Positions 1 to 64,000 of a stretch of DNA of 64,000 bases are shown piece after piece. Each line of letters begins with the position of its first letter. Position 1 is the first letter of the stretch. The translations under genes and the position numbers were made by a program. The notes beneath the pieces are model-generated. The model was given only the letters and a program-made list of their open reading frames with translations, ran no database searches and was not told the DNA's origin. Origin of the DNA: Dipteris shenzhenensis (lineage: Eukaryota); NCBI GenBank assembly GCA_047967505.1, contig CM106538.1. One strand, given 5' to 3'.

Positions 1-129
1 TTTTGGTGATGCCTTTTGGGCTTACCAATGCACCAATCGTATGATGGACATAATTTTCAGATCCTACAGCACTTTCTTTGATGATATTTTGGTCTTTTCT
101 AAGACAGAAGAAGAGCACAAAGAGCACTT

Positions 130-3100
130 CTTTTTGCCCAAAAAAAAAAAGACTTCTATTTAGTAAGAAAGAAACTCGCTAGAGCAAGCTCTGTGTGGAA
201 ATACAACATGCTAAGCATGTAATAAAAAACACCTCAGAAGAATGAGGTAGACAGAAACCAAGGCTGCGGCTGAAAATGCCAACTCAACCCTGTAGAAGTC
301 TCAGCAAAGAAGGGAGAGTCTCTCCAATCTATGAGTAAAGCAACTCTCCTGGAGGAGGCTGCTCGAGAGGATCCCTGCATGGTCGCCCAAATGGCCATCA
401 GAGAGTGTACCGTATCTGTCCAAGTACTGGCCAAGATCTGAGAAGGGTGAACCTGAGAATCCCCAGGTCATATAGAAGGGGAGGCTAACAAAAGTGCTAA
501 AAAGTCTTGCAATCCCCTTTCATATGATTCTCGCCTGTCTGCAATCCCAAAGGCAGTGCTGTATTGTCTCCGAAGCAGAAAGGCAACGAGTGCAAGTAGG
601 GTCAGCCTCAAACCTGGATCTCCAATGGTTCACTGCTATCCCACCATGAATAGAAAGCCAAAAGAAGAGAGTGATGTTTCTTTTCCGGTGGGATTTCCAG
701 AGCCTCTGCCAAAAAATTTTCTGCAAGTCAATAGAAATCTGAAAGTTCTCCCAATGAGGAGCTCCGGTAGGCCTCCAACCCCTAGAGCTGAGCTGGAATT
801 TCCTGACATTACTAACCGTGTAACAAAAGAAGGGGATGCCCTTCTCTCGGTGCCCTTCATCTATCCATTCCCATTCCCCAGGGTCCCACTGCAAAAACTT
901 AATTGGGACACCTCCATAGAGCCATAGCCTCCATGAGCCCAGGGCAATGAGAAGCTCGGGTCAGGATCCAAGTACCAGTGTGAAAGAGAGCCATGCTCCA
1001 TGAAGCCCACTATCCTGACTGGCTGAAACGGTACCTCTAACAAGATATCTTCTATGGATCTGGACAGCCTGCCCCCCGAAGAAACATCAAAGACTAAGGC
1101 ATCCTCATGTGTGTCATGAAAAGCAATCACCTGTAAAGGAACTCCCAATCCGGAAAATGCCCCCATCCAGGTGGAGCAAGAAATAGGCATGTCATCGGTG
1201 TCCACCCAATCCAAGGGCAAGGCTGCATCAATTTGTTGGACTCTCCCTGCACTTCCTATGAGATTAAGAACCATCTGTGCTTGTTGGTCTGCAGGAAGCT
1301 TCCTGAATGCTTTCCATGCTCCCACGGTAGAAGCAGGGCCCCTCTCCCATCTTGGCCACTGCATGTAAGGAGAAGCTCCAAGTGGTCTGCCATGCTCATC
1401 CAAAATACTGTCATTCCACATGATAGGCTTCCTTTCAATCTCTTCACAGGTGGATGGGGGAATCTATCATCCTGCTTCAACATGTATCCACTTGCTTGGT
1501 ACTATTTCTTTTGGTTTTTCAATAGTATGCTTATTAAGAAATGAAATGTTTTCCTACTGTTCAGTTACGGACAATGGGGACTAGGTCTAGCATTTGAGGG
1601 TGGACCCCCTTGCTTGGGGTTATGGGCATTAGTGATCCACAAGAGTTATGGCCTCTCTTTGAGAGGGACATCTGGAAACCACACCCCACCTGAGTACCCA
1701 AACATGGGACCAATCAAATGCACAGATAGCATACCGACCTAGGAACCATTCAAGAAAATGTTCCCTGAGCTGTGGGTGTGGGCTTGGCAGCATGCCAAGA
1801 GTAATGGAGATACAAGATAAGACGACAAACAAATGAGCTCAGTATGGCTCAATTATGACCTTAGAGTACGTCAATAGATAGTCGAAGCTGTTAGGAACCC
1901 GTGGGTGCGATCAGAATTGAATTCTAACAACTTTGAAATTTTAGGGTTTTTGGGAGTGACACGTGGCAGACTGCCACATGGAATCTGAGCTGGCAGGTCA
2001 GTCCACCTGTCCCACACATGTGGCAGCATGCATGGCAAGTGGCAGGGCATGCAGGCCAAGTTTCTGGTCCCAAATCTGGTAGATTTAGGGAAGGTTGTGG
2101 GCTGTCCTCTTTGGGACTGCAGCCCACCAAAAATCTGGGACACGTGTCCACCTTCCACTCTAGGCCTTGGGGGGGGGGGGCGGAGCCTATAAAAGAAGGC
2201 CTCTCCCCTTCATTCCTCACATGAAAAATTCGTCACTTTTCTTCTCCCTCCTTTTGGATGATGCAGCAGAACGTCTCCAGCTCCTTGGGTGCAGCCAGCT
2301 TCTCCCCAGGCCATTCTCTCACCTCAGCAGCACTCTCTCTCTACATCACATTCTCTCTCTACAGTTCCAGCCCCTCCTCTCCAGAAATCTGCCCCCCTCT
2401 CAGCTCTTCTGGAACAGCAGCAGCATCCTCTCTCCTTCTCCTAGCCTGGAGCAGCCACAGCCCCTTTCTCTCTCCTGCTGCAGTCTTTCCCTCTCTACTG
2501 CAGAATTTCTCTCTCTACTGTTCCAGCCCATTCCCCTTGCAGAAATCTGCCTTTCTGTGCACCTCTGGAACAGCAGCATCTCCTCTCTTACATCCCCTCC
2601 CTTGGGATAAGCATTGGCACTCTCTCTCTAAAGCTATCACTCCATAAAAGCTTTCTCTCTCTAGCCTACAGGCTGTTTTTCTAAGCTGTTCTCATTCCAG
2701 CCCCATTTCCACACTCTCCTCACCCAAGGTAGCTTCAGAGGCATCAAGGACTTCATCTACAAAAGGATCAAGTCACAAAGGGAGCCTGTATTGTCAAGTT
2801 TATCTCATTTACAGCACTATTTCATGTTGTTTCTACTATCTTTCTAGAAACTAGTGCTTGTCTCTAATGTTGGATGTAAGTGGTGATTGTTGCAGGCTTC
2901 TTCCTTATGGATTGGGCAAGCCAAGAGTTGAAACCTGAGCTTGGAGTCCTCCTTTTTGTTGTCTACCTTGCACATATGCTCTTGAGTCTTGTATCTAGGT
3001 CCTAGGTTTTCACTGAGTTCATCAGTTTGGAAGGTGCATTGCACCTTGGTCTTGTATCTCCATTTTCAAGAATAAAGTGATCCTGGATAGGGGGGGGGGG

Positions 3101-4175
3101 GGGGGGCGTCTTGGCCCCTCAATCATATTGCAATTTCCAATGATGTCACTTTGTGTTTAAGGTGTATAAGTCTTAATTCCAGCTTAATTGCAAACTCTTA
3201 AGTTCAAGTATATGTGTTTGGCAACTCGCAATCATTTCATTCAAACGCCTCTGCAAAATCCGTTGTTTGAATTGATAGAAAGCACTGAGTAGTTTACAGA
3301 ATCCTGCGAAGTGTACTCCTGAAGCTGGCCCATGCTTTCAGGATAGCAACCATAAGAGGGAAAGAGGGAGATCTGAGGTGGACTGTGGTGAAAACCCATC
3401 TGGTGCTATGTGTCCGATCCTCTCCTGAAGTGGGCGTGCCAGACTGTATGCATTTGATAAAGAAATCCTTCCAAGGCTCTTGCCCTGGCATAAGTCCTCT
3501 CACAATGACCTTGCAGAGTAAGGCTCTGCAGTGTAGATCCCGGTCGATGATATTCAAAGCCCCTTCTCTTGTAGGAAGAATCAAGGTCTCCCAAGCCACC
3601 CTGGCTGTAACATCAGTTGTGCCATCTAGACCACTCCATAAAAAGTTTCATACGGGCCTCTTAAGGTGAGTGATTCAATCCCTAGAGTGGCACCAACAAG
3701 AGCAAACAAACCATGCTGTGGCTAGAAGAACCTGATTAACCACCACCACCTTGGAAGCCAAGTTAAGTTTGGTTGAGCTCTAGAAAAGGAGCTTTCTTCT
3801 GATGCTCTCCAAGACCAGAGCAAACTGTTGTGAGGGAGAGGTGCCCACCCCAACCTGGCAGCCCAAATATCTGACGGAGACGCCCCTCTGTACCCAAGTG
3901 AAGGCAATATCATTATCCCAATCCGGGGTGTCACCATCACAAATCCAAAAGCCATTGGATTTATGCCAATTAATGTGTGCACTTGCAGCCGTGCAAAATA
4001 AATCCAAGGCTGTCCGGAAGGAAGTGAGTGTCCTGGGGGTGGCATCCAAAAAAACAGCCGTGTCATCTGCCAGCTCACTATGCAGGAGCTCTTCTTCCCG
4101 GCGAATAGGAAGCCTCAGCCCATAAATATGAGCTTGAGATCTAAGGTAGATACTCATAGCTTCCGCCACAAACGA
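130..4175 (-). mobile_element. 5'-truncated plant L1-type LINE (RT C-terminal half and zf-RVT)
   Basis: Minus-strand ORFs contain ADDTAVFL, YLGCQVG, AWETLILPTREGALNI and the zf-RVT motif FWQRLWK...CTRC...ETIQHCLWDC. Flanked by a perfect 13-bp TSD ACAAAGAGCACTT at 117-129 and 4176-4188. Confidence 0.9.
1547..3298 (+). mobile_element. Probable solo LTR inserted in the LINE
   Basis: Non-coding 1.75-kb block interrupts LINE coding sequence, starts TG and ends TTTACA, has TATA-like CTATAAAAG at ~2187 followed by a CT-rich tract. TSD not clean, so the left boundary is approximate. Confidence 0.6.
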
Positions 4176-6394
4176 ACAAAGAGCACTTGGCTACTGTGTT
4201 GCAAGAACTCAGAAATCATAAACTTTGTATGAATGCCAAAAAGAGTGAATTCTTGCTTGACGAGATCCATCATCTTGGACACATTATTTCCAAGGATGGG
4301 ATTAGGATGGATCCAGCCAAGATTAAAGCTATACAGGAATGGCCAGAGCTCACCTCGGTACATGAAGTATGCAGCTTTCTTGGGCTTTGTTCCTATTACA
4401 GATGCTTCATCCGACACTTTGCTGATGTAGCAGCTCCCTTACATGACTTGACCAAGAAAAATGTAGTTTTCAGGTGGGGAGAAAGACAAAAGACAGCTTT
4501 TAATGCTCTCAAAAAGCTAACGACCGAGCCTATTCTCATTGTTCCAAATTTACAGAAACCATTTGATGGGGACTGCCATGCATGTGGAGAGTGTGTGGGA
4601 GCTGCTCTCCATCAACACGGTTGCGTTCTAGCTTATGAATGTAGGAGGTTGTGTGATGCCGAGATGCTTTTGGGTATTTATGTGAAAGATATGCTAGCAA
4701 TTATTCATACTTTAAATATTTGGAAGCATTATCTTCTTGGAGCTGACTTTACAGTCAAGACCGACCACCAAAGTCTCAAGTATTTCTTGACTCAGACAAG
4801 GATCTTTGAAAAGCAGATGAAGTGGGCAAATTTTCTATCCATGTTGCACTTTTAGATTGTTTATACGCTAGGAGCTCGGAACAGGGTTGTGGATGCTTTA
4901 TCTAGAAGGCCTAAAGTGAATAATGTCACCATAGCATATCACCGGGACTTGGAGGCCATGAAAGAGCTTTATTTACAGGATCCAGATTTTGGAGAGACCA
5001 TGACAAATATTCAGCAAGGGGTATCATCGAGCCAGTATACATTGAAAGACGGCTTTCTCATGAAAGATGATCATCTTTGTGTGATCCAACACATGGGAGC
5101 CAAAGTTTTGGAAGAGTGTCATGCTCCTGCTTATGCATGGCATTGAGGTATTTTGTCTACTACATAGGCCATTGAGAGATATTTCCTTTGGCCAAGGATG
5201 CAGAAAGACATTCACAAGTTTGTAACTGAATGTCTTACGTGCCAAAAGGTAAAGTATGATAGGCACAAGATCCTTAGACTTCTCATGCCGCTGCCCATAC
5301 CGCAAGGACCATGGGAAAGCATCGCCATGGATTTCATCTTTGATCCAAATACGGGAATGATGGGATTTGGACCATCATTAATAGGTTCAGCAAGCAGGCC
5401 CATTTCATTCCAGTAAGAAAAACTATTAAGGCAGATCACATGGTCCGATTGTTTCTGGCATAGATCTTTAAGCACCATGGGATGCCTAAGTTGATTGTGA
5501 GTGATTGAGACCCCAGGATGACTATATTATTTTGGAGAGCATTATTTGATAATATGGGGATGAAGTTGGACTTTTCATCTTCTTTTCATTCTCAGTCAGA
5601 TGGACAGGTGAGAATGCCAATTCCATGGTATTGGATCTTCTCAAGTGTTATGCATCCGAGCAGAAGGTCGAATGGGAAAAGTATATACCTCTTGTGGAAT
5701 TCGCATACAATAACACTGTCCATAGCTTCATAGGAAAAGCCCCATTCGAAGTTATTTATGGAACATTGATTCTACCACCTATCCTCAGAACAAAGGACAA
5801 GATATTTGCAGCCGACTAGTATGTCCGAGACTTAGATACAACTTTCTCTCAAGTACGGACAGGAAGATCTCAACAAAAGCAAAAGAAGACAACAGACAAG
5901 CACCGGAGGGAGATAAATCTCCAAGAAGGAGACTGGGTCTTACTAAAATTTGAAAAAGCACGACTCAGAAATATGAAAGGAAAAGAGAAACTATACCCAA
6001 AGTTGTCTCGTATTATGGACCATTTAGAGTTAGTGAGGCCATAAATGAACTTGCTTTTCAACTAGAGCTGCTCGAGACTTAGAAGATTTACAATGCTTTT
6101 CATGTGAGTCTTCTAAAGAAGTCTTAAGGACCAGAACCCACATAACCAGTTCAAGAAGAGCCACTTGAGGTGGAAGAGATGGAGGAGATCCTCCAGCTAG
6201 AATAAATTGTATATCATACAGAACAGAAAGGACCCAAAGGCAAGGTTATCCGTAGATACCTTGTCAAGTTTAAGAATTATTCGGCACTTGATGCCAAGTG
6301 GGTAGATGAGGAATTCTTCTCAGAGTATCCTCAAGTTTTACAGTTGTATCAAGAAGCTTTTCTGTTGAGGACAATTGTTTAGAAGCTGAGGGGA

Positions 6395-7255
6395 TGTCAC
6401 CATTTGTGATTTCTCCTAAGAAAATAAAGAGTGGTCTTTATTAGAATTGACTTCGGTCAAAGAATGGTGAAGTTGGTTAACTAGAAATAAGTTTTATTGT
6501 TTTACTTTTGCCATGCATTGGAAAAAAGAGAACTGTGGGGACTCCCACAAGGGACTAGAAATAGTCCAAGAACTAGGAATGCATGCATTTCGCTAACCTC
6601 TACTGTAGGTCCCACAAGGCTCTCAAGCAAGGACAAGAGGCACCTCTTTAAAAGAGGGCCCAAAAAGGCACCTAAAGCCTCCAATTTAGGAAGAAAAGCC
6701 TGAAAGCTTAGCTTTTAGAAAGAAGCCCCTAGCTTTTTGTTAGGCCTAGTCTATAAAAGAAAGGCCTCTGGCCTCCTTCTCATGCAAAGCAGCAAGGCGG
6801 CTTAAAATTGGTACAGCAGAAAACACAGTTTTTAAACATCTGAAAATAGAAAAAATGTGTTCTTTCATAGCAGTTGATTAAATTCCCTTTAAGTGCATTT
6901 CTGAAGTCAACCTTCTCTTGAGGCATCTGATTATCATTTTGTACTCCTAGGATGTTATGTGCAGATTATCAACATTGAGCAACAGAAGAATATTGTACTG
7001 AAATGAATAAATGCCTTTTACTTGATCCTGTCAAATGCCATTTCTATTTGATACGAATATTCACATGTTGTAATAATTCTATACTAGCACAAATGCAATC
7101 TTACATAGCTTGAATTTGCGTACTTGTTTGGTGATAAAACTGCATTGTGTTTTGTTTTGAGGTGGAGATAGTTGGCTGTATATGGCTTGGTGCCTGTGCT
7201 TTTACTTGCAGGTTGACAGGTTGACTTTCTTGTTGAATGATTTTTTCTTATGACA
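6395..7255 (+). repeat. 3' LTR of the chromovirus
   Basis: Follows purine tract AGAAGCTGAGGGGA; TGTCA...TGACA inverted termini; CTATAAAAG at ~6751. The partner LTR is outside the window, so the right end is inferred. Confidence 0.65.
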
Positions 7256-8789
7256 TTATGCAGTGCATGCACGGTCCAAAGTGCAGAGTTGGGCCCACCT
7301 GTACGGTTGGTAGGCGAGTGCAAGAAGTTTATATCTTGGGAGGACTCATTCTCCCAGTTTGGGGCACCGTGGAGAAAACACTTGCCAAGCAGGTACTATA
7401 TGATAGCTTGCATTATTTTTCATGTACAGGCATATACTGTCTGTCCAAGTCCTTTTATGAGGATCAAGCTTTTATATAGGTGGCTGTATTATGCATGGTT
7501 GATTTCTAGCTTATCAAGAAAACCCCTCTTTTGTTCTGTTTTTCGCTCCTTATTTGTTATCTGATGTTATTGGCAAGCGAATTTGATCCTTCCAAATATA
7601 CACCAGGGCATTGCACACAGCCTTTGCATCTGTTGCAAATTGTTATCGCAGTACACTTTGTGATACTTATTTGCTATTGAGCATTGCAAAGTGTACTTGT
7701 GTATGGAGAGTAGCAAAAAAAAGGGGAATGGACATAGAAGTAGAGGGTGGAGTGAAGATAATGGTGTGTCTGCATGATCTTTGGACCAAGTGGACATCCA
7801 ACCTAGGAAGAAGGTACGTCTGAGCCAAGGGTGGATGATGCAAGGCAGTTCAGCATGCAATCAGAACAAGAGCCACCTTGGGCCTGAAAATATATCTGAA
7901 CCACCACTGAGCCAATGATACATTGAGACATCTCCAAGGTCGAGGGTATGTAGGAGTCGTCTCGAGGAATAAGACCAGAAGAAGACTTCAGAGGTCACAC
8001 TGAAGAGCATAAAGAGGAATCATGACATTTGGAGCAGAGCTACGGTCGCAGTTGTAGGATAGAGGAGAAAGCTGACAAGTCACTAGGAGAATGAGAACAG
8101 GAGCGTGGGAACAGCTCTAAAAGAGTTGAGAGGGCAAGACAAAGTAGTTAGAGCAACACCCCAATGTACAGCCAGCTGTCATAAAGGGCTCACTTGCATG
8201 TACTACCCAGTCATGGGTTCCTCCTATGAATTCCTTTTGTTAAAATGTTTTTCCTCCTGTGAGGTGACCTTCTTCTAAGTTGAGCTCTCCTTCTAAAACC
8301 ATCTCCCATGCCCAATGCTTGCCACTTGGCTTACTTTTTTGGTGTCATGTATCCTACAAGTGACCCTTCCATTAAAGCTCTCTCGTGGCTTTCCGTTGCA
8401 CCTCTTTATTAATGCTTGAGCCTAGGATTAACCCTAGACCCAGCCTCTAAACCCCATTAATGCAAGCAATGTCAAGCCCTCCTTGTTTCTTGCCTATAAC
8501 GTTGTCTCGGTATTATAGTTGACATAACACCCAAGAAAGTGATTACGAGGAGCATTTGTTTCATTTATGCTACTCTAATAGAGCTAGGGAATAGGAATCT
8601 ACCAAGGATAAGAACGCAGACAGATTTCATAGGAGCTACAATGAGCAATGGGAGGGGGCTATAATTTCTCTCTCCAATTGAGGAAAGTTGTCGTGATGAC
8701 ATGTGGCATTCTCAAATGCAGGGAAAGAAAGTGAAGCAGAAGCGTTAGCAGTATTTGGAGAGATGCGAGTGACGAGAAGGCTCGAAACA

Positions 8790-9066
8790 TGAGCTCTCTA
8801 TTGTAACACAAGAGCATACCATAGTTTTACAAGATTGGAATTCGAGTTGTGGTTGTCGAATAAGATGTCCATTATTGTCTTTATGAATGTTGTTTGCAGA
8901 CATCCTTAGCACTAGTCACATGACACCTCGTCGCAAATGAATGTAGGCCTACTAGTAACTCTCCCACAAGTATCCGATGCACCCCTCGATTCTCGAAACA
9001 TTTTAGGTCACAATGCGCCACACCATGCAGGAGGAGATCATTGATATTGTGACTGTTTTCTTCCAT
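8790..9066 (-). pseudogene. Possible highly degenerate protein-kinase fragment
   Basis: Minus ORF contains LHGVAHCDLKC, resembling the kinase catalytic loop HRDLK. Little other support. Confidence 0.3.
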
Positions 9067-10238
9067 GTTTTAAAACATATGTCAGTGAAACTTACCTTTG
9101 CTAAATAGAGTGTTCAAGCATTCGAATGGCACAACCTTGAGTTAAACTACGATGTCTCCTTATGCAAAGCCTTGGTTAAGTCTTGTATGGAACAATGCGC
9201 CTTGGAAGGCTTAGTGAGAGGGCTCGAAGGTCCTCTAGAAGAATTGTGTAAGCCTCCCATGACAACCCCTGGGCCTAACATTACCCCCCCTCCCCCCCCA
9301 ACCCCCCCCCCCCCCCAAAACACACACACCAAACACAATTCTCCAAGGCATCACTCTCCTAAGAGGACAAGCAACACGTTCAGGACACTGTTTTAAGGTT
9401 GGAGATAAAGCAGTCATAGGGTGCATTTTGTGACCTTATCCCCACAGCTCCTACATCAAGGGAGTTTATTTTATGTCGGCTCGGACTCTGTTTCTTTTAT
9501 TCCTTCTTTGGACCATTTCTTCGCATTGAGCGACATGGAGACCAAGCATCACACATTGCCATGCTTTGCAGCCCCATTGCGGTTTCCAACATTATTGGGT
9601 GTAGGGGCATTTTACTCTCTACAAAGACATGCTTTGGAATTGTTTTGGAGTCACTCATGACTATGGCCTATGGTTGATGCAGTATCATTGAAGGGTACGG
9701 TTGGCCTTCAAGGATTAAGAGCCTTGCCATAGATTTTCTTGGAGGTTATGAATGGAGTAGATTTCTTGCAACAAGTGGAGGTGGTAGGACTAAGGGGCAG
9801 TGTCTTGAATGTTTAGATGTTTGGTAATCTAGTTAACGCATGCTCCTGTTTTATAGTTTGCACCCTCCCTCGGAGAGTGTAGAGGATGGAGATCATGAGT
9901 TGCCACCGACATGTGTTTGACTTTACACGCAGAACCTACCAAGAGGATCCTTTACAAGGTATAGACGCATTGTGTGTTGCATCGGGCAAGGAATGGATTC
10001 TTACAAAGGGCGAGAACAAAGGGAGTAGTGCATCCAAGAATGTGCCCTCAAAAGAGAAAGGCAAAGGATCCTTGATCCACATGTGGTACTAACCTTGAGA
10101 TACCCTTCGCTAACTCCAGCTGCAAAGGAGCTGGAACCAAACCTGAAGGTTACTCCTTTGAACTCGCTTGCATCATAGTGTATGTTCAAACTTGTTTAGA
10201 TCTTCCAAGAAGTGCCCTTGCTATAGGCAATGCAGCCA

Positions 10239-13200
10239 CTTGTTGTCTGCTCCCTGCATTCCATCTCCATGTCATTGCTCTCCACACCCAACAATGTTGT
10301 CAGAGCGGGATTTCTTCCTCCAACCTGCTTTGCCCCTCGCTCAGCTCTCCAGCTAGTAGCTCGTTTTTGCATCTCAATAGCTCATTTTTGGTGGTATCAG
10401 CTCGTTTTTGTACTCCACTTGCAGATTCAGCTCCTGCAATAGCCTTGCACAGTCCCACAAATGTTTCCAAGCCATTTCTGGCTGCCATTGTCGCTTGTAT
10501 CTATTGGAAATAATAATTTCGGAGGTTCAACCTGTAAACCATCGCCAAAAAGCTCAGCTTACAGTCTTGACTGTTGAAATATGTTTTTGGGGCTATTCGT
10601 TGATGTTTTCAGGTGCAATCTCAACATTTTTTGCAGTTTTAGACCAGTTCCTAGGAAAACGACGTCATTTCTCTGATGTCTGTACATGTGCGTGCGGTCC
10701 ATACAGATGTCTGTTACAACTGTATGGATCTGCTGATTTTGGCTACAATCTATCTGTACAGCCTTTGTGTACGTGTCCGTACACTTTGTTGTGACTTTCG
10801 ACATGCTCCAAACAGCCTTTTTCTTGCAATGCAGCCCCCATTTGCTGTTGCAGAACTGCATTTGAAGATTGTAGGGTATACTTTGGGGCTTTTGAGCTTT
10901 TGCAGTGACATTGCCTAGTATAGGGCTTCTGTGTCACATTTGCAAATACATAGCAAGAAAATTTGCAAAGTTGCCGTGCATAGTGTCACAGTTGCTTAGA
11001 TTGCAATGACATTTGGTTGCCTTGGTCTGTTTTTGATTGACATTGGCTAGAAATTGCAGCACATTGTGTCATAGTTGCAAAATTGCAGCACAATTTGGGG
11101 CTTTTCCTGTTTGCCCTCTTTTTGGGATATTTGCTCTCTCACAACTTGGGGACTTTTGCCAGATTTTGTGTCAATTGCAGTGACATTTTCTTGGGTCAGC
11201 TCAATTTGGGCATTTGCTTGCATTTTGCCTTTGATTTGGGTAACTCGGAGATTGCTTTACAGGAACACTCAACTACTATTTCCAGGACAGATTCAGCTCA
11301 GCTTTGCATTGGACAGATTTGTAGATATTTGCCGTTTGATTTGGGTTGGTCACTTTTGTAGGCCAGTGTTGGGGGACATCCTTTTGCATTTTTGCTCAGT
11401 GTTTTGAGCCGCCCTTTGTGACATTTATACTGGTAGAGCATTGTTGTTATTTTTTGAGTTGACATTTGTCCACTCTTGAGTAGCTAGCTCATTGCATTAT
11501 AGCCTTGAGGCTTTGACATTTGCAAGGCACTTAATTTTTTGGGGAATTTTCATTTGCAATGGCAAACCATGAGTCATTTGGAATGCTTGCTGCTGAGGAC
11601 AGACTCAATGGTTCCAACTATCCCATGTGGTTGTATTTGGTGCGCCACCTTTTTGTATCCATGCATTTTTGGGAAATTGTATCTGGATTAGAGACTAGAC
11701 CTGTCTCTCCAGCGAAGGCACCTGCTGCCACCGCAACGACCAAGTGATGCTACGGCTACGATTGCCACATCTTGTTCATCTACCACTGCTCCCACAGTGC
11801 TTGCCGCAATGCTTCCCACACCCGAACAGATTTGTTCGGATCAGAGAAATGCACATGCACATGCAGTGATGATTGATATGAATAGCAAAAGGGAGGTTAT
11901 ACCTCACATTCGGTCTTGCAAGACAGCCAGATCTGCATGGGATATTTTGGCCAACCTCTATCACATTCGGAATGAGGCTAGGGTTGCCTATTTGCGCAGG
12001 CAGCCTGATGTTGTTAATATGAACAAAAGGGACAGCATGGATGCCTACCTCACATAGATTAAGGATTTTAGAGAGTAGCTCATCATTGTTGGTGAGATTC
12101 TCTATGACACTTGATGGGCTCCTTGACTCATACCAGGGATTTGCTACGGTGGTGAGGCTAGTGGTGATGGGTAACTCCAACCACTTTTCTTTCGATCAGC
12201 TTGTTTCCCTACTCTTGCAAGAGGAGCAGAGTGGTCAAAACAGAAAAAAGACTGTTTTACTCATGCAGATCAAGCCTTTGCCACTGGTCATAGGGGCAAA
12301 GGAAAAGAGGGGGGGGGGGGGGGGGGGATTTAGAGCAAGCCCGAACCTTCATCTGGTACCTCATCATCTTCTCATGATGACGGGAAGAAACATCAGCATT
12401 GTAATTATTGCAAGAAGCCCAACCATGACATCTCTGAATGTTAGAAGCGCATTGCTTCAGAGAAGAAAAACCAGCAAAATGATATTGTAGTCATGCTCTT
12501 GCTGCCCATGGTCACCCTCTTGAGGCAACAAAGGCTTAGGATGAGTGGGCATTTGTCACAAGGGCGTGAGTTTTGATGCTCACATGTGGCCCCGGTAATT
12601 AAATGGCGAGGTCATGGGATGTGGGTGTGCAAGTTTCCCCTAGGCAATTGTGCTTTGGGGGCAAATGAAAGGTTTAGGGCCAAACAGGGTCCCAAAAACC
12701 TTAGGCCTTTCAAGTTGGTCATTGGTAGGCTTGTAAAGAGGCCCCACTAAGGGGCCTAGGGGCAAATGAAGCCCTTGGGGGCAACCCAAGGCATGGGCTG
12801 CCACGTGGTAAGCCCATGCAGGAAAGGAATCCCAAGGAAGACCTTGGGTAAGAGTTTGGATGGAAAAGAATGGCGGGGGGACAGAATCATGTAATTGAGG
12901 AGGTCTTACAAAAGTTGGCACCTCCACGGAGAGAAGGCATATAGTCCGTACGACGGTACGGGAGAGGCAATTAATGCAATCAATGCTGCTGGTACGGCAA
13001 TGTACGGAATGGGTATTGAATTCTACGTACGGGCTGGTACGGAATCCTAAGCATAGGCTGGTACGGGCTGCAAGTGCGAGCTAGTACGGGCTGTGTACGG
13101 AGCCTTAATTGCCGTTGGTACGGGGCTGTGTACGGGGCCTTAATTGCTGTTGGTACGGGCTGTGCACGGAGCCTTAACTGCTGCTTGTACGGGCTATGTA

Positions 13201-16200
13201 CGGAGCTCTCAGCGCTGTTGGTATGGTAGGCTTTGGGGGATTTGTACGGATGGTCAATGAACTGTACGGTCGGGTACGACAGTGTGGGATAGGAGTTCTT
13301 GTATGGTGATCCACTTGCTGCTGTACGGGCTGTGGTACAAAGCATCTGCAGCCTCCACTACGAGTTGCTCACGGGTGAGTAAATGCCTACTAAAAGCAGA
13401 TGAGTAAGGGCAGGCTGGTTGTTCCTTTGGGCGGCTTGCAGGTACGAGGTTGATAGGTTGGCTGTTGCCTCGGGCTGTGTACTCATGGCTGGGTGGTATT
13501 AAATGCCAACCACCCGGCAGTGGGCAAAAGAATGACCAGCATAGTACATGCTTGGTAAGAAGAATGCACACAGAGGTTATGCTTGGGGGTCATGCTGGCC
13601 AATGAGCAGTGGGCTGTGTTTTTCAAGAGTCTTGCTTGGCAGGGTGATCACAATGTATGCTCTCAGATATTGTTTGTGCTTTTGAGCACGGGGGGCAGCT
13701 CAGTTATGCGTTCGCCCATTGTTTGGATATCCGAGTGGATCAGTGAACACTTGTGTTTGATTGGGGAGGCCTTGCTTGGGCTGTAAATAACGGCTCCCAT
13801 GTTAAATTGTAAGTGTTTGCACACCTATGGTCACATGGGTGTGATAGCAGAGCCCTGCAGGGCTAATGTGTTGTGATACTGATGCCTCTGAGTGAGGGAA
13901 GAGCATAGAATGCGTGTGAGTTGGTACTCACTGTGTAATCTCTTTGTGGCACTCTTCAATTAATAAAGAAATATTGAAAGGGGCACCAAGGCTTTGGGGC
14001 CAGTGTGTGTCTTTGTATTTTGAGCAGGAGCGCTCTAGCTCCCCCAATCTGCCTGTGGAGTGTTTGCAGAGGATTTAATTTTGAAGGCTTTTGTTTGCTT
14101 AGTGTTCTACCACCCTCTTGTTAACCTTGAGGTTGGTTTCATGGCTCTGTTGCCGGGACATCACCATCTTTCTTAAGGAGGTGAGCCTGTGATTGTCTCT
14201 GGTGAAGTGTTGTTTGTTGTAATTCGATTACAGTGAGAAGAAAATCAGTAAATATGTCTTTGACAGATAATGATTGGGATATAGAGGGGCAGGTCTCCCA
14301 CGAGGAGCAAGACATGAGGGAGCCTTCCAGGATGACCAAAATGTGGAGGCACAGCGAGAGGTGAATGCTTTTGGTGTGAGTGCCTCTCAGTCAAAAGGGT
14401 TAAAAGAGGCTGAGGATGCAGAGGAAGCCGATGCTATTTTTCAGACACAGTTAGTGAACGCTGTGAGCGCACTCACGCAGGACCCGAGGTTCCTTGAGTT
14501 TATGCATACTCATTTGAGGGTCCAAGGAGAGAAAGAAGCATTCTCATTTAGGGGAGCGTACTCGGGTTCAAAAAGAGCCATTTGGAGTGAATCCATTGGA
14601 TGGACAGCCTTCAGTAATGCCAAATGTACAAGGAGTTGCAGGGCAACCGCCCTTCCAAGGTCCTGGTATGGTTATGCATGGCCAAGGGGCTGATTTTCAG
14701 CATCTAAATCTAGGGCAGCAAGCTCTTTCCCAACCCTTAATGCATCTGGGGTATTTTGGTGGGGGTTCAGTATTTCAAGCAATGGCTGGTCAAGTTAATG
14801 ATGGTCCAGGAATGCTTGGAAATTACCCTGTTTGTTTACAACCTGGGATGCAAGGGATGCAAGGCAATGTATTTGGGGAAATGCAGCCCGCAATGCCCAA
14901 CATGATGTATGGCAATATTGGCATGCAGCCAGGAATGCAAAGTGGAAGGACAGGAACCTTTGGAGCTCCTACAGGTATGTCTGGTATGCCTTGGCAGTGG
15001 GGCAGGTTTGACAAACCCTCTAAGGGGTAGCGGTAATGCAGGACAGGCTGGAGGGAATGCAATTCAAAGATTACAAAGAGGGTGGTGCAGCAGTGAAGTT
15101 TGAGACCTTTAATGGGGCTTAGGACAGGCTGAAGGCTTTAACTTTTGTGCAGTAGTTTTATGCAGCCTTCTCAGGAAGGAACTTTACTGAGTCATCTAAA
15201 ATGCAAAAGGCAGCCACCTTCTTAAAGGGGAATGCTCTACAGTGGTGAACAAATTTGCTGCTCCAAAATAGAGCACCCACGAGTTGGGTTCCGTTTAAGC
15301 AGGTGTATTCAGCTACCCCGTTGACCACTACCTTTGAGGTAGATGTTATGACGTACGGGCTGTGCACGGAGCCTTAACTGCTGCTTGTACATACTATGTA
15401 CGGAGCTCTCAGCGCTGTTGGTACGGTAGGCTGTGGGGGATTTGTACGGATGGTCAATGAGCTGTACGGTCAGGTACGACAGTACGGGATAGGAGTTCTT
15501 GTATGGTGATCCACGTGCTGCTGTACGGGCTGTGGTACAAAGCATCTGCAGCCTCCACTACGAGTTGCTCACGGGTGAGTGAATGCCTACTATAAGCAGA
15601 TGAGTAAGGGTAGGCTGGTTGTTCCTTTGGGCGGCTTGCAGGTACGAGGTTGATAGGTTGGCTGTTGCCTCGAGCTGTGTACTCATGGCTGGGCAGTATT
15701 AAATGCCAACTACTTGCACTTGATACATAGTGACGTATGCAAGCCAATGCGGACAAAATCACTTGGAGGCTACTACTACTTTGTTACTTTGGTGGATGAC
15801 TTCCCTAGGTTCACTTGGATTTATCCCATGAATTTGAAGTCAAATGTCTTCTCTACTTCAAGCATTTTTCCTTAGTAGAGAGTGAGAGTGGGGAAACACC
15901 CTCGACCCTCCACACTGACAAGGGGGTGAGTACTAATCTCGGGAATTTTCTGATTTTTTAACAACATGTGGTATCGTACATTAGTGCACAATGCCCCATA
16001 CACTCCGCAACAAAAAGGACTTGAAGAGCAGAAAAATAGAACAGAGTTGGAAATGGGCAGGTGCATGCTTATGGGGAAGTCTTTGCCCAATAAATTCTGG
16101 TTAGATGTTGTTATGTGTACCAATATGTGCTCAACCGAGCACCCACTCGATCATTGAAGACCATAACTCCTTATGGAGCATGGATAGGCTGCAAGCCTGT

Positions 16201-18442
16201 AATTTCTCACATGCATGTGTTTGAATCTCTTGCATATGCACATGTACCCTGTCAGTTGAGGCATAAGCTTGATGATAAGGCCATCAAATGCATTTTCATT
16301 GGCTATAGCTCACAGAGCAAAGGATACATGTTGTTTCAGCCTAATACAAGCAAGGTAATTGTCAATAGAGATATGGTTTTTCTTGAGCATGCCCCTTTAC
16401 CTTGGTTGGACTGTAAAAATAGCCATTAATGGAAGTCTCTGATGTATTTGATTCTCTACCACCCTTCACAGATTCGGATGACACTTTGTAGGGTATGACT
16501 CCAAATGCTTCTACAGCTTACAGCCTCCTCGTGTTGCCAATGTCGAGCCTGATATGCAGCCATCATGCAGTTGATCAGGCGGTTGATGAGGAGCAAGCTG
16601 TCATTAAATAGTAGAAAAAAGTTCCAAGGTGGCTCTTGGATACTCTACGGGACAGCAAGCATGCTAAGCCCTTGGCTGCTTGCACTATAGGTGCACAAAA
16701 ACAAATGCAGGGAAATTGCTTCAGGTTGCTTTGCTTGCTACTGCTTGTAATGAGGAACCTCTTTGTCATAGGAATGCATTTGATAGCAGAGAATGGATGG
16801 ATGCCATGAAAGCTGAGCTTCATTCCATTCATGCAAATGGCACATGGGAGTTGTGTGACTTGCCAGCAGGCAAGCGTGCCAGTGGCACTAAGTGGTCTAC
16901 ACATCGAAGTGGAAAGCTGATGGCAACATTGACCGCTACAATGCCTGCCTTGTTGCAAAAGGCTACTCCCAACAACATGGCATTGACTTTGAGGACACCC
17001 ACTTCACACATTACGACCATTCATTGTGTTCTTCTGTCTTGCATCTCACAGGCATTGGGAGGTCCATCAATTGGACATTAAGACAGCTTTCCTTCACGAG
17101 GATGTAATGGAAGAGGTCTATGTCACTCAGCCACCAGGGTTTGAAATTGCATGTGAAACTAAGGTATGCCGGCGGGAAAAGGCACCGCGGGCATGGTATG
17201 CCAAGATACATTCTTTTTTGCTATGCCTTGGGTTTTAGAACAGGTCTACAGATGCCGCTTTTTATGTCCAGGAGAGTAAATGAGAATTTCTGATTTTAAT
17301 TCTTTTATGTGAATGACATGGGTATCATTGGGCCCGACACAGAAAACTGCAGATTTCAAGGGAGATTGGCAGAAATCATTTGCAATATCAGATTTTTCAA
17401 GTGGCGCTACTATTTGGACATCTAGTTTGCTAATGTTGAGGGGGGGCATAATGATGATTCAATCCAAATATATAGGACAGACTCTCTTTATTAGCAGGCT
17501 GTGGGCTGCCTTATTTACTTATGTCATACTTGGCCTGATTTGCAGTATAACGTTTCCCAGTTAAGCGAATATATGCACAAGCCCAGCACGCAGCATTGGC
17601 AGGCAGTGAAGCGAGTCTTCTGTTACTTGAAGGCCACACAACATTTGGGACTGTTCTATAGTGATCAGTCTTCAATGGATTTGCATGCATTCATAGATAG
17701 TGATTGGGCAGGTTGTTACGACACGAGTGTCTCAAAGTGGAAACTGTTTCATGCTTGGCTCGGTTCAGCAAGGAGTTGCTCTTTCGAGTTGTGAAGCTGA
17801 GTACGGGGTAGCCTTCATAGCCACTATAGAGTGTGTTTGGCTTCGTAGGTTACTTACAGATCTTGATGTCTGCCAGAACTCCAACAGCTAGAGTGCTTCG
17901 GCTGTTGCGTGTAATCTTGTCTTTCATGTGCATACCAAGCACATTGAGGTGCTCTATCATTATGTTTGAGAGCGTGTGTCAGCTAGAGATATACAATTGT
18001 CCTACTTTCCCACGGAGCAAATTTCGTCACAAAGGCTCTACCACGACCCAAGTTTGAGGCTTTTCGACATCCCTTACACTTGGCACCATTTATTACGTGA
18101 TGTTGATCTCCCTATACTATCATAGGTTGCTATATCCATCTTGGACGAATATGTGCAACCCTAATATAGTTTCTAGGTATGCTTGAGATGTATCTAGGAT
18201 ATTTAAGCCATACCATGGAGGAGGGTTTAATAGCACTTAGGCATGGTATGGCCCTGTAGGCTAGTTAGGATTCAGTCACTCTTTAGGTTGATTAATTGGT
18301 CAACTCTTGTGGTTGACTTTGGGGCCTAGATAGGCCACCACATGTACTTTTTCATTATCCATTTGCAAGTACTCTCGTTTCCTCAGCTTGTTGTTTGCTC
18401 CCTTGCATTCCATTTCCATTCCATTGCTCCCTACACCCAACA
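10239..18442 (+). mobile_element. Decayed Ty1/copia LTR retrotransposon
   Basis: LTR 3' ends match (TTGTTGT.TGCTCCC...ACACCCAACA ending at 10293 and 18442). Degenerate Met-tRNA PBS TGTTGTCAGAGC at 10295-10306. gag from 11559 (DRLNGSNYPMW) with zinc knuckle CNYCKKPNHDISEC at ~12400. Integrase from ~15711 (LIHSDVC, PYTPQQKG, KLDDKAIKCIFIGY), RT (HQLDIKTAFLH), RNaseH (DSDWAG, TKHIEVLYHYV), PPT GGAGGAGGG at ~18217, 3' LTR ~18226-18442. Only ~55 bp of the 5' LTR is recognisable. Confidence 0.9.
12585..15710 (+). mobile_element. Truncated Tat/Athila-like Ty3/gypsy insert (LTR, PBS, gag, partial LTR copy) nested in the copia element
   Basis: LTR-like 12585-14141 ending TTCA; PBS TGGCTCTGTTGCCGGGA (14142-14158) resembling the TGGCGCCGTTGCCGGGGA type; decayed gag ~14256-15350 (Gln/Gly/Met-rich, then AATFLKGNALQW...SWVPFKQ); 15353-15710 repeats 13153-13510. 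Left boundary approximate. Confidence 0.75.
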
Positions 18443-18826
18443 AGCCTATCATTAATGATAGCAAAAGATTATTGTAGACAATCATGAAAGAAAAGTTATA
18501 TACTAAAACAAATTGTATGGCCTTTCTATTGTGAATGGCTTCAGGTACGATTAAGCCATAGAAGATTGCGGGTTGTGCGACTAGAAACATCATCCGATAA
18601 TCGTCGTATTGTTGGTCTGCACATTCCAAATCCAGCCGTCAACGCTGTTGTGTCAGGTATTGTCTTTTTGTATCACTTGTTATTTTGTGATGTTCCCGTT
18701 AAAGTACAATTGTGACACTGTAGCTCTTCTATAGGTCTTTCTGTGCTGTCAATGCTATTATGTTAGGTATTGTTTTTTTGTATGACCTGTGGTGTAGCTC
18801 ATAAGTGTTGGTATGTCAGAGAGAAG

Positions 18827-18868
<42 letters not shown>

Positions 18869-20752
18869 GAGAGTACAATTGTGACAGTGTAGCTCTTCTC
18901 TGTAGGTCTTTCTATGCTTCAAACTCAAATTTCCCAGAAATAGCTTCGTTGGGAATTACTTCCAACCTTTTCCAGGTATACTTTACTTTTGATAACTATC
19001 TGCCAAAAGTTCTTCGGGCTACTTTTCAGTGAATCATGTGTAAATTTTTTAATTGGCCAAATAACACGAGGAAGATCAATGGTATACATGAACTTGTTGT
19101 GGTATGTCAACTTAACCTAAGTTCTTCGTGGTGGTGGTTAGTTGCAGATAGGAGCCCATGCTTTTGGTACCTATTAAAGTTGATGTCAACACCATGGCGT
19201 ACCCACCAGAGTTCATTGTGACGCACCCCAAAATGATTCTGTGATTGGCTATACCCGAGCATGTTTTGACCTGTATCTTTTAAGCACTAGCTTTCTTGCT
19301 CAGAGGTTACATGAGAGTGTAGGAAGAATACAAGAGGTCAAATATAGATCAAGACTTATATTGTGTGATAGGCAAGAAGAACTAGGAGGTTTTAAACTTC
19401 AAAGAAAAAGAGGTAACAATTGGCGGTGGACCTCGATGACACATGGAAATGCACATAAAGAAAGGTGACCCCCATCAAGACAGGTTGGTTGCACATAACA
19501 TGTTTTCTTATTGAGCCAGTTGAGCTTAGCCGTAACCACTTAAAATGGATGCATGCATTCTTAGCAAGCATGCGGTGTATTCAATACTTTGCCGGATTGA
19601 GTCAGGTCACGCACGAACATGTAAGCGATCAACGTGTACAAAAAGGTATATTGGATCGTTTTCTTTGACGGAACAACAATCAAAGGAGTCGTTAAGTTAG
19701 ACTCACAGACCAGGCCACTGCATCTTTACGAGAGACAACAATGCAAAGGTAAGGAAATCATGTTCGTCCTTTTCCCAACTCGTACCATGCTCTTCTATAG
19801 GAAATGAATAGCAGCAAATGTCTCTGGAATTGATCTGCTCCCCCATGCTATGTCTAAAAGCATGAAGCCATATTGTTATGTGTAAATTTGTCGAATGCTA
19901 TCTGTTTAAACAAAGATTGCCAGCCTTTGCTGAGTGGAATGTTTGTAGCCCGCGTCAGAAATCTGTTTGAACCAAAGGTAGATGAAGTTGTCGGGGCAGA
20001 AGGCTCTGATTGATGCCAAAAGCGTACATGTGGGCCAATCAACCAAGGTGATTCTAAGACGATTTGTAAAGTGTGGAGCTGTCTCACCTACTAGTCGGGG
20101 GAGCGTGAGACTCTTGGAGATTTATTCGACAAATTCACAGGGGACTGGAGGAATCATTGCCACACCCTGGATCCAATGCTAGCTGGTGCTTACTTTAAGT
20201 GACCTTGCATAATGCAAAAATCAATGTAAATATCAATAATAAAATTGTTGTTATACATTATATCGTCTTGATACAACATGTGACTTTAACCCAATGATCC
20301 TTACACAGGGACACTGAATATTTGGATTTGACATGAACATGTCTGGGTTAGTGAACAAGGGTTCACAAGATGCTGAATATGAATGACCAATTTAAAATTT
20401 GTAAACTTTAGCAACCATGTACCCAGTTATTACATCTTTTAGATGGTCCATGGCTTTAATGCATTTTCTTTACTTTAGGGCTTGTTAAATGTAACTGGCC
20501 CAAGTGATTAAAATGACATTTTGATGTATGTTTACAGATTCACTTGGGTAAGTCTTGCATAGAATATGGTGAAATCTTGATGTGGTGTGGGCACGTGCGC
20601 GTAGATGGTCTATGGCTTTAATGCATTTTGTTTACCTAAGGGGTTGTCAAATGCAATTGGCCCAAGTGGTAATATGGCGTTTTGATGCGCATTGTGTATG
20701 TTATATAGCTTCACTTCGGTAATTCTTGCATAGAATATGGTGACAACTTAAT

Positions 20753-20785
<33 letters not shown>

Positions 20786-21120
20786 GAGAGAGTTTTAGAA
20801 GAGTAGTGTTGAATTTCTATCTGCGATTTTGATGGCCAACTTTAGGAGTAAGAACTATGCCACTCGTTCAACAACTTAAGCATTTCATTGACAAGGAGTA
20901 GAGTACAATTGTAGTTGTTGTGAATGCAATCTATCGCATGTTTTGTGCTAAAGATTCTAAGGAGTAAATTGCTGACAACTCTAACAAGGGAGTTTTTAAT
21001 GTAATCAAAGACCTCTCTAAAACTAGAGCTTGGGACTTGAAGTTGAGACCGTGAATGGTAAACCAATTGATAATGGAAAGTGGTACCTAGGTTTCATTCA
21101 ATCTTCTAGAAGATCATGTT

Positions 21121-21245
21121 AATATTGAATGGATTTGGTTGGAGTCACTAAAGGCTATTGTGGCGCAATATGTCAAAATTTGTTAATATTGAATGGATTT
21201 GGTTCGAGTCACTAAAGGCTATTGTGGCGCAATATGTCAAAATTT
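21121..21245. repeat. Tandem duplication of a ~64-bp unit
   Basis: AATATTGAATGGATTTGGTT...GCAATATGTCAAAATTT occurs twice in tandem. Confidence 0.85.
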
Positions 21246-22705
21246 ATTGAGTATTAATACTCTCTCTGTGGCAATTACACCAAATCATTTGTAGACATAT
21301 TCCAATTTATAGTCACATGCCACATTTGAAATGTAAATGAGGATTCAAAGCCTTGTTTAGAAATCAAGTTTGTACAAAATCCCTTTTGCATATATTCCAT
21401 CGAACAAATGTGTAAAACAAAGGAAGAACTTGACAATTAGAAAATACGAAGAGGGGCAAGAGGACAAGGTGGAGCATTAAATATGCTTCAAGATATGAAT
21501 TCTCAAGCAATTATGTGGAAGAGGTTATTTAGGATCAAAACAAAGGAGAGTTGTTGAGCGTTGATAGAAAAGGGCAAAGTAGTGAAATTTTAGTAATGGG
21601 AAAGCTTATGCATTGTGGTATTACCACACACACACAAAAATCCTTTTTATGTGAGTAAATTTAGGTGGTTATGAATCTTTAAGGCCCCAATAATAAATTA
21701 TCGAATGTTTTTGCTTTGGCATGCAAGGATGTATGATTGAATACATGTTATGGTAAAGCATTTGGTCATATGACAATAATTTAGTCCTAAATGTTGAAAT
21801 ATGTAGTAAAGCACAAGCACCGTCAACATCAAATGGAGGGCTATGCATTGAAAAATTTTCACATGAGTATAGAAAGTATTGGGTATTTTAAACAATGTAT
21901 TGATAGCAGAACTTAACTGAAACTAAGTAATATCTATGGAAAGGTAAATATAAGCAGTTGATAAGCCTTCTTGAAAGGGTACAACAAGTGCTTAAGCTTA
22001 CGCATCTTGATGAAAAAGTCGATTCTCTTCCTTACAAACTCTCCCTCGCATACTCTCAGATTGACTATATCTCTATTTCTGTATCTCACATAATCTCTCT
22101 CTCATTTCAACACTCGTATTCTCCTTCTCAGCTTTTCCTTCTAGCTATCCTCTATCTCTTCTTTCTAGTAGGAGGTTAAATCCTGTAATTGTGATTGGAG
22201 TTGGGCTTTCTACTCTTGATTGATGTAATGGATTTGGCATCAATTGAGTGTCTTCCTTTTCCAATGTTCAGGAAAATTATTCACTTCCTAGAAGGTGAGT
22301 TGAAGGACATCACACTCTAGCATGGCTACGAGCTCATTGGTTGAGAGGTGCACCCTTTTGGAGTTGAATTACAGATTGGTTTTCGTAATACCTTCTAATT
22401 AATTTGTTCCCCACGTTCAAAAGTTCGCCCTCCCACTTACCATGTTTAAAATGGGTTAAAGTACGCCCTCAATCGTCACATTAGGATTTCTCCCTCTACC
22501 CACTTTGCTTTCGAATCCATTCACACCCCTTGCAAAGGATGAGGATCTTTCCTTGAAAAGGAGAACATTGACAAAATTAAGCATGGAGAGGGTACTATTC
22601 TTTACTACTCATGTTGTCCATGGTGTATAGTTTGCTTTTCTTTAGGATCATGCTGGCGACGATGGGATCATGGAGCCCACCTCCAAGGGTAAATCATAAG
22701 GAATC

Positions 22706-22892
22706 CATGTGCTAAAGGTGTTCCTCGAGACCTTGCTAGAGGTGGTCCTCTACACTCCATCTCTAGCTTCTTTGAGACATCACAATTCTCCTCTCTTAAG
22801 ACTTTTGGATCATGTGCTAAAGGCGTTCCTCGAGACCTTGCTAGGGGTGGGTCCTCTAGACTCCATCTGTAGCCTCTTTGAGACATCACAAC
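22706..22892. repeat. Tandem duplication of a ~105-bp unit
   Basis: CATGTGCTAAAGG.GTTCCTCGAGACCTTGCTAG...TTGAGACATCACAA occurs at ~22706 and ~22811. Confidence 0.8.
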
Positions 22893-23878
22893 TCTGCTCT
22901 CATAAGACTTTTGACATCTTCGCATGATACAATGTCTAGAGAAGATTGATCTTTGAATCAACAAGCCTTTGCTTTCCAGGGGATCCTCTCCAATGTCTCT
23001 TTTTGATCTTGCAGTGGTCTATATAGATGTCACTCTATTCTCTCCCCTCTCAAAGGGATGCATTTCATTACCATATTGGATAAGCCTTTGCATTAGACAG
23101 AGTGTCATAAATGAGGGTTAGCATAAGGAATATATAGGTTCTGGGTGGCATTTTTACCTACTATAGGAAATGTATCATTGAAGACAAGATCCATCTGTTG
23201 GTCACTCACGAACCGACTGACAGTACCATTATCTAGGAGCATAAATTTATTGAGAAGAAGTGCTCTAGGATGGGAAAGCTCTTTAAGGCCATACCTTTTG
23301 GTCTACCTTATGGTTCGATGCTCTTAAATCATGTGGTAGAGTTCGCATTCTTTTTTCACTCAGCTTTGTACATGGGGTTTCGATTCATACTTGTAATGGA
23401 TTGTCCTTTTTTATGGCTCTTAGATATACTCAATTTGTATCCACTCGGGAGACATAGGGGTAGCTTTTTGAAATGAAGCATTAGTTATAGGAGATGCTTC
23501 AATATGGTAGAATAGCCCAGTACAAAAAAGGAGGTAGAGAAGGTGCCATCCTTCCTTTGGAGAAAGCAACATGGGAGTGTTTTATCCTTAAGGTGAGCAA
23601 TAGATTGTCGGTATAGGGTTGAGTTTCATGTTGGTGATGCTAGCTTGCAATACTTCTGAATGAATAGGAGATAGAGAGGGGCTAAGATTGACAAGTTTTA
23701 TGAGAATTATTGGGATCTTCAAAGAGAAGACAATACATCTATTTTAATAGGTACCACCACCTTTCATCACCTTCCTTACAAGGACCTTACTTTATCCTCT
23801 TCTAGAATGAGGATGCGAGATTCCCATAGAGCTTTTTAATATTGTTTTGCCCCTCTTTATTTTTTCTTCTTTTTAAAA

Positions 23879-24000
23879 GGGTGCAGCACTAGGACTTCCC
23901 GTCGGGAGGTCACCCATCCGAGTACTGTTCTAGCCCCAAGCGCACTTAATTGCGGAGTTTTGATGGGGTCCGGTGTATTAGTGCTGGTGTGACTGCACCA
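23879..24000 (-). rRNA. 5S rRNA: 5S rRNA-derived copy (processed pseudogene or 5S-SINE-like)
   Basis: Reverse complement reads TGGTGCAGTCACACCAGCACTAATACACCGGACCCCATCAAAACTCCGCAATTAAGTGCGCTTGGGGCTAGAACAGTACTCGGATGGGTGACCTCCCGACGGGAAGTCCTAGTGCTGCACCC, collinear with plant 5S rRNA. Followed by an A-rich tail; 14-bp TSD TGTTTTGCCCCTCT at 23843-23856 and 24003-24016. Confidence 0.93.
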
Positions 24001-27000
24001 CATGTTTTGCCCCTCTAGCCCTACCAAAGAAGAGTTTAAGACACTATTAGGACATGAAAAAAAAAATCAAAATGAATATTGAAAGGTTATTATTAAGTTC
24101 TGTGATGCTGAGAAACAAATGGTAGTCTAAGCAATTATGTGCTCGTCCTCATGAAATAAAGCATGCCACATCGCATCACCTTAAGTATTGGTGGTGTTTC
24201 AAAGAAGAAACAAGATTATATATGTGCAACTAGGCAATCCTAAATTAAGTGCAAGCCTATAAGAGTATGACCGTGTCCTTCACTTGGATCCCAAAGATCA
24301 TCATTCAACTCATGCCATTCTAGAAGATTTCCTTTGATATGACTTTGTCAAAAAAATAGTCTCTATTTTAAAAGGTTATAATTCCTTTGATCTAGGTGAA
24401 AACATTCACTCTTACCATATAAATTAAGAACCATTCTTAAAATAACAATATGCCCATACATTTGTGAGGCTTGAGAATGTTTGTCAAGATAAGATTACCC
24501 TTATAGAATAGCATGCCTTAACGATGTGAAGTAAATTGGTACAATTAGATGCAAAACAAGATATTATGCAAACACATAAAATAGCATATGCTTTTGAGGT
24601 TTTAGATTTTTTTGCAAGATATGATTGCCCTTATAAAATATCAATCTGTTATAAAGCGATACAATTAGATGCACATAAGGTGTTCTGCAAATGTTTCTTT
24701 CTCAACGTAGTAGTGAAACTTTTTTTTATCAGGTTTACATTCAATTTGTTTACTCATCTAGATTAAAACAATTTTTGTTCTTATGAGGATGTGCCTTCTT
24801 ATGTACAACATTTGAACTTGGACTTTTTTAGACTTAGCCCTAAGATTGTTTGCTATAGCGATATCTAGCATTCCAATACCCAATATTACCAATAAGGCCA
24901 AAACTTAGTCACAAAAGACAAACTTAAAAATCCTAACAAAGAAAAAGCCAAGTGAGACTAAGACTATCTATGTACCTCACTGAGGGACCAATTAAGAGTA
25001 CTCACGTTACTACAAAGTGAAGAAGAGATCTAAGGCAACATTGACATGGTGAAAACTCTTCAAGAAGTCTCTTAACCTAAGGATTCATAGAATCCCTAAA
25101 TTGAGGATTTGCACTTTGATGGAGTGGTTAATGCTTCTAAAATGCATTTATAAATTCTAGATACATACTCTTCTTCATAGGTTAATAGCTACTACCTACT
25201 ACCCATGCTACCTAAGACTTCACCTTGTTTATCAATTATACAGTGACTTAGATAGTTCTCACAATCTTTGATTTTTTCTAGGGGCTTTAGTCATAATCAT
25301 CTCACTATGCAATGCCTTTTTCTACTTTCGTGTCTCTACCTATGCTAAGAAAGCATTTCATGCACATGTATAACTTTTGTTATCCTCACCCCCAACCCCA
25401 ACCTCTTAAATTGAAGTCATGTATTCAAGAATCAATTCTCTACATCTAGTGATTTTAACCCCATGAGACCTTTTGTAATAGTGATTTACCCACATAAATG
25501 GCTCATGCATACCATAATACATACATATTTCACATCTTACAAAGCACGGTTTGAAATCCCTTAGTAAACTACGCTTTCATTAATGAAATACCATTAAAAC
25601 AATGTTTTTCTACCAACTAACTTGATATATGATTTTTGTAATCCACCAAGTGATAGATCGAGGCAAAATGTTTTTATGTTCCATTATATTTACAAGTTGT
25701 AACCATGGTGTTGAAAAGAAACACATGGAGGAACAATTTTAATCTTCTAAAAAAATTAATGATAAGCATGGGTACCAAATTTTGCAAAGACTGGGAGATA
25801 TTGTCTAGCATCTCATAGCTAGAACTGAAATGTCACCCAGTGTCTTTACATGTGTCATAAAGTCTCACTCATTTCTTTCAAATCAAAAAATATAATTAGC
25901 TTAGTTCATCACCTCGTATACAGACTTGAAAAGGAAAATACATACCTCATTTATTTATCACACCTTATGGACTTAAAAAGTCAAAGGTCTCATCTTTGTT
26001 TTCCCCTACATTAACCATATAAAAAACAACCAACCTCTAACTATCCCCTTTTAAATACAGGGTTTGTGTAATTGTGATATTCCTCTTGGGGGAAAAATAT
26101 GAGAGGTCCTTCCTATTGAATCCATTTTTTTAATTTTCCAATTACATACAAGAATGAACATTAGAGTATGTATTTCCATCTCTAGTAACTCTAAAAAGGG
26201 AATAGCTCTTGTTTGAGCAAAAAACCTTTGAGTGTCCGAGCGAAGGACCAAAAAAAAAGACATTTTTGCTTCAAAAAAAGGCATATTAGGGTATGCTATT
26301 AGAACCATGTTTCTCAGAGAAACTATATCTTTATAGCTAATTACAAAAAAAATGCATTTCCATTTCAAACGAGAATGTCAATTGCATCTATAGATTTGAA
26401 ATGCAATTCCATTTCAAATGAGAATGTCAATTGCGTCCACCATTGAGAGAGATTTTCATCAAAGAGAGCTCAAGCCCTTGCTTCCGTCAAGGCATTAAGC
26501 CCTTGCTGTAATCAAGGCAACAAGTCTTCCATTTGAGGCATCTTCTTCTCTTGTAGTTTTTTGCTTGTAGAGCTCATTTTCCTCAACGTTTTGCTTCAGA
26601 AAGCTCCCAGATCTGATATCTGGAGCTCAAGATATGGTGTTAAGAAGATTAGTGGGTTTCTTTCAGTGATTTTATGAGTTGAGAGTTTAGTTTTTGCAAG
26701 GTTCACTTTGAGTTTCTCCAATTCTACCTCCTCTGCTCTTCTTGAGCACCTAGACTCACAGAAGAACTCTGCATATGGAGAAGTGCAGCCTGTAATGTCT
26801 CTTCAGCCAACAATAAGCAAGGCAGCTCCCATAACTAATAGGTAGTCTCCAACAATAGCTTCTACAAGACTTGTTGGAGAAAATCCTATGACAACAGCTT
26901 CATCAAGGGCCTCTCCTTGACCTACAACTATAAATCGGCTTCCTTTAGCAAGCACCCTCAAATTCATGTAAGGTGACTCCAATGCTCAAATTTGACAGCT

Positions 27001-28167
27001 CCCAGTGCCTCCTCAGACGAACCTATGCGACTCTGCTCCTTCTCCTTCAACCGACTCCCAACAACTACTCAGCAAGTGAGCCTTTCTACTATGCCTATAA
27101 CACACAAGCAATCACACAATCACAATCTCTTCACGACGGACGATTCACCTCTAGCACTCTAGCCAATGACTGGCTCTCTCAGTGCCCAAGAAAAGCAAGC
27201 TCATGCAACACGATGCTCAATAGAGCCACGACTAGCTAGCTACAACTCCTATGCATCGTCCTCCAAGTGTCGACTCTTCAACACTCCCTATAGCAACAAA
27301 TGATACACTGCTTTGCAATGAGCCATCGTGCTTAGCTATTATGACCTCATCCTAGCAACACAGCCATCATCAATGTGCAAAGCTTCATCGATAGAAGGAC
27401 TACAACAATGATTGACTGCTGCTCCAATAGAGAGACAACTACGAACAAGCTCTACTTACATCCCTACATCTAGCAGCTTCTAAATGGTTGAAGACGTCTC
27501 CTACAACGAATAGCCCACAGCACTCTTTTACGGACCTCCACATCAAGGCTCATCGACATCCTTGATCAATAGCAAGCCTCACAGGCGACAACAAGTGGCC
27601 AAGCACAGCTCCTATGGCCCAATCGAGCTTCTACAACCTCAACACTGCTAAGATTCTCCAAACGACAGACTTGTAGTGCTCCATGACTCCAGACCATCTA
27701 TGAACTCCATCAATGGCCTCAGATGCCACTGACGATGACAAGCAACTCACAATGGCAGCCAAGGATGAGCTCCTTCATTGACTCGGGCGGTCACGCACTC
27801 CTAGAACCTTCATCGACTTCAACTCCTGAGCTCCTCCAAACTGTACATGACTTCCAACTTCCACGACGGCTCTCTCCACAACGTCTGTCTCGTGACAAAA
27901 TCTAGAAGATCGGCGCTCTCCTCTGGATGCCAATTTGGGCTAAAAACAATTTCACATCTTTTGTGCTAGAAATATCCAAATTTAGTCATGTTTGGTATCA
28001 AAATGATCAAAACAAATCAAATGATCTCATTTTTCTTATTAGTTTCATGATATTCTGTCTTCCCTGGTGTGCTTCTGTGCATGCTAGCTCTCCTCTAGAA
28101 GCCCTTTTGGGCTAAAAAATATACCCAAAATGGTGGGGAAAAAAGACAAATTATCATGGTAAAAAAG

Positions 28168-28273
28168 GTAGAGAGAGAGAGAGAGAGAACTGCAATGCAT
28201 GCATGAGAGAGGGGATAGAGAGAGATATAATAGAGTTAGACATAGACGGAGATAGAGGGTCTATACGTAGGAT

Positions 28274-28314
<41 letters not shown>

Positions 28315-28411
28315 CTATCGGAACCTCAAGTGGATGAAATTGTGAAGCTATAAAAATGAAATGCAAGGCATTTGTGTCTACAAATTGTGTACCATATAAG
28401 CTTGTTGAGGA

Positions 28412-28453
<42 letters not shown>

Positions 28454-28571
28454 CACTGCGTGCATGAGAAAGAGGGTAGAGAGAGATGTGATAGTGTTAG
28501 ACATAGGTGGAGATAGAGGGTTGCAATGAGGACAAGGAGGACGAAGAGAGAAAAGACACAAAAAGAATAGT

Positions 28572-28616
<45 letters not shown>

Positions 28617-28718
28617 GGGGGGGGTAGAGAGAGATGTGACAGAGTTAGACATAGACGAAGATAGAGGGTTGCAATGAGGACAAGGAGGATGAAGAGAGAG
28701 AAGAGAAAAAAAGAATAT

Positions 28719-28767
<49 letters not shown>
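28168..28767. repeat. Compound (GA)n/(GT)n microsatellite cluster in a higher-order repeat
   Basis: Several (GT)n(GA)n blocks separated by a recurring AGTTAGACATAG...GATAGAGGG spacer. Confidence 0.9.
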
Positions 28768-28769
<2 letters not shown>

Positions 28770-30401
28770 TCATAAGTGGAATAGGTGGAACAAAACATGT
28801 TGGTTGCCAAAAAAAACTCACTCCTAAACTCGCTCAAAAAACTCGCTTCTTGCCCTTCCCCCTCGAGGGTGTGATCCTTGGTAAAACTAGTACATATATA
28901 AGCTGCATTCAACTGCATTACATAATGTCTCTATATTTACCAGTCAAAACAACTACATATAAGCTGCAAAGCATAACCAATACCAAGACCTCTTCAAGCT
29001 ATGTAAACTCCATTTTTATGAGAGGTGACAAGAGGAATATAGCTAGGGGGAACCGGCAGCATCCTTTGATTTCGGTTTGGTCAAAGCTTATCCTCTTCCT
29101 AAGTTGACACATGGTGGATAAGAGTCAAGTAACCTGGGTTACATTAACCCTGGGTTAGCTTTGGGTTGCACCATGGTTAGTTGGACCACTAGTCTAACCT
29201 TGGGTCTAGTTAGTGGCCACATGGCATTGCCACCTCAATCAGCACAGTCATCATGACCACCTCAGCTGCCCAATCAGCAGCACACTCAGCATGCCCAGTC
29301 AGCACTACCACATGGCAGAGTGCCAGCCAGGCACATAGTGCATTCTGCATGTGACACCCTCTGCCACATCACCCTCTAGGCCACATCATCATTTTCGAGC
29401 CTTCTTGGGATCAAAAATTGCCTATTCTTGCGGGGGCCATATCTTTTGATCTAGAGGGAATTTCGCAGAGGTCTAAAAAGAAAAAATGCTCATCAACTTG
29501 TTCTCTATGCATCGAGCACCTCAAATCTACCATCTAACATTCCCACAGGTTAGCATCATCAAAAACTCATCATCAAAACCACCTCCTAATCCACCGTAGT
29601 GCACCCAACACTTAAAATAAATCAAAATAAAATTCATTTGCTGCATTTATCGCATCGATGTGTAGTCCAACTATAGACTAGCATAGCCATAGAGGAGATC
29701 CAACTCCACCAAGCCAAGTCAACCATTTCCACATTACCCCATTAGTTCCCACTGGTGTCAGTCCATGTGGTTCTATCATCTGTATTCACTTTCACACACT
29801 TACACCAGTTCAGTTCTCTTGGCATTTGGCACTTCATCACTCAGTGTGACACTTGGCAGTGATCTTCCTCTTGGATTCAGGGATTTTGCACCTTTGCATG
29901 CACACATGCCACCCATGCACAGTCACACTTGTTGACTATTTTTGGCATTGGTTTTCGCACACATACATCATCCTTGTACAGCATCTTGGCTATGCCCGAC
30001 ATGTAGTTGTCATCATTCTACTACAAGCTTAATCCTTAGCACACAACAGTTCTCACATGACTTGGTTTTTATTGTTCAACGTAAGCCCCCCAGTGGCAGC
30101 TCTCACACAGTGTTTTCATGGGTAGACACCCGTGCCGATACATGAGTAAGCCTCTTTCACAGAGCACCAAAACACCTCTAACATGGAGTTATTTGCATCA
30201 TATAGTTGATGATACACCAGTCATGACTCCAGATTAGATCCATGAGTGGAAAGAGAGCCTTCTTTGACCATTCATTGCCATAGGGTATGTACAAATCTAC
30301 GATGTAGACTGGAGCCTCATTGGCCTTGACAAATTAGATGCAAATTCTTCAGATGTTAGCATGGATCAGCCCGCAGTTTTCGATCATGCACATTCCTCGA
30401 G

Positions 30402-30480
30402 AAGCCCTCAGCATGAGGCACATTTGACAGTAAGCCCTCAGCATGAGGCATATTTAATAGTAAGTCCTCAGTACGAGGCA
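30402..30480. repeat. 30-bp minisatellite (~3 copies, plus one at ~30620)
   Basis: AAGCCCTCAGCATGAGGCA(C/T)ATTT.A.AGT repeated. Confidence 0.75.
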
Positions 30481-31945
30481 ACAATCCCATATACATTAGC
30501 AGAGACTAATCCTAGTGATGTACATTCATCACTCTCATGCATGGATCCGACTCCATCCATTGCCATAGATGCAAATACTCAACAAGAGTTAACTAGTGAT
30601 CATGCAGTTATTCAGCAGGTAAGTCCTCAGTACGAGGCACTCACATCTTCTACCGCATGAAGAGATATATGCCCCAGTGCATTCAGCTCTTCAAGTGATT
30701 CCATTCTAGCATCCATCACTGATGCTTTCACCTTTGACATAGAGCATACCATGGGCTCAGTTCCCTTCAGTACTTCAGATCAGCAGATTAGTCTTCAAGA
30801 CATTTCAGCATCGGCTCACTCATTGCACCCTTGGATCCACACCTCTTTCGATCAGCAGATCATTCCTCAATATGAGGATACTTATGCATTAGTGCGGTTC
30901 TACCCCAGTGTAGTAGACATCATCAAGTTTAGCCATGGTGCAACCTAGGGAGACTCAGTGTTTTAGCATGCACTTATGGCTGTAGTATATAGTCCATACT
31001 TGATGCAGTTCAGTGGTTGGATCCATGACTATAGATTGATCCCTTCATCAGCATTCGGCACCTCATTCGCCTCAGGGACATGTTATGCATTCATAGTTGT
31101 ACTTCAAGCTTCTAGGCCTTTCTACTGTCAACTCCTTCTTAACGAGCCTTTGACAGATGCTACGTCCCATGCCGATGGATGTTTAGCTATGCACACATCA
31201 GATGACCTTTAGCTCATGATTGTTGAGCATACAGGTTTGACACGTTGCCATACCTTGTCATTTATACAAGCCTCTTCATCAGTAGAGTAGTGTATCACAC
31301 TTGCACATTCGGCCCCAAATTTTTAACCCCTAGATCACTCTATCCACACTGACTATGCAGTCTCCTCTGACCCCATATCATTCAACAGAGATCATTCTAT
31401 TGCAGCATACCTCGCACATTGCTGTCAGTTCTTTTGGGTTGGTGACACCCTCGTATGTCACAACCTACCGGATTCTTTCTCCATGCTACATTGACTAGCC
31501 TCACATCTGGATGCCTCTTCTATAGAGCAGTTGCACAGTCCATGGTGACTTATGACATGTTCAACTTTGACATGTTCAATATGTAGTCATACACACTGTT
31601 ATTCATGCAGTCATCTCTTGATCAACTAGTCTTTGATCCAAGTGGACTATACTTTTTGCATATTTCCTTCCTCCTCCCTTCGGCCTATTTTCTGGGTTTC
31701 ATTCCCAAAGGTGAAGGATGACTCACAACTTAAGAGGAGGAAATTCACATTATGTACAGGATCATAAGTTGTACTCATTGTATATGCTTCCACCACATAG
31801 TCACTGTGCTCACATATGCACATACTACTCTGATTTCTTTTAAGTTTTCTTTTCAATTTTGGATGCTATCATATACACCAAATGAAATCCACAAATAGGT
31901 GTTGTGCATGCACCCTCTACTTACCAAGTGCAATTTAAGAGGAGG

Positions 31946-32143
31946 TGTTAAAGATAGTGTAAATTGCACTATCTACATAGGGCATAGGGACAAACCCTAA
32001 CCCTAACCCTAAGGGGTTCACATGTATATCTTCATGTTCATTATCAATACACTTAGTGTACAGGTAGCTATATCATGTGCACTCCTCTCTCTCTCCCTCT
32101 CTCACTTCCACTATCAGAATCCTCAATTCTTCACCAAGTAACA
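31946..32143 (+). repeat. Short LTR (3' LTR of a decayed, apparently non-coding LTR element upstream)
   Basis: Preceded by PPT AAGAGGAGG; TGTTA...TAACA inverted termini. No partner LTR found. Confidence 0.55.
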
Positions 32144-33709
32144 ATGCTTGTAATTCTTCAAGTGTTGGAATTTGCCTTAATGGCATTACTCTAGACTATA
32201 TTCTCGTATCCCTCTCCTAGTCCATTTGGGATGACTTGAATCATTTCCATGGGATTCATAGTCTCTCTTGCCACTACAAGTTGATTGTTGTAATCCTTGA
32301 TCTTGATTATGTAAGCATGACTAGTTTCATTGCTACTGCAGAAACTCTGGTCGGTCTAGTTTCTTAGTGTGAGGATCTTGGATGTGTTCTTAGACTCATA
32401 AAGGGCTACAAACATATCCTGTGCTTCTTTTGATGTCTTCACTGTGTTGAGCTGTCCAAGCATGATGTTTGACCAAATGGAATACATATTGAGGTGGCAC
32501 TCTTCTACTGTCTTTTTGTTTAAAAAGGTCTCGTAGCAAAATGACGATAAGCCAAAAAACTTGTATGATGGCTGGTACTAATGCGAGATCTAGAACCAAT
32601 CAATATATGTCATTAAATTGTTGTAGTTAGTAGATAAGACTGACTATTGGGGCAACTTGGGGAAAATTGAAGTTGGAAAAATTGAACAACACATTAGGGT
32701 TGCTTGCTTAGAGAGTTTTGAACTCCTTCCAAGTCCACCAATGATGCATTGGTATGTAGTTTGATGAACTCTCCGGTTTCAACCGGCTCCATAGTAGATC
32801 ATCCAAAACTTAGGTTGCTTTAGGAATGGAATGTGCCATGTCAATTGGATCTCGGCATCATCATCCTATACTAGAGGTTTGGAGGGTTCCAATTTCTAGT
32901 ATCTTCCTCTGGTCTCCCAAAGGTGCTCTTTGTGCCAATATCGATAACGTTTTTCAATGAAAGTTGTAAGTGGATTTACTGGAGGAAAGACCCTTCTAAC
33001 TACTTCTAGTGCTGGAGTGTCACTAGATCAATCGATGGCTATAAGGGCTCAAGTATATGATACCAGTTGGAAGACGAAGGGATGGGCTCTAACAAGGGCA
33101 GGTCTTCTTCTATCATAGAAAACTATTCCTCCTCTTCAAAATATGGATCAACTCTAGAACATCAATGTTGGAGAGGGTTGGTCCAAGTATTTATTGTAGT
33201 AATGTGTTGTCAAACAAAATATCTTTAGCTAGAGTAGGCAGCTCAAGCAATGGATCCTATATCTCAGGGTGAGTGCCAGTGGTGGCTTGTGAAGTGGATG
33301 AAAGTGTGATATTAGAGGCACAAGAAGATGTGCAAAGAGTTGGTGGTGTGCTTGCGTGTGAGGGGCATGAGAGGATTGAGGAGGGTTGCCAGTTTAGGTG
33401 CCAAGAGGGGATGGGATTGGTGGTAGGGACTAGGCCACGGGGTATCTTTAGGGAGGTGTGGTAGAATCATAGTATCATTTTCTTCTTTTGGAATTTCTTC
33501 GGGATAGGCGACATGGTTTGTATCAAAACCACTCATGCCAGATTGTAACATTGTTTGCATGGCATTGATAATGGGATTGTATAAGATCATAATGCTAGTC
33601 GGGTCATACTACTGGACATTATTATAAAGTAGAAATTCATGTTCTCTAATAGCCTATTGGCCTATGTGGTGTTGCAACCACCCAAGGCCTTTGGCCAAGG
33701 AATGTGAGT

Positions 33710-33951
33710 TGCAAGGGTAAGTGGCCAAGCTATTAGGCTTAGATAGTTGCAAAATGTCCTCATCCTTGGGAAACAAAGAAGATTCTTGGAGTACCCTACT
33801 TCAAGCTTGAAATTTTGCTATAATGGGGTGTGCAAGGGTAAGTGGCCAAGCTATTAGGATTAGATAGTTGCAATGTCCTTATCCTTGGGAAACAAAGAAG
33901 ATTCTTGGAATACCCTACTTCAAGCTTGAAATTTTGCTATTATGGGGTGTG
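33710..33951. repeat. Tandem duplication of a ~121-bp unit
   Basis: TGCAAGGGTAAGTGGCCAAGCTATTAGG...GAAATTTTGCTAT.ATGGGGTGTG occurs twice. Confidence 0.85.
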
Positions 33952-36024
33952 TAGTTCTTTGGTATGATACTGCTCCTCAGCCAGCTAATCCTCGAGCTGC
34001 TTAAAGTAGGTCTACATCTCCTTTGCCCACTCTTTGTTTTTCTTTGCTATTTGTACACACTGGCCTCTTCAGCTTCTTGGGCTGCAACCATACTTCATTG
34101 TTCATTGGTCAACTATTGCTGTAGCTCATTGCTGTGGATATTGGCCAAGATGCATGATGTAATTCACAGTCACGTCAGTTTTGTTCCCTTGACCTTGCAT
34201 GATTAAGGAGATTTCCATCTTTCGAGCTACATTTGGAACAAGGATCTCTTCTCTCAGTAGCAGCTGAACTACCAGTTCTTGCCACAGCTTCCCATGAAAA
34301 CCTTCCACCAACGAGTAGGGAGAGTAGAGTCAGGATGTCCAATCCCAAAAATCCAAGGCCCTTGCCAACTCTTCCCTCAAATCTTAATATGGCTATACCA
34401 CAGTATAGGCAGAGTCAATGGTAAGTTGAATGGATAGGATGACAATTGAGCAACTAAACCAAGAAATGATAAGGTTGCAAGGGTTACAGACACAACCAAG
34501 GTCAAATGTTAATCCTTCACCTCAGCCCACAGCACATGATTATATCCTTGGTATAGAAGCTCAGCTTCAATTCTGACCTAGACCTACACTGGACCCTTTG
34601 TCCAGCTAGGATCCCAACCAATTACAGGATCCCCTGTCACAGGCTTATGCCCTTGACCAAGGGGAGCCCGAAGTATTTGTCCACAAATTCAGGCTGTTTC
34701 TCTAAAAAGTATGTGTCCATTATATATTCTACACTTATTAGAGTCCTCCATCCACAAGAGAAAGGATCCTCCTATTGTGGTGTCTGTTTTATCAAAATAG
34801 AAAGCTAAGATAAGAGAGAGAGAGAGAAATGTGTCATAAGTGGAATAGGTGAAACAAACCATGCATACTATTTAAGAAGTTCTAAATTCAATGCATTGAT
34901 ACAAAAAAGATTGAACACATTCTTTGTTTTTATTGCAGATGAAAGAGGATAGTTTTGGCTCTAAATATGTACATAGCTTCATAGCAAAGACAATTTTGAA
35001 GCTGCTAGAGGTCTCTTCCCCTTGTCTAGTGCCAAACTGAACAATCCATATAGGAGAGGGCTCAAAAGGCCTTGAGGATCTCCGGGTTGAAAAGAGGCTC
35101 AAAATGTCTCTGTCACTAGCAATTTAGAAGATATTCTAGAAGGTGTTGGTGTTGATGAGCTGCTCGAACAATTCTCGAAGAATGTGGAAGGAGAACCTAT
35201 AGTTTATCTTTCCCAAGCAGAGCTACCACAAAAGCCTGAGCCTCTATGCACAAGGAGGCAAGAACATCAAAGCAACCTGAGCCCAAGCCCAAGCCCATGG
35301 ACGAGGTGGCAAGGACCTAGGACACCAAAGGAGCAAGAGGATTCGATGCATGAGGAGGAAGTACCGATGGAGGATGTGTAGCAGCAGGATGTAGAGAAAC
35401 AGGATGTACAATAGTAGGATCCACAGTTGCAACAACCTGAGCAGCATGTGGAAGATTCTCAAAAGGAGTCTCCACTACAAAAAAGTCAAGAGAGATTCTT
35501 AGCAATAATAGAAAAACAAATGATACTTGTAATCATTTTGTATTAATACATCAAATGTCAACTTTTTTTTTTTGGTTGCAAGTAATACATGGAGTCAATA
35601 GCTTTGTATTATCTGAATTGTTCTATTTACAATGTCCTTGCATTGAATTTTGCTTTCACTCCTTTGAAGTATCTGCAAAAATAAATTTTTAGCAATATGT
35701 AAATGTATTATGAAAATGTAAAGAGAATCAATTAGGAGAAACACAGGGTGGAAACCAACTTACTTTCCTATTGTTCAAAATGAATGAAAATTCTTTACAG
35801 ATATTGTTGTCAGTCTCCATAATAACATCATTGCGTAACAGAGAGAGAGTGCAGCATTGTCCTAGTGAAATGGATGTTAGAAGGATGCTATTCTTAATAA
35901 CATTTATTTCAATTATTGGACTTTGAGATCATCATGCTATGGTGAAAACTTGTTGCTTTGATATGAGGTTTTTTTACTTTAAAAAATGTATATGTTCCTT
36001 TGGAAGTTGGTTGGGACTCACTAC

Positions 36025-37987
36025 AAATGGTAGCAGCCTTTCCTTCAAGACTAAGTCCAAAGGCATCAACCATTTCACCCTCACCTAATGTACCAAAAGT
36101 TTCGCAGATTTGCTCGAATCTCTCTACATGGGAGACAGGATCTCCTTCTCCTAGGAACTCGGTAACCAATTTGGCAAATTGAATTGTGACTGGTCTACTT
36201 CTTGAGACATTATGGTCTCTGTGAGGGATAGCTAGTGTAGCCGCGGTTGCCCCCCTTGCTAAGTCATCCACTATAATTGTCATTGCTTCATTGGAAAACA
36301 TTGTTCCAGAAACTGGAGCAGGTGTCAGATCATGAGCAGGTGGAGGTGGAGGTGTAGGGAAGGAACCACTTGCGACATATATTGGTGCACCAAATGGATC
36401 ATAATAATGAGGACCAGTTGGGGTATTCATAGGTGCAACCAAAGGAGTAGAATTACCTTGTGGTGTGTAGGATGTAGCAAGTGCATGTTGCACAAACGAA
36501 GTTGGCCCTACAGAGCTAGAAGTTGGTAGACCACTAGGTATGAAAGTTGTTGGTCCAAATGTCACATTCCCTCATGGGTTAGGAGCCAAATTCACAATAG
36601 GACTTGTTGTCACAACAGGTGTGAATGAGTTCTGCATTGGAATAGGTTGCAGGATTTGTATCACTGATGACCTAGCCATATGATTTGCTTGTGGAAACAT
36701 GGTTTGAGAACCTAGCACAGCAGCATCTAGATATCCCTCTTCCATTGGGGTACTATGAGTGTTATTCCAAAGAAATCAAGATCCTTCCATGGACATTTCA
36801 GTTGTACCAACTACCGGAACATGTGACACCAAATTACTCTCTAGATGGTTTCCAATTGGGATACTTACACCAAAAGTTGGGTTAGAAAATGGTAACTCAG
36901 TCCCTGACATCAGCACATAGGAAGCCTGACTGGAGTTAGATTGAACATTCGGAATGCATGTTCTTGAGATTATAACAGTTGTAGGATCTGAAGTGTTCCC
37001 ATAAATTTGCCTTAAAGGATTATTAACTTATAAATTTGGATTTGATAATGGCACTTGCCCAAATGCTGGTCTTAGTGATTGAGATACTTGATATTGCCCA
37101 TGTGAATCAAATGTATCATATGTGATAGTCATAAGGGTTGGCATTTGATCTACGGTGCTGAATCCTATGCTGTGTTCCGGGAATCGTGGCCTTGGAATAA
37201 TGTTAGGTGCATGACCTCTAATCATTGCTTGAATTTGAGGTGCAGTGGGCAATTGCAATCTTTTCAACCTCATTATCTCCTGATCCAATTGTTTGTTTGT
37301 CATCCCATCGATCCTACCAGGCCAAAAGTCATCGTTCATTTGAACTATGGGCTTTGTTGTCATAGGGTTTCCTCTATATTGGATCGGATCAGATTGTGAT
37401 GTCATCCTTCTAGGCATCCTAGAACTTCTCTCTAAAGCAAGAGGTTGGGATTGTGCCGCAGTGGTTGGTGGTAGCCCACTTGACCTAGCAAAGGGGTTCA
37501 CAAATTCCCCTGATTCATTTTTACCAAACCAAAGTATAGTTGATAAGGCCTCCCTTACTCCAACTGCAGTAGATGGAGTGGGTGAAGGTGGAGCTACTAT
37601 TGTAGATGTAGGAGCACTAGTAGATATAGGATCAAACATTTCCATCCTATCACGCTCCATGCTAAAGGAATCTTCAATGCTCAAGGACTCTGCATAAGAT
37701 GGTCCGTTCACTGGGTAAGAGTTATGGCCCGAGATTCCTGACTCAGTCGAAGCCACACTTGGCACATAGCTTGATGCTATGTGGTTTGAAGTGCTCTCTT
37801 TAGGGATGGATCTGCTCCCAAGGTCCTTCCTAAGCATAATTGCATGTATGGATGTCAGAAGTGTTTTAGTGCACTTATATCGACTAAGGCTTGCCCTTAG
37901 GTTAGAATTTAACAAAAAGTAGATAATTATGAAAATTGTCAATTTTAAGATTATGGGTGAGAAATTTGAAGTTTTTGATGGCACCAA
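36025..37987 (-). pseudogene. gag: Ty3/gypsy gag (long P/S/T-rich N-terminus plus start of capsid domain), truncated
   Basis: ORFs 37028-37987 and 35909-36565; capsid-like EFLGEGDPVSHVERFEQICETFG...DAFGLSLEGKAAT, with similarity breaking at ~36025. Lies downstream of the LTR and PBS on the same strand. Confidence 0.75.
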
Positions 37988-38205
37988 TGCGTCTGAACGG
38001 CCAAAAAGCCTTAGATTTGACCTTTGGATGGTTGAAAATGGGTGCCAAAGGATTAAGTTATCTCAATTTGGTCAATTTTAGTGAGATTAGCTATGTCAGC
38101 AAGATTTTGCAAGTCAACGGATCTTTCAAAGGAGGTAAATAGCACAATTAATGGGAATAACCTTAGTGAGGGGGCGAAAATTTGGTTTAAACATGAAAGT
38201 TCATT

Positions 38206-38340
38206 ATGTAAGTAAATCTTTGCAAGTCAATAAATCTTTACAAGTCAGCAGATCTTGCAAGTCAGCGGATCTTTCCAAGTCATCGAATCTTTCCAAGTCA
38301 AGGGATCTTTACAAGTCAGCGGATCTTTGCATGTCAGCAA
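38206..38340. repeat. 18-bp tandem array (~7-8 copies) in the gypsy 5' UTR
   Basis: Consensus CAAGTCAGCGGATCTTT(G/C/A); two more copies at ~38092-38128. Confidence 0.9.
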
Positions 38341-38806
38341 GACTGTGTGGAACCAACGTTGCCTCCCTCAGAATTCTTGGATTTTGGTGTGGAAATTGGT
38401 TTTCTATTCAAGATTTGTTTAGTTATTGTTGTTCCCCATCTCCCGATCTACCTCCTTATGCAAAAAGAACTCAAAAAGCTACAATTTAAGAATACCAAAA
38501 TACAAATTGAAATTTTTAGCTACTTTCCTACTTTTTAAAATGCACAAAATCACCATTTTTGTTGTTTTTCTTTTAGATTTGAACCTACAATGGGCTTAGC
38601 AATGCCCCAATCTATGTTTCTACAAATTTTCAACACGAAAAAACACCTAAAACTCACTCAAATCACTACTTTTCACTCTCACACTCCTTCCTCGCACTTT
38701 CTTCCTACACCTCCAAAACCACTGAAACTAGTTAAGCTAGTGCGTGATGGGCAATGGGTAGAGTACGAAAGAAGGAAAGCGAATATGCAAAAGCATCATC
38801 TGGTGC

Positions 38807-38824
38807 TCCCCGACAGCGATGCCA
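38807..38824 (-). promoter_or_regulatory. Primer binding site
   Basis: Minus strand TGGCATCGCTGTCGGGGA, a few nt after the LTR end, resembles the Athila/Tat-type PBS TGGCGCCGTTGCCGGGGA. Confidence 0.7.
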
Positions 38825-38828
38825 AAGA

Positions 38829-39398
38829 TGTATCATCAGCGATGACTCATGCGTCATGGGGATGTTGCAGGAATGCCGCAAGGAAACCTCAAGTAACTCG
38901 TGGTAGCGAGCAATGCATAGGCTAACCATCATATGTGTCACGCATATATCCTTTGGATTATCACGCGTAGGGGATCCACGAGCAAGGGAGAAGAGAGAGA
39001 TGAGAGGGAGGGAGATGGGAGACAAAAGAAGGGGGAATGGGTGGCATCCACTATGGGCACTAAGAGGTAACAAGAGCTCATGAACTCAACAAAGAGAAGA
39101 GAGCAAGACAGCATGTATTCCAAAGTGTGCAAATGATAATGAAGACCAAAGTTTGACTTTTGGCCTTTTATACAATCCACCTTTTCAAAGGGAAGGCTAA
39201 CCCTATTCTTTTAGACCACTCTCTCACACTCTCTTTTTCCATGTATTGCATTTATGTACATCATATGGCCCAAAGGGCTTACACACAAGCTCTCAACTAG
39301 AAACATTTCCGCACCATACATAAAGCATCAAAGAGAACAAAAAAGAGAACGCGAACGGAATAGAAACCGGAATATCTGTTAACTTTTTGAGATTAACA
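38829..39398 (-). repeat. 5' LTR (~570 bp) of the large gypsy element
   Basis: TGTTAATCTC...GATACA on the minus strand; reverse complement matches 54364-54793 plus 55913-56056. Confidence 0.9.
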
Positions 39399-40199
39399 TT
39401 GAATAATAAATAAAATAAATAGAATAATAAATTTAAATTCACATTCTTAATAATTAATTTGGAAAAATAAATAAAATAATTAAATAATAATTAAAAATGT
39501 AAAAAAATATGGACTCATCACCCAATGTAATGCCCCCCCCTTCCCCCCCTTTAATAGTCCTCACCTCTTTAATGGTCCAAAGTCCTGGGGCACCCTCGGC
39601 CCCCATTTAAATACCCACCCCCCTCCCCCCCACTGGTACTCCTGCCCGCCCCTGGCCGTTCTCCCACCTGCTATTGCACGAATTTAGGTGGCGACCCACC
39701 CTCGCATGCCAGCAACCTCCCGCTTTGACTGGCCTCGCCTATTCGTAGGCCTTCCCACCCCGACTACCTTGCCGTCGCCACTATCGAAACTTCGACAGTC
39801 CCAACACTGCTTGCCTTTAATCGACCGCCCCCCCATGTCGTTGGACCACCCCTCGGCGCCGCTCTCGCCTAGACCACCACTTGTCGTTGACTCTCAGGCT
39901 ATAGGTCTATTGCTATTATCTAACATGGGTGAACATATAAGAGACACAATTGCACACACACAGAGATAAATAAATAAATATGCATATGTATAGAAATTTA
40001 TACATATATCCATACATACATATATATCCAAAGATAGCGACTTTGTCTACAAGCGTGACCATGGGATGTGGTAAACATGGGACGATATTCGCCTCACGTA
40101 GCTTATCATTTGATATAATCCAAAGACAACATCGATTTATATAAAGGGAAGCAATCTCAAAGGCCAACACAAGAAGGCATTTCAACATTGTGCACCTTT

Positions 40200-41920
40200 A
40201 ATGCTCACTTGGTAGTAGTGGGTACAGTAATATGATGCTAATGTAAATCGAAAAGCTTGGCATGCTAAATAATTTCACATGGATTTCCTTGTCAACCAAT
40301 ACTAGATTCATGGTTATATCAACGATGTTATGGCCATTACAAAATAACTCATAAGGTAAGATAAACAACTTAATTGATGGTTCTTCTCTTATAATTGCAT
40401 AGTCTGTCATATCCTCCCAGCTCCAAGACCTCAAGCAAAGCATCGCTGATGCCTTGCCAACCTTTTGGAACTTAGGTAAAACATTGGTACCAAACTTGAC
40501 ACATCTCAAGCCTTAAAGTCCATCAACCTATAAGTCTATCACCATCCATTAGATGCAAGACGTGTTGGGAAACACATGCCCCAACCCTACAACATGGATA
40601 GGAGAGGTTGCAAGGAGGGGGCACCACATGGCGTAGGCCTTTAAGTGCCACTTAGCACCTCACAAAGAATGAAATATAGAAGTTCACCATTCATAATTCA
40701 TAATAAATATGGTTGATGCATAATGAAGTAGAATGCTTTAGAAATGGCAAAATGGTAGTCGACCAATTGCACACATAGACATGACATTCATCCAATGCTT
40801 GGGAAAGATGCATCCAACAAATTGATTCAAGATATCATTTGAAGCACAATTATAACATAAATAAGCCACCTCGCTTGACGAAGAAAAGGGGTTTGCATTC
40901 CACAATAAAATAATATTAGGATTTGTAAAGCATAAAGAAACCAATCAATAACATCCTACATGGTATGAGGTGATGACCTCATGTGAAATCAATGGAATCC
41001 ATCAAACTTGTCGTCAAGATTTAAAAGCATGATGGTTCATATATTACGAAGGAAAGCATGTAGTCCAAATTTCAACTACCCGTAGGAGCACAACTCCCTA
41101 TCCAAACACAAAGATTTTTGTTTAGTGTCCTAACTGCTAAGAAAAAAAGATTGATGCTACATATTGAGCACCCCCCCAAACACAAAGCCAATGTGTGCAC
41201 AAACAATGTTGTGCTTCAAGATTTCATTGATGTTAAGCTAATGTAAAACATACATTTGGTTCCTTATTCACCATCACAAATAATATACTCGACAATGAAT
41301 GCTTGGCAAATGGACTGAAAATAAAAAGAATCAACCTCTATATAAAAAAGAATGCAACTAAATCAATTTGATAAAATGGGACAAAGCGAGCCAAAAATTT
41401 TAACAATAAAGAGTCAAATGGTTTTGTTCATGCCTTTGTCACTAATCATGCAGCAAGAAAGTAGTGCCCATTTCAATTATCAATGGAATTGTGCTATTGT
41501 GTTCTCCTCTTGCCTCCACCTTGGAATTTCTCTAGGTAAGAAACTCCATTATGCTTGTTGCATATAATTTGCAATGGAGCTTCTTAGGAGCTTTCAACTA
41601 CCTCTATAAGCTTGATTGAAATCGTTTGTTGCGAAACGAAGAGCTTACTGCATCTTTAGAGTAGCATTTCTCCCTTTGGATCTGAATAAAGGAGCAATGC
41701 CATACGAATCTACAAAAAGTAGATGCAAGGTTGTGCTCATTAATCGAAGATCTCCTTCAAACTCGTATGTGATGGACCCAAATTGTGTCCCACTCACTTG
41801 CCCATCTTTTGCCACTTGAGGTTTTACAGTCAATAGTAACATCTTTTGGGTCATCCACAAATCATGGGGTGTTTTGCTACGATCTGTTGAAGCTAGAATG
41901 CCTCGTTGATGCAATGAGAG
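40200..41920 (-). pseudogene. Highly degenerate hAT-family transposase relic
   Basis: KFGTNVLPKFQKVGKASAMLCLRSWS resembles the hAT dimerisation motif (FG..P.LQK.A...SAS.CERNWS). FTNPNIILLWNANPF...EV resembles the LNP motif region. Confidence 0.5.
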
Positions 41921-43193
41921 AATTGATGATCCATATAATCTAGTACTCTTAGTATAGAATGATTTCGACTTCCAATGATCATGTTGTGCTGCTTCTCTCC
42001 AACTTAGATGTCTTCCAAGACGTCTCGTGAGTTGGGAGACTTGTGCCTAACTCGGCATATAGCTTATCGTTCATCTCCATCATCCTGGGATCACCATCTC
42101 CACCGTAACATGCTGAATGAAAATGCACTCGATAAATGTCGATAATACACTCGGTAAACAGAATGATGTCCAGAAAAATGAAAATTGGAACAACTCAACG
42201 TTGGACATTCCTATAATTTAATTACCTCACTATTAGTGACCAAAATAAGCTAGCGATAGCGAAGATGCTCATAGACTATGAGGATGAGCTCGTAAAAGCA
42301 GAGAGCGGGAATTGTTGCTGAAAAAGATACTGCTCATGGACCATCATGATGATCAAACGCGGAGTGTGCTAGGTGTGCAATGTATTGGAGATCCTTCGAC
42401 AGACAATAATGGCCGCTTAAACAATCCATTTGCTGTGGAGAATTCCGCCATGGCTAGAGGTGGCCTTAGCATTCACTTCCACCTTCATGTCAACCCACTA
42501 AGTGATGGCGATCACACCGAGTGATGGTGATCACTTGCCGACAGTGAGGCTGAAACCATCCGAATACAAAGATGCCTCTGCTAGGATATGGCCCCCTTCA
42601 CCGAGGCAACTTCCGTATTAAAAATGAACATCAGCATCAATCCTCTGCGTTCAAGTTCTGGCAGGGGCGGGGAAGATACTGAATCATCAGCTGTAGGAGT
42701 TGTCAAGCAACTGCACTCTCCCTTGGATTCCTGCTTCATTCGAACGTTTATGATGGGTGAGAGGAAGCTGCAGAAATCTCTTGTGCACAGAACACATCTT
42801 TGATTGCGTAGCTCGATTGGATCTCCCTTTAGGCTTTCTCTTGGCATTACCTCTCCCCTCAGAGCTCTTTTGTCTTTCAAAAATGTGTTCGCACCTACCT
42901 CGCCCAAGCGTCGACTCCACCTTGGCCCTTTGTCATTTCTGGCTGGTTGATGTGCATCATGTGTGGATTTAACGGCCGCGGCTGCCGAACTCCCAAAGCC
43001 AACAAATTCAACAAAAGCGTGTTTTGGTAATGATCGATTGCTTCTTGGCAGATTTTCTTATATGATGATTTTGAGCTTCTCGGAGTTGAAATCTTAACAT
43101 TGACGACCGGGAAATGCCACCCATTGAGTGGTAATCTTTTAGTTCCAGAGCTTACCAAGGGGCACTAAGGGGGAGCTTACTAAGGGGCACTAA

Positions 43194-43584
43194 GGGGCTT
43201 AGCACATGGGAAGAAATAGGATGGGAATGGGAAAAGGTGGTCCCATGCATATTTCTATCCTATTCCCATCCCACCATGTGCTAACAAAAAAAGAACTAGG
43301 GATGGGTTTAGGAGGAAGAGGACACATGGCATCATTTCATGTGTTTAAGAGGTGGGGACCTTGTGGGAACAAGGACACATGTCATCCTTCCATGTTTTTG
43401 AATCCCTAAAAAAGAGGAACCCATTTTGGCTGCCACAGTCTAGAGGCCATGGTCCAGGATGGGAGAAAAAGTGGCTACTCCCATTCTAAATCCATCCTAG
43501 ACCACTTGGTGTAGGATGGGAGTAATGATGACAAAAAGATTCCCATTCTAAACCCATGCTAGCCCCATCCATGTGCTAAGGCGC
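43194..43584. mobile_element. Tourist/PIF-Harbinger-like MITE
   Basis: TIRs GGGGCTTAGCACATGG and CCATGTGCTAAGGCGC, flanked by TAA/TTA; ~390 bp non-coding. Confidence 0.75.
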
Positions 43585-43689
43585 TTAGTTATAACTAAGA
43601 TGACAGCCTCCGTAAATGTAGTCCAAGCATGTAAATGCCAGAAGGTGAGGGGAGATCAAGATGATCTCTGGTATGCTTCCCTCCCAAAT

Positions 43690-46545
43690 ACTCTTAGAAT
43701 ATAGAGACTGTTTTGCATGGAAACATTCTGATATGAAGGGGGTCCCACCTAAAGTAGTTCAACATACCATACCCCTAGTAGATGATGCAAATCCACTCAG
43801 GCAATGACCCTATCCGATGAACCCAAAGTATGCCTTGATGGTTAAAGAAGAAATTCAAAAGCAAATTGATGCAGGTTCATTTATGAGATTGAGCACACGG
43901 ATTAACCCAAAGTATGCCTCAATTGTCAAAGAAGAAATTCAAAAGCAAATTGATGCAGGGTTCATTTATGAGATTGAGCACACGGATTGGGTCTCACTAA
44001 TTGTAATTGCCATGAAAAAGAATGGCAAAATGAGGGTATGTGTTGATCTAAAAAAGGTCAATGTGGCTACCCGACGTGACCATTACCCTTTGCCCTTTAC
44101 GGAGCATGTCTTGGAAAGAGTGGCAGGTAGGGAAGCTTATAGCTTTCTAGATGGTTTTCTGGTTATAATCAGGTGTCCATAGCACCTGAAGACCAACAAA
44201 AAACTGCCTTTGCCACTGAATGGGGAGTGTTCGCCTCAAGGGTCATGATTTTTTGCCTTAAAAATGCACCGGCATTTTTCCAGAGGTTAATGATCACGGC
44301 ATTTAAAGATTAGCTACAAGACTTCCTCGAAGCCTTTATAGATGATTTGTGTGTAAATTTGAAATGGGATGATCATCTAAGAGATCTTAGGTTGGTATTC
44401 GAGAGATGTAGACTTTACAGAATCTCTCTAAACCCACATAAGTGTCAGTTTTGGGTTAAGCATGGAGTGATTCTTGGTCACATTGTGTCTAAGAATGGGA
44501 TCTCCACAGATTATAACAAGATCAAGCTCATTCTCGAGCTACCACCTCCAACAAACCCCAAGGGTCTGCAGCGATTTACAGGTCATACTATCTATTACCG
44601 ATGATTCGTTATATTTTATACTGAAATAGACCATCCTCTATATCGCTTGCTCGTAGTATTTGTCTAGACCAAGGAATGCTAAAAGGCCTTTGACACATTA
44701 AAGCTTATGTTGGCTACCACGCCAAATTTGAGGACCCAAATTGGGATTTGGAATTCCATGTCCATATAGATGCTTCTAACTATGCCATTGGGAGTGTGTT
44801 GACACAACCTGGTGAACATGATCTAGATTACCCTGTGTACTTTGACACATTAAAGCTTATGTTGGCTACCACGCCAAATTTGAGGGCCCCAAATTGGGAT
44901 TTGGAATTCCATGTCCATATAGATGCTTCTAACTATGCCATTGGGAGTGTGTTGACACAACCTGGTGAACATGATCTAGATTACCCTGTGTACTTTGCCA
45001 GCTGTCAACTTAACTACCACTGAGAAATTATACTACCACTGAGAGAGAAGGATTGGCCATGGTTTATTCTGTCAAGAAGTTTCGACATTATCTATTGGCC
45101 AATAAGTTTGTTTTTTATGTTGATCATCAAGCCCTTCTCTATTTAGTGAACAAGCCATGTCTTACCAGAAGGATTACCCGTTGGATGATTATTCTGTTGG
45201 AATTTGTTTTCATGGTTTGATTTCATGATTATTCTGTTGGAATTTGATTTCATGGAGTGGATGATGAGATTCCTATTGCCCCCTTATTTATGGTGGATTT
45301 AGTGCCTAAATGGGCTGACGATGTCTGTCATTTTCTTACCAATGGGTTTCCCTAGGACCGACACTTGTAAGGACTCTGCACCCTATCAACTTATTGTTGG
45401 TCAGTTGTACCACATGGGTAAGGAACATATTATGCGGAGGTGTGTAAGGGAAGATGAGTTTATGGAAGTACTTGAGGAAGCACATTCTGGGATTCCTAAC
45501 AGTCCTTTTGCCATAGATATTACAAGTCACAAGGTATTGCAGGCCAATCTATGGTGACCAACTCTTTTTTTAGATGCAGCTGAATTTGTTAAACGATGTG
45601 ATCCTTGTCAAAGATTAAAGATCCCACAGAAGGAAGATATGATGCCACTTATGGGCATCCTTACATATCAACCATTTGAAAAGTGGGGGATAGACTTTAT
45701 AGGTCCCATAAGTCCAACTGCCAAGGGAACAAGTGCACGCTATGTTATTGTGGCAACGGACTATTTCACGAAATGGGTGGAGGCTAAAGAAACAAGGAAG
45801 GCTGATGCTAGGGCAACAGCCAAGTTTTTGTATGAAAATGTGATTTCCCATTTTGGATGTCCATTACAGATAGTTGGTGACCGTGGCACACACTTCCTAA
45901 ATGAAACAATTAGGATATTGCTAACTGACTTTATGGTCATTCATAAAAAATAAACAGCGTATTATCCACGTTGCAATGGTCTTGCTGAAAGCTTGAATAA
46001 GACCATGTGTTTGGCCATAATCCGCACTATCGAGGCTAGTCGAACCGATTGGGAACATAAGCTTACAACAGCCCTTTGGGCCTATAGAATTGCATACAAA
46101 GTGTCCACCAACTATACCCCTTTTCAATTGGCTTTTGGGGTAGAGACCATCATGCCAATGGAATTTATAGTTCCAAGTCTTCAAGTGTTCCAAGTCTTCA
46201 AGTGGCGGTGCACCATAGGTTAGTAGACTCTGAAATGTTTGAGACGCTAATCCAGCTTGAAAGGTTGGATGAAACCCGTTTAAGAGCTACTTATGGGATG
46301 AAAGTGGAAAATTTGCACCGCAAGAAGTGGTTTCATAGACGCCTCAAGAACAAGGATCTTAAGGAGGGCGACATTGAATTGATGTACAAAGCGCAAACTT
46401 AAATATCAAGGCATGGGACCCTATTGAGTGACGAAGATAACACCTCAAGGAACATGTAAAATTGCAACCCTTGATGGTATTGAGCTGGAAAATTATATCA
46501 ATGGTAGCAAACTAAAACGCTACTACGGTCCTCTAACACGCTTCA
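43690..46545 (+). pseudogene. pol: Ty3/gypsy (non-chromovirus) pol: RT-RNaseH-integrase, decayed
   Basis: YRDCFAW, KKNGKMRVCVDLKKVN, DHYPLP, YSFLDGF, FIDD, FHVHIDASNYAIGSVL, NYTTTEREGLAMV, PFEKWGIDFIGP, DYFTKWVEA, DRGTHF, LWAYRIAYK, INGSKLKRY. Confidence 0.95.
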
Positions 46546-46719
46546 AACCTTCAAAAGATACATGAAGAAAAGGAAAGTTGAGTAGATGAAAAAAGAGGCC
46601 GTATAGGAAGCAAGGGATAGAAATGCCAAGCTTAGAGGAAAAACACCAATGACTATCTACAAGATAACTCTTAACGAAGCGGAGGCTGAGGATGATCAAA
46701 CAGTTGAGGCTACAAGATT

Positions 46720-47070
46720 ATCCATTAGTTTGCAAATCAAGGGAAGAATCCATTCTATTCCAGATGCACTTATAGATCTAGGGGCTAGCCCCCATAACTT
46801 CATTTAACATGAAGTTTGGGAACAATTTAGACATCATCTGCTTCACCCTACCCCTGCCACAGCAAAGGCTATGAATGGGTAGATGGTAAATGTTATTAGT
46901 TTTACAAATATGCATTTTGTTATTAACGACCGCTCCGCCGAGAGCAGATTCTATGTTATGGCATAGGAACTTCAGAAGAGAAGGTCATCCTAGGGAGATG
47001 TTGGTGCTTTCAAGTGAGCTGCCAGGTTAATTGGCAGCGACGCTCTGCAACACTTGTTCAAGACGGTCGC
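46720..47070 (+). pseudogene. Retropepsin-type aspartic protease domain located downstream of integrase
   Basis: Manual translation gives LQIKGRIHSIPDALIDLGASPHNFI*HEVWEQF...AKAMNG*MVNVIS...FVIND...RFYVM, then after a frameshift KVILGRCWCFQVSCQVNW. Putative catalytic Asp codon at 46775-46777. Confidence 0.8.
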
Positions 47071-48759
47071 ACAATGGTGGTGCCATTACTCTCCTCTGAA
47101 CCCACAACCTCTTCATCCCCTATTACAAACAGCATAGAGTTACCAGCACATGCCGACACGGTACAAGCATCCTCTTCTTCTTCATCACAACAACAACCCT
47201 CACAAGGTCAAGTACAGAGGAGGAGAAATAAGGACACGAAGCAACAGTGGGTGCCATGAAATCTATTGCATGCCCAAGGATATTATGAGGGACAAACTCA
47301 GGTATGGGTTCCAAGGCAAGCCTACGAACCGCCTCCAAATCCACAGAGAACACCTAGGTATAATAGGAGATCACGAAGAAGGAATATTCCAGTCAGGAAA
47401 GTGCACTATAGGTGGGTTCCAAAGAATCTTCTTTGAGCACAAGGATACTATGAAGGCAATACCTATATCTGGGTACCAAAGCTACAAGTGCATAACTCCA
47501 CTACAGTCCCCAGAACTCAAGTGAAACAAGAGCCAAAAAGACAACAAAAGATGGAATGGTGGCCTAAGTCTTCCACAGCCAATACTCAGGGCCATTCATC
47601 TTCAAGTAATTCACAAAATGACACTAGAGCAGTCACACAAGAACCTGCTCCAACTGACCAAGGAAAGAACATTCTAATTGAGAACCTTGCAGTAGATATT
47701 GCATCAACTTCACATATAGTGGTTTGGCAAGGAATCACCAGTACAATGCTAGAGGCTTCAACAAGCTACCTTCCACAACCTCTTCCCTTAAGTGTATCTC
47801 AAAAACCAACTCTGGATGACACACCACAAGAACCGGTCTCCAAAAAAGAGGCAGTTATTCCAGAACCTATCTCCTTAGCAAAGGAGGAAATCTTGACGGT
47901 GAGCTTACTACCAACGGAGATCATTGCTCTTCTAGTTAGGGTTACATTTGAAGAGTCCACTGCATCAACAAATTCTCAAAGACACAAGGTGACAGCCAAG
48001 GTCAAAAGTACTCTCAACAACTACTCATCTTGGTTGTCCACCAGGTACTCCAACCTTCGGACCTCTTCAATAATTTCTACAAAGTCCGTGGCACTCACAT
48101 CATGCATTCAGTTGTGGCAAGAATTAGGTGATTAGTTTTGCATGCACAGACAAGTCCCCTTGCTCATTTAGGTGAATACATACAGCATAAGTCCTAGGTG
48201 AAAATAGGGTTTAATGCATATGCTCACTCAAACATCATCACTCCTAGAGTAGGGTGCACACACCATTCCATAATCACATCATCAGGTGCCCCTATTTCAC
48301 TGCTCAAAAGCACCACTTGGCATATCTAAGAGGCATGTGTTTACACCACAAGGAAGCATTTGTACAATAGTCCATGCATAGTCTGACCCTCATATCAACA
48401 CTATTACACCATATGGGGATGCCTTACTCACTTGCACACCACTACTCATTAAGGCCTGGTCACACCTTAAAAAGAGGCACAAATGCATAAGGGAGTTAGT
48501 CTCCACATATTTCACATGGGGATCACATAACAAGTTGGGAAATATCATAGGGTACATGCACCAAAGGCAGGATGGTCATAAGCTTGTCCTTCATTTTGCA
48601 TCATTCTGAAGCACTTCCAAAATTTGTGTGCTTGGCATAACTCAATGTATCTGATGCTCTAAGAGTCCAAATTCAACTCTAAAAGTTTCCACTTTGTCCA
48701 GGCACTAAGGGGAACCACATGGGCCCATCAAACCATCAAAATTTGCAATTTCCCAAAAT

Positions 48760-50900
48760 CTTGCAAACATGGCCTTGTCAGCAAAGTGTTGACTTCCCCA
48801 TGTCAGCGTGATTTTGCAAGCCAACTCCGTTTTGCACCAAACTTGGCGAGGGGCACCTAGGTCACATCATGAGGTGTTGCGATGCACAAGAATGCAAAAA
48901 GAATAGTCATAGGGCCCACATTACAAAATATCACTGACATGGAGCCCATGTTAGCGTGATTTTACAGATTGGCACATGGGCAACTCCGTTTTGCACTAGA
49001 CTTGGCGGGGGGCACCTAGGTCACATCATGAGGTGTTGGGATGCACAAGAATGCAAAAAGAATAATTGCATGGCCCACACTACAAAATCTCATTGACATG
49101 GAGCCATGTCAGCGTGATTTTGCACATGGACACATGGGGACCTTCAATCCAACTTGTCAGGGTTGCATCTTCACCGAAGGGTCGCAAGCACTCACAGTAT
49201 CAATTTTTAGCACAAAATTCATTGCAAAAGTGCCTAAAGTGTGAAATCTCACTGACATGGCCCCATGTCAGCAGCTTTGTGCAAATTAGCCTCCAAAAAG
49301 AAAAACAAGTGCACAAAAAGCATGAATCCATCACTCAGAGGCTATATGTACACCTTCGGGCCAATTTGGGCACTTGAAAAGCCAAAAAAGCCATAGAATG
49401 CAAAATCTCGCTGACATGGCCCCATTTCAACGACTTTTTGCATTATCACTAGGAAAGCATGCTTTTCATCAATTTTTGTTGCCAAATCAGCATAACTAGA
49501 CCCCAGGGAGCTGCATCAACCAAAAATAGCACTTGAATTGTCCAAAATCCTGCATAATGCAAAATCTCGCTGACATGGCCCTATGTCAATGAATTTTTGC
49601 ATATCTAGCCAGGCTAGTACTTCCAGCCTACGAAAGACTCCAGTTTTTCTTGCACATGCTCCATAACGCTTGTGCACATCATTTTGACCGAAAACTGGCA
49701 CTGTAGAGCTCCAATTGCAAAATCTCACTGACATCAGACACAAGTCATCGAATTTTTGCACAGAACCCCGATTCATTAAAAGTTTGCCATCAGCAAGGTT
49801 CATTCATAATCATCATCATCCGGTTCACTGCCATGATCAATTTGAGCCATTCCGACACTTCACAGGGTCCCCTTTGCAAAATCTCACTAACATGACCCTA
49901 TGTCAGTGAATTTTTGCAAAACATGTCGGACAAGGGCAGACAGGTGCTCAAATGGTGGCTAGGACTTGCTAACAAACTAAAATTAGGTTTTGGCAACTTT
50001 TTGTGGCTCCGGGCACTCTACAAGGTCACGGGTGCAAAATCTCACTGACATGGACTTATGTCAGCGGATTTTTGCAAAACATGTCCGACAGGGGCCGTCA
50101 AAAGTTCAAACGGTGGCCATGACTTACACATACTCTGACCTCGTGAATTTGCAACGTTTTGCGGTACCAACTACTTCATAGGGCCCCATCAGCAAAATTA
50201 CGCTAGTGTGATTTGGCCAATTTCAGCATTTCCAACCGCCTCCAAGGAGCCCCGGCAAAAATTACGTTGACATGGAGCTGATGTCAACAAATTTTTGAAA
50301 TTAGTCTTGGTCAAACCTCAAACGGCACTCAAATCAGTCACATCAGCACCACTTATGGTTTTGGCATCAATTTGGCATCTTTCGGTGGTTCTAGGCAAGC
50401 TCCAGCATCCCTTATGCAAAATCACGCTAACATGGAGCTTATGCGAGTAGATTTTTGAGATTGGGCTCCGACGTGGGTCTAGAAGTGCCAAAAATGGTCA
50501 AAACGGCATCACAAGAGGTGGTGCTAGTGATTTGGCATCTTCCAGTGCCGACAACATGCCTAGGGGGGTCCCAGTGATGACATGTAGCTGATGTTAGCGG
50601 ATTTTTGAAAATCTACCTCCAAAACAGCTCAACAAGTGCCAAAGATGGTCCATATCAGAGATATGATTTGAGCATGCAGAGAGGGGTCCCGGCAAGAACC
50701 TTCCTGACATGAAGCTGATGTCTGCGAATTTTTGCATATTGACATCTCAGGGTTCCAGATTTTTCTCCAAACGGGTTCAGGTACATCTCCAACTCATTGG
50801 CAGCTTCCAGGCTCAACCGTGATCAAAATTGACATGCTGCAAAATTTAGCTGACTTGGCCATGTTCGCAGATTGCTGACTTCCTCATGTCAGCAAATTGT
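48760..50900. repeat. Phased array of ~44-bp imperfect palindromes (period 158-159 bp)
   Basis: Consensus TGCAAAATCTCACTGACATGG-n(1-4)-(C/T)ATGTCAGCGGATTTTTGCA starting at 48922, 49081, 49240, 49399, 49558, 49716, 49875, 50033, 50191 (partial), ~50254, ~50414, ~50565, ~50691, ~50838. Confidence 0.92.
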
Positions 50901-51082
50901 TGACTTAGCCTCTCCCATATAAACCCCCTCTCATTCTGCAGATTTCACAGTTGGGGACAAACTCTTGCAAATTTTTTAAAGGATTCCAAAGTCATCCCCC
51001 TTTGCCATGCAGCTCCCCTCTGCCTTCCATTGCCTCCCTCTTGCCTCCTTCTTGCATCCTTTTTCCCCTCCTCTCCCCCACC

Positions 51083-53343
51083 ATGGCCACATCCCCCAGC
51101 GAATCTTCCATTGCTCACACCGACCACCATGACGAGCAAGCACATCTTACTGCCTCTTCCAGGGTCCAAACACTGGATGATTTTGTCTCCGAAGAGGACT
51201 CCCAAGAAGATACAGCGGAAACAGGACCTTCAAGCAAGAAGCAGAAAGTCAAGTCAAAGCAGCCGATCCATCCGGGCACAGAGTATAGTATCTCAAAGAC
51301 AACAATCTCACCATTGGGATATGATTGGGTAATGCAGCTCAGGGGAAGATTCATACATTCAGTGTATAGGAATGCTGAAGGGAAAGATGTCAAACTCATG
51401 TATCACACAGCGCAGTGCTACAACGTATTGCAAGATCCCGGGGTACTTCCATGGTTACAGGATATGGGTCTACAGCCCTTAACGGAACGTCTGCCCTGCT
51501 ACTTAGATCTGGATCTTGTCGCTCAATTCCTGTCCACTTACACTTCACAAGGCACATTCGCTCTAATAGACCAGAATGGAGACAAACGCACTTTTCACTT
51601 CAACATTGATATGTTACGAAGTTCTTTTGGATTTCCAGTCGTTGCAGACAAATGGTCCTGGGCAAAAGGACCTAAACTAATATCATCCCTCGAAGGAGTG
51701 GTTCATTGGGAAAGAGAAATATTCAAGGGCGGGGTACCATTCTCAGAAATATTACGGCCGGAGCTGATAAAGCCCGCTAGGGTGATCAAATTTCTACTCC
51801 AGGTAGAATACACGAATCACCATACCGTCGTTAATCCCAATTTCTTGGCAAAGCTGTGCAAACTGCAGCCCACTACCACAAATTGGGCAGACCTTCTCTA
51901 CTCCCAGCTCACTTATACTTGCCTCAAGGACAGAAAGAGGTTGGGCAATCCCATGCTCATCATGCTAATTGTGCAGCATTGCCTGGAACTTGCTCATACA
52001 GGATTTGGAGCAGCGGATAAAACCTTTGGCTCTGCAGGGATACCAATACAGATCAATCTAAGGGAAATTATTCCGCTAACCTCAAAGAGGACAGGTTCAA
52101 GTACAGCACAAGAAGAGAATCTAGGAGAAATTGGCTCAGAGATATGGCAACAGGTTATTGAAGAATGACAGCGAGACAAGGAAGTGTTCTACAGTCACCC
52201 CTCAACAGCCTCCCTTCCCATCTGAGCAAGCACCTCTCCCCACGGAACCACAAGTGCAGACTTCGGTGGCCCCGGGCTCAATTCCACACTTTGAATTTAG
52301 CACCGATCTTCCAGATTTCCAGGAGCTGCCCACAGATTCAACTCCAGCTGGCCCCACTCCCTCATCTAGCGGACATACTTCTATCCCTTTAGGCATCTCT
52401 CCATATGTGGATGCTATCAACTTTTGTTTGGGTCCAGATTACAACTTAGCGAAAAGATATTTGCAGTTGGTCCAACAGAATCATGCATTGATCCATCAAA
52501 CAGAATCTCAATTCATAGATGCTCTGAACCTCATGACCTTCCAACTCACGCATCTTCAACAAAGGCATCAGGATCCAATCTACCAGCAGCAAACCCTAGC
52601 CTCCCAAGCCTATACTCTTGCACAACAGGCCCAACACTCTCTCTTTCTACAGAAGAATGAAAGGATGATGGCTGAGGACACTGCCAAAGAAATGATAGCT
52701 CGGGAGAAACTAGCAAGAGAGGAGCTCCAAGCAGCTAGATAACAAATTACCAGCCTGCAGAGTGAACTTTCAGATGCGAAGTCTACCATCCAACGACTTG
52801 AGTCCGAGTTACAGGAACTGAAGATCACATGGCCAGTACTTTGGAACAGCTCAGAGCAGATCACGACATTGCATTGCAGGCGCACCATGACGATCAAGAC
52901 ACGGATAACAAGATCATCAATGATCTCCGTCAATAGGTAGTGCAATTGACACGAGATTCTCACATTTATTGTTCGGAGATGAAATCTTTACAGTTCGTGC
53001 CCTCTTCGTGCCTAGGCTTCCACCAGAGGTCAATTCAACTCAAGGAGAGGAATATGATCGGCTCATCGCATCCACCACCGTCATCGCCTTCCATGCACTT
53101 GACCCACGGACCGTCGAAGGTAGTTTTAATTTTTTCTATTCTGCACTTGTTTGTTCCTCGGTCCAAGATCACCTCAATCTCTCTGAAACACTCCCACCAC
53201 ATGCCTTCCAACTAGTCCTAGATAAGCAATCACCGCACACTCATCCAATTCTAGCACTAGCTTTCTTTATCTTCAAATGGCCATTTTCAATTCGTCATAG
53301 CCTCCTCCTGACACTTGGGATAAAGCACGTGGGAAGGGTGTAA
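51083..53343 (+). CDS. Extra retrotransposon ORF2 (Athila env-like / plant-transposon-protein-like N-terminal domain plus coiled coil); open to 52168, then frameshifts and stops
   Basis: 405-codon open frame 50951-52168 (likely ATG 51083; TATA-like CATATAAA at ~50917); NLS-like SKKQKVK; LDLVAQFLSTY...TFHFNIDMLRSSFGFP. Continues in 52131-52742 and a heptad-rich stretch (REELQAAR*QITSLQSELSDAKSTIQRLESELQELK), then 52969-53343. Confidence 0.7.
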
Positions 53344-53568
53344 CACAAGAATCCACACACACATCACGCACATCACTCACTCAGCACCACGCCTCCACTT
53401 CACAACACATTTCTCAACACACAACATCCCACACTCACACTGACTCCACACTACGCACCCACTTCAATCCGATGATCCGATCAATATTCCTCCTCATGGT
53501 CCAACCATCGAAGCCTCCTTATTTCAGCAGATCTTCAAACCCGTATTTGACTCAACAACTCTGGACCC

Positions 53569-54382
53569 ATGGACTTGCAAAGCGGGCACACAACAGATGA
53601 AGAAGAGCCCATGGATACTCAGATTGATGAGCCTCCGGAAGAGCATGTCACCGAAGATCCAAAATGGCCAGACATTCTTACCTCTTTCCGCCATTTCAAA
53701 GAACTCTATGAGGTACACAAAATGCAAAATCAACTTGAGGGATACAACATCAGGCTCATCGACGCCATGCTGGTTCACAGGATCACAGATTTCATACAGG
53801 ACTCCTACCAACCATGGCGCTGGCGCTCTTCAGTACGTGACAAGAAAAAGGGAGGCTACATCAGGTCAAACAGAGAGGTTCCAACAACGGACGCAGATTG
53901 CGGTCTTCATCCACAGTGGCGGTACAAATTCCTTCGGTGCAAATCCATCTGGAGAGGATTCAACTTCCCTCATGTGAAGACAGCAAAAGAATTGGCATAT
54001 CAAATGCAGGATTGGAACCTCAAGTTTGCAACAGTGCCATCGTGGCAACCTCCCAGTTTTTCAGGCTCTTAATCCTGTTGCTTGATGATTTGCCCACTAC
54101 CATGCCATCCGAATATGAGAAACTACTTAACATTCCACAGGAACTCGTCTTCGATCCAGATGCAGGTCCAACATTCCATCAACGCATGTGGTTATATCGT
54201 CGGGTTTAGAATCTTCACGCTCATCATATTCGAACCTTTGAAGATATGAATGACACTTTGTTCTGAAAGCATCGGACACCAAATTATAAACGCCCTAGTC
54301 ACCTCCAATGCCATCCGGAACTCCTCTTGATCCAAGACTGGATCAACATCAGGAAGGGGGGCATGTTAACCTCAAAAGGTTA
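53569..54382 (+). CDS. Extra retrotransposon ORF3 of unknown function (disrupted)
   Basis: 167-aa ORF with acidic N-terminus and Trp/Arg-rich core, continuing by frameshift (LLILLLDDLPTT...MWLYRRV*...IQDWINIRKGG) up to the PPT/LTR. Confidence 0.55.
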
Positions 54383-56056
54383 ACACATATTGCAGTTTCT
54401 GTTCCGTTCACGTTCTCCTTTTTGTTCTCTTTGATGCTTTATGTAAGGTGCGGAAATGTTTCTAGTTGAGAGCTTGTGTGTAAGCCCTTTGGGCCATATG
54501 ATGTACATAAAATGTAATACATGGAAAAAGAGAGTGTGAGAGAGTGGTCTAAAAGAATAGGGTTAGCCTTCCCTTTGAAAAAGTGGATTGTATAAAAGGC
54601 CAAAAGTCAAACTTTGGTCTTCATTATCATTTGCACACTTTGGAATACATGCTCTCTTGCTCTCTTCTCTTTGCTGAGTTCATGAGCTCTTGTTACCTCT
54701 TAGTGCCCGTAGTGGATGTCACCCTCTCCCCCTTCTCTCCTTGTCTCCCATCTCCCTCCCTCTCATCTCTCTCTTCTCCCGTGCTCATGGATCTGAAGAG
54801 ACACAGGGTGATGATAGGTGGATGGAGGCTATGCAGTCGAAGTATGGCTCCATAATGAAGAACTAAGGTTTAGATGACCAAACCTCTCATGCCACAGCTT
54901 AGTGTTGCTCCCATCGGCTCGAGCATTGAAAGCTGAGAGTTCGTAGATGTTGTTGCGCCGTGTACCTTTACCAATGACCTTCCCTTGAAGATCCAAAATT
55001 TGTGCGCCATTCTTACAAAGTGATATTGAATCTCAATGTGTTTTGTGCGAGCATGGAACACAGGGTTCTTTGCAATTGCCATGCAACTCTGATTGTCACA
55101 TGACAACTACGGATCAGATTCTCGTGTGGACAAGAAGAAATGCAGATGCGCTGTGTTCTATTGTCTGCAGTGTAAGTAATTCTGTCCTGGCGTTAATTCA
55201 ACAAATAGCACCAATAGCAGACCGAAATAGGCCATCGACCACACGTTAGAACCGTGGCGCAGAATAGAGCAACTGACCTACGGTTGAGGTTCGGCCCAGA
55301 GCCATCCGGGATCATTTGGGGCTCCAAACGGGCCCCGCAACCCGAGAGTGGGCTGCCCCAAGAAATGCTCCGTCTACCCTCAGTGCGGTCAGTCCTGGGA
55401 TGCCTTTCCGCACTTGCATGTAGCCTAGTTAGCTGTGTGCCAACTCTATCTGAAGTCGTCCAGCCATCAGGCCATACATAGCCCCCATCTCGTGTCCAAA
55501 CCAGGACCTACTGGATAACCGAGCTACTTAAATGCCTTCTCCTCATATGGGGGGCTTACAAGTAGAGTTAGCTGGTTCCCGCGTAGTTACACGAGAGTGG
55601 AGCATTGATATCTAACACCCCCCCTCAATGTCCACCCGCAAGTGAACTTACTTTTTCGGCCTAATGCCAAGTCAATGAAGATGCCTCTCTAGCAAGTCTC
55701 TTCTAAGAGCCTTCGTGAAGATGTCCCCAGCATTCTCTGTAGTCGAACAGTACACCAAGTTGACCTCTCCATCCATGATGAGCTCGCATACAAAGTGATA
55801 TTGAATCTCAATGTGTTTTGTGCGAGCGTGGAACACAGGGTTTGCAATTGCCATGCAGCTCTGATACCATGTAAGAAAACAATACAATGTCTATGCCACG
55901 GTTCTAACGTGTCCCTACGCGTGATAATCCGAAGGACGTATGTGTGACACATACGATGGTTATCCTATGCATTGCTGGCTACCACGAGTTGCTTAAGGTT
56001 TCCTCGCGGCATCCCTGCAACATTTCCACGATGTGTGAGTCACCGCTGACGATACA
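54364..56056 (+). repeat. 3' LTR of the large gypsy element, interrupted at 54794-55912
   Basis: PPT AGGAAGGGGGGCA at 54351-54363; TGTTAAC...GATACA; matches the reverse complement of 38829-39398. Confidence 0.9.
54794..55912 (-). mobile_element. Copia-derived mini-element / patchwork insert
   Basis: Minus strand: PBS TGGTATCAGAGC (~55858-55869), RNaseH tail ([23 protein letters not shown]...DIFTKAL), PPT GAGGGGGG, LTR-like TGTTAG...TTACA at 55617-55171, and a second RNaseH fragment at ~55011-55106. Confidence 0.75.
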
Positions 56057-57259
56057 TGCAATTTTTATTTACTTTTTTTTTTAATTTTACATACATAAAA
56101 AATATAAATTATTTAATTATTTAATTAAAATAAAATCAATAAATAACAATAAATGAATAATAATTTTATAAGTAAATAAAAATAAATGAATAATATATAA
56201 AATAATATATTAATATTAATATGTTATTTTATCATTTATTCAAATTATTTAAATAGTTATTTACTTTTTAAAATTTATTTAGTTGTTTTTAATTTAGTAA
56301 TTATTTAATTTTTTATTTAAAATATACATAACTTATTTAAATAATAAAATGACTATTTTTGAGTTTTATATTGATTTGTTTTATATATTTGTTTACTTTT
56401 TTATGATAATTTCTTTTTACTTTTTTACTTTCTTATTTTTAACTTTTTTTCTTTAAAAAAAGTTCGAAATTTTTTTTAATACTTTTTTAAACGTTTTTTT
56501 ATAGATGTATATATATAGGGGGGATTTATTAAACCAAGGAACAAAAAGGGGATATATTTTAAACTACTGATTTCAATAATGGTAATACATGCATATATAA
56601 GGGCCAGACCAGCAATGCCCGGTGGACGGGGTGGGTGTGGGGCTCGGGAGTTGGGGTTATTAATAAGGGGGAAATTAGCAGAAATACCAAACACACACAT
56701 GCATACATATGCAATAGCCATATACCCTCACAAGTGCAGACACACACGTACACACACGTAGCACAAATACACATAGCATTCATGCATGCTCTCATGACAC
56801 ATTGCAAATGCACACACAGATTCATACATTCATTCAAATTTACACTCGTGCACACACCCCCCCCCCCTAATATACATGTATAGAGGAACAAACATACACA
56901 TATATAAATATACTTAAGAGTTTGTGTGTATATAATATCTTCATGTATATACATACATAAAATGAAGACAAACTTGCAACACAACAGCTGCTTGCACCAA
57001 CACACACATGGATGGGTATGAGGGATGTAATTAGAAGAGGGTATGTGAAATTGGCGATGTTCATGGATGACATGGGTGGAGGCAGGAGTCAAGCTAGGTG
57101 GTAATTAAAAGAGGGTATGCAAGGCTGGCAACGTGCATGATATGGCAGTCAACTGCTCAAAAATTTACAATTTCAGCACTGATTGGAATAATTAACTAGA
57201 GATGTTGCACATCACGAAAGCTACCCGAAAAAGGATTAGATCAAGGACTAGATGTTCCT

Positions 57260-58270
57260 TCATCATCTCAAACATGACCACAACAAAATTCAACACACAC
57301 ACATCTTTCTTTCGCTCTCGAGCGCTACTAGTGGTCTGGACAAGGTCGTCAACATGTAGCCATCTTGAGGAGCACCCAACTCAGGATGTTCCTTAGAGAG
57401 GCACACAATTTAGCACAACTTGCTTGTCCATCTATCTTACTGATCTATCTCCTTTAACCAGTGGCATCTAGACTCTCGTGATGTATCTTGCTGTCCATCT
57501 ACTCAAGCCCAAATTTTGCAAATACAATATTGAAGGAGAGCATGGTACAATGCCTAAATGTCCATATCCTAGTCATCTATATTGATTTGAGAGGGTCAGG
57601 TACAACAACCAGTGCCTTTCCGCATTGCCATGCCCAATCTTACATGGTACAATTGCCTCCTTTTGTTTCCTTTCTAGCTTGCCATGCCCAATCTTACTTG
57701 CACAATTTCCCCCTTTTGTTTCTTCAACATTGTCTTGCCAACCACCCTTTGTTCTTGTTATTGCAACACGTAATGACCCTTGTGGAAGTCCTCAAACACA
57801 AATATTAGGATTCCCCTTGAAGCTTTGCTCTTTGAACGCACCCCCTAGACTAAATGGTAACACTTCCCATAAGTTGTTGAATGATACATTGAAAAAGATG
57901 AGTGAGAATTGCCAGTAAAATTATCCAAGAGATCTAACGATGTCAGGCATTGAAGGCTCCCTAGCGAGACGGGGACATAAAGCTTATTGCTTGCAAGTTC
58001 CAAGATCATTAGATTGAATCGAGCTTGTGAGAGCATTGTGTTGAAAGTTGATTCTTTGATTCCATCCAATTTCCAAGTGCGATGATTCTGTGTTTCAGAA
58101 TATGCTTCGTTATATTTGGGATGCTATAGGGAAATTGTGTGCTGTAGGTATCTCTAAGGTTACGAAAGCATGAGTAATATATAAATACACACACACACAC
58201 ACACAATAGTTTGTTTGAATTAGTGCAAATTATTTTCTTCAAGCTTGAAAATTTTAAATACATTCAATCA
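57260..58270 (-). pseudogene. Degenerate LRR receptor-like kinase relic
   Basis: LRR-like LMILELASNKLYVPVSLGSLQCLTSLDLLDNFTG; juxtamembrane-like FKEQSFKGNPNIC at ~57800-57840; kinase subdomain IX-like KDV..LNFVVVMFEMM at ~57260-57310. Confidence 0.5.
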
Positions 58271-58882
58271 TAAAGCTATCTTCATTACAATGCAGGTGTT
58301 TGTACGAAATTGACCAATGGTTCAAAGAGCACATCATCAACAATCCAAAAAAGGTAACCTCTCCACTTCTAAAAGGAGTTTCAAGAGCAGAAAACATAAA
58401 CGCAAAATAGAACACTGAGCAGAAACCTGAAACTGAAAGCAGACAACAGAAAACAGACTACTTGACGAGAGAGGGGCACGCTCTCTCATATTAATTAACC
58501 GGAGAGGAAGTGTGCCACCTCTCCCCATACATTACGTATGGAATTTTCTTTTTTGGTTTTACAACTTTCTTATATTTTACACTTTTTTTATTTTACCATT
58601 TCTTTATTTTCTACTTTTTTCAAGGGGATGGGCTTCTCTGTTGTATTATGCACGTTTCAAATTGCATTCAAAATTATGAATAAAAGAATAATCCCTAACT
58701 ATGATTCTTCTCTTCCTTGCAGGCACTTGATTAACAAGAAAGAAAGTAATTCAGCACATAAAAACAAGATTTAGAGATCGTATGTAGTCATTCATACTCT
58801 TGGAAATAGTGAATTTTTGGCTCCATATGTAGTAAATACATAGCAGAGTTCGATACAACCAGCAAAAAAGGATACAACCGTC

Positions 58883-59888
58883 CAAGGGCAACCCTTCACA
58901 TATTTAAAAAAATACTACTATTTGAAACGTAGGAATATTGTATAGCTTTGTACAACCTCTTTTTTGGACATTCTATTTAAACATTTCATTTTCACGTCCT
59001 TAATAAAGATCAAGAGCTACTTCTTTTCCTACCTCTCATTAAAATAATGATGCTTGGTTCTTATTAAACAACCTATGTCTTGTGATTATGTATAATTTTA
59101 ATTTAACATCATGTATAAAAAATCCAGGATGCACTACTAGTTTTATTTTAGGAAGAAAAAGGAGGAGACGTGTTGGGGCAAAGTTTGTTGACTTCTCGAG
59201 GTTGTGTGCAGGGGCAAGCTTTCAGTTTGACGTTCCATTTTCAGGTTGCGTGCAAGGGCAAGCTTTCAGTTTGATGATTCCATTTTCAGGTTGTGTGTAG
59301 GGGCAAGCTTTCAGTGTCAAGGGCAACCCTTCCCATATTTAAAAAAATACTACTATTTGAAATGTAGGAATATTGTATAGCTTTGTACAACCTCTTTTTT
59401 GGGCATTGTATTTAAACATTTCATTTTCATGTTCTCAATAAAGATCAAGAGCTACTTCTTTTCCTACCTCTCATCAAAATAATGATGCTTGGTTCTTATT
59501 AAACAACCTATGTCTTGTGATTATGTATAATTTTAATTTAACATCATGTTTAAAAAATCCGGGATGCACTATTAGTTTTATTTTAGGAAGAAAAAGGAGG
59601 AGACATGTTGGGGCAAATTTTGTTGACTTCTTGAGGTTGCGTGCAAGGGCAAGCTTTCAGTTTGACAATTCCATTTTTAGGTTGCATGCACGAGCAAGCT
59701 TTCAGTTTGATGATTCCATTTTCAGGTTGCGTGTAGGGGCAAGCTTTTAGTCTCAAGGGCAACCCTTCCCATATTTAAAAAAATACTACTATTTGAAACG
59801 TAGGAATATTGTATAGCTTTGTACAACCTCTTTTTTGGGCATTGTATTTAAACATTTCATTTTCATGTTCTCAATAAAGATCAAGAGC
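58883..59888. repeat. ~435-bp tandem repeat (2.3 units here; third unit resumes at ~63150-63211 and ~63729-63837)
   Basis: Units start CAAGGGCAACCCTT at 58883, 59318 and 59754; internal ~43-bp subrepeat GGGCAAGCTTTCAGTTTGATGATTCCATTTTCAGGTTGCGTG. Confidence 0.92.
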
Positions 59889-62800
59889 TGGGCACTTCCA
59901 AAACAGGTGTCGGAGATCCTCTAGCACCCTGCTACATATGGGGCAGACGGGATTTATCTACACTCACTTCGCCAGCTTCAACTAGACTGGCAGCCATTGG
60001 TTCATCAACTTCCAGAGCAGGAATTTAGCCTTGCCACAGGTGCATCCTTTCCACACGCTTTGAGCCTGGCTTTCCACCACGTAGGACTACATCTTAGCCC
60101 CCATCTTATGTTTAAACCACTCGCGGGGTTGTCTTCACTAAGCAGTTGCCTATAAAGGGTTTTAGACGAGAGCTTGCTTAGCTTGGTTTTCCCTATTGTC
60201 CAAAGCTGCTCTCTTGCTACGGGGGACATAAGACTCCCAATCCGCCTTGCTTTGGTTCCAAAGATCCTTCCATCGCTGCAAGCCCTTCCTGTGAAGGCTC
60301 CGGGCTTTCTTGATGTCAATAAGAGTTTACCTTGATCTCGGTGAGTTAGCACCCACAATTTCGATGTTCTCCCTTTCTTTGTTGCTCTCCAATAAGACCT
60401 CCTCTCCATCAATTGGTATCAAAGTTTGGTTGAGTGAAGCCAATAAGGAGACTGTAGCATTGTAGTGTTGCTGTGCCAAGAGACCAAACTTGTTGCATGG
60501 AGTCTCAAACTGCCCGTGGGCTACCCCTGGGAGCTGTATTTTGACATATACTAGCTCGTTTTTATTGTTTTAACCTTATATATCAGGTTGCCTCGACTGT
60601 TCTAGCAATCTATTGCCTTGTTTGAGCGGGGGAGGGCTCCCAAGGGATGTAATGCATCTTCCTCCGACTTCCTATTTCTGCCCATAGGAAGCCTCTAAAC
60701 ATCGCTTCGATCTCAAGCCACTGGGTTTTTTTGAAATGCCAAATGGAAGCATTGTACATGGTTGAAGCCACGAGATGTTGGATGAGAAGGCATCGCATGT
60801 TCCAGCCAAGGCACACTCCATGCCATGCGTGAATCTTGGTTCTCACCTTGTCTTTGAACCATTCAAAACATTTACCTGAGGGTGACTCCGATTCCCAACG
60901 GGGCACCCAAGTATCTAACAATTTCCCAGGCTCTTGAGATGATCTAAACACCTACATACTTCAGATCAGGGGACGTCCGGATAACAAATGTTTTGGACCA
61001 ATTGCACCTTGATCTTGATGCCATGCAGAAAATATCGATTGCTTGAAGAAGGGAGGTGACAATGTCTGGGTCTTCTTGTGTGAAGGAGATTGTGTCGTCG
61101 ATGAACAGTTGGGTGCACAGCTGGCTGCCAGAGGGGAGCACAACTCCCTTGATCGCCCCCTCTAGCCCCCTAGCTTCGATCATTAAAATAAGCGGGACTA
61201 TGCACATTGTACAAAGAGAAGCGGGGCTATGCGGCACCCTTGTTGGACGGACCTTTTTAGCTCGAATCTGCCAATTGTACTGCCGTTGACATAAAGAACT
61301 GCGCCTGCATTACCTAAAAGGTTCTGCACCATTCTGGAGAAGTTATGGCCAAAGCCAAGGCACTCTAGCGTGGTTAGGATGAAGTCCCACTTGATTTTGT
61401 CGTATGCTTTCTCCAGGTCAATGCCAAACATGATCATCTTGAGATGAGGTGGTTGCATAATTTAGTGCTACTCCAAAATTCAGAATGTTTTTGTAGATGT
61501 CTCTACCTTTCATGAACCCTATTTGTTCTTTGTCGATGATGGCTGAGTAGATGTCCCTGATTCTGATGGCCAACACCTTGGCCAAAATTTTGTAAGAGGT
61601 GTTTAGCATGGTGGTGGGCCTCCAGTCGCCCACTTTCACTCTCACTTGCCGCTTTGGGAAGAGCTTCATGAGGTCGCAGTTCACGTCCTCAGAGAGCGAG
61701 CCTTTAGCTGCTGCTTCATTTGCCATGCTGGTGAGGTCCGGGCCTATCACGTCCCAGAAGGCTCTGAAAAATTCTACATTCAGTCCATCTGGCCCGGAGG
61801 CCTTCTCGTTTGCTAGAGCATTAAGTGCTTCCTCTAGCTCGTCCTCACTAAAAGGTTTGGCCAGCTGTTCTCTGTAGAAGTCTGACACTCGACCGCCCAC
61901 ATCCTTCAGGGCTTCTTTAGTGCTTTGCCACCACGCTTTGTCCTAGGTGGCTTCTTCTCCTACTACTGCACTTAGTCTTTCTTAAGGACATCTGTTATAT
62001 TCCAGAACTCTGTAACCAGCCGGCCCTCAGAGTCTTGCACCTTATTGATCCTCCCCTACATCCTATTTCTCTTGATTGATTGGAAGAAAGTTTTGGAGGG
62101 ACAGTCGCCCACCGCTAGCCATAGTTGCCTACTCTTTAGGCAGATTGTTTCTGATTCTAGTACCTCCTTATCATGGAGTGCCACATCTGCTTCGACCAGT
62201 AGGGTGTTGAGGATGCGATCCTTGGGGGCTTCACAATTCGCTACACGAAGTGTAGCTCTAGCTGCCCCGAGGCCGGTGAATCTATCTTTCATGGCGGCTT
62301 TGGCGACTCTGTCTTCATCTTTCGCTAGAGCCATAACTCTATGAATCACAGAGTCCCATCTCTGTGTTAAGTCCGTGGCCCCCTCCGCCACCTCCAGCCA
62401 TGCCCTCTTGACCTTCCTGTAGAAGACTTTTTAGGATAGAGGCTTGGAATTAAATGTGAACGGGATGTCGTGCGACCTGCCAATGGGATCGAGAACCTCT
62501 AATAGATTGGGGTGTGATCTGAAATGGCCGTGGTGTAGATATAGCCACCCTGCATGGGACTTCTCAGCCACCACCCCTCCTCAAAGGCGTAGAACCGGTT
62601 GAGTCTTCCAACCCTGTAATCGTCACCTTTTCTGTAATTATCCATGTGAACTCTTGCCGCCCCTCCTGTAGGACGTCTTGGGCATCCACCAAGCCCCCTT
62701 TACAACATAGATCCTCCCAGGCTTCCCACTCGTTTGTTGGAGATCACTGTGCCTTCATGCGATCTATCTTCCCCACTCTCTGTGAAGTTCCGGTCGCACC

Positions 62801-63100
62801 TGAGGATCCAATGTTCACCCTCCAGAGCATCTCCTAATGAGGACCAACATTCCGTTCTTTCCAGCCTTGAATTGGGGGCATACAGACTAACTACGTTGAA
62901 GGAGAACCCATTAGTCAAAACCTCATCATGTAGGAACCAACCCTTAGGGGATCTACACACCTCCTTGGATTTCATGTGTTTCCGGAGTAACATTTCCACT
63001 CCCCCCTTCCCCCTTACTGGCGAGTTCACAAGGGCACTATACCTGAGTTGATCATAGGAGAACCAGAAAGAGTCCTCACACCCACACTTAATTTCCTACA
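59889..63100 (-). mobile_element. Decayed L1-type LINE ORF2 (AP endonuclease plus RT)
   Basis: KGGVEML, VVSLYAPN, WILRCDRN and SDH-like endonuclease motifs; GDCPSKTFF; KASGPDGLNVEFF, WRPTTMLNTSYKILAK, DLEKAYD, VQQGC, LFIDDT. 3' end truncated, no TSD seen. Confidence 0.92.
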
Positions 63101-63356
63101 GCATAACTATACTAGCATAACTATACTCGGGTTGGCTCTGTAATTTTATATGTGATCATGTATAATTTTAATGAACATCATGTATAAAAAATCCAGGATG
63201 CACTACTAGTTGGCCCTGCAAAGGGTCTTAGGGTAGTGTCGGTTTTTTGGGTTGGGTTAGTAAAAGTGGGGTTTTGTGAGTAGTCGGTCAAGTTGACTGG
63301 GTTAGTGCGGACTAGGGTTAGGTCTTAGGTTAATCATGTAGTTAGGGATGTTTTCC

Positions 63357-63525
63357 AAATAGGAACTAATCCAGATCTTACTAAATATGTTTGACCCAAA
63401 TAGGAACTAGCCCAGATCTTACTAAATTTGTTTTAGCAACTTCCTAAATTTGTTAGACCCAAATAGGAATGTTTGACCCAAATAGAAACTAACCCAAATC
63501 TTACTAAATTTGTTTTCGCAACTTC
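63357..63525. repeat. ~41-bp minisatellite
   Basis: AAATAGGAACTA.CCCAGATCTTACTAAAT.TGTTT repeated 3-4 times. Confidence 0.75.
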
Positions 63526-64000
63526 CTTTATTGGAAGTACTTAGTAGCTACCCCCTTAGCCTTGCACAACAAGCCGTAGAGGGGTTTATGGCATTATTAC
63601 AGAACATATGCTTCTTATATAAAGGCAACGAAAGCTCACAGACGAATGAGCGGTAAGAGCAACACTAGTAGATGGTGAGTGATGAAGGTGAAGGTTCCAA
63701 GGAGGGCGAGAGTTGCATCGCCACCTTGTTTTATTTTAGGAAGAAAAAGGAGGAGAGGGCAAAGTTTGTCGACGTGTCGAGGTTGTGTGCAGGGGCAAGC
63801 TTTCAGTTTGACGATTCCATTTCAGGTTGCGTGCAAGTGGTTTCAATCGCAGTAGTAATAGTATATAAGTTATGAATCTGCTTCAAAAATCAATCTCGGT
63901 CCTATGCATTTGTGATCCCCTGAGGGAATTCAGAGAGAACGGAGCAATCAAGCCACTTACGATCAGCTGCTGTGAGGTGGCTGCGAGCAGCTTATAATAC

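Follow-up and report, generated by a model that had tools for sequence, protein, structure and literature searches.

Extra Pol domains are major adaptive steps in the evolution of LTR retroelements, for example a chromodomain that serves targeting, env and, in Tat elements and retroviruses, a second RNase H. In canonical Ty3/gypsy elements (Metaviridae), Pol follows the order protease (PR), reverse transcriptase (RT), RNase H (RH) and integrase (INT). Added coding capacity between integrase and the 3' LTR is found in Athila-type elements, whose env-like or other extra 3' ORFs have membrane-protein features. According to the available parts of the REXdb survey (PMC6317226), such extra ORFs (eORFs) are lineage features, and the additional RNase H (aRH) of gymnosperm TatIII elements is located after INT; a 'post-integrase' aRNH is also mentioned in the accessible text of another study (PMC13468544).

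Here, we have analyzed a stretch of 64,000 nucleotides from Dipteris shenzhenensis (contig CM106538.1 of assembly GCA_047967505.1; hereafter the window), in which a retropepsin-like domain lies behind a Ty3/gypsy integrase. The locus and its relatives have the same RT, RNase H and integrase order and the same Pfam domains as canonical Ty3/gypsy elements, and in the relative P0089 RT is likewise preceded by gag, a zinc knuckle and a protease with DTG (PR1). The difference is that Pol here runs on within the ORF into a second retropepsin (PR2) and a repeat-motif tail. The principle would be the same as in chromoviruses with their chromodomain and in Tat elements with their additional RNase H, that is, a lineage-fixed extra domain after integrase, but the added domain is a retropepsin and duplicates a function that the element already has. 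Athila-type extra ORFs are separate and heterogeneous in sequence, whereas the region described here is in frame with integrase and has a predicted protease fold. The closest solved structures to PR2 are the RVP domain of DDI1 and ASPRV1 (SASPase). They have the D-[ST]-G-A loop in common with it, and PR2 may, as modelled, pair through this loop into a homodimer as they do; both are independent host proteins combined with different partner domains, whereas PR2 sits behind integrase in a transposon polyprotein. No description of a protease after integrase could be found in the full-text literature searched, where most subscription journals were not covered, nor in the available parts of PMC6317226 and its supplements, PMC13468544, PMC10508981, PMC5408684 and PMC8775202.

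A dead Ty3/gypsy copy and its post-integrase region

The features of the window and of its closest relatives are shown in Table 1. Positions 43691-48135 (+ strand) are a dead, 5'-truncated Ty3/gypsy copy of a lineage without chromodomain. RVT_1, RT_RNaseH and rve follow one another on the + strand between 43691 and 46538 in the RT-RH-INT order of Ty3/gypsy, with RVT_1 matched by Pfam in the ORF 44314-44601. An 84-bp tandem duplication (43816-43988) is located inside RT and one of 153 bp (44688-45000) in the RNase H region. The 5' edge of the element is at ~43691, where similarity to P0089 begins abruptly at residue 1805; a 400-bp inverted-repeat block adjoins this edge. Neither gag nor an upstream protease of this copy was detected by three-frame reading of 40500-43830 or by tblastn with P0089 residues 1-1900, the sole find of the upstream search being gag-like sequence (36035-36181) on the other strand. 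No flanking LTRs were found, either as a long direct-repeat pair within 36000-58000 or by blastn self-comparison. A degenerate 159-bp tandem array is present downstream of the element (~48750-50900). No chromodomain or additional RNase H was matched by Pfam in the window pieces, P0086, P0087 or P0089. The window copy itself does nothing. It is broken by multiple stops and frameshifts, is without gag, PR1 and both LTRs, and is a dead, functionally inconsequential fragment. A second copy of the region could not be identified within the window (blastn, tblastn). Pfam analysis of the 204 other window ORFs of at least 70 aa revealed a LINE, a copia element and the two further elements listed in Table 1, none of which has a similar post-integrase region.

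Table 1. Features of the window, in nucleotides, and of intact relatives, in residues
Sequence	Feature	Position	Strand	Basis
Window	Reverse transcriptase, degenerate Ty3/gypsy pol	43691..44760	+	tblastn with P0089 residues 1805-2132: 54-61% identity
Window	RNase H	44694..45337	+	Pfam RT_RNaseH_2 3.2e-21, RT_RNaseH 2.6e-17; tblastn with P0089 residues 2172-2288: 58% identity
Window	Integrase: zinc-finger remnant, DDE core, C-terminal module	45372..46538	+	Pfam rve 2.5e-9; tblastn with P0089 residues 2432-2818: 42% identity, E=1.3e-91
Window	Charged linker INT-PR2	46541..46700	+	family HMM positions 10-50; alignment to MKKEAREEARQRAAKAK... of the P0024, P0011 and P0044 linkers
Window	PR2, retropepsin-like domain	46700..47060	+	family HMM; tblastn with P0087 residues 49-342; alignment
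Window	Basic Q/S/T/P-rich tail	47061..47570	+	tail HMM E=2.4e-12 and 3.2e-5
Window	Remaining open frame, within 232-aa ORF 47437-48135	47571..48135	+	no relatives, no Pfam match
Window	Second, unrelated gypsy element	~4160-6000		Pfam
Window	RT	61201-61942	-	Pfam
P0024 (358 aa)	INT end, linker, LLDSGAD protease, tail			
P0086 (1004 aa)	Integrase_H2C2, rve, RVP, then tail	RVP 612-709		
P0087 (686 aa)	INT C-part, Asp_protease_2 with DTG, then tail	Asp_protease_2 232-323		
P0089 (3234 aa)	Retrotrans_gag	505-595		
P0089	zf-CCHC	840		
P0089	Asp_protease_2 (DTG), PR1	1295-1385		
P0089	RVT_1	1883-2043		
P0089	RNase H	2103-2232		
P0089	Integrase_H2C2 and rve	2456-2629		
P0089	RVP (DSG), PR2, then tail	2878-2973		

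The C-terminal end of integrase is INGSKLKRYYGPLT (46497-46538). Past it, a charged linker, a retropepsin-like domain and a motif tail are read on the + strand with neither LTR nor gag in between. The first-pass annotation, which had reported a retropepsin signature ~200 bp behind the integrase end, preceded by a charged linker and followed by a long Q/S/T/P-rich tail, was therefore right on all these points. The frame changes right past GPLT (~46540), and the linker, which contains MKKEAVxEARDRNAKLRGK (46586-46642), is interrupted by in-frame stops at 46583 and 46604. Within PR2, ALIDLGAS (46766-46789) includes D-L-G-A (46775-46786), with DLG encoded by GAT CTA GGG (46775-46783); it is followed by AKAMNG (46862-46879), RFYVMA (46946-46963, with FYVMA at 46949-46963), VILGRCW (46984-47004) and CQVNW (47020-47034). 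Stops are found at 46805, 46880 and 46964, and the frame changes at ~46950-46965. In retropepsins a second conserved block (hydrophobic-hydrophobic-G-x-x-[WF]) is expected about 70 residues past the catalytic triad, and VILGRCW occupies this place, 70 codons past the triad with the frameshift allowed for; in a family alignment (P0011 numbering), W133 does not vary and L129 hardly does. The triad itself departs from D-[ST]-G, being DLG.

The tail of the window copy contains the motif W-V-P-x-N-L-L-x-A-Q-G-Y-Y-E-G-x-T-x-[VI]-W-V-P twice (47242-47319 and 47407-47481), with MEWWPK (47551-47568) 3' of the second, and has TGA stops at 47257 and 47434; Q/S/T/P-rich sequence then continues in one frame to 48135. 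The last part, 47571..48135, could encode a C-terminus specific to the lineage, or it could be 3' untranslated sequence that is open by chance. No real relatives were found by phmmer for read-through residues above ~250, the sole sequence covering them (P0083) being repetitive and unrelated.

Homology of the window PR2 to intact proteases

To characterize the post-integrase region, a family HMM was built from eight intact relatives, leaving the window out, and run on 2807 window ORFs and three added sequences. It matched the frame-2 read-through (stops as X) with E=2.1e-18 over HMM positions 10-135 and the ORF 46927-47256 with E=4.5e-8 over positions 130-185. When the 403-aa read-through was compared by phmmer with 1.84 billion representatives, 83 proteins were obtained at E<=1e-3 (best 7e-15), most of them aligning to query residues ~100-250. 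On sequence grounds, the match of the window PR2 thus exceeds chance. In a word-index search with the same read-through and longer proteins, not one of the 6546 candidates reached E<=0.01; this search succeeded only with intact relatives as queries.

Pfam, run on two read-throughs and on 18 ORF fragments from the element, gave no match on the protease region of the window even at E<=10. The first-pass annotation had named the lack of a retropepsin HMM match as a ground for giving up its reading and, formally, this is the outcome for Pfam on the decayed window copy. However, Pfam, silent on these decayed pieces, does recognize the intact relatives. Against the RVP cutoff of 20.7 bits, P0024 scored 23.2 and P0086 21.3; against the Asp_protease_2 cutoff of 24.3, P0011 scored 26.9, P0029 24.8 and P0087 29.6. 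For P0089, RVP passed as a whole-protein score (23.3 bits against 20.7), with no single stretch passing alone.

One-ORF architecture of the relatives

Four database proteins (P0024, P0086, P0087 and P0089) contain the integrase end, linker, protease and tail within a single ORF. INT-PR as one ORF, raised as a question in the first-pass annotation, therefore exists, and the feature is not peculiar to one copy, as a nested fragment would be. The longest of the four, P0089, is an uninterrupted ORF with GAG, PR1 (DTG), RT, RH, INT, PR2 (DSG) and tail. It is the only full-length ORF with both proteases that was found; the remaining relatives, predicted ORFs with a short length of 74-1004 aa, are known from protein sequence alone. 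The window is collinear with P0089 (43691-47487 with residues 1805-3133; tblastn) and is 42-61% identical to it from RT to INT.

The first-pass annotation had left undecided whether the post-integrase protease was extra or relocated. P0089 has a canonical PR1 upstream of RT in addition to PR2, which indicates that PR2 is extra, not relocated, in this relative and, by extension from it, probably also in the window's own family, whose copy here is without its 5' part. In P0089, PR1 and PR2 share only 24% identity over 101 aa, which points to PR2 as an old acquisition or duplication and not a recent copy of PR1. The tail motif (W[VI]PK / LL-AQG[YF]Y-G) occurs in 1-6 copies in the lineage. No match to the tail was found in Pfam, PDB or ESM Atlas (best E=0.7 for the tail-only P0012 against PDB), and the tail of the lineage is probably disordered.

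Predicted fold and dimer of PR2

A PDB profile search returned ASPRV1 (Retroviral-like aspartic protease 1; 2.3e-7) and DDI1 (0.04). The AlphaFold2 model of the relative P0011 had block-mean pLDDT values of 79-97 over residues ~41-160, mostly 94-97. In a Foldseek search of this model against PDB, DDI1 RVP domains matched with E ~1e-8 and target-normalised TM scores of 0.72-0.81, followed by the proteases of EIAV, XMRV, foamy virus and HIV; identity between PR2 and the DDI1 structures was 15-21%. PR2 of P0011 is thus predicted to have the retropepsin fold. For P0024, the ESM Atlas gave weak generic retropepsin leads with scores of at most 0.78, under the lead threshold of 0.9.

Retropepsins are homodimers. 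The homodimer model of a relative's PR2 scored 0.72 compared with 0.00 for the best of three controls, a difference that may stem from solved retropepsin dimers memorized by the model. Contacts agreed by at least 93% between runs, and the pLDDT of the partner was at least 81. Among solved structures, 21 of 30 same-chain pairs attained the homodimer mark, compared with 0 of 23 single chains. The modelled interface includes residues 56-62 (LLDSGAD), and the triad residues form the closest contacts.

The DLG variant

Twelve sequences cover the catalytic motif. The catalytic Asp is present in all of them and D[ST]G, followed by A, in ten, whereas the other two, the window and P0057, have DLG. The DLG motif noted in the first-pass annotation is therefore real, and the decay that it had considered is less likely to be private to the window copy. 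That DLG also occurs in P0057 makes inheritance in a sub-lineage, as judged from these sequences, the more likely origin. It should be noted that the two sequences share 33% identity over 66 aa and are both decayed, and DLG could also reflect convergent decay and not shared ancestry. WC[YF]Q and DLG are signatures of the window's sub-group. In this sub-group, replacement of the Ser/Thr of the triad by Leu would fall in the middle of the contact seen in the dimer model, which suggests that its PR2 is probably catalytically dead or weakened; processing would then presumably be carried out by the canonical PR1.

Possible roles and origins of PR2

The best explanation as a whole, which we consider quite likely to be correct, is that Pol of this lineage continues in frame past integrase into a charged helical linker, PR2 and a basic motif tail. 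As in retropepsins generally, PR2 of intact elements would form dimers in which the two D-S-G loops face each other at the interface, as the model suggests. It might then cut, for example by freeing the tail from integrase or aiding maturation of the polyprotein, or it might merely keep two integrase-bearing chains together. It is possible, though short of probable, that a diversified Ty3/gypsy lineage (83 or more clusters at the 50% identity level) fixed the architecture GAG-PR1-RT-RH-INT-PR2-repeat tail, in which PR2 would be a working, integrase-tethered protease that dimerizes two Pol chains and cleaves off or regulates a basic W[VI]PK/AQGYY-repeat tail with a possible part in guiding integration. 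In another form of this reading, PR2 could pair with PR1 in cis, which would give one polyprotein a complete two-lobed active site.

We regard as rather unlikely that all PR2 domains of the lineage are pseudo-proteases, that is, dimerization or scaffold modules on integrase that never cut and have kept D[ST]G for the interface alone. Such a role would fit the persistence of DLG in two diverged members, the position of the triad residues as closest contacts in the modelled dimer, the presence of PR1 for processing (P0089) and the far lower Pfam scores of PR2 (21-30 bits) than of PR1 (41-43 bits). However, Asp is conserved in 12 of 12 and D[ST]G-A in 10 of 12 sequences, a pattern to be expected of an active enzyme. 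A cellular source of PR2 and tail, for example a DDI1-like gene, in place of descent from a retroelement protease, appears improbable. Its appeal lies in the top fold matches, which are cellular DDI1 RVP domains, and in P0044, whose best Pfam model is the DDI1-type Asp_protease (24.0 bits, under the cutoff of 26), but the models gag-asp_proteas, Asp_protease_2 and RVP give higher scores for most members, PR2 has neither a UBL nor a UBA domain beside it, and PR1 of P0089 and the P0088 protease match PR2 with E values of 1e-7 to 1e-3 (small database).

Relocation, by which the window's family would have its sole protease after integrase and none before RT, is very improbable. Although the searches upstream of RT in the window detected no protease, that part of the copy is missing, since similarity to P0089 starts only at residue 1805 beside the inverted-repeat block, and the sole full-length relative has both proteases. 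Finally, chance juxtaposition at this locus only, with a protease fragment of a foreign retroelement inserted or recombined downstream of a truncated integrase, could be imagined from the rearranged state of the locus (the cut at ~43691, the opposite-strand gag-like piece and the tandem duplications) and from the lack of another copy in the window for comparison, but is hardly credible given the same one-frame order in four independent database ORFs and a window that tracks P0089 with nothing extra between GPLT and the linker.

Implications for Ty3/gypsy diversity

Continuation of Pol past integrase into PR2 and the tail, our preferred reading, bears on how such elements are catalogued. In the available parts of its description, the REXdb survey removed elements with unexpected domain order or multiple domain copies as likely mispredictions (PMC6317226). 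Under such a filter, lineages with GAG-PR1-RT-RH-INT-PR2-tail may therefore drop out of reference libraries or be mis-annotated as nested insertions. An integrase-fused second retropepsin would be a new case among extra Pol domains, and it raises several questions: does an element need two proteases, is integrase or intasome assembly regulated by PR2, and what is the binding partner of the tail? If the lineage-wide architecture is true, any survey that excludes elements for having duplicated domains will have overlooked this lineage.

Layout and decay of the window copy

A degenerate Ty3/gypsy pol lies at 43691-46538 (+), in which Pfam searches of the ORFs recovered the domains in the usual order (table below). 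Here, PR1 denotes the canonical protease upstream of RT and PR2 the retropepsin-like domain after the integrase (INT), and P-numbers are database proteins related to the INT-PR2-tail region. The reading frame shifts after GPLT and again at about 46950-46965, in-frame stops occur at 46583, 46604, 46805, 46880 and 46964, and the only internal stops of the tail frame are two TGA codons (47257 and 47434). The window copy is broken and non-functional. Tandem duplications were found in its RT (43816-43988; 84 bp twice, 93% identity) and RNase H (44688-45000; 153 bp twice, 98% identity), each repeating a protein stretch (for example, PNWDLEFHVHIDASNYAIGSVLTQPGEHDLDYPVYF is present twice); they could be microduplications that arose after insertion, or artefacts of assembly.

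Features of the window and of the related database proteins (protein positions in residues)
Sequence	Feature	Position	Strand	Remarks
Window	RVT_1, RT_RNaseH, RT_RNaseH_2, rve	within 43691-46538	+	all Pfam matches
Window	Integrase end INGSKLKRYYGPLT	46497-46538	+	
Window	Charged linker MKKEAVxEARDRNAKLRGK	46586-46642	+	
Window	ALIDLGAS	46766-46789	+	DLG at 46775-46783
Window	AKAMNG, then RFYVMA	between ALIDLGAS and VILGRCW	+	
Window	VILGRCW	46984-47004	+	
Window	CQVNW	47020-47034	+	
Window	Q/S/T/P- and K/R-rich tail	46927-48135	+	403 codons, one frame
Window	W-V-P-x-N-L-L-x-A-Q-G-Y-Y-E-G-x-T-x-[VI]-W-V-P	47242-47319, 47407-47481	+	tail motif, two copies
Window	LINE remnant, zf-RVT	523-960	-	Pfam
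Window	Gypsy RH-INT, unrelated	4160-6000	+	Pfam
Window	Copia element (Retrotran_gag_2, SH3_retrovirus, RVT_2)	11692-17235	+	Pfam
Window	Another RVT_1	61201-61942	-	Pfam
P0024 (358 aa)	Begins in integrase C-terminus			..GPYVI..LDGE..INGSCLKRFHEPL
P0086 (1004 aa)	Integrase_H2C2 and rve, then RVP	RVP 612-709		six WVPK-type motifs
P0087 (686 aa)	Junction KITPQGT..ETLDGIE..LNGSKFKRYYDPLT			on into ALIDTGLSHNLL and VILGRTWM
P0089 (one 3234-aa ORF)	Retrotrans_gag; zf-CCHC; Asp_protease_2	505-595; 840; 1295-1385		AILDTGAG in Asp_protease_2
P0089	RVT_1; RNase H; Integrase_H2C2 and rve	1883-2043; 2103-2232; 2456-2629		
P0089	RVP, then tail	2878-2973		ALIDSGAD

The surrounding DNA is eukaryotic and rich in repeats; Pfam searches of all window ORFs of 70 aa or more showed the other retroelements in the table. 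The post-integrase part of the gypsy at 4160-6000 had no similarity to the INT-PR2-tail element, for which no LTR pair was found in the window. A degenerate tandem array (about 48750-50900; unit about 159 bp, recurring CTGACATGG..CCATGTCAG palindrome) sits 3' of the pol-tail ORF, at the expected site of the 3' untranslated region. Directly after it starts an intact 419-codon open frame (50909-52165, +), which far exceeds the length of chance ORFs in the window and had no Pfam match at E<=0.001.

Protease after integrase in related elements

The first-pass annotation had proposed an aspartic protease, extra or relocated, behind the gypsy integrase. The order of integrase end, linker, protease and tail was seen in four database ORFs (P0024, P0086, P0087 and P0089), in each of which integrase and protease are in frame. 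Past the integrase, P0024 runs in the same frame through MKKEAREEARQRAAKAK.., ALLDSGADVNVM, VILGRSWM..C.FNW and RWVPKTWLQAQNFYKGN..IWVPK, and the nearest relative to the window around the junction is P0087. By tblastn, window 43691-47487 was collinear with P0089 residues 1805-3133 (identity: RT 54-61%, RH 58%, INT 42%, PR2 and tail 23-53%). Because four ORFs share the arrangement and the window is collinear with P0089, the order was inherited; a chance nested fragment is contradicted by the same observations.

In P0089 and P0086 the zinc-finger region at the N-terminal end of the integrase is duplicated, each protein having Integrase_H2C2 twice. In P0089, PR1 and RT are separated by some 500 aa of charged spacer, and about 500 aa precede gag. 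P0087 closes with an RT-like fragment (..PFGIYNAPASFQRY..) that probably stems from reading through into another element.

P0089, the sole full-length relative, is the only full-length ORF with two proteases among the relatives found; it has the canonical protease ahead of RT, to which its post-integrase protease is additional. The window copy is without its 5' half: similarity to P0089 begins abruptly at 43691 and no PR1 was found upstream of the window RT. Because this half is gone, an 'extra' PR2 in the window's own sub-group would be an extrapolation from P0089.

Directly upstream of the truncation point is a MITE-like block of ~400 bp (43189-43589), rich in internal GGATGGGA/TCCCATCC palindromes and bounded by imperfect inverted repeats of 37 nt (43189-43225 and 43553-43589). 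The block comes after a 25-bp tandem repeat (43148-43197). Two long minus-strand open frames of 344 aa and 220 aa (35912-38062) terminate in a gag-like segment (36181-36035; 45% identity to P0089 residues 463-511), which no protease follows. These frames may represent the 5' part of this element, or of a sister element, after displacement or inversion.

Retropepsin identity of PR2

Pfam matched nothing in the protease-region pieces of the window or in read-throughs that carry X in place of stops, even with the threshold relaxed to E<=10; by itself, this is the outcome that the first-pass annotation had named as refuting a retropepsin. A phmmer search of 1.84 billion representatives with the 403-aa read-through as query returned 83 proteins at E<=1e-3 (best 7e-15). 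A family HMM built from eight intact relatives, with the window and P0057 left out, was searched against 2807 window ORFs and three added sequences. It matched the frame-2 read-through (E=2.1e-18; HMM positions 10-135, linker to FYV) and ORF 46927-47256 (E=4.5e-8; positions 130-185), which combined span the entire domain; no further window ORF searched was significant. The proposed retropepsin-like region is recovered by the family HMM and phmmer; the silence of Pfam is caused by decay and not by absence of the domain.

Several intact relatives exceeded the curated Pfam cut-offs, both for RVP (20.7; P0024 23.2, P0011 22.9, P0086 21.3, P0089 23.3) and for Asp_protease_2 (24.3; P0011 26.9, P0087 29.6), as did P0029 (24.8 vs 24.3). 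A profile of 24 relatives matched, among solved structures, Retroviral-like aspartic protease 1 (2.3e-7) and DDI1 (0.04). In the AlphaFold2 model of P0011 from the 24-relative alignment, block means of pLDDT are 79-97 (mostly 94-97) for residues about 41-160, the linker is helical and the tail is of low confidence. The model's top Foldseek matches in PDB were DDI1 RVP domains (E about 1e-8; TM by target 0.72-0.81), followed by EIAV, XMRV, foamy virus and HIV proteases. A P0011 homodimer model (residues 36-172) scored 0.72 (best of three controls, 0.00), with run agreement of at least 93% of contacts, partner pLDDT of at least 81 and closest contacts at residues 58-60 of both chains, the D-S-G loops; 21 of 30 solved same-chain pairs and none of 23 single chains attained the mark for this score. 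Since retropepsin dimers are textbook structures, the score, which shows likeness to retropepsins, may stem from the model's memory. Within P0089, PR2 and PR1 share 24% identity over 101 aa, and Pfam bits are lower for PR2 (21-30) than for PR1 (41-43). PR2 is, by these comparisons, an old, diverged domain that may have arisen by internal duplication or by capture.

Comparison with known elements

PR2 has its nearest precedents in plant Ty3/gypsy elements, where particular lineages carry further Pol domains: chromodomains, and in Tat elements an additional RNase H. The latter is post-integrase in gymnosperm TatIII (PMC6317226, PMC13468544). The REXdb survey states that elements were removed as likely mispredictions if their domain order was unexpected or a domain was present in several copies (PMC6317226); by filtering of this kind, a two-protease lineage would stay hidden. 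No description of a second protease after integrase was found in the full-text literature searched, which holds few subscription journals and no Repbase notes, and GAG-PR1-RT-RH-INT-PR2-tail may already have been described.

Possible function and the catalytic motif

In intact elements, PR1 in the Gag-Pol polyprotein would perform normal maturation. PR2, which follows the integrase and is attached by a helical linker, probably dimerises like other retropepsins and could cut locally, for example at the INT/PR2 or PR2/tail junctions; alternatively, its main role might be to bring together two chains that bear integrase. The basic tail is disordered by prediction and without a match in Pfam, PDB or ESM Atlas, and its short conserved motifs W[VI]PK..LL.AQG[YF]Y.G look like docking motifs.

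D[ST]G is present in ten of twelve sequences that span the catalytic motif (DSG in P0011, P0024, P0027, P0029, P0044, P0045, P0081, P0086 and P0089; DTG in P0087). The DLG noticed in the first pass is real and recurs in P0057, of the same sub-group as the window (TLIDLGANNNFISQEVW vs ALIDLGASPHNFIxHEVW; MVLGRTWCYQVNRQIDW vs VILGRCWCFQVSCQVNW), the two sharing only 33% identity over 66 aligned N-terminal residues. Convergent decay is possible, as the DLG sample consists of two sequences. The simplest reading is that Leu for Ser/Thr arose in the sub-group ancestor, which kept spreading, so that PR2 catalysis would be dispensable there.
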